This document shows, piece by piece, positions 1 through 64,000 of a DNA stretch of 64,000 nucleotides (its first letter is position 1; every line of letters begins with the position of its first letter). Both the position numbers and the translations under genes were made by a program. A model generated the notes under the pieces. That model searched no databases, had not been told where the DNA came from, and saw nothing but the letters and a program-made list of their open reading frames with translations. The DNA is from Candidatus Peregrinibacteria bacterium (GTDB lineage: Bacteria > Patescibacteriota > Gracilibacteria > UBA1369 > LOWO2-01-FULL-3), in NCBI GenBank assembly GCA_030592015.1, contig JAUUZY010000004.1, positions 6,905-70,904 of the forward strand. The letters are read 5' to 3'.

Positions 1-1
1 A

Positions 2-532
2 ATTTCCATCGATACATACAAAGCAAAACTCGCAGATAAAGCATTAAAAGAAGGAGCAAACATAATTAACGACGTGACAGGACTAAGAGGGGACAGGGAC
101 ATGGCGGAAATTATCGCAAAACACAAATGTCCGGTAATAATAATGTACTCAAAAGACAAAACAGCTCGAACAACAGTAAAAAAGAAAAAATATACAGACG
201 TAATCGCTACGATAGAAAAATTCTTCAAGCAACAAATTAAAAAACATGGAATCAAAAAATCTCAAATAATCATAGATCCTGGAATGGGACAATTCATAAG
301 TGCTATACCAAAATACAGTTACGAAATATTGGCCAGACTCGGAGAGTTGAAAAAGCTGAGATACCCTATACTCGTCGGGGTTTCACGAAAGTCATTCCTA
401 GGAGGAGGTGTAGAATCAAGAGAGAAAAAAGGGCTCGTGGCTAACGCTATTGCATATCTTAACGGAGCAAGTATAATTCGAACCCACGATATAGAGGGGA
501 CAAAAAAATTCCTAGATAACCTAAACAAATAA
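2..532 (+). CDS. folP: dihydropteroate synthase, C-terminal part (5' end lies outside the window)
   Basis: Frame 2 is open from the window edge. The translation ISIDTYKAKLADKALKEGANIINDVTGL...GVSRKSFLG...IIRTHDI matches pterin-binding DHPS motifs. The GVG at 74 in the ORF track is internal. The gene heads a folate operon. Confidence 0.85.
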   Translation: MSIDTYKAKLADKALKEGANIINDVTGLRGDRDMAEIIAKHKCPVIIMYSKDKTARTTVKKKKYTDVIATIEKFFKQQIKKHGIKKSQIIIDPGMGQFISAIPKYSYEILARLGELKKLRYPILVGVSRKSFLGGGVESREKKGLVANAIAYLNGASIIRTHDIEGTKKFLDNLNK

Positions 533-882
533 TGCCAAATCTAAGCTTAAGTACTGCATTTCATTTCGCAGCATCACACTTCCTAACAAAATATCATGGA
601 AAATGTGAAAATCTGCACGGGCACAATTACAAAATTGTAGTCAGTATACATGGGCCAATAAAAGAGGATGGAATGGTAATAGACTTCAAAATCATAAAAG
701 ACATAGTAAACGAAAGAGTGATTGATAAACTCGACCACACACATCTAAACGACACAATAGACAATCCTTCCGCAGAAAATCTGGCAATATGGATCTGGGA
801 CAAAATAAAAGACGACCTACCACTAGCAAAAATTGCGGTTTACGAAACAGAAAATTATTATGCAGAATACAGTGGAGAATAA
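532..882 (+). CDS. 6-carboxytetrahydropterin / 6-pyruvoyltetrahydropterin synthase family protein (COG0720) in the folB position
   Basis: 116 aa with CENLHGHNYKIVV (Cx3HGH zinc motif) and a DHTHLND motif, typical of the QueD/PTPS fold. The TAATG junction overlaps the folP stop. It sits between folP and folK, where folB normally lies. Confidence 0.75.
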   Translation: MPNLSLSTAFHFAASHFLTKYHGKCENLHGHNYKIVVSIHGPIKEDGMVIDFKIIKDIVNERVIDKLDHTHLNDTIDNPSAENLAIWIWDKIKDDLPLAKIAVYETENYYAEYSGE

Positions 883-1339
883 TACAATTTACTTGGGACT
901 GGGCTCAAACATGGGAAACAGAGAAAAGTTCTTGAAAAACGCAATACAAGAGTTAAGTAACATAATCAAAATAGAGAAAAAGTCATCAATATACGAAAGC
1001 AAAGCAGTAGAATACGAAGATCAAGACGATTTTCTCAACATGGCAATAAAAGGAAGGACAAAATTGTCAGCAAAAGGGCTAATAGAAAAGATTAAGGAGA
1101 TAGAGAAAAAGCTTGGACGAGAGAAAACAATAGACAAGGGGCCACGAAAAATAGACATAGACATACTATTCTACAATGAAGAAATAATTGAGGAAGAAGG
1201 GCTAAAGATTCCACATCCCGCAATACAAGAAAGAAGTTTCGTGCTAGAACCATTAGCCGAAATAGAAGGTGAATTCATACATCCAAAACTAAAAGAAACA
1301 ATAAACACATTACTAATACAATGGACAAAGAAAAAATAG
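860..1339 (+). CDS. folK: 2-amino-4-hydroxy-6-hydroxymethyldihydropteridine pyrophosphokinase (HPPK)
   Basis: IYLGLGSNMGNREKFL...GPRKIDIDILFY...PHPAIQERSFVLEPL are HPPK signatures. I prefer the ATG at 860 (MQNTVENN) over the ORF-track start at 833, which lies deep inside the previous gene. Confidence 0.85.
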   Translation: MQNTVENNTIYLGLGSNMGNREKFLKNAIQELSNIIKIEKKSSIYESKAVEYEDQDDFLNMAIKGRTKLSAKGLIEKIKEIEKKLGREKTIDKGPRKIDIDILFYNEEIIEEEGLKIPHPAIQERSFVLEPLAEIEGEFIHPKLKETINTLLIQWTKKK

Positions 1340-1872
1340 AAAAATTGATAGGGGAACTCCTAACAGAGATAGGGGAGGACACCGAAAGAGAAGGGCTGAA
1401 AGAAACTCCCAGAAGGATAGCAAAATCATACGAGAAATTATTTGGAGGATATTCAAAAAACCCAGAAGATTTCGTCACACAATTTGACGGAGAAGATTAT
1501 GATGAAATGATCATATGTAAAAACATAGATTTCTATTCAAATTGCGAACATCACATGCTTCCATTCTTCGGGAAAGTACACATTGGATATATTCCGGACA
1601 AAAAAATCATAGGACTTTCAAAACTACCAAGAATAGTAGAAATGTTTGCAAGAAGACTACAAAATCAAGAAAGACTCACAACACAAATTGCAAATACAAT
1701 AAGTAAAATACTGAAACCAAAAGGGGTAGGAGTAGTAATCGAGGCACAGCACCTGTGCACAATGGCAAGGGGAGTAGAAAAACAAAATTCCAGCATGATA
1801 ACTTCCTCCTGCAACGGATTATTCAAAAACAACTCAAAAACAAGAAGTGAATTTTTAAATCTAGTTGGATGA
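1321..1872 (+). CDS. folE: GTP cyclohydrolase I
   Basis: The CEHHMLPFFGKVHIGYIP and QERLTTQIA motifs are classic FolE type 1. The gene overlaps the folK end. Confidence 0.9.
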   Translation: MDKEKIEKLIGELLTEIGEDTEREGLKETPRRIAKSYEKLFGGYSKNPEDFVTQFDGEDYDEMIICKNIDFYSNCEHHMLPFFGKVHIGYIPDKKIIGLSKLPRIVEMFARRLQNQERLTTQIANTISKILKPKGVGVVIEAQHLCTMARGVEKQNSSMITSSCNGLFKNNSKTRSEFLNLVG

Positions 1873-2429
1873 TTCTCCTAATCGACAATTACGACTCATT
1901 TACATACAACCTCTATCAGCAACTCGAGACATTAGGAGCAAAAGTCATCGTAAAAAAACATGACAAAATCACTCTAAAAGAAATAGAAAAGCTTGTTCCC
2001 TCAAAAATCATTATTTCACCAGGACCTAAGGCTCCAAAAGACAGCGGAATCTCGATTTCTGTGATAAAAAAATTCTACAAAAAGTTGCCAATACTAGGAG
2101 TATGTCTTGGGCACGAATGTATCGGAGAAATTTTCGGAGCAAAGATAGTTCAAGCAAAAAAAATACTTCATGGAAAAACTTCAGAGATCTTTCATGAGAA
2201 AAAAGGAATATTCAAGCGAGTAAAGTCACCATTCAAGGCAGCAAGATACCATTCTCTAGCAATAGATAGAGTTCCAAAAGGTTTTAAACTAACTGCATGG
2301 AGCAAAGATAAGGAAATAATGGGAATCCAGCATGAAAAATATCCACTTCATGGAATTCAATTTCATACGGAATCATTTATGACAGAGTATGGAAACAAAA
2401 TAATCAGAAATTTTCTCAATGAACTATAA
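1869..2429 (+). CDS. pabA: aminodeoxychorismate/anthranilate synthase component II (glutamine amidotransferase)
   Basis: MILLIDNYDSFTYNLYQ...LGVCLGHE...GIQFHTES gives the class I GATase triad (Cys, His, Glu). ATGA overlap with folE. Confidence 0.8.
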   Translation: MILLIDNYDSFTYNLYQQLETLGAKVIVKKHDKITLKEIEKLVPSKIIISPGPKAPKDSGISISVIKKFYKKLPILGVCLGHECIGEIFGAKIVQAKKILHGKTSEIFHEKKGIFKRVKSPFKAARYHSLAIDRVPKGFKLTAWSKDKEIMGIQHEKYPLHGIQFHTESFMTEYGNKIIRNFLNEL

Positions 2430-3672
2430 AACCATAAAAAACATAGATCCACTAAAATTTTTCGCAAAACTATCCAAAGAAGAAAAAAACGTCTGTTTTC
2501 TACATAGCTTTAGCAAAAATGGATGGAAAACAACAATCGCATGGAACCCAAAAGAAAAATTCAAATACAAAATGGGGGACAAAGAGAACTCAATCGAAAC
2601 ATTCAAAAAATTCAGTAAAAAAAACGCAAAGAAAGGAAGAAAATTAATCGGATATTTCTCATACGACATAGGATATGAATTGCATCAAATAAAAAAAACA
2701 GCAAAAGATGATTTAAGGCTACCGGACATCCTATTCTACGCATTCGACAACTGGATCACATTCGAAAAAAACCAGGCAAGAGTTCAAGAAAAATTCTATA
2801 AAGAGCTAGAAGAAATAAATAAAAGAAAAATCTCACCCACCAATAAAACTCCAAAAAGCAAAAACTTCAAAGCAACAATTAGCAAAGAAAAATACAACAA
2901 AGCCTACAAAAAAATAAAAAATTACATCAAGAAAGGGGACATATATCAAATAAACTACACACATAGACTAGAAGCCAGTAGCGAAATCTCAGCAAGAAAA
3001 TTATTCCTAAAAGTAATAAAAGAAAATAAAGTAGATCATCTCGCATACATGGAAGGAGAAGGATTCGAAATACTAAGCGCATCCCCTGAAAGATTTGTGA
3101 AAATAAAAGACAGGAAAATAGAAACCTGCCCAATAAAAGGGACTCGTCCACGAGGAAAAGCAAAAAAAGAAGATGAAAAATTGAGGCAAGAACTACTCGA
3201 CAGCGAAAAAGAAGCAGCAGAATTGAATATGATCACAGACCTACTCAGAAATGATCTAGGGAAAATATCTAAAATCGGAACAGTGAAGGTAAAAGCAAAC
3301 AGACTAGTACAAAAGTGCCCAACAGTCTGGCACACATACAGCAAAATCACAGGAGTAATAGACAAGAAGACATCAAACCTAGACGCGTTGATATCAATGT
3401 TGTCAGGAGGATCAATCACCGGATGCCCAAAAAAAAGAGCAATGGAAATAATCGACGAACTAGAAAATAAGACAAGAAATATCTACACAGGAGTAATTGG
3501 ATTCATAAATCCAAATCAAGACCTGGACTTTAATATCGCAATTCGTACAATAATAAAGAAAGAACAAAAATTACACCTACAAGTAGGAGGAGGAATCGTT
3601 CTTGACTCGACAAACAAAGCTGAATTTAAAGAGACATTTGATAAAGCCAAATCGTTCATGAAAATCCTATGA
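2419..3672 (+). CDS. pabB: aminodeoxychorismate synthase component I
   Basis: The chorismate-binding domain is recognisable: SPERFVKI, GTRPRG, ELNMITDLLRNDLG, SITGCPKKRAMEIIDELE, GGGIVLDS. Its position between pabA and pabC in a folate operon favours PabB over TrpE. Confidence 0.8.
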   Translation: MNYKTIKNIDPLKFFAKLSKEEKNVCFLHSFSKNGWKTTIAWNPKEKFKYKMGDKENSIETFKKFSKKNAKKGRKLIGYFSYDIGYELHQIKKTAKDDLRLPDILFYAFDNWITFEKNQARVQEKFYKELEEINKRKISPTNKTPKSKNFKATISKEKYNKAYKKIKNYIKKGDIYQINYTHRLEASSEISARKLFLKVIKENKVDHLAYMEGEGFEILSASPERFVKIKDRKIETCPIKGTRPRGKAKKEDEKLRQELLDSEKEAAELNMITDLLRNDLGKISKIGTVKVKANRLVQKCPTVWHTYSKITGVIDKKTSNLDALISMLSGGSITGCPKKRAMEIIDELENKTRNIYTGVIGFINPNQDLDFNIAIRTIIKKEQKLHLQVGGGIVLDSTNKAEFKETFDKAKSFMKIL

Positions 3673-4439
3673 TTATTTTATTCAACAATAAGTTCATCAC
3701 AAAAGCCAACGCGAAAATTTCGTTATTTTCCGAAGCTGTCATGTATGGCTATGGAGTTTTTGAAACAGTCAGAACCCACGACAAAAAAATATTCAAAGGC
3801 AAAGAACATACAAACAGACTTTTTCAGTCAGCAAAACTTCTAAAACTAAAAATAAAACACAAAAAGCCGGAAATTCTAAAAATGATGGAAAAAGTGGCAA
3901 GGAAATCTCCACACAAGAATCAAAAAATAAAAGTAATAGCTATAGAAGAGGGGATTTACATAATTTCAACAAAAGCCCCAATCTACAAAAAACTCAAAGA
4001 AAAAGGGGTCAGCTGCAAAACTATAGTAGCGCACAGAGAGCTACCCAAAGCGAAATCCTTATCCTATCTAAGCTCATACATGAGCCACAAAGAAGCGACA
4101 AAGTCCGGATACTATGAAGCTATACTCATAGACGAAAAGGGAGAAGTATACGAAGGAGCATATTCAAACATATTTTGGTTCAAAGGAAATACACTTTGTA
4201 CACGAAAGGAAGAAGTCCTCGAGGGCATAATACGACAAACAATAATCAACAATTCTCCATTCAAAATCAAATTCAAAAATATCAAAATAAAAGAACTTTT
4301 AAAGAAAAAGGAGATTTTCATGACCCAAAGCGTGAGCGAAATATTGCCAATTACAAGAATAGACAAAACAAAAATAGGAAACGGCAAAGTAGGGGAGAAG
4401 ACAAAGGAAATAATTGATATCTTCAAACAAGTTAAGTAA
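3669..4439 (+). CDS. pabC: aminodeoxychorismate lyase / class IV aminotransferase family
   Basis: A 256-aa fold-type IV PLP protein (GYGVFETVRT...H..RL; lysine region KSLSYL; EGIIRQ). ATGA overlap with pabB. Function is assigned from operon context. Confidence 0.65.
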   Translation: MIILFNNKFITKANAKISLFSEAVMYGYGVFETVRTHDKKIFKGKEHTNRLFQSAKLLKLKIKHKKPEILKMMEKVARKSPHKNQKIKVIAIEEGIYIISTKAPIYKKLKEKGVSCKTIVAHRELPKAKSLSYLSSYMSHKEATKSGYYEAILIDEKGEVYEGAYSNIFWFKGNTLCTRKEEVLEGIIRQTIINNSPFKIKFKNIKIKELLKKKEIFMTQSVSEILPITRIDKTKIGNGKVGEKTKEIIDIFKQVK

Positions 4440-4464
4440 AATACAAAAAAATAACAAAAAGCAC

Positions 4465-5847
4465 ATGACAGATTCAAAAAAAGGTTCATCAATTTTTAAA
4501 AGGCTAGCAATTGTGTTACTGGCATCTTTCATATTAACCTTGGTAACTTCAGCTGGCACAACATTGGCAGCTGCTGACACCTGCTATTGGGTAGGATTGG
4601 CCGATGCAAACTGGGACGTTGCAGGAAACTGGGACACTACTAGTTCAGGAGGGGGAGGGGGTGACTGCGATGGAGGGACATATCCAGGATCAGACGATTC
4701 CGCAATTTTTGACTCCGGTAACATTGCAAATGCAACCCTAAACGTGAACACTGTAGGGACAATGACTATGTCATCAGGATTTACGGCATCAGTTACAGCA
4801 AGTTATGCAGGAACAACAACATTTAGTGGAGTTTTTACACAGGCAGATGGAACATTCAATGCAGGAAGCAATACTGTAAGCTATAACAGCACCATAAACC
4901 TTACAGGAGGAACATATGATGTCGAAACAGCAACACTTATATCAAATTACACAGGTGCCAATGCAGTTTATATGAACGGAGGCACACTAGACGCTTCAAC
5001 AGCAGACGTAGATCTGAATGGAACAGCCTCTGCTGCCAGCTATCTTTTTAATATAGACAATGGGACCTTCACAGCTCCAGGAAGTGCTAATAGTTTTACT
5101 ACTGCCGACAGTATAGACATAACTCCACCAGGCATATTTGATGCAAACAATGGAACCATTATATTTGATGGCACAGATCTAACAACCTTAGTTGGTGCAG
5201 AGACAACCTTCCATAATATAACATTTAGTATGCCAAGTGGAATTGCACGAACATACTGGCCTATAACTCTTGATGGAGATTTCAAAATAACAAGTAGTGT
5301 CTATGAAGGAAACACATTTGCAATAAATTTAGGAGGAGACTTCATAACAAGTGGAACAGGCTCATTCACACCAAATACAAGTACAATAAACATGAACGGG
5401 ACAGATCAAGCAATTTACGGAACTAATAGCTTCTATAACCTAACAAAGCAAACTGCAGGAACATGGGAATTTGAGGCTGGAGAAACACAAACAGTAACAG
5501 GAACATGGACTGCAGAAGGGACAGGAATAGAAGCTGGAGCACTATTTCTTCGCTCAACAGTGTCAGATAGTACGTGGACCATAAACCCACAAAGCACAAG
5601 AACCCTAGATTATATAGACGTTAAAGACAGCATCAACAGCAATGCAGCAGAAATCACATTATCAGGAAAATATGCCAATGATTCAGGAACTAATACAAAC
5701 TGGAACTTTGCAAGCTCCATTCCTTTTCAAGCAGGAGCTGCACTAATTCCAGAATTCTCTACATACATGCTAATGATCACATTCCTAATCGGAATGGGAA
5801 TGATTCAGAAAAAATTCAAACCTGAAATTAAACAAACAAGGTACTAA
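4465..5847 (+). CDS. secreted repeat (beta-helix-like) surface protein with a PEF-type C-terminal sorting signal
   Basis: ATG at 4465 gives a signal peptide (MTDSKKGSSIFKRLAIVLLASFILTLVTSAGTTLAAA). The mature protein begins DTCYWVG..ANWDVAGNWD, resembling the start of autotransporter-associated beta-strand repeat proteins. The body is Gly/Thr/Asn-rich. The C-terminus IPEFSTYMLMITFLIGMGMIQKKFK has motif, TM helix and basic patch. Confidence 0.65.
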   Translation: MTDSKKGSSIFKRLAIVLLASFILTLVTSAGTTLAAADTCYWVGLADANWDVAGNWDTTSSGGGGGDCDGGTYPGSDDSAIFDSGNIANATLNVNTVGTMTMSSGFTASVTASYAGTTTFSGVFTQADGTFNAGSNTVSYNSTINLTGGTYDVETATLISNYTGANAVYMNGGTLDASTADVDLNGTASAASYLFNIDNGTFTAPGSANSFTTADSIDITPPGIFDANNGTIIFDGTDLTTLVGAETTFHNITFSMPSGIARTYWPITLDGDFKITSSVYEGNTFAINLGGDFITSGTGSFTPNTSTINMNGTDQAIYGTNSFYNLTKQTAGTWEFEAGETQTVTGTWTAEGTGIEAGALFLRSTVSDSTWTINPQSTRTLDYIDVKDSINSNAAEITLSGKYANDSGTNTNWNFASSIPFQAGAALIPEFSTYMLMITFLIGMGMIQKKFKPEIKQTRY

Positions 5848-6464
5848 GCCTTTTTCCGGCCATTTAATCTGAAAAGAACAACTAGCACCAACACAAACAA
5901 TACAAAAGCAACAGCAACAAATACTGCATCAGTATAATATTTTGCCAAAAGCTCCTCATTGGCACCAAAGTGATATCCCAAAAGAGCCAAAACAGTCACC
6001 CAGCTTCCAGATCCCAAAAGGGTAAAAAGTAAAAAGTAAAAATAATTCAATCTCACAAAACCTGCAGGGATAGAAATCAATTGTCTAACAGCAGGAACAA
6101 ACCGTCCTAAAAAAGTAGAAGAATAACCATACTTAGTAAAATAATCCTCAGACTTTTCAATTTTCTTCTTGTTTATCAAAAATATCTTTGCAATCTTAGT
6201 ATCAGCAAGGTTATAAACAATGGTCCTACCCAAAGACATAGCCAAAACATAGTTGATAGTCGCACCAATAAGGCTCCCCAAGGCACCAAAGAACACCACT
6301 AAATAGATATTCATTTCACCCTTAGAAGCAAGATAAGCAGCCGGAGGAATCACAATCTCAGAGGGAAAAGGAACAAATGAACTTTCAATAGTCATAAGAA
6401 TCAAAACCCCAGTATAGCCGAGATCGCTAGTGATATTTAAAAAAAACTGAATCAATTCGTGCAT
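5844..6464 (-). CDS. DedA family membrane protein
   Basis: 206 aa with ESSFVPFPSEIVIPPAAYLA and RFVPAVRQLISIPAG motifs and a multi-TM profile typical of the DedA/SNARE-associated family. Confidence 0.8.
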   Translation of the reverse strand: MHELIQFFLNITSDLGYTGVLILMTIESSFVPFPSEIVIPPAAYLASKGEMNIYLVVFFGALGSLIGATINYVLAMSLGRTIVYNLADTKIAKIFLINKKKIEKSEDYFTKYGYSSTFLGRFVPAVRQLISIPAGFVRLNYFYFLLFTLLGSGSWVTVLALLGYHFGANEELLAKYYTDAVFVAVAFVLFVLVLVVLFRLNGRKKA

Positions 6465-6526
6465 AAAAGTTCTAAAATTAGTAAGATAAAGATATATAAA
6501 ATTAAAAAACTAATCAACAAACATAA

Positions 6527-7468
6527 ATGTTTAAAAAAATAAAAAGCAAGGGCCTCAAGCAATTCATAATCAGACTAGTAGTGTTCCTCGGAGTATATTT
6601 AACAATATCCAGAGGATACGGCTGGTTCAAAGAACTACTAAATCAAAAAGAAATAACAGTAAATGACGGATATTTATCATTTATAATTTATTTCCTAATA
6701 ATAATATTTATATACGCACGAAGAGACAAAATAAAAGAAATTAGCGCATACAAAAACAACATAATTCAAACAGTATTGTTTTCAATAGGCGCAGTTATCA
6801 TGTTCGTGCTTCCATACACAACAATTGCACAAGCAGTACAACTAAACGAAACCGTACTTTACTTCTTGTTCTATGGTATCGGACAATTCTTCATTTTTCT
6901 CGCAGTATTCAATCTCGATTTTTTCACAAAAAAATTCAACGAAGAAATACTTATAATACTGCTCATACTAATAATGTCCGCAGCCACCCCCATATTGATA
7001 GAGATTTATTGGGCATACTTTTTTATACCAATTAAATTTGGCGTAGAAACAGCATTGTCAATTCTCCCTGCAGACGTAGCTATAGATACGACAGGACAAG
7101 GCTTTAAGGTACAACTGGGAAGCTTTTCCGGGTCCGTAGGACCTACATGCTCAGGATTATTTTCAATGAGCACATTCACATTCCTATTCGTTACTAGTCT
7201 TGTTCTTCTAAAAAGACAAAACAAAATAAGCAAACTAAAGACAGCAATTGCTTACTTCTCAGGAATATTCATTTTATACCTATTAAATATCTTCAGAATA
7301 ATAGTTATTATGGCTGTAGGAGCGTTCTATTCACAAAAACTCGCAATAGACCTTTTCCACGAATACCTCAGCTCAATATTCTTGATGGGAATATTTATAT
7401 TCTATCTATACAAAATCATCCCTAGGCTTACAGTTGGAAAAAAACACACAAGAAATAAGAAAACATAG
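6527..7468 (+). CDS. exosortase/archaeosortase family protein (putative)
   Basis: 313 aa, about 7-8 predicted TM helices. An ordered Cys...Arg...His triad sits in the expected contexts: VGPTCSGLFSM (C208), LLNIFRIIVIM (R257), DLFHEYLSS (H278). A gene with a PEF+TM+basic tail lies 680 nt upstream. Confidence 0.6.
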   Translation: MFKKIKSKGLKQFIIRLVVFLGVYLTISRGYGWFKELLNQKEITVNDGYLSFIIYFLIIIFIYARRDKIKEISAYKNNIIQTVLFSIGAVIMFVLPYTTIAQAVQLNETVLYFLFYGIGQFFIFLAVFNLDFFTKKFNEEILIILLILIMSAATPILIEIYWAYFFIPIKFGVETALSILPADVAIDTTGQGFKVQLGSFSGSVGPTCSGLFSMSTFTFLFVTSLVLLKRQNKISKLKTAIAYFSGIFILYLLNIFRIIVIMAVGAFYSQKLAIDLFHEYLSSIFLMGIFIFYLYKIIPRLTVGKKHTRNKKT

Positions 7469-7509
7469 AAATTCGCAGTTGAGCTAAAAGATGCCACTAC
7501 AAATTTCTA

Positions 7510-7596
7510 TGGTGCCCAGGGAGGGAATCGAACCCTCACTCTATTGCTAGAACGGGATTTTGAATCCCGCGCGTCTACCAATTCCGCCACCTGGGC
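7510..7596 (-). tRNA. tRNA-Leu (anticodon CAA), CCA encoded
   Basis: The reverse complement folds as a class II tRNA: acceptor GCCCAGG/CCTGGGC, anticodon stem CGGGA/TCCCG with loop TTCAAAA, a long variable arm, and T-arm GAGGGTTCGATTCCCTC. Confidence 0.9.
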
Positions 7597-7631
7597 AAAG
7601 TTCTAAATAAAACTACCAAAGATTAGAAGCA

Positions 7632-7660
7632 TTGAAAAGATATTATACAAGATATATGAT
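7632..7660 (+). promoter_or_regulatory. candidate sigma70-type promoter upstream of obg
   Basis: TTGAAA, a 17-nt spacer, then TATGAT, 28 nt upstream of the obg ATG. Such matches arise by chance in AT-rich DNA. Confidence 0.3.
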
Positions 7661-7687
7661 ATAAACTAATAAAGTTAATAAAATCAA

Positions 7688-9001
7688 ATGTTCTGCGACG
7701 AAACTAAAATAAAGGTAATTGCCGGAAATGGCGGAGATGGATGCGTAAGTTTTCGTAGAGAAAAATTCGTACCAAGAGGGGGACCAAACGGAGGAGACGG
7801 AGGAAGTGGGGGAGACATGATAGTAAAAGTGAATCCAAACCTAAACACACTCAGTCATTTGAACGCACAAAAAGTATACAGGGCTCAAAAAGGAGTAAAC
7901 GGAAAAGGCAAGAATATGCATGGTGCCAATTCAGACGCACGTATACTTGAAGTTCCAAAGGGAACGATAATTTTCAACGAAGACAAGTCAATGGTGCTCG
8001 CAGACATGGATAAAGAAGAAAAAGAAATAGTAATAGTAAAAGGAGGAAAGGGGGGACTGGGAAATGCAAGATTCGTAAGTTCAACACATCAAGCACCAAG
8101 ATTCGCAGAGAATGGAGAGCCGGGAGAAGAAAAAGTGATCATTTTTGAACTAAAAATGGTAGCAGACTTAGGAATAATTGGACTACCATCTGCAGGAAAA
8201 TCGACACTGATCTCAGTAATAAGTAACGCAAAGCCAAAAATAGCCGCATACCACTTCACAACCCTAATACCAAACCTAGGTGTAGTAAATATGGGAAAAC
8301 ACGGCGGATCAGCAAATGATTCATTCGTAGTAGCGGACATTCCGGGACTAATAAAAGGAGCAAGTGCAGGAAAAGGCCTAGGGCATCAATTTCTCAAACA
8401 CATAAGCAGAACAAAACTTCTAGTCCACCTTTTAGACGGCTCACTGGAAGACCCAGCAGCAGATTACAAAACAATAAACAAAGAGCTAAAGGAATTTGAT
8501 AAAGATTTAGCAAAAAGAGAACAAATAGTAGTAATCAACAAAATCGACCTCTTAAGTGAAAAACAGATAAAGGAAATTGTTACAAAAGTGAAAAAGATAA
8601 GTAAGAAGACAACAATATTTACAATTTCAGCTGTAACACATGAAGGACTACAACCATTGTTGTTCGAAATTTCAAAAACTCTAACAAAAATCAAAAAATC
8701 TGAACGAAAAGAAAAGAAAAAAATCAAACAACCAGGAATTCCAGTACTAAAGCCACACTTAGAAAAAACATCATTCATAATAGAAAAAGTTATTCGCAAA
8801 AAAACACGTACAATATTCCGTGTAGAAGGAAAAAGGATAGAACAATTGGTAGTAATGACGAGTATTGGGAACCTGGAAGGATTGGAAAGGATATATCATT
8901 TTATGGAAAAAATGGGTATAAAAAAGTCAGTTGAAGCACACGGAGCAAAAACTGGAGACGTAATAAGAATAAAAGACAAAGATATCCCTTACAGAAAGTA
9001 A
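7688..9001 (+). CDS. obg: GTPase Obg/CgtA
   Basis: MFCDETKIKVIAGNGGDGCVSFRREKF is the Gly-rich Obg fold. G-motifs GLPSAGKST, DIPGLI and NKID are present, plus a C-terminal OCT-like domain. Confidence 0.95.
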   Translation: MFCDETKIKVIAGNGGDGCVSFRREKFVPRGGPNGGDGGSGGDMIVKVNPNLNTLSHLNAQKVYRAQKGVNGKGKNMHGANSDARILEVPKGTIIFNEDKSMVLADMDKEEKEIVIVKGGKGGLGNARFVSSTHQAPRFAENGEPGEEKVIIFELKMVADLGIIGLPSAGKSTLISVISNAKPKIAAYHFTTLIPNLGVVNMGKHGGSANDSFVVADIPGLIKGASAGKGLGHQFLKHISRTKLLVHLLDGSLEDPAADYKTINKELKEFDKDLAKREQIVVINKIDLLSEKQIKEIVTKVKKISKKTTIFTISAVTHEGLQPLLFEISKTLTKIKKSERKEKKKIKQPGIPVLKPHLEKTSFIIEKVIRKKTRTIFRVEGKRIEQLVVMTSIGNLEGLERIYHFMEKMGIKKSVEAHGAKTGDVIRIKDKDIPYRK

Positions 9002-9555
9002 TGAAAATAATCGTAGGACTCGGAAATATAGGCGAAAAGTATCTAAAAACGCGACACAATTGCGGATTTTTGGCACTAGATCAGTTTGAAATGGACATGG
9101 AAAAAGAGAACATAGAATTAAAATGGAAGAAAGACAAAAAAATGAAGGCATATATAACAAAATTTGATTACAAAGGAGAAACAGTACTATTAGTAAAACC
9201 TACAACATTAATGAATCTATCAGGAGAAGCAGTTAGCAAAATCCTGAATTTCTACAAAGAAAAACCTGAAAACCTAATCGTCATATACGACGATATCGAT
9301 CTGCCACTAGGAACAATTCGCTGCAAAGACAGCGGATCAGCAGGAACACATAACGGAATGAAATCAATAATACAGGAGATTGGAAGCAAAGATTTTAAAA
9401 GAATAAGAATAGGAATTGAAAGCAGGGGAGAACTGACACCTGCACAACAAGATCTACACAGTTTTGTACTTTCAGACTTTACAGAGAATGAATTTTCAAT
9501 GATTTTCGAGGCTCTAAAAGACGCCTCAACAAAGCTAAAAGAAACTTTGGCTTGA
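9001..9555 (+). CDS. pth: peptidyl-tRNA hydrolase
   Basis: MKIIVGLGNIGEKYLKTRHNCGF...DDIDLPLGTIRCKDSGSAGTHNGMKSI are canonical Pth motifs. TAATG overlap with obg. Confidence 0.9.
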   Translation: MKIIVGLGNIGEKYLKTRHNCGFLALDQFEMDMEKENIELKWKKDKKMKAYITKFDYKGETVLLVKPTTLMNLSGEAVSKILNFYKEKPENLIVIYDDIDLPLGTIRCKDSGSAGTHNGMKSIIQEIGSKDFKRIRIGIESRGELTPAQQDLHSFVLSDFTENEFSMIFEALKDASTKLKETLA

Positions 9556-9607
9556 CCAAAAGCATAAATTTGCCTAAATTAACTAGGCAAAAATCTAAGA
9601 ATTAAAC

Positions 9608-9997
9608 ATGTTCGCAATAGTTGAAACAGGAGGAAAACAATACAAAGTAGAAAAAGGAACAACTCTTGAAATCGAAAGATTGAAAGAAAAAGAAGGAGCT
9701 AGTATAAACCTAGACCAAGTGTTGCTTATAAGCGATAAAGAAGATACAAAAGTGGGAAATCCATTTATCAGCGGAGCAGTTGTTTCAGGAAAAATCGTAG
9801 AACACAAAAGAGGAGTAAAAATAGTTGTGTTTAAGATGAAAGCAAAAAAGAGATACCAAAAAACACAAGGACACAGACAAGAACTAACTGTAGTAGAAAT
9901 AACAGATATTAAATCTAGCGGAGCAAAGGCAACACCTGCAAAACCTGCAGCAGCGAAAAAAGCCCCAGCAAAGAAAGTAGAAGAAAAAGAAGATTAA
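9608..9997 (+). CDS. rplU: 50S ribosomal protein L21 with a Lys/Ala/Pro-rich C-terminal tail
   Basis: MFAIVETGGKQYKVEKG...GHRQELTVVEI is L21. About 25 extra residues (SSGAKATPAKPAAAKKAPAKKVEEKED) follow. Confidence 0.9.
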   Translation: MFAIVETGGKQYKVEKGTTLEIERLKEKEGASINLDQVLLISDKEDTKVGNPFISGAVVSGKIVEHKRGVKIVVFKMKAKKRYQKTQGHRQELTVVEITDIKSSGAKATPAKPAAAKKAPAKKVEEKED

Positions 9998-10941
9998 ATT
10001 TCTCTCAACTTAATTAAAACATTATTCAGATCTTTAGGAAGATCGGATTTTACTTTTACATGTTTAGAACCAACAAAGTCAGAAAACTCCAAAGTATGTG
10101 CATGTAAAAATTGTCTCTTAAGGAAAAACTTCTCCTTAAGCTTGTTATTTATATTGCGATTGCCGTAAACGCTATCACCAACCACAGGATGACCAATAGC
10201 CGCCATATGAACACGTATCTGATGCGTTCTTCCTGTTTTTATCTCAACATCAAGCAAACTAACAGACTGCTTCTCATTCAATTCAAACTCTTCCAAAACT
10301 TTATAGACAGAAACCGCTTCTTTCCCCTCTCTAGCGGCAGTAACTCCCATTTTTTTACGATTTTTTAAATCTCTGGCAATAGGGGAGTCAATTATTCCCT
10401 CATCATGCTCCAAAATGCCGTTAACCAATGCCAAATAATGTTTTTCTACATTCCTTCCTTTGAATTCACCAACAAAATAATCACGCGCTTTCTTATTCTT
10501 CACCACAATCAATAATCCAGAGGTATCCTTATCAAGCCTATGAACTATCCCAGGTCGCAATTTGTCCAATGTACTGGAAACCTTAGACAAAACGCCATGA
10601 GCCACAGTTCCGGTAGAATGACGCCCCTCTTCAGTAGGATGAACAACCATACCTGCAGGCTTTTCTATAATAAAATAATCATCAGTCTCTCTAAGCACAG
10701 GCAAATCAATCTCCTCAGCCTCCAAGACAAATTTTTTCTCCTCAATATCCTTAACCAAAATCTCATCACCAATCGCCAAAGTGTAGCTTGCCTTTCCCTT
10801 TGTGTCATTAAGCAAAATCTTACCGGACTTAAGCAAAGCCTGAACCTTTGACCTGGAAAGATCAGAAAGCTCCATAGTCAGAAATTTATCAAGCCTGAGT
10901 CCAATAAATCCACTATCCTCTTTTATCAGTATTTTTTTCAT
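9994..10941 (-). CDS. rluD: RluA-family 23S rRNA pseudouridine synthase (RluD-like)
   Basis: An N-terminal S4 domain (RLDKFL) and the catalytic HRLDKDTSGLLIV motif are present, plus RTHQIRVH. Confidence 0.85.
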   Translation of the reverse strand: MKKILIKEDSGFIGLRLDKFLTMELSDLSRSKVQALLKSGKILLNDTKGKASYTLAIGDEILVKDIEEKKFVLEAEEIDLPVLRETDDYFIIEKPAGMVVHPTEEGRHSTGTVAHGVLSKVSSTLDKLRPGIVHRLDKDTSGLLIVVKNKKARDYFVGEFKGRNVEKHYLALVNGILEHDEGIIDSPIARDLKNRKKMGVTAAREGKEAVSVYKVLEEFELNEKQSVSLLDVEIKTGRTHQIRVHMAAIGHPVVGDSVYGNRNINNKLKEKFFLKRQFLHAHTLEFSDFVGSKHVKVKSDLPKDLNNVLIKLREI

Positions 10942-11719
10942 AATTATTTACAGTATATAAATTCCAAAGTGTTTCAAATATGCCTTTTTGTGTATCCGTA
11001 ATCTCTTTACTATTTATTACAACAGCATATTCAGCCCCCTTGATCAAATGAATCGTTGACACTCTATCATTATATATGTTCATTAAGCCATTGAATCCAC
11101 CGCCAAAACATAAACCGTCAACATAAAAAAGTTTAAACGCCATATTTTTTTTTGAAAAGTTCTTATCAAAAAACTTTCGAAGCTTCTCCGAATTAGGAGC
11201 AATAAGCCTTAAATCTATAGACATATTAGGAATATAAGTTTTCAGGTATTCAAGCAAAATCTCCTTCAAAACAGGATTATCACAATTATAAACAGGCAAA
11301 TACATACAGACACTATCCCCATAATTTGCATCAAACAAAGAATTCCTTATCGATTCAAGTCCATCACAATAACTCACAACAGGCTTCTGAAAATCATAGT
11401 CATCCACCAAGTCACGAAACTTCGGAATAATAGCCAACATTTGAGACTTATAATAATCAAACTTTCTACATTTTCTATCTAAAAATGCGATCAAGCAATT
11501 AGGATCATTAGCATCAAAAAATCGAATTCCATTTTTAATAAAAGAGGCAACCAGCCCCTTAGACTTCAAGGAATTTAAAATAGAATAAGTCGTAGTACGC
11601 TTCAAGCCAGCACGTTTAGCAATAACACTCACAGCCTGAGAACCAATCCGCAAAAGTTCTATATAAACTTCAGATTCACGTTTTGTTAAACCTATCTGAC
11701 ATAAATTTTCCTGAAACAT
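10913..11719 (-). CDS. TrmB-family winged-helix transcriptional regulator
   Basis: The N-terminus LTKRESEVYIELLRIGSQAVSVIAKRAGLKRTTTYSILNSLKSKGLV is a typical TrmB wHTH. The C-terminal domain (about 180 aa) is of unknown specificity. Confidence 0.65.
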   Translation of the reverse strand: MFQENLCQIGLTKRESEVYIELLRIGSQAVSVIAKRAGLKRTTTYSILNSLKSKGLVASFIKNGIRFFDANDPNCLIAFLDRKCRKFDYYKSQMLAIIPKFRDLVDDYDFQKPVVSYCDGLESIRNSLFDANYGDSVCMYLPVYNCDNPVLKEILLEYLKTYIPNMSIDLRLIAPNSEKLRKFFDKNFSKKNMAFKLFYVDGLCFGGGFNGLMNIYNDRVSTIHLIKGAEYAVVINSKEITDTQKGIFETLWNLYTVNNYEKNTDKRG

Positions 11720-11851
11720 AATGAAAGGTAAAATACGATTATAAAATATAAAAGAACATAAAAAGAATCAAAGAAACACAGAGCAATGTAATGAATTTGT
11801 CATTTTCCCAAAGCTTTGTTAGTCTTTCGTAAGAAATCGTAACTTCAAAAA

Positions 11852-13039
11852 ATGAAAGCAGATTCCAAAACACTACTAGAAAGAGGAACAGTTGACGTAA
11901 TAGTTAAAAAAGAGCTGGAAGCAAAGCTAAATTCAGGAAAATCATTAAAAGTTAAATTGGGAATAGATCCATCTGGAGCAGATTTACACATTGGACACAT
12001 GGTAGTTATTAAAAAACTACGTGAATTTCAAGAAGCCGGACACCACATACAACTATTATTTGGGAATTTCACAGGACAAATAGGGGACCCCACTGACAAA
12101 TTAAGCTCAAGACCTGTAAAAACACAGAAAGAACTAGAAAAAAATGCGAAAAAATACCTCGAACAGGCAGGAAAAATTTTAGACACAAAAAATGTTGAAG
12201 TGGTATGGAATGCAGATTGGTTAGGGAAGTTGAATTTCGCAGATGTAGTAAAACTTGCACAAGTATTTACAGTACACCAGATGCTGGAAAGAGATATGTA
12301 CCAAGAACGTATCAAAAAAGAACAAGCAATCTACCTTCACGAATTCTTATACCCTCTAATGCAGGGCTACGACTCTGTTGCACTGGAATCAGACCTAGAA
12401 TTAGGAGGAACAGACCAAACATTCAATCTCTTGGCTGGAAGAACAGTTCAAAAAGCATATGGACAAACTCCTCAAAACGTCCTAACCGTGCCATTACTTA
12501 TAGGGACGGACGGAAAGGACAAAATGGGAAAAAGTCTCGACAACTACATTGGAGTAAATGAAAAACCAAGCGAAATGTATGGAAAAACTATGTCCATAAC
12601 AGATCAACAAATCGTAAATTATTTTGAACTTGCCACATATGTGACAATGGAAGAAATCGAGAAAATAAAACAAGCACTAAAAGAAGGAGAAAATCCGAGA
12701 AATCTAAAAATGCACCTTGCAAGAGAATTAGTTACCCTTTATCACGATGAAGAAGCTGCAAAAATGGCTGAAAAAGAATTCATAGAAGTTTTTGCAAACA
12801 AAGGAACTCCTGAAGACATAGAATTAGTAAAAATGGACAAAGATAAATGGAATATCGTAAATTTAATCGCAGAAACAGGCCTAACAAATTCAAAAAGTGA
12901 AGCAAGACGACTGGTAGAAGGTGGGGGAGCGAGAGTTAACGGAGAAAAAGTAGAAGAAATTACAGAAGAAATAGATATTAAAGAAGAAATTCTTTTACAA
13001 GTGGGCAAAAGAAAATTCCTAAAAGTAGTCGCAAAATAA
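11852..13039 (+). CDS. tyrS: tyrosine--tRNA ligase
   Basis: HIGH (DLHIGH) and KMSKS-like (KMGKS) motifs and a C-terminal S4-like domain (SKSEARRLVEGGGARVNGEKV). Confidence 0.9.
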   Translation: MKADSKTLLERGTVDVIVKKELEAKLNSGKSLKVKLGIDPSGADLHIGHMVVIKKLREFQEAGHHIQLLFGNFTGQIGDPTDKLSSRPVKTQKELEKNAKKYLEQAGKILDTKNVEVVWNADWLGKLNFADVVKLAQVFTVHQMLERDMYQERIKKEQAIYLHEFLYPLMQGYDSVALESDLELGGTDQTFNLLAGRTVQKAYGQTPQNVLTVPLLIGTDGKDKMGKSLDNYIGVNEKPSEMYGKTMSITDQQIVNYFELATYVTMEEIEKIKQALKEGENPRNLKMHLARELVTLYHDEEAAKMAEKEFIEVFANKGTPEDIELVKMDKDKWNIVNLIAETGLTNSKSEARRLVEGGGARVNGEKVEEITEEIDIKEEILLQVGKRKFLKVVAK

Positions 13040-15084
13040 TGCTGAACAAAAACCTCTCCACAATACTCAGAACTACAAAAAGGCATCTGGCAAAACTAGA
13101 ATATTTAGGCGTGAATACTGTAAAAGAGTTTTTATTGTATTTTCCAAGAACATATAGCGACAGCTCAGAGTACACACAAATAATAGACGTACGTACAGAT
13201 GAAGTTAACGTGATAAAAGGAAAAATAAGCAGTCTCTTCAACATAAACACTAAATACGGAAAAAAGATAACAAAGGGAGTTTTTACAGATGACAGCGGAT
13301 CAATACAGGTGATTTGGTTCAATCAAGGACATCTCACAAAATTCCTACCAAGAAACAAAGAAATTATATTAAGTGGAAAAGCAAAGTTTGCATTCGGAAA
13401 AATAAGCCTGCAAAGTCCATCATATGAAATCATCAAGCCATATGAAGAACAAATACACACAGGCAGAATAACGCCTGTATATCATGAAACAGAGGGGATC
13501 AGTTCCAAGTGGATGCGAGAAAAAATCAAACCACTAGTAGATGAGTGGACAGATTTATTTCAAGAATATATGCCACAAGAAATATTGGACGAACACAAAT
13601 TGATAGACTACAAGACAGCAATCAAAAATGTTCATTTCCCGGAAAGCGATGAAATGCTTGATAGAGCCAGGGAAAGATTGGCATTTGACGAACTATTCCT
13701 TTTGCAACTCAAAGTACTTCAAAAGAAATGGCATTGGCAAAACATTTCCTCCGAACAAGCAAAAAGCATAGAACTAAAAAACGATGATATAAAAACATGC
13801 ATAGACTCCCTCTCATTTGAATTAACGGGTGCACAAACAAGAGTTCTAAAAGAGATACTGGACGACCTTCAAAAGAACTTCCCAATGACCCGACTAATAC
13901 AAGGAGACGTAGGATCAGGAAAAACAATAGTAGCAGCACTAGCAGCACTAAACGCAGTAAAAAATGGATACCAAGTCTGCATAATGGCACCCACAGAAAT
14001 CCTAGCCAAGCAGCACTATCAAACATTCATAAAAACCTTACAAAAATATAATCTCAACATTCAATTCATCGCAGGAAGCACCACAAAAAAACAAAAAGAA
14101 AACATTGTAAGACAAATGAAAACAGGAACAGCAGATTTAATCATCGGAACACATGCATTAATTCAGGAAAAAATAGGGTTCAAAAATCTCGGACTGGCAA
14201 TCATAGATGAGCAACATAGATTTGGAGTAAAACAAAGAGATATATTAAAAAGTCATGGAGCACCACATCTACTATGCATGACAGCTACACCAATACCTCG
14301 AACTCTAGCAATCACAATCTATGGAGACCAAGATTTATCAATAATTGATGAAATGCCAAAAGGACGACAAGAAATATACACAAAAGTTGTCCCCGAAAAA
14401 AAACGGATCGATGCGTACAGATGGATAGAAGACCAAGTAGCAAAGGGAAGACAAGCATTTATAGTTTGCCCACTCATAGATGAATCTGATGTATTGGAAG
14501 TAAAATCAGTACTAAAAGAATATGCATTCCTGAGCGAACACATTTTTCCAAGTTTAAAGCTGGGGTTACTGCACGGAAAACTAAAACAAGAAGATAAAGA
14601 CGAAATAATGGAAGATTTTAAAAACAACAATCTAAATATACTTGTATCAACATCCGTAATCGAGGTGGGAATCGATATACCAAACGCCACTATTATGCTT
14701 ATAGAAGGCGCTGAGCGCTTCGGGCTCTCACAATTACACCAATTCAGAGGTCGAGTCGGTAGGGGAGAGCACAAATCATACTGCTTCCTCTTCACAGGCG
14801 CACTTTCAGAGGAGGGGACTACTCGAATGAAAGCAATGGAAAAACACGCAAGCGGCTTTAAGCTCGCAGAAATTGATCTAAACCTAAGAGGACCGGGAGA
14901 GATTTACGGAATAAAACAAAGTGGAATACCTGATTTAAAGATGGCAAGCTTGACAGATAGCAAAACTATAGAGAAAGCTAGAAAAAGTGCAGAGAAAATT
15001 ATCGCAAAAGATCCAAAATTAAAAAACCTTCCAATGATTGCAGAAAAAATTGCAGAAATGTATGAAATCTATGTAAAAGATTAA
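13039..15084 (+). CDS. recG: ATP-dependent DNA helicase RecG
   Basis: An N-terminal wedge/OB region and SF2 helicase motifs (GDVGSGKT, DEQHRFGV, TATPIPRTL, QLHQFRGRVGRG). 681 aa. Confidence 0.9.
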   Translation: MLNKNLSTILRTTKRHLAKLEYLGVNTVKEFLLYFPRTYSDSSEYTQIIDVRTDEVNVIKGKISSLFNINTKYGKKITKGVFTDDSGSIQVIWFNQGHLTKFLPRNKEIILSGKAKFAFGKISLQSPSYEIIKPYEEQIHTGRITPVYHETEGISSKWMREKIKPLVDEWTDLFQEYMPQEILDEHKLIDYKTAIKNVHFPESDEMLDRARERLAFDELFLLQLKVLQKKWHWQNISSEQAKSIELKNDDIKTCIDSLSFELTGAQTRVLKEILDDLQKNFPMTRLIQGDVGSGKTIVAALAALNAVKNGYQVCIMAPTEILAKQHYQTFIKTLQKYNLNIQFIAGSTTKKQKENIVRQMKTGTADLIIGTHALIQEKIGFKNLGLAIIDEQHRFGVKQRDILKSHGAPHLLCMTATPIPRTLAITIYGDQDLSIIDEMPKGRQEIYTKVVPEKKRIDAYRWIEDQVAKGRQAFIVCPLIDESDVLEVKSVLKEYAFLSEHIFPSLKLGLLHGKLKQEDKDEIMEDFKNNNLNILVSTSVIEVGIDIPNATIMLIEGAERFGLSQLHQFRGRVGRGEHKSYCFLFTGALSEEGTTRMKAMEKHASGFKLAEIDLNLRGPGEIYGIKQSGIPDLKMASLTDSKTIEKARKSAEKIIAKDPKLKNLPMIAEKIAEMYEIYVKD

Positions 15085-15447
15085 ACTCAAGAAAAAGAGC
15101 AAATAACGCAAAAAGAGGATATTGCCCAAGAAAGAAAAGACGAAGCAAACTACATCTTTTTTTTTAAAACGCCTGAAATCGAAGGTTTTGAGTACACGGC
15201 TTAGCCTAAAGCAAAACAGGACATGGGGGATTAAAAAACAGCATTTTTAGTCGAAACTTTAATCGACAGCAAAAACCAGAAATTTCAACAAAGTTCCAAA
15301 AATAAAAACGAAAAACAAAAACAATTCAAAGACAGAACAAAGTCCACGAAACAACACTACTCTACTCCATGTCAATATATGTTTGTACAAGATACATTGT
15401 GCAAAGTTATATAAGTCCGCAAACCTAACTCCCCTAGAGATCAAATA

Positions 15448-16800
15448 CTAGGCATTGTCAATTTCCGCCCAAAAATCATTAGTTTTTCTAGATTCAAAGC
15501 TTGAATGGACAAATTGAGCCTTTGGCGAATTCTTTGTCATAGTTATAACATTCAAGCTCTCAACTTTGTCCTCAATAGACAAGGTATCCGCAACAGCAAG
15601 CACCTCAACCAAAGAAGTTAATACCCTTCTGTCGACAGAGGACAAGCTATATCCCCTATCCTTCCCCTCCCCAACTAGATTTTCGGCTAAAGAAACAAGT
15701 TCTTCATGATTAATCTTAGATATATTGGTATCAGGAATTCGTTTAATACTTTCCGTAACATAAGCGTCTAAATGGCACTTCCCTGCTGCAACAACGATGT
15801 CCTCAGCAGAAGTATATGGCCCTAAATCATCACCAGAGTACGGGGTTTTTAAAGTAAAGCTATAACTAACACTTCCGGAAGAGTCAACTTCCTTATAAAT
15901 ATCGATAGGAAAAAAGAAATCCCCTGCCTCAATAGTCGCTTTATCTTTATGAAATTCTATTTTATAAGAAGAACTATCATGAACACCTTGCCCAATACTA
16001 GACTCTATAGCTTGCCTCTGCTCTGCCACATCCTCAATAGGCTGAGAATAAGATCTAACTTCAGCAACAACAATAACTTCTTCTTCTTCTTCTTCTTCCT
16101 CTTCCTCCTCAAAATCAAGAACCACGTCCTCTTCCCCAATTTCCTGCCATATCTCCAAAACCTCCTGGACTTCTTCCTCATCCTCAGACCTTGCAAGCTC
16201 CTCATCAACAAGGAGATTCAATTGTTTTGTATATTCCTCAGAGGAAATATCTTCATTAGCATTCAAAACCTTCAATTTCTCCATAACTATTCCACGAAAC
16301 TTAAGCATTTTCCCACCCCTAATCAACAATTCACCATCATCACTCTTAGAATATTCTTCACTTTTGCTATACGACCTAACAAGGAACTTCAATAACTTTT
16401 GCTCAGCTCTAAACCTTTTAAAAGCAACATCAAAATACACTTCACCATCCCCTTCTCCAGCAACTTCACCCTTCCAATACTTAGTTAATACAACATTCTT
16501 AAATTGAGCAAACTCAGCTTTATCACCAGCTTCCATAGCCCCATCAAATTGCTTTTTTAGGACCTCATTGGAATATATTTCATCCAATAGCTCAGGACGA
16601 AACCCAGGAAAAGCATCAAGCTTTGAAACAATTCTCAAATAAGGATTTGCCTCAAGGCTGGCTAAGTGCTCAACAGTTTCTTCATCAGTATCCTTAAGAT
16701 CCAACTTAAAACTATCAGAAAAGATTTGTGAATCACCTACAAAAGATGGCAATACCTCCCGATCGCTCACTCCATCAGGCAATTTTCCAAAATCATTCAT
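15448..16800 (-). CDS. hypothetical, strongly acidic cytoplasmic protein with a poly-Glu run
   Basis: A 450-aa ORF with coding-strand composition like neighbouring genes. It has no TM segment or signal peptide. I recognise no family. Confidence 0.5.
   Translation of the reverse strand: MNDFGKLPDGVSDREVLPSFVGDSQIFSDSFKLDLKDTDEETVEHLASLEANPYLRIVSKLDAFPGFRPELLDEIYSNEVLKKQFDGAMEAGDKAEFAQFKNVVLTKYWKGEVAGEGDGEVYFDVAFKRFRAEQKLLKFLVRSYSKSEEYSKSDDGELLIRGGKMLKFRGIVMEKLKVLNANEDISSEEYTKQLNLLVDEELARSEDEEEVQEVLEIWQEIGEEDVVLDFEEEEEEEEEEEVIVVAEVRSYSQPIEDVAEQRQAIESSIGQGVHDSSSYKIEFHKDKATIEAGDFFFPIDIYKEVDSSGSVSYSFTLKTPYSGDDLGPYTSAEDIVVAAGKCHLDAYVTESIKRIPDTNISKINHEELVSLAENLVGEGKDRGYSLSSVDRRVLTSLVEVLAVADTLSIEDKVESLNVITMTKNSPKAQFVHSSFESRKTNDFWAEIDNA
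16078..16110 (-). repeat. in-frame GAA/GAG trinucleotide run encoding about 11 consecutive Glu
   Basis: The plus strand reads ttcttcttcttcttcttcttcctcttcctcctc. Confidence 0.9.
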
Positions 16801-16817
16801 TGTAAATATTATTTATA

Positions 16818-17879
16818 TTATTTCGCATCATTTCCCCAATTTTCAGGCCTAAGCTTCCTAACTGTTTCCCCAGTTCTCCAAATTTCCATATTATTCATTT
16901 CATCTAATTCAGCATCCAGCTTTTGCTTATAATCAGGCTGGCCATTTTTATCCAAAACAATTTTTGTTTCAGTTCCATTTTTCACATTTTCATAAAGTTG
17001 ATCAAACACAGGAGCTACAGCATCACGAAATCTCCCTTTCCAATCCAGAGCACCACGCTGAGCAGTAGCACTACAGTTTGCAAACATCCAATTCATTCCC
17101 TTCTCACCAACTAAAAGAATTAGACTTTGAGTCAATTCCTCAACAGTCTCATTGAAAGACTCACTGGGACTATGTCCATTTTTCCTAAGTACATAGTATT
17201 GAGCCTCCATCATTCCAGCCAAAGCCCCCATAAGCACTCCCCTCTCACCAGTCAAATCGCTATACACCTCGTTCTGCAAAGTTGTTTCAAACAAATAACC
17301 TGAACCAACTGCAATCCCCAAGGCCAAAACCTTATCCATCGCTTTTCCGGAAAAGTTCTGAAAAATCGCAAAACTACTATTTATACCTTTATCCTGAAGA
17401 AAATTACGACGCAAAGTCAAACCAGATCCTTTTGGGGCTACCAAAACCACATCAACATTCGTAGGAGGAATAACTCCTGTTAATTCCTTATAAGTAACAG
17501 AAAAACCATGAGAAAAACCCAAAGTTTTACCTTCAGTCAAATAGGGTAACAAACTAGGCCAAAAATCTTTTTGGCCAGCATCAGAAAGAAGATATTGAAT
17601 AATAGTACCTCTAGAAGCAGCCTCTTCCAAAGAAAACAAAGTCTCTCCGGGAACCCAACCATCCTCAACTGCCTTGTCCCAGTTTGGAGAATTTTGTCTT
17701 TGCCCAATAATAACATTCACACCATTGTCTCGCATATTCAAACCTTGTCCCGGCCCCTGAACACCATATCCAAGAACAGCAACAATCTCATCCTTCAAAA
17801 CTTCCTTAGCCCTCTTCAAAGTAAATTCATCACGAGTTACAACATTTTCAGTTACACCTCCAAAATCCATCTCAGCCAT
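16818..17879 (-). CDS. ilvC: ketol-acid reductoisomerase
   Basis: Rossmann motif VLGYGVQGPGQGLNMRDNG. SHGF, the ERGVLMG region and a knotted C-terminal domain are typical of KARI. Confidence 0.85.
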   Translation of the reverse strand: MAEMDFGGVTENVVTRDEFTLKRAKEVLKDEIVAVLGYGVQGPGQGLNMRDNGVNVIIGQRQNSPNWDKAVEDGWVPGETLFSLEEAASRGTIIQYLLSDAGQKDFWPSLLPYLTEGKTLGFSHGFSVTYKELTGVIPPTNVDVVLVAPKGSGLTLRRNFLQDKGINSSFAIFQNFSGKAMDKVLALGIAVGSGYLFETTLQNEVYSDLTGERGVLMGALAGMMEAQYYVLRKNGHSPSESFNETVEELTQSLILLVGEKGMNWMFANCSATAQRGALDWKGRFRDAVAPVFDQLYENVKNGTETKIVLDKNGQPDYKQKLDAELDEMNNMEIWRTGETVRKLRPENWGNDAK

Positions 17880-17943
17880 AAGGTAAAATTAACAAATAAA
17901 GTTCGACTAATTTATACAGGAAATAGCAGAAGCTGTAAAAGAC

Positions 17944-19653
17944 CTACAACTGTTTAAGCATATACGTACCATCAAGCTTATAGCCCTTTTTTACATAGTA
18001 TTCACGAGTACCAATCCCGGCAATAACAGCAATTCTTTTGTAAGAATGTTTAGATGCAAGGTTTTCAGCCTCCTTCATCAACTTAGTCCCCCATCCAACA
18101 TGCTGCTTTTTATTTCCATCACTTTTACCAACTGCAATTTGTTGACCATAAACATGAACTTCCCTGATCAAAGCCGCATTATTAATTTCTTTAATAAAAG
18201 TCTCAGCAGGAAACCTCAATCGCAAAAGAGCAATCAACTTATCCTTCTCTATATCTTCATAGGACAAAAAGAATTCTTTCCCTCCACTCGCATCATATTC
18301 ACGAATCACTAATTTAATATTCTCAGGATTAACCTCTCCATCTTTTATCTCCCTTGTACGAATATCTCGGCATGGAATCCCCTCTTCCTCCATTCTTTTC
18401 TCCAAAACCTGCCTAATATTAGACATTTTAAATCCTGACTCAACATCCTCCGCAGGAATATCTCTCGCCACCCTATCAATACGACACCACTCAGGCACAG
18501 ATTTCATTTCCTCAAACAAAACATCCTCCAGAGTTGCATCATCATATGGCTTGTACTCCCCTTTCCTGAAGGAAATAGCCAAAGTGGATTTTGGCACAAC
18601 CACACAAGGATAGAGCTTTAAATAATCCGGCTGATATGCAGGACCTTCAAACAATTCAGCAACCATCCTTTTATCCAAATCAACCGTAGTTCCAGGCAAA
18701 TTTGGCATCATATGATAGCTCATTTTGAATCCAGCATCTTTTAGCAATTTCGTCGCATTTCGCACAGACTCCAAATCATGCCCACGCTTGGTCAGCTCCT
18801 GAACCTTGTCATCCGTAGTCTGCACCCCCATCTCTATCTTTGTAATTCCAAGCCTACGCATTCTTCTCACCTCAGACTTATTTATAAAGTCAGGTCTAGT
18901 CTCTACGTTTATTCCAATACATCGAACCTTTGCCATCTCATTTGTCTTCACAACCTCATTCCAAGTCAATTTATTTTTATTCAAACTCTTCAAAACCACA
19001 GTACTGACTTCATCTACCCCATATGGACTGGAAATTAAATTTTTCTTCACCAAATTTTCCATCTTATCAGTACGCTTATCCTCAATCTGCTCAGAAAACT
19101 CATTCATCGCCTGCAAACACCTCTTTAGAAACCACGTTTGATATTTTTTGGGATAAGCACTCCATGTTCCACCCAAAACTCTCAACTCAACCTTTGAAAC
19201 TTCATGCCCCGTCATTGCCAAAGCCTTCAAACGAACAAATACCTGCGTGTATGGATTAAACCTCTGACGAAATCCTCTTTGAGCAGCCGGCTGGCTAGGA
19301 AGATAACTCTTTGGCATACGCAAATCAGTAGGACAGTAAACACATTTCCCCGGACAGGCATACGGCTTCATCAAAACAGTCAAAGGCGCCACACCACTCA
19401 TCGTTCGTACACTTCTTTTCTGAATCAAACCCAAGAGTTCTCTATTCGGACTAATCTTCTTTTCTTTTAAAAGATCATTATAGGCCTTAACAAAATAAAG
19501 ATTATGAAATATACGCCCCTTATGCTCTTTTATCACAGAATTTCTAAATTTCTCAAAAGCAGAGCGGTTTTTGAAAGTTTTTTCCGCCGCTCGTTCAATG
19601 ATTATCCTTGCCAATTTTTGATGATCCTCCAGATCAATTTTCGAAAAATCCAT
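17944..19653 (-). CDS. elp3: Elp3-family radical SAM / GNAT acetyltransferase (tRNA U34 carboxymethylation enzyme homolog)
   Basis: 569 aa. A radical-SAM cluster motif CPGKCVYCP is followed by SYLPSQPAAQRG, with a central TIM-barrel region (RIEMGVQT-like KIEMGVQTTDD). The C-terminal GNAT has QHVGWGTKLMKEAE. This architecture is diagnostic of Elp3. Confidence 0.85.
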   Translation of the reverse strand: MDFSKIDLEDHQKLARIIIERAAEKTFKNRSAFEKFRNSVIKEHKGRIFHNLYFVKAYNDLLKEKKISPNRELLGLIQKRSVRTMSGVAPLTVLMKPYACPGKCVYCPTDLRMPKSYLPSQPAAQRGFRQRFNPYTQVFVRLKALAMTGHEVSKVELRVLGGTWSAYPKKYQTWFLKRCLQAMNEFSEQIEDKRTDKMENLVKKNLISSPYGVDEVSTVVLKSLNKNKLTWNEVVKTNEMAKVRCIGINVETRPDFINKSEVRRMRRLGITKIEMGVQTTDDKVQELTKRGHDLESVRNATKLLKDAGFKMSYHMMPNLPGTTVDLDKRMVAELFEGPAYQPDYLKLYPCVVVPKSTLAISFRKGEYKPYDDATLEDVLFEEMKSVPEWCRIDRVARDIPAEDVESGFKMSNIRQVLEKRMEEEGIPCRDIRTREIKDGEVNPENIKLVIREYDASGGKEFFLSYEDIEKDKLIALLRLRFPAETFIKEINNAALIREVHVYGQQIAVGKSDGNKKQHVGWGTKLMKEAENLASKHSYKRIAVIAGIGTREYYVKKGYKLDGTYMLKQL

Positions 19654-19722
19654 ATACTATTATTAGCCCGCGAATTTTACCATATCTATGCCATTTTACG
19701 AAAGATTGATATAATAAAAATA

Positions 19723-20400
19723 ATGAATAAGAAAACCGCAAAAAAATTGCTAAAAAAAGTTGTCGAAGATTACAACAGTATTTCTGATGACTTCAATACA
19801 ACCAGACAGTACGACTGGAAAGAATTCGAGTCCTTTCTTCCACATATCAAAAACAATCAAAAGATTGCCGACCTTGGATGTGGGAATGGGCGCTTCTACA
19901 AGTACATTAACAACAAGAGAGACATCTCGTATTTAGGAATCGACAACAGCAAAGGTCTTCTGGAAAAAGCGAGAAAAGCACACAAAGCAGAATTTATCGA
20001 AGGAGATCTATTGAGTATTCCCCTAGCAAACGAAAATATAGATATAGCCATAGCAATTGCATCATTTCACCACATTCCATCAAAAGAATTAAGAGTAAAA
20101 TCACTAAAAGAGATCAAGCGCATATTGAAAAAAGACGGAAAATTTATATTAACTGTTTGGAACCTCTTTCAGCCAAGATATAAAAAATATATTTGGCAAG
20201 CAGTACTAAGATCTATACTATCTTTAGGTAAATATGACATGAGAGACACATTCATCCCATGGGCAAAGACAGGAGTAAAAAGATACTATTACGCCTTCAA
20301 GGCAAAAGAGCTAAGGAAACTCCTAGAAGAAAACGGATTCGAAATACTTGAAGAAAAAATCAGAAGAAACATCACAATTATATGCAGGAAGAAGCAATAA
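19723..20400 (+). CDS. Trm9/ALKBH8-like class I SAM-dependent methyltransferase
   Basis: By eye it aligns along its length with yeast Trm9: YNSISDDFNTTRQYDW, DLGCGNGRF, IDIAIAIASFHHIPSKELRV, GKFILTVWNL, DTFIPW, RYYYAFKAKEL. The start is set at the ATG at 19723. The ORF-track extension from 19504 is antisense to elp3. Confidence 0.7.
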   Translation: MNKKTAKKLLKKVVEDYNSISDDFNTTRQYDWKEFESFLPHIKNNQKIADLGCGNGRFYKYINNKRDISYLGIDNSKGLLEKARKAHKAEFIEGDLLSIPLANENIDIAIAIASFHHIPSKELRVKSLKEIKRILKKDGKFILTVWNLFQPRYKKYIWQAVLRSILSLGKYDMRDTFIPWAKTGVKRYYYAFKAKELRKLLEENGFEILEEKIRRNITIICRKKQ

Positions 20401-21197
20401 AAATAGCAAAGGTCAGAATCGACAAAACAACTTTGAAGGAAGCAACAGAAACTGCCCTAAAATGGGTCAAAGCTGAAAAACAAAGGCATATAACAACGCC
20501 AAACCCAGAGATCATTCTAGAAGCGAATAAAAATCACAAATTTCTAAGAATATTAAATCACGCCGATCTCAACACAGCAGACGGAACAGGAATACTATGG
20601 GCCGCAAAATACCTACAGGAGACCAAGAAAACACAATCTAAGACAATAAAACTATTCAAAACAATCAAAACCCTGCTTGCAATTCCATTCACCCCTAAAA
20701 GCCTTAAAACAGCACTGCCGGAAAGAGTAACCGGAGTCGACCTATTACAATCAATATGCAAAAACGCAAAGAACGAAAAAATATTCTTCCTAGGAGCACA
20801 AATAGGAGTAGCAGAAAAAACAAAGAAAATACTTGAGAAAAAATATCCGCAACTAAAAATAGTGGGAACACACGCAGGGTCACCAAATTTTGATGAGGAA
20901 AAGGAGATAATAGAGAAAATAAACAAATCAAAAGCAGAAATACTATTCATAGCATACGGAGCACCGGCACAAGAGTTCTGGATCAGCAGAAATTTAAAAA
21001 AAATGCCATCAGTAAAGGTAGCAGCCGGAATAGGAGGCAGCTTTGATTTCATATCAAGCATAAAAAAGCGCGCTCCAAAATGGATGCAACGTATAGGAAT
21101 AGAATGGCTCTATCGCCTAATACAAGAACCAAGTAGATTCAAAAGAATATACAACGCAACCATAAAATTCCCTTTAATTATATTAAGAAAAGGTTAG
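20382..21197 (+). CDS. WecB/TagA/CpsF family glycosyltransferase
   Basis: ITTPNPEIILEA, LNTADGTGILWAAK, FFLGA and EWLYRLIQEPSRFKR are family signatures (WecG/TagA-type). Confidence 0.75.
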   Translation: MQEEAIKIAKVRIDKTTLKEATETALKWVKAEKQRHITTPNPEIILEANKNHKFLRILNHADLNTADGTGILWAAKYLQETKKTQSKTIKLFKTIKTLLAIPFTPKSLKTALPERVTGVDLLQSICKNAKNEKIFFLGAQIGVAEKTKKILEKKYPQLKIVGTHAGSPNFDEEKEIIEKINKSKAEILFIAYGAPAQEFWISRNLKKMPSVKVAAGIGGSFDFISSIKKRAPKWMQRIGIEWLYRLIQEPSRFKRIYNATIKFPLIILRKG

Positions 21198-21466
21198 GCC
21201 TTCTTCTTTTTCTTTGATTTAGTTTTATTCTCAATAATAGTCTCAATATAAGGCTGAGCTCTTTCAATTAAATAATCAATTGCTCTAAGCGGCTGAACAA
21301 TGGTCTTATGAACCTTTGAAATAATCTCTTCAACATCATCAACAACCTTAGTAACGTCTCTCAAAATCAAAATTCCATAAAAAATCAAAATACAAAGAAA
21401 AATCACAAGCAACATAAAACCCATAGCAAGTGACATATTGAGGATATCTCCGGAAGTTGCAAACAT
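21194..21466 (-). CDS. small membrane-anchored protein (one N-terminal TM plus a coiled segment), function unknown
   Basis: A 90-aa ORF with a hydrophobic N-terminus and a Lys-rich tail. It is possibly DUF948-like. Coding status rests on composition only. Confidence 0.35.
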   Translation of the reverse strand: MFATSGDILNMSLAMGFMLLVIFLCILIFYGILILRDVTKVVDDVEEIISKVHKTIVQPLRAIDYLIERAQPYIETIIENKTKSKKKKKA

Positions 21467-21531
21467 AGGAAAAGAGTTAAATACAAAACAATTCTAACGA
21501 ATTACTCCAAGAAATTGAAGCAATTTTTCTT

Positions 21532-22980
21532 TTATGCGATAAGTTTTCTAATAGTTTCATTTGCCATTTGAGGATTCGCCTGCCCCTTCATCTCTTTCAT
21601 GACCTGTCCAACCAAGAAACCAATGGCCTTGTCTTTTCCTGCCTTTATATCTTCAACAGGACCAGGGTTGGCCTCAATAACTTTCTTACATGCAGCCTCA
21701 ATTGCAGCACTATCACTAACTTGCTTAAGCCCCTTTTCATCTACAATCACTCCGGGATTTTTTCCACTCGCATACATCTCCTCAAAAACCTCACCTTTCG
21801 CCGCATTATACGAAATATCTCCATCAGAAACTAATTTTATCAATTCAGCCATCATTTCAGCAGAAACCTTCTGTTCATCAATTTCTATCAATTCCTCATT
21901 CAAGTGTTTCATCAAAACTGTATTGATTAGTGAAACAGCACGCTTGGCATCACCGGATTTATCAACAACTTTCTCAAAATACTGAGCAATTTTCAAATTA
22001 TTAGTCAAAATCCTCGCATCATCTTCAATTAAAGAAAATTCTTCCATATATCTTTTCTTTTTCACATGTGGCAACTCCGGAATCTCAGACCTAAGCTTTT
22101 CAACCATATCTCGAGTCGCATGAATCGGAGGAATATCCGGTTCAGGAAAATATCGATACTCATCACTCTCCTCTTTGTCTCTCATAAAAAAGGTCTTCTG
22201 CTTCTCATCGTTCCACCCCACAGTTATAGGAGACTTCAAAAGTTCATCCTTTTCCCACAATTCTGTTTGCCTTGCAATTTCATAAGAAATAGCACTTTCC
22301 AAGGCCTTAAATGAATTTAAATTTTTGATTTCAGCACGTTCATATAACTTGTCTTCACCTTTTGGCCTCAGAGAAACACTGGCATCAAAACGCATCATCC
22401 CCTTCTCCATATCCGCCTCACTACTTCCTACATATCTCAAAATCTTCTGAATTTCTCTAGCATAAGCCCCAGCCTCAACACTAGAATGCATATCCGGATC
22501 TGAAACAATTTCCATCAAAGGAGTTCCCGCCCTATTAAAATCAACGAGCGATCCATTCCTAACATGGGTCAATTTTCCAGCATCATCCTCCAAATGAAGC
22601 CTCGTAATACCAATCCTCATCATTCTCGGCTCACTCCCCTCATCATCCGTTACCTCAACATCAACATACCCTTTCACAGAAACAGGTTCATCAAACTGAG
22701 AAATCTGAAAACCTTTCGGACTATCAGGGTAAAAATAATTTTTCCTATCAAATTTACTATATTCGGGAATTTCACAATTCAAAGCCAATGCAGCCTTGAT
22801 CCCCTTGCTAACAGCTGTATCATTTACAACAGGAAGCTGCCCGGGAAACCCCATACATACAGGACATGTATTTATATTTGGCTCCTTATCAAAAGAATCA
22901 TTATCACAACGACAAAACATCTTTGTCTTACTTGATATTTGCGCATGAATTTCCAAACCAATTACTGCTTCTAAGTCCAT
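21532..22980 (-). CDS. gatB: Asp-tRNA(Asn)/Glu-tRNA(Gln) amidotransferase subunit B
   Basis: MDLEAVIGLEIHAQI...MFCRC...CPVCMGFPG and a C-terminal GatB/YqeY domain. Confidence 0.95.
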   Translation of the reverse strand: MDLEAVIGLEIHAQISSKTKMFCRCDNDSFDKEPNINTCPVCMGFPGQLPVVNDTAVSKGIKAALALNCEIPEYSKFDRKNYFYPDSPKGFQISQFDEPVSVKGYVDVEVTDDEGSEPRMMRIGITRLHLEDDAGKLTHVRNGSLVDFNRAGTPLMEIVSDPDMHSSVEAGAYAREIQKILRYVGSSEADMEKGMMRFDASVSLRPKGEDKLYERAEIKNLNSFKALESAISYEIARQTELWEKDELLKSPITVGWNDEKQKTFFMRDKEESDEYRYFPEPDIPPIHATRDMVEKLRSEIPELPHVKKKRYMEEFSLIEDDARILTNNLKIAQYFEKVVDKSGDAKRAVSLINTVLMKHLNEELIEIDEQKVSAEMMAELIKLVSDGDISYNAAKGEVFEEMYASGKNPGVIVDEKGLKQVSDSAAIEAACKKVIEANPGPVEDIKAGKDKAIGFLVGQVMKEMKGQANPQMANETIRKLIA

Positions 22981-23046
22981 ATATTTTATTTAATCGTTCA
23001 AACTGGGACAATCATACAAGCCAAAGCCATTTCAAACAAGAAATAG

Positions 23047-23448
23047 TTACAACTTTGCCCCCAAATCATTAAGCGCTCTCCTAAAATGCTTTAAAGCATC
23101 TTTAGCTTCAGCAACAGAAATCTTACCAAGCTCATGAGCTACACGATTACGTAACTTGTGAGCACGCCATACAGCATTTAAATTTGTAAACCTAGAACCT
23201 GCTTTTTTTAGCTTCTCCCCCACCGACCCCTCAAAACCATTTTTGTTTAGCGCATAACTCAAAAGTTTATCAGCATCCAAAATCGCCTTTCCTGGATTTT
23301 TATTCGTCTCAGCAAGAACATTCGTCCAATGTGAATATATATACTGCTGCTCATTTGCAGTAATCCCCTTCCTCCTAGCATTCATAAAAAAAACCACAAC
23401 TGCCAAAAGGAAAATGAAGATAATTATGAAAAGGACAATATAAGACAT
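23047..23448 (-). CDS. membrane-anchored small helical protein with a HEPN-like RNxxxH motif
   Basis: An N-terminal TM is followed by ARRKG, which predicts a cytoplasmic C-domain. That domain is helical, about 105 aa, and contains AHKLRNRVAHELG (R100-H105). Confidence 0.4.
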   Translation of the reverse strand: MSYIVLFIIIFIFLLAVVVFFMNARRKGITANEQQYIYSHWTNVLAETNKNPGKAILDADKLLSYALNKNGFEGSVGEKLKKAGSRFTNLNAVWRAHKLRNRVAHELGKISVAEAKDALKHFRRALNDLGAKL

Positions 23449-23450
23449 AT

Positions 23451-24038
23451 CTAATCTATCTTAGGTTTTTCTATTTTCTTACTTTGAATATGATAAGCAA
23501 TCATCTCTGACAACATATCCTTTAACGCATGATGATCACGAACACTTCTATCTGAAACATATCTATCCTGATATCTCAAAATCAACCTCTCAATCTTCTT
23601 TGGACTTGCTCCATCCAGCAAAACAACTGAAGTTTTAGCACCAAGCTTATCAAGGGTAATTTCACCAAAGTTTAAAATCGTCGCCCAAAATCCCTTAATA
23701 GTAAAACCCACTCCCTCAACCATATGGTACTCAACACGAGTAGAACTCCTGTCAAAAATCCCATTTCGTTCAATATCAATCACTCCAGTATTAGTCAAAA
23801 GCCAAGCATCAAAATACCAATCAACAAAGTGGTAAATCATCACACAAACTCCAACCGCAAACCAGAAAAGTGCAACATATAGAGCTTGAGGGAAAAATAA
23901 AAACAAAACAATTGGAAGAGCTATTCCAAAAAACTGAGTCTTCACAGAATCCTTGTACAAAATAAAAAGGTGCCTATGTGCGACATAGAGTATTTTTTCA
24001 TTGTCATCTAAATGGCTGGCAAACAAAAAATGAAACAC
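23451..24038 (-). CDS. membrane protein, bacterial PH (YdbS/YdbT-like) domain candidate
   Basis: A hairpin of two TM helices is followed by a beta-rich domain of about 90 aa. The stop lies 3 nt upstream of the next gene's start. Confidence 0.4.
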   Translation of the reverse strand: MFHFLFASHLDDNEKILYVAHRHLFILYKDSVKTQFFGIALPIVLFLFFPQALYVALFWFAVGVCVMIYHFVDWYFDAWLLTNTGVIDIERNGIFDRSSTRVEYHMVEGVGFTIKGFWATILNFGEITLDKLGAKTSVVLLDGASPKKIERLILRYQDRYVSDRSVRDHHALKDMLSEMIAYHIQSKKIEKPKID

Positions 24039-24137
24039 TTTTACAAAAATTATGTATACATTGATTATATTATCAATAACTAAGCATTGTAAACAGAAAG
24101 CAAAAGTAATAAGATATCACTACTTTCAGCTACAAAT

Positions 24138-24860
24138 ATGAATAGCAAAACAAAAAAAGTCTTACTTTGGCTACTGGACCTGGGAATTAACATAGCAATC
24201 ATCTTTGGATTGGTAGTAATTATTCAAACTTGGATAATTGCACCATTCGACGTATCAGGAGCATCAATGTGCGATACATTAAACAATATTCATGGACAAT
24301 GTGAAAAAGGATACGGAGAAAAAATAATAATAAACGAAGCGGTATATGCATTTGGAGATCCACAAAGAGGAGACATAGTAGTGTTCAACGTGAATCACGG
24401 GGAAGAGGGCACTGAGGACAAATTTTTTATAAAGAGAGTAATTGGAATGCCGGGAGAAACAGTAGATATACGAGGAGGATGGGTATATATAACAAAACCG
24501 GGAGAAAGTAAGAGCGTAAGGTTGGAAGAATTTTATTTAAACAAAACAAATAGAGGAAATACAGTAGCCTACTTTGATGATTTTACAGTTTTTGAAGTTC
24601 CGGAAGATCGCTACTTCCTTTTGGGAGACAATAGGATCGCAAGTACAGATTCCAGAAGCTGCTTTAAGGGAGCAATCAGTCAGGATTGCAAAGACAACCC
24701 TGAAGAAGCATTTGGAAACATCGAAGACATCAGAGGAAAAGCATGGCTGGTATGGTGGCCAATTTCAAGCGTAAGAGTAATAGACAAAACATATTATCCA
24801 GAACTTGAAGAAGGACCTGAAAATCAAGATGATAATTCAGAATCTCTAGAAGAAAAATAG
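24138..24860 (+). CDS. lepB: signal peptidase I
   Basis: An N-terminal TM, the catalytic Ser box SGASMCDTL, the Lys box KRVIGMPGE and GDNRIASTDSR. Confidence 0.85.
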   Translation: MNSKTKKVLLWLLDLGINIAIIFGLVVIIQTWIIAPFDVSGASMCDTLNNIHGQCEKGYGEKIIINEAVYAFGDPQRGDIVVFNVNHGEEGTEDKFFIKRVIGMPGETVDIRGGWVYITKPGESKSVRLEEFYLNKTNRGNTVAYFDDFTVFEVPEDRYFLLGDNRIASTDSRSCFKGAISQDCKDNPEEAFGNIEDIRGKAWLVWWPISSVRVIDKTYYPELEEGPENQDDNSESLEEK

Positions 24861-25210
24861 AATTCCAAAAGAACAGCAATAACTATAAGAAGCAATCCGG
24901 ACCACCAAGTCAGGACTCTTAACATTTGAAAAACAAGAGAAAACATTGTTATCAAACTCAAAAACACCCCCTGTCTCAAAGAGACATTTATATGCTTATA
25001 GAAAATTTCATTCTTGAAAAGCCACAAGCGAAAATAGAATCCCAAAACAGTAAAGGTGCAAGAAACAGCAATAAAAAAAGTTAAATAAAAGAACATCAAA
25101 GATAATTCCATATTTGCATAAGGACTAAGCTTAGTCACAACAACAATCCAGGCAATCCAAGCAAGAATTCCTGCAAATCCAATAATCGATATGTATTTAT
25201 GATGTGACAT
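24824..25210 (-). CDS. integral membrane protein (4 TM), unknown function
   Basis: 128 aa and hydrophobic. Its start overlaps the end of the upstream udg gene. Confidence 0.4.
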   Translation of the reverse strand: MSHHKYISIIGFAGILAWIAWIVVVTKLSPYANMELSLMFFYLTFFIAVSCTFTVLGFYFRLWLFKNEIFYKHINVSLRQGVFLSLITMFSLVFQMLRVLTWWSGLLLIVIAVLLEFYFSSRDSELSS

Positions 25211-25778
25211 TTAGTTTTTTTAAAATTAGTGGAATTTTTTTAAAGTCCTCAATGAGTACAGATTTTTTTCTGGGATCATATAAGGCGGCAGCAGGATGGT
25301 ACAATGGTAAGAAAACTTGTTTTTCCTGCCAAATCCCCTTAGTTCTCTTTGCCTGTCCATGTGCTTGAGAAATTTTCAAACCGGGAAGGAATCTATCCAT
25401 TGAATGTCTTCCTAAAGTGACTAAAAGCATCGGTTTTATACGCTTCACCTGAGCCTCCAAATAAGGCCAGCAACTTGCAACCTCCTCAACCAAGGGATCT
25501 CTATTAGCAGGCGGTCTGCATTTTACCACATTCGCAATATAAACGTCCTCTCTTTTCATACCAATCTCCGCCAAAAGCTCAGACAAAACTCTCCCCGCAG
25601 CACCCACAAAAGGCTTTCCTTGCAAATCCTCATCCTTACCGGGCCCTTCACCAATAAACATAACATCCGCATCCAAAGAACCATCACCGGGAACAACATT
25701 AGTTCTCGTTTTACAAAGATCGCATTTAGTACAAATCCTCATTTCTTCCTCAATTTTTTCAAATTCCGCTATCTTCAT
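25197..25778 (-). CDS. uracil-DNA glycosylase, family 4
   Basis: The CTKCDLC Fe-S cysteines, GEGPGKDEDLQGKPFVGAAG and HPAA motifs are present. Confidence 0.85.
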   Translation of the reverse strand: MKIAEFEKIEEEMRICTKCDLCKTRTNVVPGDGSLDADVMFIGEGPGKDEDLQGKPFVGAAGRVLSELLAEIGMKREDVYIANVVKCRPPANRDPLVEEVASCWPYLEAQVKRIKPMLLVTLGRHSMDRFLPGLKISQAHGQAKRTKGIWQEKQVFLPLYHPAAALYDPRKKSVLIEDFKKIPLILKKLNVTS

Positions 25779-26796
25779 GTCCAGAGTTTAAAGATTCCTT
25801 TTCTCCCTTAGAACGACTAACACTTACAATCCAGAAAATAAGACTAACAACAAATAAAGGCAGAGAATAAATTAAAACGCTCTTTGCAAGAGCACCAAAA
25901 AAGTGAGCAAAGAGATCAGTAAAGAAATTAATTTGCGCCATATCAGCAACCCCCTCTCCAAACCAATCAATAAAGAATGGAACCAAGAGGATTACAAGCA
26001 ACGTAGATGAAACCAGAAAAGAGGCAGAACAAATAGTTTTAGCCTCCCACTTCAGCACAGTCGAAAACGGCTTGAAAATCAAAAGCCCAATAAAAAGCAA
26101 CAAAGCAAACAAAACCCCGATACCAACAAAGAATGATCCACTTATAAAAGATTTTATAACAGGCATTGCATTACCATTAAAATCAAAAGGAACAAATAAA
26201 GAGAAGACAAATTCAGTAGGAAGCTTACTAAAAACATCCCTATCCAAAATCCCCTCAACCTTCTCAGCAAAATCTTCTCGCGACAGCACATCTCTAACCA
26301 CACAAGAATACCTATCAGTCACACCATCTACAAAAGCATCCACAGACAAATCAAGATCCTCACATTCAGCCAAAGTAGCATACATTCGATCAGAAACTTC
26401 TTTAGTAATTACATCATGATTTTTCTCAAACCAATCCAATGGAACAACAAGATTAAAATTACTCTCCTCGTCAACAGAAAAAGTACTGATTTGATCATAA
26501 ATTCCATCAATAATCAGACCCAAATCATCCTTGGAAATAACCTTTTTCATAATATCCGTAAACTCTTTCCTCTCAATCTCAGCAAATTGCGACAAATTTG
26601 CCTTAGAGGCTATTTCAGCAATAGAAAAATCATAAACAATATCCACAAACCGCTCATCATACAAATCCTTTGAAGTAAATGTATTATAAGACCCCCAAGA
26701 AAAAGCCAGAGGGACGGCCAAAAGAATAAATACAATTGCCAATACGAAAGCAAGAACCTTTCTAATCATTTCTAAATGCTTTAAAGCTGCAAACAA
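25759..26796 (-). CDS. membrane protein with a large extracytoplasmic domain, unknown function
   Basis: 345 aa: an N-terminal TM, a soluble acidic region of about 190 aa, then 4-5 C-terminal TM helices. Confidence 0.45.
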   Translation of the reverse strand: MFAALKHLEMIRKVLAFVLAIVFILLAVPLAFSWGSYNTFTSKDLYDERFVDIVYDFSIAEIASKANLSQFAEIERKEFTDIMKKVISKDDLGLIIDGIYDQISTFSVDEESNFNLVVPLDWFEKNHDVITKEVSDRMYATLAECEDLDLSVDAFVDGVTDRYSCVVRDVLSREDFAEKVEGILDRDVFSKLPTEFVFSLFVPFDFNGNAMPVIKSFISGSFFVGIGVLFALLLFIGLLIFKPFSTVLKWEAKTICSASFLVSSTLLVILLVPFFIDWFGEGVADMAQINFFTDLFAHFFGALAKSVLIYSLPLFVVSLIFWIVSVSRSKGEKESLNSGHEDSGI

Positions 26797-26823
26797 ACTA
26801 ACAAACTTTTCCCTTCAATGAAA

Positions 26824-27792
26824 CTAAAACTCCAAAGATTTTTTTGACATATCCTCAGAAACTATTCTATAGCTCTCCCCCTTTTCCAGTTTTCCTGAAA
26901 CAGAAAATCCCGAAGCCTTAGAATGTCCTCCTCCACCATATCTAGCTGCAACCTTAGAAAGATCTATATCATCATTTCTAGTTCTCAGAGACCCCTTCAC
27001 ATGCCCCCTCCTATCATCATTGATAAGCACTGCAAACTTTGTATCAGGAACCATATTCAAATACTCCACGGCACCCCCCAAACCTGCAGAACCATTTGTA
27101 GTCACAACCGACATTATCACTTTTCTTTTAGTAATATATGCATTCTCCAAAACCTTACCCCAGATCTTCAATTGAGAAACAGGTTTTGTATTGAACAAAA
27201 GTCGACTTACCTCCGCAATCTTTGCTCCCCTATTCATCAAATCAGCAGCAATCACATAAACTTCCCCGGATGTATTCGAATGCATAAAACTACCTGTATC
27301 ACCATATACTCCAGCCAATAAAGAAGTAGCCATCTTGCCATCAATAGGCACTCCCAACTCTGTGAATAAGCGATAAAGTATAACAGTAGTCGAAGCCGCC
27401 CCATCATCAATAATATTAAGACCCGCAAATCTATCATTAGAAGGGTGATGATCAATGTTTATACTCGGAACAGAGTCAAATAGATCGTCATACTTTTCAT
27501 GGAATCCAGTCATATAAGAAGCTGCAACATCCACGAAAATCAGCAAATCAAAAGAATTTAGATCAAATTTAGAAACAAAATCGTCAATATGAGGCAAAAA
27601 CCTCAAATCATCACTTGGCCGATCTATACAAGCCATAACCACCTCTTTCCCCTCTCTTCCAAGATAAATCTTCATGGCAACAGCAGACCCCAACGTATCA
27701 GCATCGGGTTTCCTGTGCGAAATAATCAGAATTCTATCTGCTTTTTCTACACACTTTTCAAATTTTCTATAGAGCCTCGCAAAACCCATCAA
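26824..27792 (-). CDS. nrnA: DHH/DHHA1 phosphoesterase (NrnA-like nanoRNase / pAp phosphatase)
   Basis: SHRKPDADTLGS, DVA, NIDHHPSN and a C-terminal GGGH motif. Confidence 0.8.
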   Translation of the reverse strand: MMGFARLYRKFEKCVEKADRILIISHRKPDADTLGSAVAMKIYLGREGKEVVMACIDRPSDDLRFLPHIDDFVSKFDLNSFDLLIFVDVAASYMTGFHEKYDDLFDSVPSINIDHHPSNDRFAGLNIIDDGAASTTVILYRLFTELGVPIDGKMATSLLAGVYGDTGSFMHSNTSGEVYVIAADLMNRGAKIAEVSRLLFNTKPVSQLKIWGKVLENAYITKRKVIMSVVTTNGSAGLGGAVEYLNMVPDTKFAVLINDDRRGHVKGSLRTRNDDIDLSKVAARYGGGGHSKASGFSVSGKLEKGESYRIVSEDMSKKSLEF

Positions 27793-27939
27793 ATAAAGTC
27801 ATTAAATAAAGAACTATATTATAATGACTTTTTAGGATTACGCAAGTGATAAAGGTCTCCACTAGGATATATGCATTTAAGGTTTATATTTTATTTTCTT
27901 GATAATACAATAGACACAAATACAAATAATCAAAAAAAA

Positions 27940-28851
27940 ATGAAAATAGTTTTCATGGGAACACCAGAGTTCGCAAGCACAATACTGGAAAGCCTAGCAA
28001 GAGATTCAAACATAGAAATACTTGCAGTTGTCACACAACCTGACAAAAAGGTAGGAAGAAAAGCAATCATGACTCCCCCAGCAGTAAAAGTAATCGCTCA
28101 AGAATTAGAAATAGAAGTTATACAACCAAAGGATAAAGAAGAAATAATAGAGGAATTGGATGGGATAGATGCAGATTTTTTCGTAGTTGTGGCATATGGG
28201 ATGATATTGCCGGAAGAAGTATTAGAAATGCCAAAACACGGAGCAATAAACGTACACGCCTCACTACTACCAAAATATCGAGGAGCATCCCCTATTCAGG
28301 AGTCACTTCTACACGGAGATAAACAAACAGGAGTCTCAATTATGCAAATGGATGAAAAACTCGATCACGGAGATATACATCTAGTAAGAAGAATAGAAAT
28401 AGAAAGAGATGACGATCTACAAACACTTACAAACAAGCTAGCAAGTCTGAGTGCCGAAATTATACCAACAGCTCTAAATGACATCCTGGGAAATGAGCTC
28501 CCAGCACTAGCACAGGATCATAGCAAAGCTACATATTGTTCAAAAATAAAAAAAGAAGACGGAAAAATAGATTGGAGTAAAAACGCAGAGGAAATTTTCA
28601 ATATGATCAGAGCATACAATCCATGGCCAGCAGCTCACACAGAATTCAACGGGAAAAAGTTAAAAATACTGGAAGCGGAAAGTTCTGAAGAAAATATTGA
28701 AACAGGAAAATTCATACTACAAGATGGGATCTTAAAAATAGGAGCAAAAAATGGAGCAATAATCCCATCAAGAGTTCAGCTGGAAGGGAAAAAAGAGATG
28801 GACGTAAAAGATTTCATAAACGGAAACAAACAGGCTATCGAGAGCCAATAA
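27940..28851 (+). CDS. fmt: methionyl-tRNA formyltransferase
   Basis: MKIVFMGTPEFA..., INVHASLLPKYRGASPIQ and a C-terminal OB-like domain. The ATG at 27940 is preferred over the upstream ORF-track start. Confidence 0.9.
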   Translation: MKIVFMGTPEFASTILESLARDSNIEILAVVTQPDKKVGRKAIMTPPAVKVIAQELEIEVIQPKDKEEIIEELDGIDADFFVVVAYGMILPEEVLEMPKHGAINVHASLLPKYRGASPIQESLLHGDKQTGVSIMQMDEKLDHGDIHLVRRIEIERDDDLQTLTNKLASLSAEIIPTALNDILGNELPALAQDHSKATYCSKIKKEDGKIDWSKNAEEIFNMIRAYNPWPAAHTEFNGKKLKILEAESSEENIETGKFILQDGILKIGAKNGAIIPSRVQLEGKKEMDVKDFINGNKQAIESQ

Positions 28852-30100
28852 GTTCTCTGCCGGTGAGACCAAAAACAATCCACAACAACGCCTGCCCTTG
28901 GTACAGGGTGAAAAAATAATGATCAAAGTTTCCTAAAACAAAAACGACCAACAATAGTGAAAAAACTAAGGGAGACCGTTTCCACAATCCCCAAAAACCA
29001 AAAACAAATATCAAAATCAAAGATAAAAATCCCTGAATCCCCATTTCATTCAAAACCAATAAAAATAAATTGTGTACTGGTTGAAAAAACCAAGGAACTA
29101 TTTTTAAATCAGCATAATTTTGCATTTCTAAAGTAAAATTGCCCAATCCAATTCCAAAGGGATTAGTAAAAAACATCTCTCGACTAATATCAAAATAGAA
29201 AAGTCTCTCCGAAAATCCAGCAAAGTCACCAAGGAAAATTCTATCCTGCAAGACTGAAGAAAAACCAAGAAAAACTCCAAGTATCAAAACAAAAAACACT
29301 GCCCACAATAAATATTTAAAAATCTTCCTATCGGCAGACAAAAGAAAGTAAACAGCCAGCCCAATAATTAATGCAAGAAAAGCACTTCTTGAAAAAGTTA
29401 GCAAAAGCCCCAACAAACAAATCCCCAAGAAAACAGAAAACAAGATTTTTGACTCTTTTAAGCCATTTAAGACAAGGAGAATTGCAAAAACCAAATAAGC
29501 GGCAAAAAGATTCGGATGAGGAAATGTTCCATAAGCCCTAAGCAAATCGCCACCACTCAAAGCAACCTTCGCAACTGATTTCATATCAGAGGACAAAAGA
29601 GATTCACCCAAAACCCCCAAGCCAAGTGACTGCTGAAAAAAGTACTGAAAAATTCCTAAAATCGCATTTAAGAAAACAGAAGCAATCAAAACATTAAACA
29701 AAGTCTTATTTTTCAATCCTCCAAAAACCAATATCAAATAAAGAAAGAAAAATTCAAGAAGGCGAAAGAGATGAAAAATAGAATTCTCAAAATTTTGCGA
29801 AATAAATACAGAAAGAACAGAAAAAATTAGAAACGCTAAAACAGCAAAGAAAAAATAGTAGTAAATTTTAGGGACACTTCGCTTTTTCTTCTTTTTTCCA
29901 AAAAATAAAGTCAAAGAAAAAAACAAAAGAGCCAGCAATAAAAACAAATCCCCTATATAAAGGAAATATCCCATGTAAGGATTCGAAAACCCAGAGACAA
30001 AAACATCAGGAACAAACAAAAAGGTTTTTATCTGAAAAGGCAAAACCGCAAAGAATGCATAGGAAAACCACCTGGCTAATATCAATAAAGTTTTATTCAT
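28835..30100 (-). CDS. O-antigen ligase / Wzy-like polytopic membrane protein
   Basis: At least 10 TM helices and a central FSRSAFLALIIG loop region typical of Wzy_C. The start is uncertain (ATGs at 30100, 30118 and 30145). The 30100 start overlaps the upstream stop as ATGAATAA. Confidence 0.45.
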   Translation of the reverse strand: MNKTLLILARWFSYAFFAVLPFQIKTFLFVPDVFVSGFSNPYMGYFLYIGDLFLLLALLFFSLTLFFGKKKKKRSVPKIYYYFFFAVLAFLIFSVLSVFISQNFENSIFHLFRLLEFFFLYLILVFGGLKNKTLFNVLIASVFLNAILGIFQYFFQQSLGLGVLGESLLSSDMKSVAKVALSGGDLLRAYGTFPHPNLFAAYLVFAILLVLNGLKESKILFSVFLGICLLGLLLTFSRSAFLALIIGLAVYFLLSADRKIFKYLLWAVFFVLILGVFLGFSSVLQDRIFLGDFAGFSERLFYFDISREMFFTNPFGIGLGNFTLEMQNYADLKIVPWFFQPVHNLFLLVLNEMGIQGFLSLILIFVFGFWGLWKRSPLVFSLLLVVFVLGNFDHYFFTLYQGQALLWIVFGLTGRELIGSR

Positions 30101-31511
30101 CAGATTCAATTTCTTCATCCGAAATCGGAACAATGTAGCCACCATCAGGAAGAAGCTCCGTTATCAAATCCTGCGCATCAACCAATGGCTTTCGTGAAGC
30201 TCCCTCAAGATTCGCCAAAGTAATTACATCCTCAAAAATACTTTTATACGTAGAGAAATCTACTATTGGAAAACTTTCAGCATAACCAACTTGTGAAGCA
30301 AATACACCATATATAGGAGTCTGCTTTTGCCCTTCAATCATATCACGGCGACCACTGGGTTTATGCAATTTATCAAAATAGTAATCTTGATTCTCCCTTG
30401 AAGTTAAGAATATCAAAAAGTCCCACGCAATGTCCGAATGTTCAGAATTCCTTGAAACCCCTTCAGCAAAATAGCTTGCATAAGTAACCCTCTTTTCATT
30501 AGAAACATTAGGATCATAAAGCTGTGGAATTTGAGAAATCTTAACAACATCTTTATCTATTGTAGCAATCCCATTCGTATTTAATAAATTAATTTGATTA
30601 AGAATTTGTTCGTAAGTAAAAGGATAACCAATAATCATAGATACATCACCTCGTGCAAAAGCTTCCACCTCTTGCCCATCGCTATCTGCAATAAATTCAT
30701 TCCATGAAAATTGTTTTTGAGTTTCATCAGCAAAACCGATAAATAATTCCAAAGCGGAAAACCCAGGATAATCACCAACTCCATCCTGCCTGCCTGCAAA
30801 AATTGCCTCAGACATATTTTCATTATAAAACTCAGCACCATGCTGAAGCAAAAGAAGATACAAAATATCAACAGCACGACTAATATTATCCACCCTTCCA
30901 AGAGCAATTCCGGAAACTTCAAATCTTGAGAAACTATTATCCTCCTTATTTAACAAGGAAACATCCTCTTTAATCCCCTCCCAAGTACTTGCAGGTTTTC
31001 CACGAGACGGAATTCTATCCTCAAAATGATCCTTGTTGTAATACAAAGCCAAAGTATCCACAGACATAGGCAAAGCATAAACACCTTCCCGTCCATTTTC
31101 ATCAACACGAACCAAATCCTTATAAGCAACATCTACAAAAGTATTGGCAAAGTCCTGAGGACTTCCAAATTCTCTAGGCATAGGACTAAGTTTCTTCAAA
31201 TTACTGGCAAACCATGTATTTTGCATAGAAAAAATATCCGGCCCCTCCCCTTCAGCCATCTCATTCAAAACAAGATCAACATATTCATCAAAATCATTGA
31301 ATTTTCTATAATTAATCTTTAACCCATGATGATCAGCCTCATATTGATTAATAATCGGCTCAATTATATCTGCATCATCAAAAACTTTATAAAAAGTAAG
31401 CTCAACACCAGTGTAATCCACTTTTTCTTCGACAGTCTTTTTCAACTGACATCCAGACAAAGCAACAGAGAGAATCAAAGTGAAAACAATAATACTAAAG
31501 TTTTTAAACAT
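30093..31511 (-). CDS. extracellular solute-binding lipoprotein (SBP family 1-like)
   Basis: ATG at 31511 gives MFKNFSIIVFTLILSVALSGC (lipobox LSGC). The body resembles sugar-type ABC SBPs (KINYRKF..., GPDIFSMQNTW). No permease or ATPase gene is nearby. Confidence 0.6.
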   Translation of the reverse strand: MFKNFSIIVFTLILSVALSGCQLKKTVEEKVDYTGVELTFYKVFDDADIIEPIINQYEADHHGLKINYRKFNDFDEYVDLVLNEMAEGEGPDIFSMQNTWFASNLKKLSPMPREFGSPQDFANTFVDVAYKDLVRVDENGREGVYALPMSVDTLALYYNKDHFEDRIPSRGKPASTWEGIKEDVSLLNKEDNSFSRFEVSGIALGRVDNISRAVDILYLLLLQHGAEFYNENMSEAIFAGRQDGVGDYPGFSALELFIGFADETQKQFSWNEFIADSDGQEVEAFARGDVSMIIGYPFTYEQILNQINLLNTNGIATIDKDVVKISQIPQLYDPNVSNEKRVTYASYFAEGVSRNSEHSDIAWDFLIFLTSRENQDYYFDKLHKPSGRRDMIEGQKQTPIYGVFASQVGYAESFPIVDFSTYKSIFEDVITLANLEGASRKPLVDAQDLITELLPDGGYIVPISDEEIESDE

Positions 31512-31558
31512 ATGAATGAGGGTAAAATTAAGATTATTTTGAACAACAATTTGACATA

Positions 31559-31864
31559 CTAGCCACAAGAACCAGAACCACAACCACCTTTACATCCAAA
31601 AACATCACCAGTACTTGCACAACCACTACTACACCTACTATCAGCAGATTTTACAAGACTGCTAAGATCAGACATTAATTTTTCAGAATCCAAGTCACCG
31701 GTCTTTGGACAGAAAAGTTTACTCGGGTAAAAAGAGTTCTCCACATCACGAGCTAGATTTTCACCTCCACAAGAAACACAGGAGATAGCATTTTTCATGC
31801 CCTTCGAAACAAGATGTTCAAACAGAGACAAACAATCCAAACATTTAAACTGAAAGATTGGCAT
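31559..31864 (-). CDS. FmdB-family zinc-ribbon protein with a Cys/Gly-rich tail
   Basis: MPIFQFKCLDCLSLFEHL...CVSCGG is the CxxC...CxxC ribbon. The C-terminus is CSSGCASTGDVFGCKGGCGSGSCG. Confidence 0.6.
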   Translation of the reverse strand: MPIFQFKCLDCLSLFEHLVSKGMKNAISCVSCGGENLARDVENSFYPSKLFCPKTGDLDSEKLMSDLSSLVKSADSRCSSGCASTGDVFGCKGGCGSGSCG

Positions 31865-31895
31865 AAAATAAATATCAAATACTGTTTTATTATAG

Positions 31896-31956
31896 AAAAA
31901 AAACAGAAAAATAAAAGAGAAAAGGACACACCCTCTTAAAATGCGTCCCTTTTCTC
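31896..31956 (-). terminator. rho-independent terminator candidate downstream of ssb
   Basis: On the minus strand, GAGAAAAGGGAC...GTCCTTTTCTC forms a stem of about 11 bp with one bulge. It is followed by TTTTATTTTTCTGTTTTTTTT. Confidence 0.55.
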
Positions 31957-31978
31957 CCTTATCCTGGAATAATTCCTA

Positions 31979-32389
31979 TTATGCCACAACTGCTTCCTCC
32001 TCCTCTTTTTCCTCTGAAATAGGCTCAATACCTAACTCTTGATCACCATCTTTGGTCTTTTTCCAGGTAAGTATATTTAAATTTTCAGCAACAATCTCCG
32101 CTCGATAGTGTTTTTCACCACTTTTGGACTCAAAAGAACGATTGATAAGCTTACCCTCTAGGTAAACAGCAACTCCTTTTGCAAGATACTTGTCACAAAT
32201 CTCTCCCAACTTCCCCCAAGCAACAATTCGATGAAAATCAGCAACTTCTCGCTTTTCCCCATCCTTATCCTTGGTCATCCGGTTAGTAGCTACAGGAAAA
32301 GTAGCTAAGGTTTTTCCGGTTTTGGTCTGTCTGAAATCAACATCAGCAGCCAGGTGTCCCATTAGGGTCACTCGATTCAAACTTCTCAT
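31979..32389 (-). CDS. ssb: single-stranded DNA-binding protein
   Basis: The OB fold is MRSLNRVTLMGHLAADVDFRQTKTGKTLATFPVATN...HRIVAWGKL. The protein is short (136 aa) with the acidic tail EEKEEEEAVVA. Confidence 0.85.
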   Translation of the reverse strand: MRSLNRVTLMGHLAADVDFRQTKTGKTLATFPVATNRMTKDKDGEKREVADFHRIVAWGKLGEICDKYLAKGVAVYLEGKLINRSFESKSGEKHYRAEIVAENLNILTWKKTKDGDQELGIEPISEEKEEEEAVVA

Positions 32390-32509
32390 AGTTCAATTCG
32401 TTAAAAAAATAGTAACTAATAAATAGCAGGACAAGATTAAAAATTGATTAAAAGATCTTAAATTTTTCCTAAAAAAAGGGTAGTATCCTTGTGAATTTAA
32501 CAATAAACA

Positions 32510-33145
32510 ATGTTTACAGGAATCATTCAGGAACTAGGGAAAATCACTAAGATTGAAAAAGGGAAAGAAAAAACAACTTTCACAATCAAAGCGAAAGAAA
32601 TTTTAGAAGAAAAAAAAGTCGGGCAATCCATCGCAGTAAACGGAGCATGCATGACAATAACTGAGATTGAAAAAGAATCATTCAAATTTGACGCAATACC
32701 AGAATCACTAGATCTGACTAATTTAGGCCTAACAAAACAAGATGAGGAAGTAAATCTGGAAGCTGCACTCAAACTGAACCAATCACTGGACGGACATTTG
32801 GTTCAAGGACATGTTGATTCAATGGCAGAAGTATTATCATTCAACAAAAATAATGGCAAAGTAGTACTAAAAATAAAAATTCCTAAAGGAATGGAAAAAT
32901 ATTTTGCCCTAAAAGGGTCAATAAGCATAAACGGCGTAAGCCTGACGATTTCATTTCTAAACACAAGCAGTTTTTCAGTTGATCTCATTCCACACACACT
33001 CAAAGAAACAAATTTAAAAAACTTAAAAAAGGGAAACAAGGTAAACTTGGAAATAGATATAATAGCAAGATACCTACAAAGACAATTGGACAACAAAGAA
33101 GGAGAATCAAAATATTCATACCTCCTAGAAAGAGGATTTATTTAA
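32510..33145 (+). CDS. ribE: riboflavin synthase (alpha chain)
   Basis: MFTGIIQELGKI and a duplicated lumazine-binding barrel (NGACMTI / NGVSLTI). Confidence 0.9.
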   Translation: MFTGIIQELGKITKIEKGKEKTTFTIKAKEILEEKKVGQSIAVNGACMTITEIEKESFKFDAIPESLDLTNLGLTKQDEEVNLEAALKLNQSLDGHLVQGHVDSMAEVLSFNKNNGKVVLKIKIPKGMEKYFALKGSISINGVSLTISFLNTSSFSVDLIPHTLKETNLKNLKKGNKVNLEIDIIARYLQRQLDNKEGESKYSYLLERGFI

Positions 33146-33154
33146 CAATAAAAT

Positions 33155-33613
33155 ATGAAACTTGAAAACAATCAAGAAATAAAAATAGATGGAGAATTGC
33201 TAAAAGTAGTAATAGTACTCCCCTACTTCAACGAAATAATTGGAACGGAATTACTAGACAATGCAAATCAGGAACTCCTTGCAAACAATGTACAGCCAGA
33301 AAACATAGAAATAGTAAGAACCAGCGGAGCATTGGAGATCCCATATGCATGTAAAAAAATAATTCAGGACAAAAATCCGGACATAATAATTGCACTAGGA
33401 GTAATTATTCGAGGCGAAACCACACACTATGACCTTGTATCAGAAAATACATACAGAGGAATCATGAAAGTCCAACTAGAGACAGGAACACCGATATCAT
33501 TTGGAATTATCAGCTGTGAAAACGAAGCACAAGCAAAAGAAAGAGCAAGCAAGGACGGCCTAAACAAGGGGAAAGACGCAGCACAAGCAGCATTACTACA
33601 AACAATCATATAA
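33155..33613 (+). CDS. ribH: 6,7-dimethyl-8-ribityllumazine synthase
   Basis: 152 aa with VRTSGALEIPYA, ALGVIIRGETTHYDLV and FGII motifs. Confidence 0.85.
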   Translation: MKLENNQEIKIDGELLKVVIVLPYFNEIIGTELLDNANQELLANNVQPENIEIVRTSGALEIPYACKKIIQDKNPDIIIALGVIIRGETTHYDLVSENTYRGIMKVQLETGTPISFGIISCENEAQAKERASKDGLNKGKDAAQAALLQTII

Positions 33614-33625
33614 TCTTCACTTCAA

Positions 33626-34816
33626 ATGAAAATAAAAACAATAAAGGAAATTCCTGAAATAAAAGGAAAGAAAATCTTTCTAAGAGTGGACTTTAACGTC
33701 CCCATAAAAGACAAAAAAATCCAAGATGACAGTAGAATCAAACAATCAATCCCAACAATAAAATATCTTCAAGAAAAAGGAGCAAAATTAATAATCGCAA
33801 GCCATCTAGGCAGACCAAAAGGAGAAATAAAAGAGGAATTAAGACTGGATAAAGTTGCTACACGACTATCAGAACTTATGGGGATTTCTATAAAAAAATT
33901 AGACGAAGTAATAAGCGATAACGTAAGAAAAGAAGTAGAAAACATGAAGGAAGGAGAAATAATTGTTTTGGAAAACATACGATTCAAAGCTGAAGAAGAA
34001 ACAAATGACGAAAATTTCAGCAAAGAACTCGCAGAACTTGTAGACATTTATGTAAATGATGCATTCGGAACCGCACATAGAAAACATGCATCAACATTTG
34101 GTATAGCAAAACACCTACCGGCATACGGAGGACTACTTATAGAGAAAGAACTAGAAGCACTATCCCCTCTTATTGAAAAAGAACCGGCAAGACCATTAAC
34201 AATGATCCTTGGAGGAGCCAAAATTGACACTAAAATTGGAGTAATAAGAAACTTTATCGACAAAGTCGACTATCTACTTCTGGGAGGAGGACTTGCAAAC
34301 ACATTTTTATATGCACTGGGACACGACATCGGAGAATCCCTATGCGAAAAAGACAAAGTGGAAGTCGCGAAAGAAATAATCACAGAATTTGAAAAGCAGA
34401 ACGCAAAACTGATATTCCCAACCGACGTAATTGTAGCAACAGAGTTATCAAATGAAGCAGATGCATCGGAACTTTCAATTGAAGACGTCAGCGGAGATAT
34501 GAAAATTTTGGACATAGGAAAGGATTCAACAGAAAAATACTGCGAGATTATAAAAAAATCCGGAACAGTGATCTGGAACGGACCAGTTGGTGTCTATGAA
34601 TTTGAACCATTTAAAGGGGGAACAGAAAAAATAGCAAAATGCATAGCAAACAATGAAGCCAACTCAATCATAGGAGGCGGAGACACTGCAGACGCAATAA
34701 AAAAGCTAGGATTTGATGAGAAATCATTCACTCACATATCAACAGGTGGTGGAGCATGCATAGAGTTCCTAGAAGGCAAAGTATTACCGGGAATACAAGC
34801 CATAGCACTTTCTTAA
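33626..34816 (+). CDS. pgk: phosphoglycerate kinase
   Basis: [24 protein letters not shown] and STGGGA motifs. 396 aa. Confidence 0.95.
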
Positions 34817-35187
34817 GCAATTGCTATACAGTCTATTTCAACTTTTACACCTTTGGGCAAATTACTGACCTCCACGGTCGCACGTGCAGGCTTATTTTCC
34901 CCATCAAAATATTCAGCATACACTTCATTCACAGCTTGAAAATCATTCATATCAGTCAAATAGATTGTAGTCTTCACAACACTCAGCAAATCGCTCTCAG
35001 CAGACATCAAAACAGAGGATAGATTTTCCATTACCTGCTCTGTCTGCTCTGCAGCAGTCCCCTCTACAAGCTCTCCCTCAGAGTTAATTGCAATTTGACC
35101 ACTACAAAATATAAAACCATTAGCCTTCACCGCTTGTGAATATGGACCTATCGCAGATGGTGCATTTTCAGTTTGAATAATCTCCAT
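34813..35187 (-). CDS. ridA: RidA/YjgF family reactive-intermediate deaminase
   Basis: [12 protein letters not shown]...FCSGQI...PARATVEV is the family signature. Confidence 0.85.
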
Positions 35188-35196
35188 AAAATAAAA

Positions 35197-35976
35197 TTAG
35201 ATAATAAATTCCCCCTCAGAAATCTTCTCAGGAGTCCTCTGCCTCCTTCTATCCTTTAAATTGCTTATTTTTTTACGCAAAGCACTCCTCCAACCAAAAA
35301 GTCTCACCCTTTCACTAAATCTTAAATTTAAATTATTGAACAATTTATCACTCAGAGAATAAACACCGGAAGCAATGAATGGAGCCGCAAATACATCAAT
35401 CGAATAGTGAATATGCATCAGCAAAACGGTTGCAGCCTCCACAAAAGTTCCAGCAAGTAAAACCCACCTAAGTTTAGACTTTCTAAACAATAAAAACCCC
35501 ATAAATGGAACCGCTGTATGCCCAGAGAAAAACAAATCATTCCTAAAAATAAAATGAGAAAGCACATCTTCACCAGGGGCCGAAAGATCATAAAAATGCC
35601 CAAAAGGAGGACCAAAGTCAGTCAAAATAATAAATCCGGATCGCAAAAAATAAAGAATAGCAAAAGTCTTAAGAGCAAAAGGGATTATCTCAGGCTTAAC
35701 AAAAACAGGATAAATGATTACAAGAGCAACCAATCCATACATAACCCAGCTATAAAAAAACTCCATATTATAAGTAGGAATATTATCCAGAATAGCATCT
35801 CCAACAGAAATAAAAGTCTCACTATCATTGTAAACACTCGCATAATGATTAAGAAGAAACGCTGATGCCAACAAAATCAGGCCAACTAACAAAGAAATAT
35901 TAAAAGTTGAATCCTTGAGCAAGACCTTCCAATCCGATCCTAATTTTTTAAAATAAGTTCTAATCATTTTTTCCAT
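35197..35976 (-). CDS. PAP2_C / sphingomyelin-synthase-like membrane protein
   Basis: Multi-TM protein carrying FFSGHTAVPF and HIHYSIDVFAAP, which match the SGHT and HYxxDV motifs of the SMS/PAP2_C family. The start is set at ATG 35976 (alternative 35967). The ORF-track start at 36072 lies inside the upstream gene. Confidence 0.55.
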   Translation of the reverse strand: MEKMIRTYFKKLGSDWKVLLKDSTFNISLLVGLILLASAFLLNHYASVYNDSETFISVGDAILDNIPTYNMEFFYSWVMYGLVALVIIYPVFVKPEIIPFALKTFAILYFLRSGFIILTDFGPPFGHFYDLSAPGEDVLSHFIFRNDLFFSGHTAVPFMGFLLFRKSKLRWVLLAGTFVEAATVLLMHIHYSIDVFAAPFIASGVYSLSDKLFNNLNLRFSERVRLFGWRSALRKKISNLKDRRRQRTPEKISEGEFII

Positions 35977-38476
35977 CTTCTTTCTTGTTCTCACTCCATC
36001 TTCGAATTTTATCAACAATAACTGAAGTTTTCTCAGAATAACGTTCACGAGAAACCTTAGTAACCATATCAATCCTATCTAAATCAAGCTCAATATTTGG
36101 AGGAGGCAAGGTCAGCAATGAAAAAGTCTTAGACGGCATACCATCAATAAGCAAACGCATATAAGCAGTATATTTACTTAGAGAAACTAAATCACTAGGC
36201 AAAATCTCTTCCGCAAATTGTTGAGATAAATAATCCGCATCATCAAAACCAACTTGGAAAGAGAAAATACTACCGACATTCCCAAAAACAGCATCCCTAA
36301 CCTCATCAGGCATCTGTGCAATATACTGATTTGCCATTGTCAGGTTAAGCTTGTACTTCCTAGCCTCAGACAAAATAGTCGCAAAGGATTCAGTAGCAAA
36401 ATTTTGAAACTCATCCACATACAAGTAAAAATCTTTCCGATCCTTTTCAGGAACATTCGCCCGACTCATAGCATCAAGCTGAAACTTTGTAATAAACATT
36501 GAACCAAGAAGCGCAGAATTATCTTCACCAATCTTACCTTTAGAAAGGTTCACAATAACAATCTTTCCCTTATCCATAGCAAATCTCAGATCCACGGAAC
36601 TTTTTGGCTGACCAACAATATTACGAATAGTTGGACTGGATAAAAACTGCCCAACCTTATTTAGAATCGGAGAAATCGCCTCAACTCTAAATCTATCCTG
36701 CATCTTTGCAAACTCATTAACCCAAAAAGATTTTACAACAGGATCCTGAATTTTTCTAACAACCTTTCTTCTATATTCATCATCCTGCAAAATTCTAGTA
36801 ATACCCAACATAGTAGTTCCGGGATATTCCAACAAAGCCAGAATAGTATTTCTCAAAATGTGTTCTAGCCTTGGCCCCCAACTATCAGCATAAATCTTCT
36901 TGAAAATACCGACCAAACCACTACAAACAATAGAGTTCAAAGCAGGATCAACATTTTCAAGCATATTAAATGCAACAGCATACTTAGTATCTGAAGGATC
37001 AATCAAAACAACATCATTTGTCCTATTTGAAGGAATAAAACTCAAAACCGCATCAGCCAAATCTCCATGAGGATCAATAATCCCAACACCCTTTCCACTA
37101 ACAATGTCCGAATAAATCATATTTTCAAGCAAAGTAGATTTCCCCATACCCGTTTTCCCAATCACATATAAATGTCTTCTTCTATCAATAGCTCTAACAC
37201 CAAAAACCTTCTGCATTCCTCTAAAATTTGTTTTACCTAAAATTGAAACAGGTTCCTCCCCTCCTTCAACAGGCAAATCCCCAGGCGGTTCGAGCTTCTT
37301 GCTTGAAACCCAGAAAATCGTAGGAGTCTTTACTGTCAGATTTGGAAAATGATAAATCGTAGCCAACTCCTCATTATTCATGACAAAACCATCCCGAATG
37401 ATTCTTTTTCTATACTTATTTATAATCCCGGTCCCTTCATAAAAATCCTTCATCTCAAATCCATTCAAGTGAGGAAAATTAAACTGCTTAAATGAAGCCA
37501 CAATCTCTCGAAGCTTTATTTTTGATTTCTGAATATTCTTTTTCTTTGGAAGATAAACAATTCGAATATTAGTTGAATAAAGCAAACGAACGACTTTATC
37601 CATAGCAGCATCTATACTGCTTTCCCTATCATGAGTACTCGAAACAAGCTCATCAACATCATCATTACGCGAATTCTGAGCACTTAATTTGAAATCAACA
37701 CCGGCCTTAATCAACATTCCCTGAAACCAAAAGACCACATAGACAGGAAAAAACACTATTCGAGGCCAAAGTTTTCTAGTAATAAAAGCCTTTGCATATG
37801 CTGACTTAAAAGACTCAACATTGGCAAAGACCCCCTTTTTCATAATCATCACACATTTGGAAAACACAACTCGCCACTTGTCAGACAGTGGACTAGCAAC
37901 AATCTGAATCCACGCCTGATCCTCAGGATCATCAAATTTCACTATAGAGGAAGTAATACCGGCCATAGGATCTAAAGCCACCCTCGTAAGTTTATCCTCA
38001 AACTGTGGATATCTCTTAATAGGAAATATATCCGGCCCCAAAAGTTTCAATTCAACAGCAATCGCATTCTCAATATTTCTGGGATTATATGAATAATCCA
38101 CAGAATCCTCTATCTCAACATCAGGATAATGAGCATAAATTTGCCCTTCCACCAAATTTCTCAGATTTTCAGGAAAAGCCACGTAAAACTTGATCATTCG
38201 TCCAATACTCGCAATCTCAAGACTGACATGATCACTACTATAGCCCTTTAACCTTTGCCAGAGACTAAATTTGGACTGAATACCATGCAAGGTCGCAAAA
38301 ATATGCTCAGCCGCAATAGGGCCAGTCTCATTCTCCTTAGATACTCTCACCTGAAGCACAGTATAGTCTTCCGCATACTTTCTTCTAATTTGTCGGAATC
38401 TAACAAAAACCGTTAGAAAAACTAACAAAAATATAAACGCAACTATACCGATCAAAACATAAGTAACCATTTCCAT
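35960..38476 (-). CDS. membrane-anchored FtsK/HerA/VirD4-superfamily ATPase (type IV coupling-protein-like)
   Basis: 838 aa: an N-terminal TM, an N-domain of about 400 aa, then Walker A GKTGMGKST, IIDPHGD, Walker B YLYVDEFQNF and ANQYIAQ. Confidence 0.6.
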   Translation of the reverse strand: MEMVTYVLIGIVAFIFLLVFLTVFVRFRQIRRKYAEDYTVLQVRVSKENETGPIAAEHIFATLHGIQSKFSLWQRLKGYSSDHVSLEIASIGRMIKFYVAFPENLRNLVEGQIYAHYPDVEIEDSVDYSYNPRNIENAIAVELKLLGPDIFPIKRYPQFEDKLTRVALDPMAGITSSIVKFDDPEDQAWIQIVASPLSDKWRVVFSKCVMIMKKGVFANVESFKSAYAKAFITRKLWPRIVFFPVYVVFWFQGMLIKAGVDFKLSAQNSRNDDVDELVSSTHDRESSIDAAMDKVVRLLYSTNIRIVYLPKKKNIQKSKIKLREIVASFKQFNFPHLNGFEMKDFYEGTGIINKYRKRIIRDGFVMNNEELATIYHFPNLTVKTPTIFWVSSKKLEPPGDLPVEGGEEPVSILGKTNFRGMQKVFGVRAIDRRRHLYVIGKTGMGKSTLLENMIYSDIVSGKGVGIIDPHGDLADAVLSFIPSNRTNDVVLIDPSDTKYAVAFNMLENVDPALNSIVCSGLVGIFKKIYADSWGPRLEHILRNTILALLEYPGTTMLGITRILQDDEYRRKVVRKIQDPVVKSFWVNEFAKMQDRFRVEAISPILNKVGQFLSSPTIRNIVGQPKSSVDLRFAMDKGKIVIVNLSKGKIGEDNSALLGSMFITKFQLDAMSRANVPEKDRKDFYLYVDEFQNFATESFATILSEARKYKLNLTMANQYIAQMPDEVRDAVFGNVGSIFSFQVGFDDADYLSQQFAEEILPSDLVSLSKYTAYMRLLIDGMPSKTFSLLTLPPPNIELDLDRIDMVTKVSRERYSEKTSVIVDKIRRWSENKKEDGKND

Positions 38477-38497
38477 CCTTAAATTAAGTCTAGTGAA

Positions 38498-38923
38498 TTA
38501 TAAACATAGAGAGGCAAAAAACCTATGAAGAATTATTTGCGCAGCAAGTTCATCCTTATGAGCCCTCTTATCCTTAAAAACATCTGATTTATCCATTAAA
38601 TCCTCTGCTTCAAAAGTACTAAGACTCTCATCAAAAAGCTCAATATCGATATCCTGTAAGACAGTCCCTAATTTAACAACAAATTTCTTGATTTTCTTTG
38701 TCATTTCATTATCAGCCGTATACTTCATATCTATAGGCAATCCAACTACAATCATCCTTACATCCCATTCCTTACAAAAAGAAATAATCTCCCCCAGCAC
38801 AAAATCAAATCCTTTATTCTGGATAACCCCTTTCGGAAAAGCCATTTTTGTCTCAAAATCACCAACAGCCAAACCAATTCGCTTAGTTCCGTAATCCAAG
38901 GCTAAAATATTCCCCCTTTTCAT
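38498..38923 (-). CDS. ruvX: Holliday-junction resolvase-like nuclease RuvX/YqgF
   Basis: ILALDYGTKRIGLAVGD and DESLSTFEAE motifs. Confidence 0.85.
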   Translation of the reverse strand: MKRGNILALDYGTKRIGLAVGDFETKMAFPKGVIQNKGFDFVLGEIISFCKEWDVRMIVVGLPIDMKYTADNEMTKKIKKFVVKLGTVLQDIDIELFDESLSTFEAEDLMDKSDVFKDKRAHKDELAAQIILHRFFASLCL

Positions 38924-38926
38924 AAA

Positions 38927-39373
38927 TTATTCTTCAGATTCAACTATAACCTTCACTTCTTCCTCTAAATCATCACCAAGTTGCACCTTAACGCTATATT
39001 CTCCAAGCTCCTTAATGTGCTCCATTTTTATGAAACTAGGCTCCAGAGTAACTTTTGCCTCAGCCTTAATCGCCTCAACGATATCAGCTTCAGCCAAAGC
39101 AGCATAAAGAGTCCCTTTATCACTAACACTCGCCTTTAATTTAAGCTCCAAGCCCTTAAGTTTCTTCAGAACATCCTTAGCATTCTCCAAAACTTGGCTT
39201 TTTTCCATAACAACCTTTTCTTTCCTTCCTTCTGCAAGCTTTATCAGCGCAGGAGTTGCAGGAACAGCAAGACTCTTAGGAAATAGATAATTTCTAAAAT
39301 ATCCAGGTTTTACCGCCACAATGTCTCCTCTGTAGCCAAGATTCTCTACTTTTTCGTTTAGTAATACTTTCAT
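38927..39373 (-). CDS. rplI: 50S ribosomal protein L9
   Basis: MKVLLNEKVENLGYRGDIVAVKPGYFRNYLFPK. The ATG at 39373 is preferred. Confidence 0.85.
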   Translation of the reverse strand: MKVLLNEKVENLGYRGDIVAVKPGYFRNYLFPKSLAVPATPALIKLAEGRKEKVVMEKSQVLENAKDVLKKLKGLELKLKASVSDKGTLYAALAEADIVEAIKAEAKVTLEPSFIKMEHIKELGEYSVKVQLGDDLEEEVKVIVESEE

Positions 39374-39437
39374 AATCAAATTTAAAAACAACGCATTAAT
39401 AAATAGCGAATTATTCGACTAAAGTAAAGGGAATTTA

Positions 39438-41123
39438 CTATCTTTCAAATTTCCAGAGAGGCATCGCTACAAATCTATCGGAAGCAAAAACCACACCATT
39501 CATACTAACCCCCGAAACTTTTCCATCACTCGCATAGTAATAAACAGGTCTATACAAGAAAATTGCAGGAATATCATCCTTAATCTGCTCTGCAAGCTCA
39601 TTAAGTTCCCTCTCCCTCTTTTCCTGATTAAATACAGACCTAATGTCCTCAATCAAGCTATCCACCCTAAAACTCTTATAATTGGACAAATTTTGCCCCA
39701 TAGGGTTAGCCTGAGTAGAATGCCAATAAGAATATGTATCAAGATTATATCCAAGATTTTGACCAACCAATAAAAGATCATAGGCTCTGGTCTTTGTTCG
39801 ATCCTTAAAATCAGACTCAGGAAGAAATTCAACATTTATATTCATACCAACCGCCTCCCAAGAATCCTGCAAAAAGGAAACAACTGTCTTGGCTTCTTCA
39901 TATTGTGGACTTCCCTCACTATACAACCTTGCAATAAAATTCAACTCAAGAGCAGCTCCGTCCTCATCATAACGGATTCCAACTTTTTCAGTATCATCTT
40001 CTGCATAATTATAACCAGAATCCTTCAAAGCTCCTTCAGCTTCCTCTACATTCGGCTGATACACCCACTCCTCCTGATCCAACTCCATAAGAGGAGTATC
40101 GACAGCCTTTTTATCTGTAAATTGAGAAATCAAATCTTCCTTATTAAGAGACTTCTGAAGAGCCAATCGCACATTCTTATCCCCCTTCAAAATCTCACTT
40201 TCCATATTCATAAAAACAGCCGTATATTGCGGCAATTCATAAGAAAACAAGTCAAATCGCTCATTATTTTCAAAATCATTCACAAATTTTCCAGAAATCT
40301 TTATCACTCCATTCACACTATTTATACCCTCAAGCAATTGCTCCATCGTAGGATATGAAATAAATCGAATAAATTCGATATCCGAAGGAGCATTATAATA
40401 CACAGGACTTCGTTGCAAAGTGATCTGAGTCCGCCCATCAGGGAAAGCCTCAACAGGGTCAGATATCATATAAGGTCCACTACCTACAGGGATCTTATTA
40501 AATTCATGCTTCAAAATATCGTAAGGATCGGTATCTTCCAAAATATGCTTTGGAAGTACTCCGGTTGTTAGATTTGTAATAAAGAAAACGTTAGGCTTTT
40601 CAAGTGTAAACTTGATTGATCTCTCATCAAGCTGCTCTATATCAACACCTGCAAAATTAGTTTTCAAAATTTCATTTGAGAAAGAAGGAGACAAAACTAC
40701 ATCATGAAACGTAAAGTAAACATCATCAGCAGTTAAATCCTTCCCATCATGCCATTTCAAGCCCTCTCTCAACATAAAAGTATATTCGGTTTTGTCTTCA
40801 TTAATAGAAAGAACAGCCATGTCATCAACAACAGCCCGCTTCTCCGGGTCATATTTCATCAAACCTGAAAAAACCAAACGTGAAACTTCCCTATCAGCTT
40901 CATTATAATCAACAAACAAAGGGTTTATATTTTGAAATCCATTCCTGGAAACCATCCCTTCAGTATAAATATTGGATTCTCCAAAACTAAATAGTCCATA
41001 AGGAAAAACCACTAACTTCACAAGCATTCCCAAAAGTACAAACAATGCAATTACTGAAATTAACTTATCAGTATAATCATAGGCTCTAAAAACCTTTATT
41101 ATATACCTAAGAACTCTCATCAA
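39438..41123 (-). CDS. solute-binding protein family 5 (peptide/nickel type), N-terminally membrane-anchored
   Basis: A TM anchor is followed by GLMKYD..., LREGLKWHDGKDLTADDV and other typical SBP_bac_5 signatures. No transporter genes are adjacent. Confidence 0.7.
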   Translation of the reverse strand: MMRVLRYIIKVFRAYDYTDKLISVIALFVLLGMLVKLVVFPYGLFSFGESNIYTEGMVSRNGFQNINPLFVDYNEADREVSRLVFSGLMKYDPEKRAVVDDMAVLSINEDKTEYTFMLREGLKWHDGKDLTADDVYFTFHDVVLSPSFSNEILKTNFAGVDIEQLDERSIKFTLEKPNVFFITNLTTGVLPKHILEDTDPYDILKHEFNKIPVGSGPYMISDPVEAFPDGRTQITLQRSPVYYNAPSDIEFIRFISYPTMEQLLEGINSVNGVIKISGKFVNDFENNERFDLFSYELPQYTAVFMNMESEILKGDKNVRLALQKSLNKEDLISQFTDKKAVDTPLMELDQEEWVYQPNVEEAEGALKDSGYNYAEDDTEKVGIRYDEDGAALELNFIARLYSEGSPQYEEAKTVVSFLQDSWEAVGMNINVEFLPESDFKDRTKTRAYDLLLVGQNLGYNLDTYSYWHSTQANPMGQNLSNYKSFRVDSLIEDIRSVFNQEKRERELNELAEQIKDDIPAIFLYRPVYYYASDGKVSGVSMNGVVFASDRFVAMPLWKFER

Positions 41124-41133
41124 GAACGATTAT

Positions 41134-41352
41134 TTAAATGAAGAGAAAAGCCATAGAGTTAGCCAAAAACAAAACGGCCAAAACTACAGTTGCAGTAGCC
41201 AAAACCTTTTCAGCTCCACGTTTAGAAGAATGAAATCCTCCACCACTACCACCAAATGTAGCTGACAAACCAGTCCCTTGTTGCTGCGTCAAAATCGCTA
41301 GAATCAACAATATGGATAATACTACCTGTACCGACATCAAAAATGTGCTCAT
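41134..41352 (-). CDS. secG: preprotein translocase subunit SecG
   Basis: 72 aa with two TM helices flanking the loop QQQGTGLSATFGGSGG. Confidence 0.75.
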   Translation of the reverse strand: MSTFLMSVQVVLSILLILAILTQQQGTGLSATFGGSGGGFHSSKRGAEKVLATATVVLAVLFLANSMAFLFI

Positions 41353-41356
41353 ATGT

Positions 41357-41731
41357 TTATTTTTTAATTACTAAATGCATCCCCCAATTTATAAGACCAA
41401 GTACAACAGCTCCTATAACATAGGAACCTAAGTTTGGAAAGGTTAAAGTGACATCTCGAAATTCCGCAATTGTGAAAAAATACGACATAACCCACAGTAT
41501 AGCGGCGTTAATCACTATAAGAAAAAGTCCACCGGTCAAAATGACAAATGGTAAAGAAAATATTTTTATTATCGGTTTTACAAAGAAATTCATTAAACCC
41601 AAAAATATTCCACCCATAAGAAAAAACTTAAATCCACCTGTATATGTAACTTCATCAACAGCAAGCGTAAGAATATACAAGGCTAGCCCATTTGCCAACA
41701 CTCCCATAACTGCAATTTTTATTATACCCAT
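41357..41731 (-). CDS. phage-holin-family-4 / DUF360 (YvlD-like) membrane protein
   Basis: 124 aa and 4 TM, with FVKPIIKIFSLPFVILTGGLFLIVINA typical of the family. Confidence 0.6.
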   Translation of the reverse strand: MGIIKIAVMGVLANGLALYILTLAVDEVTYTGGFKFFLMGGIFLGLMNFFVKPIIKIFSLPFVILTGGLFLIVINAAILWVMSYFFTIAEFRDVTLTFPNLGSYVIGAVVLGLINWGMHLVIKK

Positions 41732-44700
41732 TTAACTTTTATTAATTTCTACTCGCCTAATCGCAATCTTTACATTTTCATCATTAATTTTCACCTCTTT
41801 TTCCTTGTCCCATTCCATATCTCCACTTTGCCTAAGTTCATCAGAAAGCGTTTCCGCCTTTATATAATCAGCAAAACCAGTCACAGCCTTGTCGATATCA
41901 CCATGAGCTTCAATCCAAATATAAATTCTGTCATCCACTTGATAATCCGCCTCTTTTCTCATTTCCTGAATAAATCTAACTATATCACGAGCATATCCTT
42001 CCCTCTGCAATTCCTCAGAAATAGCTGTATCAAGAGCAACTACAACACCATTAGCACTTTCAACATCATAGCCCTCCTTTGCCTTCAATCCGATTTCCAC
42101 TTCATCATTCTCCAAAACCCAATCCCCCACCTTAACCTTTCCATCTTCAAGAATTTCAAAGTCAGCACTTTTCACCAATTTTATAATATTCTGAACATCT
42201 CCACCATACTTAGGCCCCAAAACTTTCGGATTTGGAGTAACAGATTCCTCAACTATGTCTGAAGCTTCTTTGATAATCTCTAAATCTTTCACATTTAACT
42301 CTTCCAAAATCACATCTCTTTGCATTTCAACCAATTCTTGATCAACTCCCTTAGGCAAGGCTATACCTACCTTAGCAAGAGGTTGTCTTACCTTTATTTT
42401 TTTCTTAGCACGAACACTATGCCCAAGATTCACAATAGCTCGCACAAGATGAATTTCTTCATTTAGTTTTTCATCAATCAAACTTTCATTTGCCTCAGGC
42501 CAATCAGCCAAATGCACTGACTCCTCCTCAGTCAAATTTCGATAAATTTCTTCACTCAAATATGGCATGAATGGAGCAAGTATTTTTGAAAGCTGAAGCA
42601 AAACAATATACAAAGTTTGATACGCCTGAGTCTTGTCCCCATCGTTTTCACTCTTCCAAAAACGACGTCTAGACCTCCTCACATACCAATTGGAAAGATT
42701 TTCTACAAAACCCATCATTGTCCTTGTAGATTTGGTCAAATTATACTCATTCATCCCCTCGGTAACCTCCTTTATCAAAGCATTCAGTTCAGACAAAATC
42801 CATTTATCTAACTTATGATCCGGAACAAAATCTCCAAAATCCTTCTCAGGCTCCCAGTTATCAATATTCGCATAAGTAACAAAGAAACTATAAGTATTCC
42901 AAATAGTTAGAGTGAATTTTTTCACAATTTCATCAACATGATCCTCGGAAAATCGCACAGCCTCCGCCAATGGAGCTGTAGATGCATAAAGGAAGAACCT
43001 AGTACTATCTACTCCCTTAGTATTGAAAAGAAGATTCGGATCAGGATAGTTCTTTTTTCGCTTTGAAAGTTTCTCACCATCAGAAGCAAGAAGAATCCCG
43101 TTAACAATCACATTCTTGAACGCAGGCTTATCAAAGAGAATAGTAGAAAGCACATGCAAAGTATAAAACCAACCACGCGTCTGATCAAGCCCCTCAGCAA
43201 TAAAGTCAGCAGGAAAATTATCTTCAAACTCTTTCTTGTTTTCAAAAGGATAATGCAACTGAGCGTAAGGCATAGCCCCACTTTCAAACCAGCAATCCAA
43301 TACATCAGGAATCCTCGTCATTTGCTCCCCACACTTTTCACACTTAATAGTAATATTATCGATATAAGGCTTATGTAAGTCCAATTTGCCATCATTTTCA
43401 GGGATCTTTCCTCCTGATTTTTCCTTCAGCTCTTCAACAGAACCAATACAAGTCTTCTCTCCACACTCACATTCCCATAAAGGAATTGCACATCCCCAAA
43501 ATCTATTCCTGGAAACAGCCCAATCACGTGCACCTTCAAGCCATTTTCCAAAACGTCCTTTCTGAATATGCCCAGGCTGCCAGTGAATTTTTTCATTATT
43601 CTTCAATAAACGATCCTTCACATCCGTAACACGAATAAAAAGAGATCTAGTCGAATAATTCAAAAGCGGAGTATCGCATCTCCAACAATGCGGATAACTA
43701 TGTTTGTAATTCTGCTTAGCAAAAAGCAGTCCTTTCTCATGCAAGTATTTCGCAACGTTCAAATCCTGTCCTTTCACAAATTTTCCGGCAAAATCAGTAA
43801 CTTCATCCTTAAAGGTACCATTCATATACACATGTTGAATCATCGCAGATCCCATCTCCTTACCAAAATTATAATCATCCTCACCAAACATAGGCGCAAT
43901 ATGCACTATTCCGGTACCATCCTCAGTTGTAACAAAATCAGCAGTACCAATAACATAAAGCTCCCCTTCAAGCTCCTTATTATCCAAATAATAATCGAAT
44001 AATGGTTCATATTTAGTTCCAACCAGCTTAGATTGATCAATTTTTTCAATTTCAGCATAATTGCCCTCTCCAAACACAGCCTCAGCCAAGTCCTTGGCAA
44101 CGATATAAAATTCATCCTTCCCTTCATCATTTTTCGCTCCAACCTTCACATACTCAATATCTTTCCCCAAAGCCAAAGCCGTATTCCCAGGCAAAGTCCA
44201 TGGAGTTGTAGTCCAAGCCAATATATAAACATCCTCACCTTCAGAACCAATCGCCTTCAAGGCGTCAGATGAAAGTTTAAACTTCGCAGTAACTGACAAA
44301 TCAGTAATATCTTTGTAGCCCTGAGAAACCTCAAAATTCGACAAAGGCGTCTCGCAACGAGGGCAAACATGCATGGATTTGAAACCTGAATAAATCAGGT
44401 CCTTGTCCCAAATCTGCTTGAACACCCACCAAATTGATTCCATATAATCATTATCCAAAGTCGCATAACTATCACTAAAATCAACCCATCTCGCAACACG
44501 TTTCAACATCTGCTCCCACTCTTTTGTATATGTAAAAACAGACTCACTACATTTCGTATTAAATTTCTCAACTCCATAACTAACAATTTCCTTCCTACCG
44601 GACAATTCAAGTTGCTTCTCTATCTCATATTCAACAGGCAAACCATGACAATCCCACCCATTAGTACGGGGAACATAATACCCCCTCATAGTCCAATACC

Positions 44701-44908
44701 TAGTCACCGCATCCTTTAACGCAGTAGCAAGGATATGTCCATAATGAGGCAAACCATTTGCAAAGGGAGGCCCATCAAAAAATATGAACTTTTCATTTCC
44801 CTCTCGTTGCTTCACAGATTTTTCAAAAATCTCATTAGAATCCCAAAACCCAAGAATTTCTTGCTCAAGATCCGGGAATGATTGCTTTGGGTCTACTCTC
44901 CTAAACAT
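41732..44908 (-). CDS. ileS: isoleucine--tRNA ligase, type 2 (archaeal/eukaryote-like)
   Basis: 1058 aa with PPFANGLPHYGH (HIGH), the CP1 editing domain, KLSKRKKN (KMSKS) and a long C-terminal domain lacking the type 1 zinc-finger ending. Confidence 0.95.
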   Translation of the reverse strand: MFRRVDPKQSFPDLEQEILGFWDSNEIFEKSVKQREGNEKFIFFDGPPFANGLPHYGHILATALKDAVTRYWTMRGYYVPRTNGWDCHGLPVEYEIEKQLELSGRKEIVSYGVEKFNTKCSESVFTYTKEWEQMLKRVARWVDFSDSYATLDNDYMESIWWVFKQIWDKDLIYSGFKSMHVCPRCETPLSNFEVSQGYKDITDLSVTAKFKLSSDALKAIGSEGEDVYILAWTTTPWTLPGNTALALGKDIEYVKVGAKNDEGKDEFYIVAKDLAEAVFGEGNYAEIEKIDQSKLVGTKYEPLFDYYLDNKELEGELYVIGTADFVTTEDGTGIVHIAPMFGEDDYNFGKEMGSAMIQHVYMNGTFKDEVTDFAGKFVKGQDLNVAKYLHEKGLLFAKQNYKHSYPHCWRCDTPLLNYSTRSLFIRVTDVKDRLLKNNEKIHWQPGHIQKGRFGKWLEGARDWAVSRNRFWGCAIPLWECECGEKTCIGSVEELKEKSGGKIPENDGKLDLHKPYIDNITIKCEKCGEQMTRIPDVLDCWFESGAMPYAQLHYPFENKKEFEDNFPADFIAEGLDQTRGWFYTLHVLSTILFDKPAFKNVIVNGILLASDGEKLSKRKKNYPDPNLLFNTKGVDSTRFFLYASTAPLAEAVRFSEDHVDEIVKKFTLTIWNTYSFFVTYANIDNWEPEKDFGDFVPDHKLDKWILSELNALIKEVTEGMNEYNLTKSTRTMMGFVENLSNWYVRRSRRRFWKSENDGDKTQAYQTLYIVLLQLSKILAPFMPYLSEEIYRNLTEEESVHLADWPEANESLIDEKLNEEIHLVRAIVNLGHSVRAKKKIKVRQPLAKVGIALPKGVDQELVEMQRDVILEELNVKDLEIIKEASDIVEESVTPNPKVLGPKYGGDVQNIIKLVKSADFEILEDGKVKVGDWVLENDEVEIGLKAKEGYDVESANGVVVALDTAISEELQREGYARDIVRFIQEMRKEADYQVDDRIYIWIEAHGDIDKAVTGFADYIKAETLSDELRQSGDMEWDKEKEVKINDENVKIAIRRVEINKS

Positions 44909-44982
44909 ATTTTTTTGTTAGATCATCTAAAACAGAGCCAGTTTAGCGAAAAACTTAGCTTTTTCCAATCCCAAATATTTTG

Positions 44983-46413
44983 CTAACAACCTCTGCAATC
45001 ACCGCAACCACCAGACTCACAACCTGAAGGACCGGCAATCTTTAATTCATAGCTTTCAACCAACTCAGCAGCAAGACCCACATATTTTTCAGGAGTCAAA
45101 GAACTCAACACCTTTTTATCTGCAGCAGGGATCTTTAATTTCTTGATGAAATTTTGGACAACAGCCTTAGTCACACCACCCTTCCCTCGAGTCAGTTCTT
45201 TCAACTGCTCATAGGCGTCAGAGATCAAGTGCTTGCGCATAACCATCTGAATCGGTTCAGCCATAAGCTCCCATTTGTCTTTTAGGTCATCTTGTATAAC
45301 TTTTTTATTCACAGTACACTTGGACAAGCCCTTCAAAGTGCTCTTGTAAGCCAAAACAGAGTAGCCCATCGCCATTCCAATGTTCCTCTGAACAGTAGAA
45401 TCAGACAAATCTCTCTGCAACCTGGAAATCTGTAATTTTGAAGACATATGCTCCAACAAAGAATTCGCAATTCCAACATTTCCTTCACTATTCTCAAAAT
45501 CTATAGGATTAACTTTGTGCGGCATAGTAGAAGATCCTATCTCCCCTTTCAAAGTTTTCTGACCAAAATATCCAAGACTAATATAAGTCCACATATCTCT
45601 ATCAAAATCCAAAACGATATTATTCATACGTTTCACGCAATCAAAAACATCAGCAAAACAATCATGAGGCTCTATCTGAGTTGTATACTTATTAAACTTC
45701 AATCCAAGCGAATGTACAAAGTCCTCACTAACCTTCATCCAGTCAACCTTAGGATAAGCAGCAAGATGGGCATTGTAGTTCCCTACAGCTCCATTGATCT
45801 TCCCCATCACATAATCACCCTCAGACAAAATTTCCAACTCCCTCTCAAGTCGTGCGACAAAATTGATTAACTCTTTTCCAAGAGTAGTAGGAGAAGCTGT
45901 TTGTCCATGAGTACGAGCAAGCATAGGAAGTGAGCGCGTAGCCATCCCTAAAGTATGAATTTCTTGTATAACTCCGCTAAGCATAGGCTGCAGGTCTCTC
46001 TCAAGAAAATCCCTCAACATGCAAGCATAAGAAAGATTGTTGATATCTTCAGACGTACATCCAAAGTGTATAAACGCAGTGTATTTCTCCAGATCACTAC
46101 CCTTCAAGTGCTCACAAATAAAATACTCAATCGCCTTCACATCATGATTCGTAGTTTTTTCTATATCCTTCACTCTTTTTGCATCTACCACATCAAATTG
46201 TTCATACATAGTACGAAGAAGCTTGAGCTCAGTAGGTTTGAGCACCCTAGTCCCTTTCAGTTTTACCTCATTAAACAAATTGATAAACCATTCCACTTCA
46301 ACAAGAACTCTATATCTCATTAACGCAGCCTCAGAAAAATACTGAGATAGATAATCAACCTTAGACGCATATCTCCCATCCAAAGGAGAGATAGCCATTA
46401 AATTATTTTCCAT
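44983..46413 (-). CDS. purB: adenylosuccinate lyase with a Cys-rich C-terminal extension
   Basis: It is collinear with E. coli-type PurB (SPLDGRYASKV, TSEDINN, GSSTMPHKVNPIDFEN). The last 19 aa, KIAGPSGCESGGCGDCRGC, are extra. The ATG at 46413 or 46398 is the likely start. Confidence 0.9.
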   Translation of the reverse strand: MENNLMAISPLDGRYASKVDYLSQYFSEAALMRYRVLVEVEWFINLFNEVKLKGTRVLKPTELKLLRTMYEQFDVVDAKRVKDIEKTTNHDVKAIEYFICEHLKGSDLEKYTAFIHFGCTSEDINNLSYACMLRDFLERDLQPMLSGVIQEIHTLGMATRSLPMLARTHGQTASPTTLGKELINFVARLERELEILSEGDYVMGKINGAVGNYNAHLAAYPKVDWMKVSEDFVHSLGLKFNKYTTQIEPHDCFADVFDCVKRMNNIVLDFDRDMWTYISLGYFGQKTLKGEIGSSTMPHKVNPIDFENSEGNVGIANSLLEHMSSKLQISRLQRDLSDSTVQRNIGMAMGYSVLAYKSTLKGLSKCTVNKKVIQDDLKDKWELMAEPIQMVMRKHLISDAYEQLKELTRGKGGVTKAVVQNFIKKLKIPAADKKVLSSLTPEKYVGLAAELVESYELKIAGPSGCESGGCGDCRGC

Positions 46414-46426
46414 GAATAAACAAAAT

Positions 46427-46882
46427 TTAAGAATTAAAAGACGCTTTGACCATTGCAATTCGGTCAATAACCATTTGTCTCAGATTAGTATCTGAATTTG
46501 CCAAAATTCGAACTGCCGCCAAAGCCGCATTCTTTGGATCTACCACCGCCATAGCAGGAGTGTCACCTGGCATCTGCAAAGTACTGTTAATATTCACCAT
46601 AAAATCAGCCTTATCCTTATGAGGGGGACAAGCAATAACAGGGTGCACACTATTTGCAGCAACGACACCGGAAAGACCATTCGACCTACCGGCAACAGTT
46701 ATATAAACCATATTTTCATCACTGGCATTATTTGCAGTGACAATTTCCAAAACTTTCTCAGGAACTTTATGAGCAGAAGCAACAATCACCTCATGCTCCA
46801 CTTCAAACAAATCCAGCTCAGCAGTGATTTTTTTTGTAAAATCCTTATCAACCTCTGAACCAAGTAAAAATAGTACTTTCAT
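46427..46882 (-). CDS. purE: PurE-family (N5-)carboxyaminoimidazole ribonucleotide mutase/carboxylase
   Basis: 151 aa with VASAHKVPEKV and VAGRSNGLSGVVAANSVHPVIACPP motifs. The class (I versus II) cannot be decided by eye. Confidence 0.8.
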   Translation of the reverse strand: MKVLFLLGSEVDKDFTKKITAELDLFEVEHEVIVASAHKVPEKVLEIVTANNASDENMVYITVAGRSNGLSGVVAANSVHPVIACPPHKDKADFMVNINSTLQMPGDTPAMAVVDPKNAALAAVRILANSDTNLRQMVIDRIAMVKASFNS

Positions 46883-46888
46883 ATAATT

Positions 46889-47857
46889 TTAATTAAGATA
46901 TTTTGATAAATTTTCTGATAAACGATCATTTACACTTCCAACTTCAGCCACAAATTCATCGCCAGTGATCAATTCATAAGCCTCTATGTAACGTCGCGCA
47001 GTCTCCGCTTTTATTTCATCCGGAATCTCAGGAACATCTCCTTCACCAACGAAACCTTTACCCGCCAACCATTCTCTCAAATATTCCTTATCTATCTTTT
47101 TCTGCTCTTCCCCACTAGCGAACCTCTCGTCATATTCATTCGCATACCAGAAACGAGAAGAATCCGGTGTATGAATCTCATCAATCAATACAATTTCTCC
47201 ATCAGCATCCATTCCAAATTCATATTTAGTATCAACAAGGATAATCCCCTGCTTAGCAGCAATTTCAACACCTCTCTTATAAAGTTGCATTGCTTTATCC
47301 GCCATATAATCAAACTGTTCCGCAGTTATAACACCTCTATCCAAAATTTCCTGCCTGGAAACAGATTCGTCATGCTCTCCATGCGCAGCCTTTGTAGAAG
47401 GAGTAATAATCGGAGCATCAAACTTTTGATTTTTCTTCAGCCCTTCCGGCAATTCATTTCCACAAAAATTACGAACCCCCTTTTCATAATGAGTCCAAGC
47501 ACTAGTACTCGTCACACCGGTAATATATCCACGAACAACCATCTCCACAGGTAGCGGTGTACATTCCTTTGCAGTAACAACGTTAGGATCAGGAAACTCA
47601 ATCACATGATTTCCTATAATATCCTTAGTTTGTTCAAACCAGAACCTAGCCATCTGATTTAAAACCTGTCCCTTAAAAGGAATCAAAGTAATAATTCTAT
47701 CAAACGCAGACAACCTATCTGAAACAATTATAATTCTCCTATCGTCTTTGGAATAATTATCCCGAACCTTCCCCTCGTACTTGTCCCCAAGACCCGGAAA
47801 ATCTGTTTTATCCAAGCAAAAAGGGATTTGAGCAACTATTTGATCTGTTGTAAGCAT
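46889..47857 (-). CDS. purC: phosphoribosylaminoimidazole-succinocarboxamide (SAICAR) synthase, long form
   Basis: YEGKVRDNY, IIVSDRLSAFD, LVDTKYEFG and PDSSRFW motifs. Confidence 0.85.
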   Translation of the reverse strand: MLTTDQIVAQIPFCLDKTDFPGLGDKYEGKVRDNYSKDDRRIIIVSDRLSAFDRIITLIPFKGQVLNQMARFWFEQTKDIIGNHVIEFPDPNVVTAKECTPLPVEMVVRGYITGVTSTSAWTHYEKGVRNFCGNELPEGLKKNQKFDAPIITPSTKAAHGEHDESVSRQEILDRGVITAEQFDYMADKAMQLYKRGVEIAAKQGIILVDTKYEFGMDADGEIVLIDEIHTPDSSRFWYANEYDERFASGEEQKKIDKEYLREWLAGKGFVGEGDVPEIPDEIKAETARRYIEAYELITGDEFVAEVGSVNDRLSENLSKYLN

Positions 47858-47969
47858 AAAATAAAAGTTAATTAACAATTTTATAATACTGAATCAAAAA
47901 TTGACTAGCAACACCAATCTTAAAAACGAGCAAGTGCTATAGATTGCAAAAAATCACTAAAAGCGATAA

Positions 47970-49307
<1,338 letters not shown>

Positions 49308-49370
49308 GCCCTTGCACAAAACAATATAAAGTGTTAAAACAAAGCCTTATTTGATAAGTAAATCAAAGGC

Positions 49371-50228
49371 ATGTTGAACGAAACGCTAGGCAATATAGAA
49401 AAAACAGAAAAACTAAAATCAAAGCTTTATCAAACACTTGAGAAAGCAGGGCTAAGAAAAAGAAATTGGACAAGCATCCCAGGGGCAAGAGAGATAAATG
49501 AGTTAATGGCTATGGATGATGAATTTTTTGGAATTGAAGTAGAGGCAAGACCAACTGAAAACGGAATAAATGTTGTAATTAGATGCCCCATAGACGCAAG
49601 GCACGACAACGCATTTGTAAAAAGAAGAATCAACACAACAACATTTCTAGAAGCTAGAGAACAAATAGAAATAGAGTCAGAAGAAGACCTAGAAAGACTA
49701 ACTCCAGAAATTCTGAGGGTTATTCAACATGGAATCGCAATAAGCGAATACAATCAAAAAACTCTAATAAAAAACGTTTTCCCCCTAGACAAGGAAGCTC
49801 CTGATCTAAAAAATGGAGATCCAAGAACATACAAGCTTGCCCAAAAATTAAGAGCAGAAGGTCGCGATGAAGAATCAATAAAGAGAATCTGTGAAAACCA
49901 CATACTCAGTAAAAAAATCACCACCAATCTAAAAAAAGCACAAAACATTGCAGAAATAATGGCAATAACAGCAATTGGCGTAGGAGCAACTATGGGCTTC
50001 GAAGGAATAAACCAAGCTATAAATGACATTGGAATAACATTTTCAGATGAAATGGCTCAAATAATTGAACGACTTATTGAGCTAGGAAATACACCAAAAG
50101 ACATGGAAAAACAAATAGCATTTAGAGTAATACTACCTGCATTAAGCTTAGGCTTTCCTGCTTTTCTAATAAGGGAAATGATTATAGGAGCCATCGAAAA
50201 AGTAAAACAAAGACTGGAGAAAGTTTAA
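49371..50228 (+). CDS. hypothetical protein
   Basis: A 285-aa ORF with gene-like composition and hydrophobic segments near the C-terminus. I recognise no family. Confidence 0.4.
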   Translation: MLNETLGNIEKTEKLKSKLYQTLEKAGLRKRNWTSIPGAREINELMAMDDEFFGIEVEARPTENGINVVIRCPIDARHDNAFVKRRINTTTFLEAREQIEIESEEDLERLTPEILRVIQHGIAISEYNQKTLIKNVFPLDKEAPDLKNGDPRTYKLAQKLRAEGRDEESIKRICENHILSKKITTNLKKAQNIAEIMAITAIGVGATMGFEGINQAINDIGITFSDEMAQIIERLIELGNTPKDMEKQIAFRVILPALSLGFPAFLIREMIIGAIEKVKQRLEKV

Positions 50229-50229
50229 A

Positions 50230-50306
50230 TGGTGGGCGCTATAGGAGTCGAACCTATGACCTTCTGGGTGTAAACCAGACGCTCTAACCAACTGAGCTAA
50301 GCGCCC
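50230..50306 (-). tRNA. tRNA-Val (anticodon TAC), CCA encoded
   Basis: The reverse complement GGGCGCTTAGCTCAGTTGGTTAGAGCGTCTGGTTTACACCCAGAAGGTCATAGGTTCGACTCCTATAGCGCCCACCA folds as a cloverleaf with anticodon loop TTTACAC. Confidence 0.9.
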
Positions 50307-50379
50307 CAATAAAAGACCGCAATTAACTTTAATTGCCAGTATTTTTTATCATACCCACGAAAAACTATCAAGAAGAAGA

Positions 50380-51102
50380 TTAGCCTAACATAAAACCATT
50401 TTTCTTAAGCCACTTTTCCTGAGATCGATAATCGGGCATCGCCTCCCCCACCAATCCCCAAAATTTTTTTGAATGATTAAATTCCTTCAGATGCGCAAGT
50501 TCATGCACACAAACATATCGAAACACTTCTCTTGGAGCAAAAAGTAACCTATAGGCAATATTGATACTTCCTTTGCTACTGCAACTTCCAAATCTGGAAT
50601 TCACCCTCTTGAAACGACAATCTCTGAATCGCTTTTTAAAATGCAAATCATTCAATTCATTCAAAACTTCCTCCAAGTATTCACTTTGATCTTTCATAAT
50701 AATCTTCTGCACCAAAAACTTAACCTTCTTAGACCTTTCCTCATCATTCATCTCCTCATTCAAAAAAATCTCAATAATATATCCATCCTTCAAAACAACT
50801 CGTGCATTCTTTCTCTTCTCATCATAAATATTCAACTCATAAACTTTATTATGAGTTGAAATTCGCCCACCATCCTCATAATTAGGTTCAATAAAATCAT
50901 CAGAAAACCCATCCAACTTCTTCACAGACCATTTCAAGAATTTCTCAACAGTCTCATCCCGCTTCCTTCCGCGCAAAAAACGACTAAGCCTCACAACTAT
51001 TTTCCCCTTCCTAATTCGAACAGAAGAACTAAGCTTTGAGACAGATTCATATTCCACATCAAACAATCTCTCCCCTATATTCAATTTATTCGGATACTTC
51101 AT
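50380..51102 (-). CDS. YgjP/DUF45-type (M48-like) zinc metallohydrolase
   Basis: The C-terminal motif CVHELAHLKEFNHSKKFW (HExxH...H) is typical of DUF45. Confidence 0.7.
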   Translation of the reverse strand: MKYPNKLNIGERLFDVEYESVSKLSSSVRIRKGKIVVRLSRFLRGRKRDETVEKFLKWSVKKLDGFSDDFIEPNYEDGGRISTHNKVYELNIYDEKRKNARVVLKDGYIIEIFLNEEMNDEERSKKVKFLVQKIIMKDQSEYLEEVLNELNDLHFKKRFRDCRFKRVNSRFGSCSSKGSINIAYRLLFAPREVFRYVCVHELAHLKEFNHSKKFWGLVGEAMPDYRSQEKWLKKNGFMLG

Positions 51103-51111
51103 ATCCTTCTT

Positions 51112-53850
51112 TTACTTTAAAACAGAATCTTTCGCAAACAATCTAAATTCAGATTGAACAAACCCCATACCAATTAACAAAGTAAGCATCAAGAGATAAA
51201 CACTAAATTCAGGAATTGGAACTGCCGCTAAAAATGGTGTAGCCCCTGTAAAATTCCAGTTTGTATTTCCACTAGAATCATTTGCAAACTGACCAGAAAC
51301 AACAATTTCTGAAGCATTGCTATTGTTACTATCCTTCACATCAATATAATTCAAAGTTCTTGTACTTTGAGGGTCTATAAACCACTCACTATCTGCAACT
51401 GAAGAACGTAAAAGCAAAGCCCCCGTCTGTGTACCTGTCCCCTCTGCAGTCCAAGTATTTGTTACAGTCTGGGTTGTTCCGGCTTCGAACTCCCAGGTTC
51501 CAGCAGTTTGACGAGTCAATTGGTAAAATGTATTCGATCCATCAATTGACTGAGCCACAGCATCTCCATCAAAAATCACTTCATTATTACCATGAGTAAA
51601 TGTTCCAATCGATTGCCTATCCCAATTCCCAGCAATATTCACAGTATTGCCACCAGCAAAAAAATCTCCATCAATAATGGTTAGATCACCATCAAGGTCT
51701 AATGCAGATTGCAAAGTGACATCATCCTGGCCACCATCACCTGAGACATTAATCTCTAAATTATTAAAAGCAATTCCAGCAACATTAAAATAAGATATTG
51801 CTGGGACAAATGTATCAAAAACTACAGTTCCACTATTATGTGTAAACACCCCACCGGTAATTATAAGATCATCAGCAACTTTCAACGTAGTAGGAGCAGA
51901 AAGCGAACCAGTAGTCATATTAAAACTAATGGAACTACCATTTAAATCTAATGTCGTAAGACCAATAGCATCAAACACACCACCAGCAATATCTAACGTA
52001 TCTCCAAAAGAAATGGTCGTCACAGTTTGACCATTAAAAGTTCCACCATCAATATCACCCCTATCACCAAAGCTTACAGAACTAGAACTACCAGCATTAA
52101 ACGTTGCAGTATCAGTTAAAGAATAATTACCACCAACTGAAAACCCACCAGAACCAACATCAAATGTAGTACTTCCAGATTGATCAAAAGTAGTAGCTAT
52201 CGACCAAGTACCAGCTCCCGTATTGTCTATATTACCAACAGCCAAGTCCAATGAATTAAAAGAAAAAGTACCAGTTCCAGCAGTATCAATATCTAAAGAA
52301 GCACTGTTAACCAAAACACTAGGCAAGGCAGCTCCTCCACTCGGCAAATCAAAATCATTATTTGAAAGTATATCCAATTGTCCTCCTCCTCCCTCAAAAC
52401 CATTCTCCACCACCACAGTACTTGTAGAAGCGGCAACAATCTTTGAACCACCACCAGAAGTTTGCAAAAATCCATCACTCAAAGTCAAAGTACCTGTAAC
52501 ATTTATCGTATCCCCACTAGAAATATATAAATAGTTTTGAGTAGGAACACCAAGCATATTCAAGGTCAAATTCTCAACAGTTAAAGAACCATTAACGTTC
52601 ATGCTTCGAGACCCCGGATAAAAACCATCAAACTCTATAATGCCATCACTAGAAGTAAATATTCCACCAGTCTCTACATCAAAGGTAGTCAACACATACA
52701 TAGTTCCTCCACTACCCGGAGCACTAAACGATCCAGAGTCCATATTAAAACTAACACCACCATTTAAATCTAAAGTAGTAAGGCCACTCATATCAACAGT
52801 AGCACCATTTACATCTAATGAGTCTCCAAAAGCAATGGTAGCTGCGGTTTCTCCATCAAAGGTTCCACCATCCAGATCCCCTCTTCCAGAAAAAGTTAAA
52901 GTTGTAGCACTACCAGCAAAAAATGAACCACCATTTTGTGTATAATCACCAGCAATGGAAAAATTTCCACCACCAGCATTACTAATAGTACCTGCGTCAA
53001 GTGTAAGCGTACTATCAAAGTTAAAAGTTCCTGCTCCTGCAGTACCAATTTCTAAAGATGCATTGTTTACAGTAATTACAGGCAAAGAAGTTCCCCCACT
53101 TGGTAAATTAAAATTTGTACTACCAGTAAAATCTATTTGCCCAGTTCCACCATCAAATCCAGTCCCAACAGATACAGACCCCGTAGACACAATTTTAGCA
53201 CCACTAGCCCCCTGAAAAAAACCATCAGTTAAAGTTAACGTTCCTGTAACAGTAACTGTGTCACTACTGCCGAAATAAAGATAATTTTGAGCAGGACTTC
53301 CCGTCAAAGATAAAGTAAGATTGGTGATAGACAAAGAAGAATCAACATTCATAGTTTGAGAGGAAGCAGAAAAAACATTAAAAGCAACAGTACCAGATTG
53401 ATCTACATAAGCTGCACCAGCCTCAACAGTAAAATTCTGAGCCAAAGAAAGAGTTTTTCCAATTCCAGGGGCCTTAAAAGTACCATCACTAAGAGTAAGA
53501 GAATACACATTCAAGTCATAAGAATTAAAATCAATAATACCTGTATATCCGGAAGAAACAGTAAAAACACTAGCTGAAACATTAGTATCAGCAGTCACAC
53601 TTTGTGTACTAGTAGTATTAAAAGTAACTGTATCAGCTGAATCAGGAATACTTCCTCCACAAGAAGTCCAGTTACCACTATCACTCCACGTAGAGGTAGT
53701 TCCATTCCAAACACATGAATCCGCAAAGGCAACAGAGACCGATACAAAAAATGACAATAGCAAAGAAACACTCAAATAGAATCCAACACGCTTAAAAATA
53801 TTCAACAACTTTATTTCAATTAGGATATATGCAAAAAAAAGATAACACAC
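51112..53850 (-). CDS. large secreted repeat (beta-helix-like) surface protein with a PEF-type C-terminal sorting signal
   Basis: A hydrophobic signal region ends AFADSCVWNG..WSDSGNW. Two large tandem modules follow. The C-terminal domain of about 140 aa is, by eye, roughly two-thirds identical to that of the 4465..5847 protein. The protein ends PIPEFSVYLLMLTLLIGMGFVQSEFR. The exact start is uncertain; in-frame TTG codons near 53800 are alternatives. Confidence 0.65.
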   Translation of the reverse strand: MCYLFFAYILIEIKLLNIFKRVGFYLSVSLLLSFFVSVSVAFADSCVWNGTTSTWSDSGNWTSCGGSIPDSADTVTFNTTSTQSVTADTNVSASVFTVSSGYTGIIDFNSYDLNVYSLTLSDGTFKAPGIGKTLSLAQNFTVEAGAAYVDQSGTVAFNVFSASSQTMNVDSSLSITNLTLSLTGSPAQNYLYFGSSDTVTVTGTLTLTDGFFQGASGAKIVSTGSVSVGTGFDGGTGQIDFTGSTNFNLPSGGTSLPVITVNNASLEIGTAGAGTFNFDSTLTLDAGTISNAGGGNFSIAGDYTQNGGSFFAGSATTLTFSGRGDLDGGTFDGETAATIAFGDSLDVNGATVDMSGLTTLDLNGGVSFNMDSGSFSAPGSGGTMYVLTTFDVETGGIFTSSDGIIEFDGFYPGSRSMNVNGSLTVENLTLNMLGVPTQNYLYISSGDTINVTGTLTLSDGFLQTSGGGSKIVAASTSTVVVENGFEGGGGQLDILSNNDFDLPSGGAALPSVLVNSASLDIDTAGTGTFSFNSLDLAVGNIDNTGAGTWSIATTFDQSGSTTFDVGSGGFSVGGNYSLTDTATFNAGSSSSVSFGDRGDIDGGTFNGQTVTTISFGDTLDIAGGVFDAIGLTTLDLNGSSISFNMTTGSLSAPTTLKVADDLIITGGVFTHNSGTVVFDTFVPAISYFNVAGIAFNNLEINVSGDGGQDDVTLQSALDLDGDLTIIDGDFFAGGNTVNIAGNWDRQSIGTFTHGNNEVIFDGDAVAQSIDGSNTFYQLTRQTAGTWEFEAGTTQTVTNTWTAEGTGTQTGALLLRSSVADSEWFIDPQSTRTLNYIDVKDSNNSNASEIVVSGQFANDSSGNTNWNFTGATPFLAAVPIPEFSVYLLMLTLLIGMGFVQSEFRLFAKDSVLK
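51868..53436 (-). repeat. intragenic tandem duplication (two modules of about 250-270 codons)
   Basis: Unit A (aa 139-388) and unit B (aa 389-661) are collinear. Examples: QNYLYFGSSDTVTVTGTLTLTDGF versus QNYLYISSGDTINVTGTLTLSDGF, and LTTLDLNGGVSFNMDSGSFSAP versus LTTLDLNGSSISFNMTTGSLSAP. Confidence 0.8.
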
Positions 53851-53884
53851 AAACTACAAGAAATAATAACTTAAAAAAACAATT

Positions 53885-53970
53885 TGGTGCCCAGAAGAGG
53901 ACTTGAACCTCCACGAGAATAATCTCACTAGCCCCTCAAGCTAGCGCGTCTACCATTCCGCCACCTGGGC
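53885..53970 (-). tRNA. tRNA-Leu (anticodon GAG), CCA encoded
   Basis: The reverse complement folds as a class II tRNA with anticodon stem CTAGC/GCTAG, loop TTGAGGG, a long variable arm and T-loop TTCAAGT. Confidence 0.9.
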
Positions 53971-53973
53971 ATA

Positions 53974-54642
53974 TTGTCAAAAAGCATCGCAATTCTATTG
54001 TATATACGAAAAAAATTCAATTTACTTTCACTAATCAGGCACTATAATAGAAATGTACTAATATTGTTTCTTAATGAATACAAACCAATTCATAAAAAAC
54101 AACAAATACGAAAAGACTTCCTAGGCAAGCGCCTAAATAGCACCCAAAAGAATCTAGAAAATTCTAGCAAAGTGATACGTAAAACACTTGAAGGACTTCC
54201 CGAGTTCAAAAAGGCAACGAAAATTCTTTTCTACGTGCCAATTAAAAATGAAGTGAACATTCTTCCACTCATAGAAAAATCCCTCAAAAACAAAAAAGTT
54301 TTTCTTCCAAAAAGTCACAAAGATAGAAAAATTTTCATTCATCAAATAGAATCACTCGAAGACTTGGAACCTGGAATGTTCAAGGTTCCAGAGCCAAATT
54401 CCAACTGCACAATGGGGAAAGCAGCAGATTTGGACCTGATAATCGTACCGGGAGTGGCATTCGACAAAAAAGGCCTAAGGATAGGATACGGAAAGGGCTA
54501 CTACGACCGATTCCTCAAAAAAACTAAATGCCCAAAAATAGCCCTTGCATACGAATTCCAAATCCACGAGAATATCCCAGGTGAAATTCATGACGAAAAA
54601 GTCGACATGATAGTGACCGAAAAAAACCTATTAACTAATTAA
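53974..54642 (+). CDS. 5-formyltetrahydrofolate cyclo-ligase
   Basis: IRKDFLGKR..., [16 protein letters not shown] and [24 protein letters not shown] motifs. The ORF-track start is a TTG only 3 nt from the tRNA. An in-frame TTG at 54064 is an alternative start. Confidence 0.75.
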
Positions 54643-54653
54643 CTATATATCTT

Positions 54654-55898
54654 ATGAGCGCAATCCAACAACAGGATCAAGAAATCTACGAAGCGATAGA
54701 GCGAGAAAAAAAAAGACAGGCTGAAGGAGTAGAACTTATCCCTTCAGAAAATTACACATCCGAGGCAGTAATGGAAGCATGCGGATCAATTCTGACAAAC
54801 AAATATTCCGAAGGTTATCCGGGAAAGAGATACTATGGTGGACAAGAAAATATCGACACTATCGAAAATCTGGCAATAGACAGAGCAAAGAAACTTTTTG
54901 GTGCAGAACACGCAAACGTACAACCATACTCAGGCTCTCCAGCTAACACAGCAGTATACTTCGCACTTCTAGAGTTTGGAGACACAGTAATGGGACTAAA
55001 ACTAGACCATGGAGGTCACATTACTCACGGACTACCAATTGCATTCTCAGGAAAAGCATACAACTTCGTACAATATGAAGTAGACAAAGAAACCGGCGAA
55101 ATAGATATGGAAAAAGTCAGAAAACTCGCACATGAACATAAGCCAAAAATGATAGTAGCAGGATTCACAGCGTATCCAAGCGATATAAAGTGGAAAGAAT
55201 TTAGGGAAATTGCCGACGAGGTAGGAGCAATTGCAATGGCAGATATTTCACACACCGCAGGACTAATAGCTGCAGGAGCGCTAGAATCTCCCGTTCCATA
55301 TTTCGACGTAATTACAACCACAACCCACAAAACACTTCGAGGACCGAGAGGCGCAATAATTATGTGTAAGGAAAAATTTGCAAAAGCTATAGACAGAGCA
55401 GTGTTTCCGGGACTACAAGGAGGACCACACGAACATGCAATTGCAGGAAAAGCGATAGCATTCAAAGAAGCAATGCAGCCAGAATTCAAAGAATACGGAA
55501 TGCAGGTAAAGAAAAATGCACATCACCTAGCAGAAGAATTAGTAAAAAAAGGGTTCGACCTTATATCAGGGGGAACAGAAACTCACCTCCTACTTGCAGA
55601 CCTAACAAACAAGAATGTTACAGGAAAACAAGCTCAGGCAAGACTGGACGAGGTTGGAATAACCTTGAACAAGAACACTGTGCCATTCGATACAAGATCA
55701 CCATTTGATCCATCTGGAATAAGATTCGGAACACCCGCAGTCACAACCAGAGGAATGAAAGAAGTAGAAATGGAAATGATCGCAGATTGGATGGACAAAG
55801 TAATTTCAGACATCGACAACACGGAACTACATGCACAAATCAAAGAAGAGGTGAAAGAAATGTGCCTAAAGTTCCCAGTACCAGGAATAAAGGTCTAA
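54654..55898 (+). CDS. glyA: serine hydroxymethyltransferase
   Basis: [10 protein letters not shown] and [13 protein letters not shown] (PLP lysine). 414 aa. Confidence 0.95.
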
Positions 55899-55900
55899 GC

Positions 55901-57475
55901 CTACAACTTCTTGATCACAATTATAGTAATATCGTCTGCTTGTGGATATTCACCCATGAATGTTCTAAGATCAGTAAGAATTGCATCTCTTAATGCAGTC
56001 GCACTAGGCAGTCCTCCGTTTTGTTGAACAAAAGCGGTAAATCTTTCCATACCATAAGCCTCAACCCTATTTTTCCACGCCTCAGGGATACCATCACTAT
56101 AAACAATAAGGAAGTCTCCACTTCCCAAAGGAACTTCCTCAGTTTTAAGAATCCTAGAAAGGTCACTAATCATACCCAACGCCATTCCCCCAGCAGGAGC
56201 AAGAGTCGCTGTTTTATTCGCAGCACTATAATGAATTATTTGTTCATGACCAGCACTAACATAGTGAAATTTACTATTCAAAGCATCCCATTGCATCAAA
56301 CACAAAGTCATAAAAATACTAGGAAGTGTTTTTATATTTAATACTCTATTAACATCAACCATAACTTTTTTCAAATCTCCCAGTCCGGAGAAACCATAAA
56401 ACAAAGCACTAGCAATAGAACTAACTATTCCAGCAGGCACACCATGTCCAGTCACATCACCCAAATAAAATATCAAGCGATTATCATCCATCTTCAAGAA
56501 ATCATACATATCACCACCAATTTCTCCTGCAGGTATCAAATCGGCACTAATCTCTATCCCGGAAATACTTGGTATGACATCAGGCAAAAGTTGTGCCTGA
56601 ATCTCCTTTGCCAATTCTAATTCACGAGTAATTCTCTCCTGATACAACTTCGCATCAAGACTCGCAGCCAAATCAATGGCCATCCTATTAAAAGCATCAC
56701 CCAAAAATTTCAATTCATCATGCGTTTTAATATTAACTCTAGTCTTAAAATCTCCCTTAGCAATATTTTCCGCGCCCTTAACCAATAGAGCAACCGGCTT
56801 AGTTAGGTGTAAAGACATCCAAAATGACCAAATAACTCCAAGCAAGACACCAAACAAAACCAAATACACAATTCTATTAATGATTAAAGCTACCCTCTCA
56901 TCAAGATTATGATAATCAACAGAATAAACAATTGAATGCTTCTCAGATGCAGGAATGACAAAATAATCAATTAATGTACCAGGGGTCAAATCAGGTATCA
57001 AATTATCATCTTTATCCACAAAAACATCTCCATTCTTAGCTTCATCATTCAAATAGAAGATATCACCATTTAAAGTAAGAAAAGAAATATTTTCCGACTG
57101 AACCTGTTCAAGTAATAGTTGATCAGTAACTCCACGCAAAGGACCACTATACTTTTTATCAAGATCAATAGCCGAATCATAAAGAATCTCTCCAGGATAA
57201 GATATAACCTTTATAGAAGCAAGATCTCCATTTTGCTTAAAAATAGATTGGATTTCACGATTAAAATAAACAAAACTATTTTGAGCCAAGTATAAATCAT
57301 AATCCTTAGCAACAATGGGCGCAGTCAATTTCACAAAGGACAAAGAGTTCAGATAAATATCATCTCCCAATTCCCTCTTTTTCTCGGTAATAAAAAGATA
57401 GGCAGCGACAGAAAATAGAATCACAAAAAGCAGAGAAATTCCTATCAATAATTTTGTTCTAATTCGTATCTGCAT
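55901..57475 (-). CDS. membrane sensor PP2C (SpoIIE/RsbU-type) phosphatase with a periplasmic domain and HAMP
   Basis: Architecture is TM, an extracytoplasmic domain of about 170 aa, TM, HAMP (LTKPVALLVKGAENIAKGDF...), then PP2C (GGDMYDF, GDVTGHGVPAG, DDITIIV). Confidence 0.8.
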   Translation of the reverse strand: MQIRIRTKLLIGISLLFVILFSVAAYLFITEKKRELGDDIYLNSLSFVKLTAPIVAKDYDLYLAQNSFVYFNREIQSIFKQNGDLASIKVISYPGEILYDSAIDLDKKYSGPLRGVTDQLLLEQVQSENISFLTLNGDIFYLNDEAKNGDVFVDKDDNLIPDLTPGTLIDYFVIPASEKHSIVYSVDYHNLDERVALIINRIVYLVLFGVLLGVIWSFWMSLHLTKPVALLVKGAENIAKGDFKTRVNIKTHDELKFLGDAFNRMAIDLAASLDAKLYQERITRELELAKEIQAQLLPDVIPSISGIEISADLIPAGEIGGDMYDFLKMDDNRLIFYLGDVTGHGVPAGIVSSIASALFYGFSGLGDLKKVMVDVNRVLNIKTLPSIFMTLCLMQWDALNSKFHYVSAGHEQIIHYSAANKTATLAPAGGMALGMISDLSRILKTEEVPLGSGDFLIVYSDGIPEAWKNRVEAYGMERFTAFVQQNGGLPSATALRDAILTDLRTFMGEYPQADDITIIVIKKL

Positions 57476-57476
57476 A

Positions 57477-59024
57477 TTATTTAACTTTTATCTCATCAAA
57501 ATAAATCAAACCATCAATCCTAGGTTGAATATCAATTGAATTAACGAAACTATACACAGTTTCGAATTCAAAAAGCGGAACTCCAATAACATCATCTTCG
57601 ATAAGAATACTCATCGCATTCTGCAAACTAATAAGCCTTGATTCAATATTCATATCAATAGTACTTTTCTTAATTATTTCATCAATTTCTGAATTGGAAT
57701 ATCCTCCAAGGTTGAATTTCGCATTACTAGCAGCAACAGCATTCAAAAATTCCGAAGAATCACCAAGTCCGGACTTAAACGCTAAAAAGTAAATATCTGC
57801 AGTTCTAGCCTCAAAACTTTCAATAAGAGAATCAGCATCAAGATAAGAAACCTTCATCCTAATACCAACTTCCCTTAACTGAGTCTTTACATGCTCACCA
57901 AGCACATCTAGCCCCTCCGGCAAATGAAAGTTGAGAATTTCATCCCCTGATTCAACCCCAAGGACAATTTCCTTAGCCAAGTCTAAGTCAAAAACATGTT
58001 TCGGAATATCAACGTTAAAACCAAAAACTCCAGTACTTATAAACTGGTTAATAGGTTTCACAAGCTCACCAAGAGACATGACCAAGGACTCTTGATCAAT
58101 AACCAAAGAAACAAGAGTTCTCATCTCTACATCCGATAAAATCTCGGAATTCATATTAAACAACAAGAATTGAACCTCAAGACTTGGTATAGACCTAATC
58201 TCAAAATCATCATTTTGTCTCATAAATTCAAGTGAATCTTGAGGAACAAAAGCAAGAAAGTCAGCTTCACCTCTAAGCAAAGTTGTAACTCTCTCAGCCG
58301 TATTAGTTTTTGTAAGTAATTCAACAGATTCAAAAACTGAAAGCTGTCCCCAGTGATCATCAAATCGATCAATTAACAAACTTTCACCAACAGTCCACTC
58401 AACAAATTCATAAGAACCGGTACCTATAGGTTCAGGCAAGTCCTTCATTTCATATTCAGCAGGAATAATCTGCAACATGGATAGCTTCTGTAACAACAAA
58501 GGGTCAGGTTCATGCGTCATGATCCTAATATTATAAGGAGTAATGACTTCAATATCTTTTATAGAATCATAAAAATCGCGTAACTGAGAATCAGGATAAT
58601 TTTTTGCTCTCGCAAAACTAGCCAAAACATCATCCGCATCAAAAGTACTACCATCATGAAATACAACCCCCTCCCTAAGCCTCATATCCCATGTAAGATC
58701 ATCGATAAGCCCCCAAGATTTAGCCAAAAACGGAATAGGATTCAAATCTCTATCACATTTAGTTAAAGACTCATAAATATTCACAGTTCTTTGACGAGTT
58801 GCAGGATCAACAATTGTAGGCTCTAAAGAAGCAGGCTCATCTGGAAAAATAATTCTAAGATCGGTAACAGTTTCATATTCCACTTCCTCACCATCAAAAA
58901 TTCTTTCCACCAGCGAATTAACAAAAGTATCTGTTTGCTCTTTGTAAAAAAGCTGTCCTGCCACCCAAGCAAAACCAAGCAAAAATGCCAGGTAAAACAG
59001 TCCTTTGAACAAGTTATTTAACAC
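57477..59024 (-). CDS. solute-binding protein family 5, membrane-anchored
   Basis: An N-terminal TM and SBP_bac_5-like core (LREGVVFHDGSTFDADDV). It ends 1 nt before the PP2C sensor gene starts. Confidence 0.7.
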   Translation of the reverse strand: MLNNLFKGLFYLAFLLGFAWVAGQLFYKEQTDTFVNSLVERIFDGEEVEYETVTDLRIIFPDEPASLEPTIVDPATRQRTVNIYESLTKCDRDLNPIPFLAKSWGLIDDLTWDMRLREGVVFHDGSTFDADDVLASFARAKNYPDSQLRDFYDSIKDIEVITPYNIRIMTHEPDPLLLQKLSMLQIIPAEYEMKDLPEPIGTGSYEFVEWTVGESLLIDRFDDHWGQLSVFESVELLTKTNTAERVTTLLRGEADFLAFVPQDSLEFMRQNDDFEIRSIPSLEVQFLLFNMNSEILSDVEMRTLVSLVIDQESLVMSLGELVKPINQFISTGVFGFNVDIPKHVFDLDLAKEIVLGVESGDEILNFHLPEGLDVLGEHVKTQLREVGIRMKVSYLDADSLIESFEARTADIYFLAFKSGLGDSSEFLNAVAASNAKFNLGGYSNSEIDEIIKKSTIDMNIESRLISLQNAMSILIEDDVIGVPLFEFETVYSFVNSIDIQPRIDGLIYFDEIKVK

Positions 59025-59082
59025 AATATTAAGATTAATAAAATCCCTCTATTATAGCAAAAAATAGCCATTTTAACAACGA

Positions 59083-60363
59083 CTAAAGCTTACTCAAGAT
59101 ATCCTTCACACTAGTCTCCAAAATCGAATCCCCTATCTTCTGTGCCAAACTAAGCATCTTTTTGTATGTAGATAAGTATTTTTTAGCATCAGCAAGGGTT
59201 TTTACGCCAGAAGTCTTAGCCGCCAAGGCATTGTATTTCTTCATATAACAGGCCTTTTTCATATTATCATCACCTAAAGCTGTAAAAACCTTAAGAGCCT
59301 GATCTATCTTGTCCCTTTTATAATAATGAACACCCTCGTTATATTTAATCGATTTCTCCAATTCAGCATCATCTGATTTATCAGCATAAAAAAGAGCCTT
59401 TGAGAAGTTGTTAACCTCCATATAATAAACAGCAGCGGATTTATAAGCAGTATTCAAAAGCTGCCTATCTTTTAGTTTTGAAAGGTAAAAAATCGCAGAA
59501 CTAAAATTCTTGGAATTTATGGCAGAAATACCCAGATTCCTATAGGCAATATTAAGGTTTTTCGTAACAAGCTCACGCAAACTACTAATAGCATAAGCCA
59601 ATTGAGAACTTTTTAGCAGTGCCCTTTCAGAAATTTTCTGAACGTCCTCACGAAAATCAGTCAAATCCAGTAAATTCGTAGAAATAATCTCAGTCACAGG
59701 CAAAATATGATCATAGTCCATATATTTCTCAAATTTTGCATTCGTCGCCTCTATATCTATCCCCTTAAAATGAAGACAAACATGTTCCGGTAGCAACTTT
59801 ATATTCAAATCTTCAAGATTAAACTTTTTGGAATATAAATAAATATAAAGTGTCACAATTTGGTTACAATCCCCCTCCATCTTCAACTTGCTCGGATCTC
59901 GCAAAAGTTTGCCAAAACTGGCAGTCTTTATATAGTGATAATATTTTCCTGGAACAAGAAAAGACATAATCCCAAATAAAAATCGGATTTTCTCAGCATC
60001 TTTATGAGGAAAAGAAAGGCCTTTCGCCTCCAACAACACCCTAATCTCTTTATCAGAAACAGGATCAAGAGCAACATGCTCCTCCAACTTTTTTTCAATC
60101 AATTTTATATCTTCATACATCTTTCTACGAACTTTCTTACTCAAATACTTATACCCCTTAAACTTCCTTTCCATCCAAACATTAACAATAATCAAATCCT
60201 CCTTCATTAGCTTGAGAAGACCCTTTTCAATAGAAGAAAGCCTATCAGTAGATTTCACATGTCTGAAAAACTTATCAACCTTTCTCTCAAAAGAATTAAC
60301 ATAGGGGGAAAACAGACCGAAAAACCACTTTAAAAATCTAAGCATAATGAAACTTATTTCCAT
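59083..60363 (-). CDS. hypothetical protein, possible transglutaminase-like core plus TPR-like helical repeats
   Basis: EGDCNQIVTLYIYLY...EHVCLHF..IDIEATN gives Cys, His and Asp in the order and spacing of a transglutaminase fold. The C-terminal half is helical and repeat-like (AIFYL, AAVYY, ALFYA). The call is weak and motif-based only. Confidence 0.35.
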   Translation of the reverse strand: MEISFIMLRFLKWFFGLFSPYVNSFERKVDKFFRHVKSTDRLSSIEKGLLKLMKEDLIIVNVWMERKFKGYKYLSKKVRRKMYEDIKLIEKKLEEHVALDPVSDKEIRVLLEAKGLSFPHKDAEKIRFLFGIMSFLVPGKYYHYIKTASFGKLLRDPSKLKMEGDCNQIVTLYIYLYSKKFNLEDLNIKLLPEHVCLHFKGIDIEATNAKFEKYMDYDHILPVTEIISTNLLDLTDFREDVQKISERALLKSSQLAYAISSLRELVTKNLNIAYRNLGISAINSKNFSSAIFYLSKLKDRQLLNTAYKSAAVYYMEVNNFSKALFYADKSDDAELEKSIKYNEGVHYYKRDKIDQALKVFTALGDDNMKKACYMKKYNALAAKTSGVKTLADAKKYLSTYKKMLSLAQKIGDSILETSVKDILSKL

Positions 60364-60403
60364 TAATTATAGCACAAAAAAGCGCTTAACAAAAAGAAAA
60401 AAC

Positions 60404-62218
60404 CTACTTATCCTTTCTAAGTACAGCTAAAAATGCTTCCTGAGGCATTTCAACCTTCCCCATCATCTTCATACGTTTTTTCCCTTTTTTCTGTTTCTGC
60501 AAAACTTTTCTCTTTCTACTAATATCACCACCATACAAACCAGCCGTTACATCCTTTCTATAAGCAGATATTGTTTCCCTGGCCAAAACCTTAGCTCCAA
60601 CAGCAGCCTGTATAGGAATAGGAAATTGAGCACGCGGAATAAGTTTCTTAAGACTCTTTGTTATACCGCTTCCCACATAAAAAGCATTATCTCTATGAAC
60701 AATCAAAGACAAAGCATCAACAGCCTCCCCCGCCACCAAAATATCCAACTTAACCAAATCTTCCACACGATAATCAAGATATTCATAATTCATTGAAGCA
60801 TAGCCACTTGTGACGCTCTTTAGCTGGTCGTAAAAATCTACAACAATAGAGGCCAAAGGTAATTCAAAGGTCATAAGCACTCTATTTACATCCAAATATT
60901 GCATATCCTTTGAAACTCCACGCTTTTCAGAACATAAAGTCATAACGGACCCCACATATTCCTTTGGAACCAATATTTCAACCTTTACCCAAGGTTCTTT
61001 TATAGCAGAAATAAGTACTCTATCGGGCAATTCAGCAGGGCTTGAAATCAACTTTTCCTCACCATCATTCATCTCAATTATATAAGAAACAGACGGAGCA
61101 GTAACAATCAAATTCATGTCATATTCTCTTTCCAAACGTTCCTGCACAATTTCCATATGCAATAGACCTAAAAATCCACATCTAAAACCATGACCCAAGG
61201 CACCTGAATGTTCAGGCACAAAAGACAAGGCACTATCATTAATTTGTAGCTTATCCAGGGCATCTCTAAGCAAAGAATAATCATCCGCATCTGTAGAAAA
61301 AACACCTGCAAACACAAATGGTTTCACAACATTATACCCTTCAAGAACCTTCGCATCATCAAATTCAACTTTTGTAGAACCAGATTGCCACAAAGTATCC
61401 CCTACCCTAGCCTCTCTCACACTTTTTAGCCCCGTAACAACATATCCAACCTCTCCAGCATGCAAAACATCCGCAGGCGTGTATTTTGGCTTAAAATAAC
61501 CAACCTCCAAGACATCAATCTGTTTTTTTGTATTCAAAAAATAAAGCTTATCACCTTTTTTCACTGTACCTGACTTCACACTAACATAAGTCACAACCCC
61601 TTTATAAGAGTCATAAACAGAATCAAAAATCAAAGCCTTAAACTCACCATCATCAGTAGCCGACGGGGGCGGAACCATTTCAATCACCTTTGCCAGAACT
61701 TTCTCTACATTAGTCCCCTCTTTGGCAGACACAGCAATAATGTCCTCCTTTTTCACCCCAAGTGCATCCACAAGCTCTTTAGCCCTTCCTTCCACATCCG
61801 CAGAAGGTAAATCAATTTTATTCAAAACAGGAATAATCTCCAAGTCATGATCCAGTGCAAGATAACAATTTGCTAAAGTTTGAGCCTCAATCCCCTGAGT
61901 AGCATCAACAACCAATATCGCTCCTTCGCAAGCAGCTAAACTTCGAGAAACTTCATAACTAAAATCCACATGCCCAGGAGTATCAATAAGATTCAAAATA
62001 TAATCTTTCCCCTCATAGTTCCAATCCATCCGTACAGGCTGCAATTTTATGGTAATCCCCCTTTCCTGTTCTATATCCATAGTATCCAAAAGCTGCCCAT
62101 GCTTCATATCTCGCTTAGCAACAGTCGAGGTCAGCTCCAAAAATCGATCAGCAAGCGTAGACTTTCCATGATCAATATGGGCTATAATACAAAAATTTCT
62201 AATATTCCTTTTTTTCAT
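60404..62218 (-). CDS. lepA: translation elongation factor 4 (LepA)
   Basis: IRNFCIIAHIDHGKSTLADR, DTPGHVDF, NKIDLP and the LepA-specific C-terminal domain. Confidence 0.95.
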   Translation of the reverse strand: MKKRNIRNFCIIAHIDHGKSTLADRFLELTSTVAKRDMKHGQLLDTMDIEQERGITIKLQPVRMDWNYEGKDYILNLIDTPGHVDFSYEVSRSLAACEGAILVVDATQGIEAQTLANCYLALDHDLEIIPVLNKIDLPSADVEGRAKELVDALGVKKEDIIAVSAKEGTNVEKVLAKVIEMVPPPSATDDGEFKALIFDSVYDSYKGVVTYVSVKSGTVKKGDKLYFLNTKKQIDVLEVGYFKPKYTPADVLHAGEVGYVVTGLKSVREARVGDTLWQSGSTKVEFDDAKVLEGYNVVKPFVFAGVFSTDADDYSLLRDALDKLQINDSALSFVPEHSGALGHGFRCGFLGLLHMEIVQERLEREYDMNLIVTAPSVSYIIEMNDGEEKLISSPAELPDRVLISAIKEPWVKVEILVPKEYVGSVMTLCSEKRGVSKDMQYLDVNRVLMTFELPLASIVVDFYDQLKSVTSGYASMNYEYLDYRVEDLVKLDILVAGEAVDALSLIVHRDNAFYVGSGITKSLKKLIPRAQFPIPIQAAVGAKVLARETISAYRKDVTAGLYGGDISRKRKVLQKQKKGKKRMKMMGKVEMPQEAFLAVLRKDK

Positions 62219-62301
62219 AACAAAACTTTAAATCCAATAGAGCTTATTACAAATCAGAGTAATAAACAAACCAAACTGAGATAACTTTTGGCTTATGCCC
62301 A

Positions 62302-62330
62302 TTGATAAAACTAAGCTTTTATGGTAGAAT
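62302..62330 (+). promoter_or_regulatory. candidate sigma70-type promoter (extended -10) for the prgI-like operon
   Basis: TTGATA, a 17-nt spacer, then TGgTAGAAT, 25 nt upstream of the ATG at 62356. Confidence 0.35.
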
Positions 62331-62355
62331 TGCTAGATAAAATTAAAAAAAACAA

Positions 62356-62853
62356 ATGCAGTTCAAGGTACCACAAAACGTACAAAGAAAAGACACGATC
62401 ATAGGTCCCCTCACACTAAACCAATTAATAATCTTGGGAGTAGGTGGAGGACTAGCCTATGGCATCTATGTAGGGCTAATGAATGCCAATTATCTAGCAA
62501 AAGTATGGGTGCCACCTGTAGTTATAATTTCAGCCATAACTCTTGCATTCACATTCCTGACACCACTAAGCCTACCATTCCATAAATTCTTAATGAATTT
62601 CATGGAATATCACATTATCCCAAAAAAAAGAATTTGGATGCAAAGTACCGGGGCACCATTCATATCAACCCTAAACAAAAGAACAACAAAGAAAAAAGAG
62701 GAAAAAGTAGAAGACCCAAAGAAAAAACAAAAATCACTGGAAGAACTTACAGAAATACTGGACACACATGGTAAATCCGAGCTAAACAAAGAAGATAAAC
62801 ACGAAGCACTAAAAAGTATAATCAACGCAAACTACAAAAATAAACAAAAATAA
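62356..62853 (+). CDS. PrgI-family (VirB3-like) small membrane protein
   Basis: MQFKVPQNVQRKDTIIGPLTLNQLIILGVGGGLAYGIYV has the layout of PrgI/VirB3-like T4SS components (a conserved N-terminal motif and two TM helices). A Lys-rich tail follows. Confidence 0.5.
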   Translation: MQFKVPQNVQRKDTIIGPLTLNQLIILGVGGGLAYGIYVGLMNANYLAKVWVPPVVIISAITLAFTFLTPLSLPFHKFLMNFMEYHIIPKKRIWMQSTGAPFISTLNKRTTKKKEEKVEDPKKKQKSLEELTEILDTHGKSELNKEDKHEALKSIINANYKNKQK

Positions 62854-62855
62854 AT

Positions 62856-63605
62856 ATGGGACCATCTCAGTTCACAGCACCGGGTAAAAAGAAAAAAGAA
62901 GCAAACGCTGGAGCAAGCACACAAACACACCTCAGAATCGCTGAAATACGCGACAACACACTTATACTAAAAAATGGTGGAACACGTGCAATTCTAAAGG
63001 TAACCAGTCTAAATTTTAATCTAAAGTCTGAACAGGAACAAAATGCAATAATTTACGCATATCAAAGTTTTCTGAACTCCCTAGAATTTCCAATACAAAT
63101 CCTAGTACGCTCAAAAAAGCTAAATCTGGATAACTACATAGAACAAATGGAAACACTAGGAGAAAAACAAGAAAACAAGCTTCTACAAGAGCAAACTATT
63201 GAATATGCACAGTACATAAGAAGACTAATAGACTATGCAAACATCATGGAGAAAAATTTTTATGTGATAATACCTTATGACCCTCTAAGAGCCAAGAGCA
63301 AAAACATCGTACAGGCATTTTTCGAAAGACTATCACCAAAAGACAGTTACGGAGACATCAAAAAAAGACATGCAGAATTCAAAAACTTAAAAAAAGGATT
63401 AACTCAAAGAATACATACAGTAAAAGCGGGACTGGAAAACTGTGGACTGAAGGCAGAACCATTAGACACACAAGAAATCATAGAACTGTACTACAACTCA
63501 TATAATCCTCAAGTTTCCAGATCAGCGAAACTAAAAAACCTCAAAGGTATTACAATCGAGACAGACGAAGAAAAACTAGAAAAAGAGGAGAAATCTTCAA
63601 TGTAA
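62856..63605 (+). CDS. VirB4/TraC N-terminal-domain-like protein lacking the ATPase domain
   Basis: LRIAEIRDNTLILKNGGTRAILKVTSLNFNLKSEQEQNAIIYAYQSFLNSLEFPIQILV resembles the N-terminal domain of Gram-positive VirB4-type ATPases. The ORF stops after 249 aa with no Walker motifs. Confidence 0.5.
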   Translation: MGPSQFTAPGKKKKEANAGASTQTHLRIAEIRDNTLILKNGGTRAILKVTSLNFNLKSEQEQNAIIYAYQSFLNSLEFPIQILVRSKKLNLDNYIEQMETLGEKQENKLLQEQTIEYAQYIRRLIDYANIMEKNFYVIIPYDPLRAKSKNIVQAFFERLSPKDSYGDIKKRHAEFKNLKKGLTQRIHTVKAGLENCGLKAEPLDTQEIIELYYNSYNPQVSRSAKLKNLKGITIETDEEKLEKEEKSSM

Positions 63606-63640
63606 AAATAAAGCTTGAACCGTTTTGTATTAGAAACCAT

Positions 63641-63758
63641 TGTCTTGGCAGCGCCCTACTTTCCCACGGCAAACCGTAGTAACATCGGCGAAGATAGGCT
63701 TAACTACTGTATTCGAGATGGGAACAGGTGTACCCCTACCTCTATAACTACCAAGACA
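63641..63758 (-). rRNA. rrf: 5S ribosomal RNA
   Basis: The reverse complement TCTTGGTAGTTATAGAGGTAGGGGTACACCTGTTCCCATCTCGAATACAGTAGTTAAGCC...GGGAAAGTAGGGCGCTGCCAAGA aligns with bacterial 5S (CCGTTCCCAT..CGAAC...AGTTAAGC...GAGAGTAGG). The ends are accurate to within a few nt. Confidence 0.85.
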
Positions 63759-63817
63759 ATAGCTTCTAATACAATTTCTTTCACTAATCACTAGTCGAAG
63801 AAAAGGTTCTCTAAAAA

Positions 63818-64000
<183 letters not shown>

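Follow-up and report, generated by a model that had tools for sequence, protein, structure and literature searches.

A candidate exosortase/archaeosortase-type sorting pair with PEF-tailed cargo in a Candidatus Peregrinibacteria contig

Introduction

The exosortase/archaeosortase family is defined by near-invariant Cys, Arg and His residues in the C-terminal helices, a suspected catalytic triad, and its sorting signal is tripartite, with a motif that abuts the helix (Haft 2023, bioRxiv 10.1101/2023.06.07.544157). In ArtA of Haloferax volcanii, cleavage of the tail is followed by lipid attachment, and Cys173, Arg214 and Arg253 are critical (PMC9263693, PMC6098224). The genome paper on Peribacteria reported sortase A, S-layer genes and large FG-GAP-type extracellular proteins, and listed no exosortase (PMC4736985). 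A link between exosortases or archaeosortases and CPR bacteria was not found in the literature searched.

The CPR, or Patescibacteria, account for a large share of bacterial diversity, and many of them are thought to be host-attached. To our knowledge, the fixation of adhesins to the CPR surface is barely known. Here, a stretch of 64,000 nucleotides from a Candidatus Peregrinibacteria bacterium (contig JAUUZY010000004.1, positions 6,905 to 70,904; referred to as the window) was analyzed together with related loci, which are designated by L numbers.

Results

Enzyme family, conserved residues and topology

The genes for a secreted protein (cargo 1), a DedA protein and a polytopic membrane protein were all found where the initial annotation had placed them (Table 1), and the distance from the cargo 1 stop to the start of the membrane protein gene, given there as 680 nt, is 679 bp. 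The membrane protein matched PF09721 with 34.6 bits (curated cut-off, 25.7) and TIGR04178 with 45 bits (cut-off, 23) in an HMM scan, in agreement with the family membership proposed from its Cys, Arg and His contexts VGPTCSGLF (C208), NIFRIIV (R257) and LFHEYL (H278), all of which are present. The TIGR04178 signature model spans all three residues, with residues 204-298 corresponding to profile positions 3-95, and was matched by all 143 clade members scanned.

Table 1. Coordinates of the features described in the window
Feature	Position	Strand	Description	Basis
Cargo 1	4465..5847	+	460-aa secreted protein with Sec signal peptide, beta-helix-like repeats and C-terminal sorting tail	ORF, translation
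Cargo 1 sorting tail	5746..5844	+	I-PEF (PEF 5749..5757), helix STYMLMITFLIGMGMI 5758..5805, then QKKFKPEIKQTRY 5806..5844	
DedA/VTT-family membrane protein	5844..6464	-	UptA-like, between cargo 1 and enzyme	PF09335
Exosortase/archaeosortase-family enzyme	6527..7468	+	313 aa, 8 TM	HMM matches, conserved Cys/Arg/His
Putative catalytic residues	7148..7150 (Cys208), 7295..7297 (Arg257), 7358..7360 (His278)	+		Conservation
YgjP-like metallohydrolase	50380..51102	-	DUF45, HExxH	PF01863, 135 bits
Cargo 2	51112..53850	-	912-aa PEF-tailed paralog of cargo 1	PEF codons 51205..51213

The enzyme clade comprised 155 cluster representatives at E<=1e-30. Residues C208, G210, R257, A273 and H278 were 100% conserved among 145 diverse representatives of the enzyme relatives with pairwise identity of at most 50%, and C208, R257 and H278 were also invariant in 14 close relatives. 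The named relatives were all CPR, namely, Peribacteria, Peregrinibacteria, Gracilibacteria, Magasanikbacteria and Patescibacteria, and one short contig among the relatives was binned as WOR-3.

Eight hydrophobic segments were present in the hydropathy profile of the enzyme, and the helices of its AF2 model (pLDDT 81) agreed with these TM segments. Lysine and arginine were distributed according to the positive-inside rule, with 22 in the inside loops and 6 outside, and from this bias and the hydropathy C208, R257 and H278 are predicted to lie at the outer-leaflet ends of TM6-8. Neither sequence nor profile searches with the enzyme matched a PDB entry, and no solved exosortase or archaeosortase structure was found; when the AF2 model was compared with the PDB by Foldseek, all hits were at noise level (best E 0.18, TM-score 0.22).

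The cut-off of a named Xrt/Art subfamily was reached neither by the window protein nor by the 14 close or the 143 diverse relatives. Among the named subfamilies, those closest to the clade, though weakly, were XrtE (VPEID-CTERM), which is bacterial, and then ArtC (PEF-CTERM), and the suggestion that the enzyme is specifically archaeosortase-like was therefore not upheld. Judged by its profile matches, the protein is a member of the exosortase/archaeosortase family within a CPR clade that has no named subfamily.

Cargo proteins of the window

Cargo 1 has the Sec-type N-terminus MTDSKKGSSIFKRLAIVLLASFILTLVTSAGTTLAA followed by AD, and no domain was found in it by a Pfam/NCBIfam scan. An alternative start of its gene is a TTG at 4414, upstream. 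The C-terminus reads ...ALIPEF-STYMLMITFLIGMGMI-QKKFKPEIKQTRY; the IPEF motif, helix and Lys residues of the initial annotation were confirmed, but the tail does not end in KKFK and is 9 residues longer. The intervening DedA gene, which is convergent with cargo 1, rules out co-transcription of cargo 1 with the enzyme. A promoter and terminator scan of 4300..7800 gave counts no higher than in shuffled sequence and was uninformative.

A second PEF-tailed protein, cargo 2, had been overlooked in the window. Its tail reads ...VPIPEF-SVYLLMLTLLIGMGFV-QSEFRLFAKDSVLK, the passenger ends as in cargo 1, and the mature parts of the two proteins are 44% identical over 308 aa. In other lineages, homologs of the passenger module carry in the C-terminal slot a PG_binding_1 peptidoglycan-binding domain, a T9SS C-terminal domain, or nothing.

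PEF tail as a sorting signal

The window and the non-redundant related loci through L033 yielded 263 ORFs of at least 150 aa, in which the motif PEF occurred 14 times. Nine of the 14 occurrences sit 25-31 residues from the C-terminus, a position window picked after the data had been seen, compared with 0.28 expected (Poisson P about 2e-11), and the positioning of the motif is beyond chance. In eight of these nine, a hydrophobic helix comes directly after [VI]PEF, and PEF is invariant in the eight aligned tails. The motif abuts a helix of TM length, which is followed by a short Lys-containing end, and the tailed proteins have N-terminal signal peptides; the alignment and the signal peptides together give the layout of a generic tripartite C-terminal signal. 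The basic cluster is weak, with 1-3 Lys, and in most tails another 8-12 residues come after it and the usual Arg cluster is missing. The tails are further marked by V or I and a Gly-rich linker ahead of the motif and by an aromatic +3 residue, and they often carry K-x-x-P-N-I-S as an extension in place of the Arg cluster. Two extra tails, P0170/L037 and L046, end in RRR or RRRK, the latter locus having a classic VPEF, helix and RRRK succession. A profile of the eight tails run against 5.8 billion proteins had one match, P0170, among 314 word-sharing candidates, which gives an extra example and no census. Translation of the first 17 loci, including Gracilibacteria-type ones, with genetic code 25 yielded no additional tails.

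Ten tail peptides and the full-length cargo proteins of the window and L046 were scanned with the NCBIfam signal models. With TIGR03024 (arch_PEF_CTERM; cut-off, 23), the cargo 1 tail gave a weak match of 13.9 bits and further scores were 13.0, 12.7 and 16.0 bits, while the other four window and neighbor-locus tails scanned had no match. The isolated L046 tail peptide nominally passed the low cut-offs of PEP-CTERM (16.7 versus 16) and LPXTG (18.5 versus 15.9), which is read as generic helix-plus-Arg similarity because the whole L046 protein stays below the cut-offs. None of the whole proteins reached the cut-off of a curated C-terminal signal. The tail, first likened to signals that include the archaeal PEF-CTERM, is better described as a related but distinct signal, for which we propose the name 'VPEF-CTERM'.

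Linkage of tails and enzyme homologs

A [VI]PEF-plus-helix tail was encoded 3-3600 bp from an enzyme homolog in five loci besides the window, which makes six independent loci. Apart from the window, the gaps between cargo and enzyme genes are 3 and 1547 bp in L004, 94 bp in L009, 226 and 1738 bp in L031, 3562 bp in L033, and 1624 bp in L046, where the enzyme is a distant clade member. Across all tail-bearing loci, including one enzyme-less contig, the mature parts of the tailed proteins fall into five architectures unrelated to one another, namely, the beta-helix-like type of the window, FG-GAP_2 repeats, and three unknown types. These six are out of roughly 33 independent enzyme loci, most of them on short contigs. 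No PEF tail was present within the 10-kb flanks in L002, L005, L006, L008, L012 and L013; neighbors in L013 and L035 have plain TM anchors at the C-terminus without PEF, and an LPGTG tail is present in L034.

Neighboring DedA and YgjP-like genes

The DedA protein scored 63.9 bits with PF09335 (cut-off, 33.9) and 114.7 and 94.3 bits with the UptA models, under their cut-offs of 250 and 300. The gene order DedA-enzyme-Obg is kept only in L007, L008, L015-L020 and L036. In the gene neighborhoods examined, no DedA gene was present in L001 or L002 or in the tail-bearing L004, L009, L031, L033 and L046.

The YgjP-like gene lies on the same strand as cargo 2, 9 bp downstream of it. In L006, L010 and L034, a YgjP-like homolog is convergent with the enzyme gene and overlaps its 3' end. 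The YgjP-like protein may be an accessory component.

Discussion

The HMM matches, the invariant triad and the recurrent linkage bear out the core of the initial annotation, in which a CPR-type bacterium pairs a family enzyme with secreted, PEF-tailed cargo. On the strength of these sequence features, the window likely harbors an exosortase/archaeosortase-type protein-sorting pair in a new variant, composed of an unnamed enzyme clade and the 'VPEF-CTERM' signal. The pairing is coherent, since the nearest subfamilies XrtE and ArtC both recognize P-E motifs (VPEID and PEF). The cargo would be exported by Sec, and its C-terminal helix would keep it in the membrane with PEF at the outer-leaflet boundary. 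Cys208, flanked by Arg257 and His278 where TM6-8 reach the outer face, would attack the peptide bond at PEF or close to it, and this putative cleavage would remove the C-terminal helix of the cargo. By analogy with Haloferax ArtA, the acyl-enzyme may then be resolved onto a membrane-lipid or cell-envelope nucleophile, and the adhesin-like passenger with its beta-helix or FG-GAP repeats would remain displayed on a single-membrane cell. The pair probably decides adhesin display on these cells.

The most specific form of the proposal is that the VPEF tail and the mini-exosortase covalently re-anchor adhesins, with FG-GAP, beta-helix and other passengers, to a membrane lipid of an ultra-small cell with one membrane, as a bacterial counterpart of archaeal ArtA anchoring; it is advanced tentatively and may well prove wrong. 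If true, covalent re-anchoring would be the main display route for the host-attachment proteins of these probably episymbiotic cells. In this reading, the conserved K-x-x-P-N-I-S extension behind the helix or the linked YgjP-like hydrolase could be a lineage-specific addition to the mechanism. The enzyme could instead be a hydrolase that sheds PEF-tailed proteins. One-step transpeptidation is still debated for archaeosortases and exosortases, even for ArtA (bioRxiv 10.1101/2023.06.07.544157), and these loci show no consistent linkage to a partner gene for lipid transfer or wall attachment. Shedding nevertheless appears unlikely for cargo that is adhesin-like in its FG-GAP and beta-helix-like repeats, as adhesins function on the cell surface; moreover, passenger homologs carry retention devices in the same slot (PG-binding domains or the T9SS C-terminal domain), and ArtA substrates end lipid-anchored (PMC9263693, PMC6098224). 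It is less probable still that the PEF tail is a permanent, uncleaved TM anchor next to an exosortase homolog that acts elsewhere, with their adjacency being incidental. Such an anchor would agree with the many enzyme loci without a PEF tail within 10 kb, with tails that have no Arg cluster on proteins that stay under every curated signal cut-off, and with the plain TM anchors near the enzyme in L013 and L035. However, it needs no invariant P-E-F at a fixed C-terminal distance in five unrelated protein families, nor a tail gene close to the enzyme gene at six independent loci including the distant L046, and in every studied family member the enzyme is paired with such tails (Haft 2023, bioRxiv 10.1101/2023.06.07.544157).

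Two neighboring genes were considered as participants. The initial annotation had suggested that DedA could belong to the module, and the protein could supply or flip the lipid used as the anchor, either polyprenyl-phosphate or a phospholipid: its gene is divergent from the enzyme gene and 62 bp apart, this pair recurs in the nine loci with conserved order, and the protein resembles the undecaprenyl-phosphate transporter UptA, although its best score of 114.7 bits falls short of the equivalog cut-off of 250. The pair is nevertheless restricted to a single subclade. There, the unrelated housekeeping gene obg is kept on the opposite side in every contig long enough to show it; the pairing tracks obg and is therefore attributed to inherited gene order. 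DedA is also missing from all the other tail-bearing loci, and a role in the module is accordingly given little credence. DedA proteins are near-universal and housekeeping, and the one in the window is probably a housekeeping neighbor and not a module member. A still slighter chance is given to cutting of the PEF tails by another protease, be it the YgjP-like HExxH hydrolase, a rhomboid or a CPBP protein, with the exosortase homolog serving otherwise. The proximity of the YgjP-like gene to cargo 2 and of its homologs to the enzyme gene speaks for it, as does an Rce1-like gene close to a distant enzyme homolog in L044. The YgjP-like translations, read directly, have no signal peptide or TM helix, and a motif at the outer leaflet would therefore be out of their reach; their linkage to the enzyme is convergent and may reflect synteny, and the enzyme itself has the full conserved triad of a family whose characterized members process such tails.

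A sorting pair of an enzyme clade and a C-terminal tag would let the CPR surface proteome be predicted from sequence and would extend the exosortase catalogue by an enzyme and signal from cells generally described as having no outer membrane. The compact 313-aa enzyme would serve the question of whether exosortases are transpeptidases. The pair carries a known principle, in the form of a new motif, into a further lineage, and nothing is overturned.

Sortase A with its LPXTG signal, reported in Peribacteria as well, is analogous and not homologous to the enzyme described here. The tripartite signal design and the Cys/Arg/His chemistry are alike, whereas sortase A has an unrelated fold, a monotopic beta-barrel outside the membrane, and LPXTG is separated from the helix by a spacer while the PEF motif abuts it. 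XrtA and XrtB with PEP-CTERM, from Gram-negative producers of EPS, belong to the same family and share the tripartite logic. About half of the clade matches XrtA weakly, with scores far under its cut-off, and the distant enzyme of L046 adjoins a glycosyltransferase cluster, as XrtA often does; in contrast, the window locus has no EPS genes and its motif is PEF, not PEP. Unlike the hosts of XrtA and XrtB, CPR cells are also not known to have an outer membrane.

Of the named subfamilies, XrtE (TIGR04162) with VPEID-CTERM gave the best score with the window enzyme and with 136 of the 143 clade members (best E 9.4e-20), and both signals start with V-P-E, continuing as VPEF here versus VPEID. The window enzyme scored 29.2 bits with XrtE against a cut-off of 150, and XrtE, at about 516 aa, includes a fused CPBP-type protease domain, whereas the 313-aa enzyme corresponds to the exosortase half only (profile 66-289). 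ArtC (TIGR03762) with PEF-CTERM (TIGR03024), from methanogenic archaea, is of the same superfamily and shares the P-E-F motif abutting the helix. Half of the clade members match ArtC weakly (best E 7.7e-19; P0112 scored 30.8 against the cut-off of 100), and the PEF-CTERM model aligns with the window tail at positions 1-17 and with the L046 tail at all 25. The window enzyme, however, has no ArtC match at E<=1, the hosts are CPR bacteria and not archaea, and the V/I before PEF, Gly-rich linker, aromatic +3 residue and, often, K-x-x-P-N-I-S mark the CPR tails.

ArtA with PGF-CTERM differs in its motif, PGF versus PEF, the matches listed for the enzyme and its relatives include no ArtA model, and the archaeal anchor lipid is unavailable in bacteria. 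As a polytopic cysteine enzyme, ArtA nevertheless belongs to the same family; it works in a single-membrane cell on surface proteins that are exported by Sec or Tat and have a tripartite tail, and by this analogy it may serve as the mechanistic template for the pair in the window.

Gene content of the window

The standard genetic code fits the window cleanly, and translation confirmed exactly the positions of the three ORFs placed by the initial annotation, together with the residue contexts read in the 313-aa membrane enzyme and its Cys208 codon (7148..7150). The secreted protein encoded upstream, cargo 1, ends in ...ALIPEF-STYMLMITFLIGMGMI-QKKFKPEIKQTRY. Absent from the initial annotation was cargo 2, a paralog with the homologous end ...VPIPEF-SVYLLMLTLLIGMGFV-QSEFRLFAKDSVLK.

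Features of the window and of related loci (L numbers); P numbers are individual proteins
Feature	Locus	Position	Strand	Basis or context
Folate/pABA biosynthesis cluster, compact	Window	74..4439	+	DHPS C-terminal part (gene extends past window start), QueD/PTPS-family, FolK, FolE, PabA, PabB, class-IV aminotransferase (PabC-like)
Cargo 1, 460 aa	Window	4465..5847	+	ORF translation, Sec-type signal peptide at start
DedA-type protein	Window	5844..6464	-	ORF translation
Enzyme, 313-aa membrane protein	Window	6527..7468	+	ORF translation
P-loop ATPase, 838 aa, membrane-anchored	Window	35960..38476	-	
YgjP-like (PF01863, HExxH) metallohydrolase	Window	50380..51102	-	9 bp downstream of cargo 2, same strand
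Cargo 2, 912 aa	Window	51112..53850	-	Scan of all window ORFs
YgjP-like homolog	L006	10896..11399	convergent	Overlaps 3' end of exosortase homolog
YgjP-like homolog	L010	4126..4725	convergent	Overlaps 3' end of exosortase homolog
YgjP-like homolog	L034	1041..1595	convergent	Overlaps 3' end of exosortase homolog
fn3-containing protein	L034	8468..10318	+	Ends LPGTG + helix + KNRKRK
Secreted protein	L013	7560..8432		Ends in TM anchor without PEF
Giant protein, ~2050 aa	L013	12366..18539	+	No confident Pfam domain
Rce1-like (CPBP/CAAX protease family)	L044	12462..13100	-	1.5 kb from distant exosortase homolog P0175
P0112 region	L046	1..11548		515-aa enzyme homolog, GC 29%

Enzyme family, conservation and topology

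The enzyme scored above the curated cut-offs of both general family models, PF09721 (34.6 bits versus 25.7) and TIGR04178 (45 bits versus 23), in agreement with the exosortase/archaeosortase membership first proposed from residue contexts. No specific Xrt/Art subfamily was reached, the best being XrtE of the VPEID-CTERM system (29.2 bits versus a cut-off of 150). A word-indexed search returned 14 relatives. Searching 1.84 billion cluster representatives exhaustively with a profile gave 2559 matches at E ≤ 0.001, of which 155 had E ≤ 1e-30; among the 150 best of the 2559, nearly all are 295-330 aa long. Cys208, Gly210, Arg257, Ala273, and His278, which include the Cys/Arg/His triad, were 100% conserved in 145 representatives with mutual identity of at most 50%. 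In Haloferax ArtA, Cys173, Arg214, and Arg253 are needed for activity (PMC9263693, PMC6098224).

All 143 clade members scanned matched TIGR04178 and 0/143 truly belonged to any named subfamily, so the clade is unnamed. XrtE was the most frequent and strongest weak match (136 members, best E 9.4e-20), followed by ArtC (72 members, best E 7.7e-19); the archaeosortase-like identity initially suggested is thus not specific. The family itself is not new, since relatives already carry the label "exosortase/archaeosortase family protein" in some sources.

Eight transmembrane helices with both termini inside are predicted jointly from hydropathy, from the positive-inside rule (22 K/R in inside versus 6 in outside loops), and from an AlphaFold2 model based on an alignment of 14 sequences (pLDDT 81, pTM 0.64). 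A beta-sheet loop predicted to be extracytoplasmic (residues 184-204) leads up to Cys208, and Arg257 and His278 lie at the predicted outer ends of TM7 and TM8. PDB sequence, profile, and Foldseek comparison found no solved structure of the family for superposition.

The C-terminal tail and its linkage to enzyme genes

Alignment on the motif gives the pattern G-G-[VI]-P-E-F-x-x-[YF] with ~15 hydrophobic residues behind it; P, E, and F are invariant, and 25-31 residues come after PEF. Among 263 ORFs of at least 150 aa, PEF lay 25-31 residues from the end in 9 cases versus 0.28 expected (P ~2e-11, a value that is indicative only because the position window was picked after the data were seen). 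A profile search with eight tails recovered a single further one, P0170 (GGGGGGVPEFSDYMLILTFLIAGYAMRRRIPE...) on contig L037, where a second PEF-tailed secreted protein adjoins it. In scans with NCBIfam release 20 of ten tail peptides and of the full-length cargo proteins from the window and L046, the whole proteins reached no curated signal cut-off, and the archaeal PEF-CTERM model gave the tails 13-16 bits, below its cut-off of 23. The PEF tail first noted on cargo 1 is real and occurs twice in the window, as a signal related to archaeal PEF-CTERM but distinct from it.

The L046 tail (...NEVPEFGIIGAVLAVAAIGGFVIFRRRK) is a classic tripartite signal, and an RRR or RRRK ending occurs in it and P0170 alone; the Arg cluster is missing from most tails of Peregrinibacteria-type loci. 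In most tails of L004, L009, L031, and the window, a K-x-[IVLM]-P-[NK]-[IF]-[SN] extension of 8-12 residues is conserved after the helix. This extension is unusual for the tripartite signal class, and we know of no described sorting signal that carries one.

Related loci were gathered from 185,579 reference genomes, JGI metagenomes, and look-ups of individual homologs, and were scanned for C-terminal helices. Five other loci, independent of one another, were found to have the same tail near an enzyme homolog.

Loci with a PEF tail near an enzyme gene
Locus	Source	Tails	Gaps to enzyme gene
Window	This sequence	2	679 bp; 43.6 kb
L004	Peregrinibacteria Bin_503	2	3 bp; 1547 bp
L009	Peregrinibacteria Zod_Metabat.293	1	94 bp
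L031	Metagenome contig	2	226 bp; 1738 bp
L033	Metagenome contig	1	3562 bp
L046	Distant clade member, 515-aa enzyme	1	1624 bp

Of ~33 independent enzyme loci, which are mostly short, just 6 had a nearby tail, and several loci scanned with 10-kb flanks had none. As a signal, the conserved tail is portable and shows linkage to the enzyme. The mature parts of its carriers form five unrelated groups: beta-helix-like repeats (window), FG-GAP_2 repeats (136-274 bits; L004, L031, and L033), and three types without a family (L009, L037, and L046). Passenger-module homologs in other lineages share the ...DVKDSNN...GNNxGWNF end with the window cargo, followed by peptidoglycan-binding domains in P0161, a T9SS C-terminal sorting domain in P0164, and nothing in P0163. 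Since the homologs carry different ends past the common module, the PEF tail fills the slot of other surface-retention devices.

Proposed mechanism

After Sec export, the C-terminal helix would keep the cargo attached to the membrane and place PEF at the boundary of the outer leaflet, level with the predicted active-site residues. Cys208 would cut at or near PEF, and the cargo would then be moved to a lipid or envelope acceptor and kept on the cell surface, by analogy with ArtA (PMC9263693, PMC6098224). The choice between transpeptidation and hydrolysis is undecided even for model enzymes (Haft 2023, bioRxiv 10.1101/2023.06.07.544157).

Neighboring genes

The product of the gene between cargo 1 and the enzyme is of the VTT/DedA family and resembles the undecaprenyl-phosphate transporter UptA, below equivalog cut-offs. 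L007, L008, L015-L020, and L036 have the divergent DedA-enzyme pair as well, and the housekeeping gene obg is kept on the opposite side of the enzyme in this subclade. DedA is absent from L001, L002, and the tail-bearing L004, L009, L031, and L033; in L046, gene calling gave no DedA/VTT member. Its inclusion in one sorting module, as proposed at first, was not borne out, the pair being limited to the obg-linked subclade and missing from the other tail-bearing loci; the adjacency is most simply read as inherited gene order rather than a functional module.

The window YgjP-like protein shares 61% identity with its homolog in Peregrinibacteria Bin_503 (L004), which is encoded 8 kb away from the exosortase homolog. 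It could be an accessory factor or merely reflect conserved gene order.

The giant L013 gene has a 2015-aa equivalent beside P0008, both two genes downstream of the exosortase homolog in related contigs; secreted LTD/cohesin/dockerin-domain proteins are encoded upstream, among them the one at 7560..8432 that has a TM anchor. The window ATPase has weak matches to CedD and to coupling proteins of the VirD4/TraD type (E 1e-7 to 1e-9, far under cut-offs).

Taxonomic range and comparison with known systems

The named relatives are all CPR bacteria, except one short contig binned as WOR-3, and the window Obg shares 72% identity with its counterpart in a Peribacteria MAG (L001). What appears to be undescribed is the clade as a unit, together with its cognate VPEF-type signal, the cargo set, and the presence in CPR; the searchable library yielded no literature link of exosortases/archaeosortases to CPR/Patescibacteria, and the Peribacteria genome paper mentions sortase A alone (PMC4736985). 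Folate biosynthesis genes, which form a cluster in the window, were by that paper's account not identified in its genomes.

The fn3-containing protein of L034 bears a classic sortase-type LPXTG signal, and both sorting systems may coexist in this organism because an exosortase homolog is on the same contig. P0112 carries an additional membrane region at its N-terminus and a linker rich in Lys and Glu, and its gene directly follows a glycosyltransferase and polysaccharide-deacetylase cluster, neighbors that recall the EPS-locus link of exosortase A. XrtE is an exosortase fused to a CPBP-type protease, whereas L044 has separate genes for the Rce1-like protein and the exosortase homolog, which may therefore represent the XrtE pairing in unfused form.

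Follow-up and report, generated by a model that had tools for sequence, protein, structure and literature searches.

A conserved divergent gene pair encoding Elp3 and a Trm9-like methyltransferase in Patescibacteria, predicted to modify the tRNA wobble uridine

In archaea and eukaryotes, Elp3 and Trm9 place a methoxycarbonylmethyl group on the tRNA wobble uridine, and Trm9 together with mcm5U-type wobble modification is regarded as eukaryotic, with few archaeal cases. The bacterial MnmE/MnmG/MnmC and CmoA/CmoB/CmoM pathways serve the same purpose, modification of C5 of the wobble uridine, with unrelated enzymes; CmoM likewise methyl-esterifies a U34 side-chain carboxylate. Every characterised Trm9 enzyme is an obligate partner of Trm112 (PMC4678810, PMC6144793). 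According to a 2017 review, archaeal Trm9 is restricted to Sulfolobales and Halobacteriales, and no bacterial genes resembling Trm112-dependent methyltransferases are detectable (PMC5372719). Stand-alone Elp3 proteins of archaea and bacteria are active on tRNA (PMC6367351, PMC13315578), and the Elp3 and Trm9 genes are physically clustered in Sulfolobus solfataricus (PMC6144793, PMC5372719). We found nothing relevant in the literature on Elp3, MnmG or tRNA modification in Patescibacteria or the candidate phyla radiation (CPR). A Trm9-type enzyme is previously unreported in Patescibacteria; for archaea, in contrast, it is already known that the two genes can lie in one cluster.

The window, that is the whole stretch of 64,000 nucleotides analysed here, contains a divergent pair of genes with the following features.

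17944..19653, minus strand: Elp3 homologue (radical-SAM and GNAT), homologue of the tRNA U34 carboxymethyl (cm5U) synthase, 569 residues; from TIGR01211, Pfam and PDB matches.
18076..18105, minus strand: GNAT acetyl-CoA motif QHVGWGTKLM, Elp3 residues 517-526; from conservation and alignment.
19330..19356, minus strand: radical-SAM [4Fe-4S] cluster motif CPGKCVYCP, Elp3 residues 100-108; from conservation in CPR Elp3.
19654..19722, no strand: divergent intergenic region, 69 nt; read directly from the sequence.
Within 19654..19722, minus strand: candidate -10-like AATAAT, 5 nt before the Elp3 ATG; from a consensus scan.
19707-19715, plus strand: candidate extended -10 box TGATATAAT, 7 nt before the methyltransferase ATG; from a consensus scan.
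19723..20400, plus strand: Trm9-like class I SAM-dependent methyltransferase, 225 residues, predicted to convert cm5U34 to mcm5U34; from PDB, profile and fold matches and conserved residues.
19870..19890, plus strand: SAM-binding motif I, DLGCGNG, methyltransferase residues 50-56; from invariant residues and alignment with Yarrowia lipolytica Trm9 (YlTrm9).
20068..20073, plus strand: HH dyad H116-H117, equivalent to H115/H116 of Saccharomyces cerevisiae Trm9 (ScTrm9); from the family alignment.

We consider it fairly probable (about 70%) that this pair is a minimal two-step module for wobble-uridine modification, in which Elp3 would form cm5U34 and the Trm9 homologue would convert it to mcm5U34. 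The radical-SAM and acetyl-CoA (GNAT) domains of Elp3 would attach a carboxymethyl group to C5 of U34 in tRNAs having a wobble uridine, with Elp3 working alone, without the Elongator subunits Elp1, 2, 4, 5 and 6. The Trm9 homologue would then methyl-esterify the carboxyl group of cm5U34 using SAM. We infer the substrates and product of the pair, as well as its promoters and its independence from Trm112.

The first-pass annotation had read a full-length Elp3 at 17944..19653, and a profile search agrees: the product scores 562 bits against TIGR01211 (Elp3; cutoff 350), with residues 19-569 aligned to model positions 3-522 of 522. Pfam returns Radical_SAM and Radical_SAM_C, with the GNAT family unreported. 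Among PDB entries, the archaeal M. infernus Elp3 (6ia8) matches best (E 8.8e-123, 414 bits) and aligns nearly end to end, and the alignment with its KAT domain runs through the final C-terminal residue. Both motifs that had been named for this protein are found in the sequence. The cluster cysteines C100, C104 and C107, as well as Q517, H518, G520 and G522 of the GNAT motif, are invariant in 20 CPR Elp3 sequences; the pattern CPG[KRN]Cx[YF]CP is valid throughout a set of 63 sequences, and QHVGWGTKLM matches QHMGYGRMLM of M. infernus Elp3. These comparisons of sequence show that the protein belongs to the Elp3 family.

A bacterial relative that has been studied, the Dehalococcoides mccartyi Elp3 (5l7j), is likewise a stand-alone protein with radical-SAM and KAT domains. 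The window Elp3 scores higher with the M. infernus protein than with that of D. mccartyi (339 bits), and mammalian and yeast Elp3 give 334-351 bits. Unlike D. mccartyi Elp3, it carries an archaeal-like N-terminal extension of ~85 residues, rich in basic residues. The window protein also has PCRDIRTREI in place of the C[KR]C[IV]RC found in M. infernus and most CPR Elp3, and the zinc cysteine triad is lost in its clade, another difference from D. mccartyi Elp3. The triad is not definitive of the whole Elp3 family, because eukaryotic Elp3 also lacks it. In a neighbour-joining tree of 150 representatives, 63 CPR sequences and M. infernus Elp3, the CPR proteins split into several groups with unlabelled sequences between them, a picture drawn from saturated distances and sparse names. 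A Chromera sequence is the only one in this tree that is identifiable by its cluster name.

Older annotations describe Elp3 as a histone acetyltransferase, a name that PDB entries keep. It is hardly credible that the Elp3 described here is an acetyltransferase of proteins or other substrates instead of a tRNA enzyme, with an unrelated role for the methyltransferase: in bacteria, archaea and eukaryotes alike, it is specifically tRNA that makes Elp3 hydrolyse acetyl-CoA (PMC6367351), and a Trm9 homologue is the partner to be expected in a tRNA pathway.

The methyltransferase gene lies head to head with the Elp3 gene, and their start codons are separated by exactly 69 nt. A mechanical listing of open reading frames begins the plus-strand frame at 19504. 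Since the homologues are 217-239 residues long and have the N-terminus MxxKTA, we assign the true start to the ATG at 19723, and with this start the opposite-strand arrangement and the 69-nt spacing given by the first-pass annotation are correct. The motifs it had listed for this protein (DYNSISDDFNTTRQYDW, DLGCGNG, HHIPSKELR, TVWN, DTFIPW and RYYY) are all present.

The first-pass annotation had assigned the methyltransferase to Trm9 rather than to generic or UbiE-like enzymes, and comparisons by sequence, profile and fold bear this out, with Trm9 as the best match in each. Searched as a single sequence, its top match of solved structure is Yarrowia Trm9 (5cm2_Z; 58.1 bits, E 8.9e-15), followed by a hit at 47.5 bits. 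The same structure ranks first with a profile of 39 family sequences (79.7 bits; next hit 59.5 bits) and scores 110.9 bits with a hidden Markov model of 81 family sequences, against 12.1 bits (E 0.69) for E. coli CmoM. With the family profiles, Trm9 thus receives 80-111 bits and other methyltransferases at most 60, which places it 20-50 bits above every other solved methyltransferase. Trm9 5cm2_Z is also the top Foldseek hit of the AF2 model (pLDDT 96); its lead is small and many class I methyltransferases have similar E-values, so that the fold is consistent with Trm9 and does not discriminate.

The conserved residues point in the same direction. Residues D50, G52, C53, G54 and G56 of motif I are invariant in 39 homologues, and DLGCGNG pairs with DIGCGNG of YlTrm9. 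The HH dyad is kept in nearly the whole family (H116 in 78/82 and H117 in 80/82 aligned sequences); H116 of yeast Trm9 is essential for catalysis by mutagenesis (PMC4678810, Table 2). The yeast-essential residues R29, D72, H116, W145, R241 and N271 of ScTrm9 correspond to R28, D74, H117, W146, R187 and N216 of the window protein and are kept in 77-82 of 82 sequences. ScTrm9 W168 corresponds to W180, where 81/82 sequences have an aromatic residue, and Y243 to Y189, kept in just 50/82. The dispensable yeast residues K31, R122, E148 and D270 are unconserved in the methyltransferase family. The residues essential in yeast Trm9 are nearly invariant in 81 relatives, and so are Trm9-specific residues beyond the SAM-binding core. 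By these sequence and profile comparisons the methyltransferase is shown to be specifically Trm9-like, including the active-site residues known from yeast mutagenesis, which further strengthens the original assignment.

Compared with the eukaryotic Trm9-Trm112 enzymes (S. cerevisiae, Yarrowia lipolytica 5cm2 and the metazoan ALKBH8 domain), the window enzyme has the class I fold in common and shares the essential R29, D72, H115/H116, W145, W168, R241 and N271. Eukaryotic Trm9 acts downstream of Elp3, and the window gene is paired with Elp3. The window enzyme differs in its bacterial host, in its length of 225 residues at ~26% identity, in an extra helix of ~10 residues after the VW motif and in the head-to-head arrangement of its gene with Elp3.

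Several annotations would fit a generic class I methyltransferase (UbiE-like, with a small-molecule or protein substrate) that neighbours Elp3 by accident. Pfam yields only Methyltransf_11, 25, 31 and 23, the Foldseek E-values are similar for many class I enzymes, and the homologues are named only 'class I SAM-dependent methyltransferase' by NCBI and often UbiE by IMG. Two homologues, however, bear the automatic IMG labels TRM9 and alkB family protein 8. Every NCBIfam score of the methyltransferase stays below the cutoff of its model. The scores of the specific models lie far below their cutoffs for UbiE/MenG (TIGR01934, 48 bits, cutoff 158; UbiE model 50, cutoff 216), BioC (40, cutoff 185), the DVU_1556 family (61.5, cutoff 155), CmoA and CmoB. 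We regard the generic reading as very improbable: it is disfavoured by these scores of UbiE/MenG, BioC and the DVU_1556 family, by the margin of the Trm9 profile, by the Trm9-specific residues outside the SAM-binding core, by divergent adjacency that holds down to 34% identity over many Patescibacteria lineages, and by the co-variation of the two genes.

Co-conservation of the two genes in relatives was found from either gene. Elp3 is also present at 69/80 Patescibacteria genome loci that were found with the methyltransferase, and at 67/69 loci with both genes the arrangement is divergent with Elp3 upstream, in most cases adjacent. Conversely, the methyltransferase is present at 58/67 metagenome Elp3 loci having sufficient upstream flank, and missing from 9 loci where the upstream flank extends over 2.8-4 kb. 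The distance matrices of Elp3 and the methyltransferase correlate (r 0.69, Mantel p 0.001). All-against-all clustering of the open reading frames of the 80 loci identified Elp3 as the sole conserved neighbour of the methyltransferase: nothing but Elp3 occurs in more than 23 of the 80 loci, and no third partner (Trm112, thiolase, Kti12) was found. The divergent pairing and the co-variation are conserved across Patescibacteria, and recurrence in 67/69 independent genome loci with both genes places the divergent adjacency beyond chance. The pair is therefore present in a bacterium, as first proposed, and is conserved across Patescibacteria rather than a sporadic case of a single bacterium. A contig binned as Pacearchaeota (L052) also bears the pair; it is short and partly masked, and either archaeal or mis-binned.

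The pair resembles the archaeal systems of S. solfataricus and Haloferax volcanii (HVO_1032), which, by their description, likewise combine a prokaryotic stand-alone Elp3 with a Trm9 orthologue. The archaeal Trm9 enzymes are reported only from Sulfolobales and Halobacteriales and work with Trm112, whereas the window pair is bacterial and occurs in many Patescibacteria lineages.

Both genes may be driven by back-to-back promoters that lie within the short gap between them or overlap it. Consensus matches in this region are no commoner than in shuffled sequence. A TATAAT box 6-7 nt ahead of the ATG is also found in relatives whose intergenic gaps measure only 22-52 nt (loci L002, L003, L004 and L018). 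We infer that the -10-like boxes between Elp3 and the methyltransferase may be promoters, in which case the mRNAs of both genes would probably be leaderless or near-leaderless.

In the proposed module, the Trm9 homologue would probably act without the activator Trm112. The first-pass annotation had seen no Trm112-like partner in the window, and we also found none, either by phmmer with a single short query (E. coli YcaR; open reading frames of at least 35 residues) or in Pfam scans of 61 window open reading frames. The single short query also detected no Trm112-like open reading frame in 1.84 Mb of related loci, and none is conserved beside the pair in the 80 loci, a difference from the eukaryotic enzymes. 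At the positions of V59 and F78, the central hydrophobic Trm112 contacts of YlTrm9, most of the bacterial family carries charged or polar residues (mostly K/R and D/K/E, respectively).

An alternative with a real, if minor, share of the probability is that the module works as proposed and the Trm9 homologue needs an activator of the Trm112 family encoded elsewhere in the genome, of which 64 kb are covered here. The dependence of both eukaryotic and Haloferax volcanii Trm9 on Trm112 (PMC4678810, PMC6144793) speaks for it, as do the wide occurrence of Trm112-family proteins among bacteria (PMC5372719) and the interface itself, with a conserved D117 and, in 90% of the family, a hydrophobic residue at the position of F116. 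The lack of a Trm112-like open reading frame in the window, in the 1.84 Mb or conserved near the pair, together with the charged or polar residues at V59 and F78, argues against it.

The predicted end product of the two-step module is plain mcm5U. It is rather unlikely that the wobble uridine is the target and the product a different one, such as mcm5s2U, a further derivative, or the methylated form of a different Elp3-dependent intermediate. In yeast, cm5U gives rise to several products, ncm5U, mcm5U and mcm5s2U (PMC6367351), and a build-up of ncm5U reported for trm9 mutants suggests extra steps (PMC3110198). The 9 Elp3 loci without the methyltransferase also fit a different product, so that Elp3 may yield different products from one lineage to another. 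Against this stand the conservation of R29, H116, R241 and N271, residues with a proposed role in placing the uracil ring and the carboxylate of cm5U, and the absence of an additional gene conserved beside the pair.

More tentatively, and with somewhat less than even confidence, we speculate that decoding throughout the Patescibacteria relies on mcm5(s2)U34 and that a stand-alone Elp3 and a Trm112-free Trm9 are sufficient to make it, as a module that would replace MnmE/MnmG. In a tblastn search of 1.84 Mb of Patescibacteria DNA, E. coli MnmG had no hits and MnmE a single weak one in the GTPase domain, in a sample without power, as universal controls gave only 0-2 hits each (atpD 1, yidC 2, rsmG 0, rnpA 0).

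The Trm9 prediction would improve annotation, because the NCBI name of these proteins is only 'class I SAM-dependent methyltransferase'. If the proposed module is correct, the firm association of a Trm9 orthologue with Elp3 throughout the candidate phyla radiation would bring this pathway to bacteria, bacterial Elp3 would gain a defined downstream partner, and a small, possibly Trm112-independent Trm9 would become available for mechanistic study. If a Trm112-free module is used throughout Patescibacteria, Trm9 would have its main prokaryotic reservoir in this group, and mcm5U-type wobble modification its first bacterial case. The pathway would also raise the question of how such reduced genomes decode split codon boxes.

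The Elp3 and Trm9-like methyltransferase genes are divergent, with 69 nt between their start codons (intergenic region 19654-19722). This layout, described in the first-pass annotation, was confirmed from the ORFs and the sequence, and all motifs that it reported for the two proteins were found in the ORFs.

17944..19653, minus strand: Elp3 ORF, 569 aa
19723..20400, plus strand: Trm9-like methyltransferase, 225 aa from the ATG at 19723
19707-19715, plus strand: extended -10 box TGATATAAT, ending 7 nt before the methyltransferase ATG

The mechanical plus-strand ORF call for the methyltransferase begins at 19504; we place the start at the ATG at 19723 instead, because homologues are 217-239 aa long and begin with MxxKTA. 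The window DNA is bacterial; it terminates in genes for 5S rRNA and bacterial 23S rRNA (the latter as its 3' end only), has a G+C content of ~36% and fits the standard bacterial code well.

Pfam assigns the methyltransferase to the generic families Methyltransf_11 and 25, and the scores for all NCBIfam models stay below cutoff (UbiE/MenG, 48 bits against 158; DVU_1556 family, 61.5 against 155). Among solved structures, the best match is Trm9 from Yarrowia lipolytica (YlTrm9, chain 5cm2_Z), both with the single sequence (58 bits, E 8.9e-15, residues 26-215; runner-up 47.5 bits) and with a 39-sequence profile (79.7 bits, E 2e-21; runner-up 59.5 bits). An 81-sequence HMM scores YlTrm9 at 110.9 bits and E. 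coli CmoM, the bacterial enzyme of most similar chemistry, at 12.1 bits. Foldseek with an AlphaFold model (pLDDT 96) also returns Trm9 first, by a narrow margin (E 3.4e-16, TM 0.81). Independently, the automatic IMG annotation names two homologues 'TRM9' and 'alkB family protein 8'.

In yeast Trm9, alanine mutants of R29, D72, H116, W145, W168, R241, Y243 and N271 are inactive, whereas mutants of K31, R122, E148 and D270 retain activity (Letoquart et al., PMC4678810). The window counterparts of the essential residues are R28, D74, H117 and W146 (for R29, D72, H116 and W145) and W180, R187, Y189 and N216 (for W168, R241, Y243 and N271). In an alignment of 82 sequences (the window protein, 80 relatives and YlTrm9), the positions of R29, D72, H116, W145, R241 and N271 are retained in 77-82 sequences, that of W168 is aromatic in 81 and that of Y243 is retained in 50, whereas the dispensable positions are unconserved. 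Conservation in the family tracks the essential/dispensable split in yeast, and this residue-level agreement between aligned sequences is the strongest evidence for a Trm9-like enzyme. The proposal of a Trm9-like rather than a generic or UbiE-like methyltransferase holds, with YlTrm9 ranking first by sequence, profile and fold and the yeast-essential residues largely kept.

The partner is a full-length match to NCBIfam TIGR01211 (ELP3), scoring 562 bits (curated cutoff 350), and contains the Pfam domains Radical_SAM and Radical_SAM_C. Against solved structures it scores 414 bits with Methanocaldococcus infernus Elp3 (6ia8, E 8.8e-123), 334-351 bits with mammalian and yeast Elp3, and 339 bits with Dehalococcoides mccartyi Elp3. 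Homologues from the candidate phyla radiation (CPR) show no variation in the cysteines of the cluster (CPGKCVYCP, aa 100-108) or in the acetyl-CoA motif (QHVGWG, aa 517-522). Compared with M. infernus Elp3, the radical-SAM domain has an insertion of ~42 residues, at which the PDB alignment breaks (aa 189-230; 18964-19089, minus strand), and the zinc-binding CxCxxC is replaced by PCRDIRTREI (aa 425-436; 18346-18381, minus strand). The loss is a feature of the window's Peregrinibacteria-like clade, whereas the majority of other CPR Elp3 proteins retain the motif. Elp3 occurs in 'numerous bacteria' (PMC13315578).

Scanning a single genome for each GTDB species yielded at least 404 relatives of the methyltransferase, and the best 80 loci were analysed. 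By record title, these best 80 include Gracilibacteria (10), Peregrinibacteria / Peribacteria (13), 'Patescibacteria group' (13), Saccharibacteria-labelled (15), Parcubacteria / Paceibacterota lineages (13), Altimarinota (1), 'bacterium' (10), Gammaproteobacteria-labelled MAG contigs, probably mislabelled (4), and Pacearchaeota-labelled (1). Elp3 is present at 69 of the best 80 loci, in 67 of these 69 upstream on the opposite strand and mostly directly adjoining. The two non-divergent pairs lie on the same strand, one in tandem (L010) and one 7.4 kb apart (L075). Of the 11 loci that lack Elp3, three are on contigs that end close to the gene, and all 11 methyltransferases retain the Trm9 signature, conservative changes aside. 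When all ORFs of the best 80 loci were clustered, Elp3 was the only conserved neighbour. The reverse search from Elp3 in metagenome contigs found the methyltransferase at 65 of 80 loci, and in 58 of the 67 whose contigs extend 750 nt or more upstream of Elp3. Nine metagenome Elp3 loci (L096, L097, L100, L120, L123, L127, L137, L144 and L153) lack it within 2.8-4 kb upstream; in some of these lineages the pathway may end at cm5U or ncm5U, or the methyltransferase may be encoded elsewhere. As co-inheritance predicts, pairwise distances of the two proteins are correlated (63 pairs, r 0.69, Mantel p 0.001). Co-conservation, a point raised in the first-pass annotation, is seen from either gene, and the two proteins also co-vary.

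A divergent pair, its Elp3 gene partly masked by Ns, also occupies positions 233-2842 of a 4.6-kb contig binned as Pacearchaeota (DPANN; L052, DAOPTN010000030.1), which is either a hint of CPR-DPANN exchange or a binning error.

A TATAAT-type box precedes the methyltransferase ATG by 6-7 nt, both in the window and in four close relatives (loci L002, L003, L004 and L018), where the gap between the genes is only 22-52 nt. Given this spacing, we infer that both genes may be leaderless, with interleaved divergent promoters, each extending into the start of the opposite coding sequence. These five intergenic regions show no Shine-Dalgarno sequence, and the number of promoter-like matches in that of the window is within chance.

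Characterised Trm9 enzymes require Trm112 (PMC4678810, PMC6144793), which covers a hydrophobic patch on Trm9 (in YlTrm9, residues V59, F78, V102, A110, P112 and F116). In the CPR family, the V59 position is mostly K or R and the F78 position mostly D, K or E, while the F116 position remains hydrophobic. A query with E. coli YcaR (Trm112 family) had no match among the ORFs of the window or within 1.84 Mb of DNA from related loci, and Pfam scans of 61 window ORFs found no member of the family, in line with the earlier remark that no Trm112-like partner is visible in the window. The polar V59 and F78 positions and these negative searches suggest that the CPR enzyme may stand alone, acting without Trm112.

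The window is unusually rich in biosynthetic genes for a CPR genome (74-4439, 32510-33613 and 44983-49307), with a folate cluster (FolP, PTPS, HPPK, FolE, PabA, PabB, PabC), riboflavin genes (RibE, RibH) and purine genes (PurB, PurE, PurC, PurA); IlvC, SHMT and 5-FTHF cyclo-ligase are encoded at other places in the window. Further ORFs, the last two of which resemble parts of type IV secretion or conjugation-like systems, are:

4414-5847, plus strand: ORF without Pfam match, 477 aa
15448-16800, minus strand: ORF without Pfam match, 450 aa, including a long acidic poly-Glu stretch
25759-26796, minus strand: ORF without Pfam match, 345 aa
51112-53850, minus strand: ORF without Pfam match, 912 aa
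35960-38476, minus strand: HerA/VirD4/TraG-like ATPase, 838 aa
62356-62853, plus strand: PrgI-family protein

Formation of cm5U34 by Elp3 alone is established for archaeal Elp3, and in bacterial Elp3 acetyl-CoA hydrolysis is triggered by tRNA (PMC6367351, PMC13315578). In the predicted pathway, to which we assign a probability of roughly 0.7, Elp3 by itself would form cm5U34 and the Trm9 homologue would methyl-esterify it to mcm5U34. The original observation is confirmed, and its interpretation as a predicted mcm5U-type module is supported. A possible substrate is tRNA-Val(UAC) (50230-50306, minus strand), as the sole window tRNA with a wobble uridine; the remaining two are Leu(CAA) and Leu(GAG).

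The pathway itself is of a known kind, and clustering of Elp3 and Trm9 genes is already known from Sulfolobus solfataricus (PMC6144793). According to a 2017 review, no genes resembling the methyltransferase partners of Trm112 could be detected in bacteria, and archaeal Trm9 is limited to Sulfolobales and Halobacteriales (PMC5372719). Our literature search turned up no link between Elp3 or Trm9 and Patescibacteria. Such a pathway as a two-gene module that is conserved throughout a bacterial radiation, and that may work without Trm112, appears to be undescribed.
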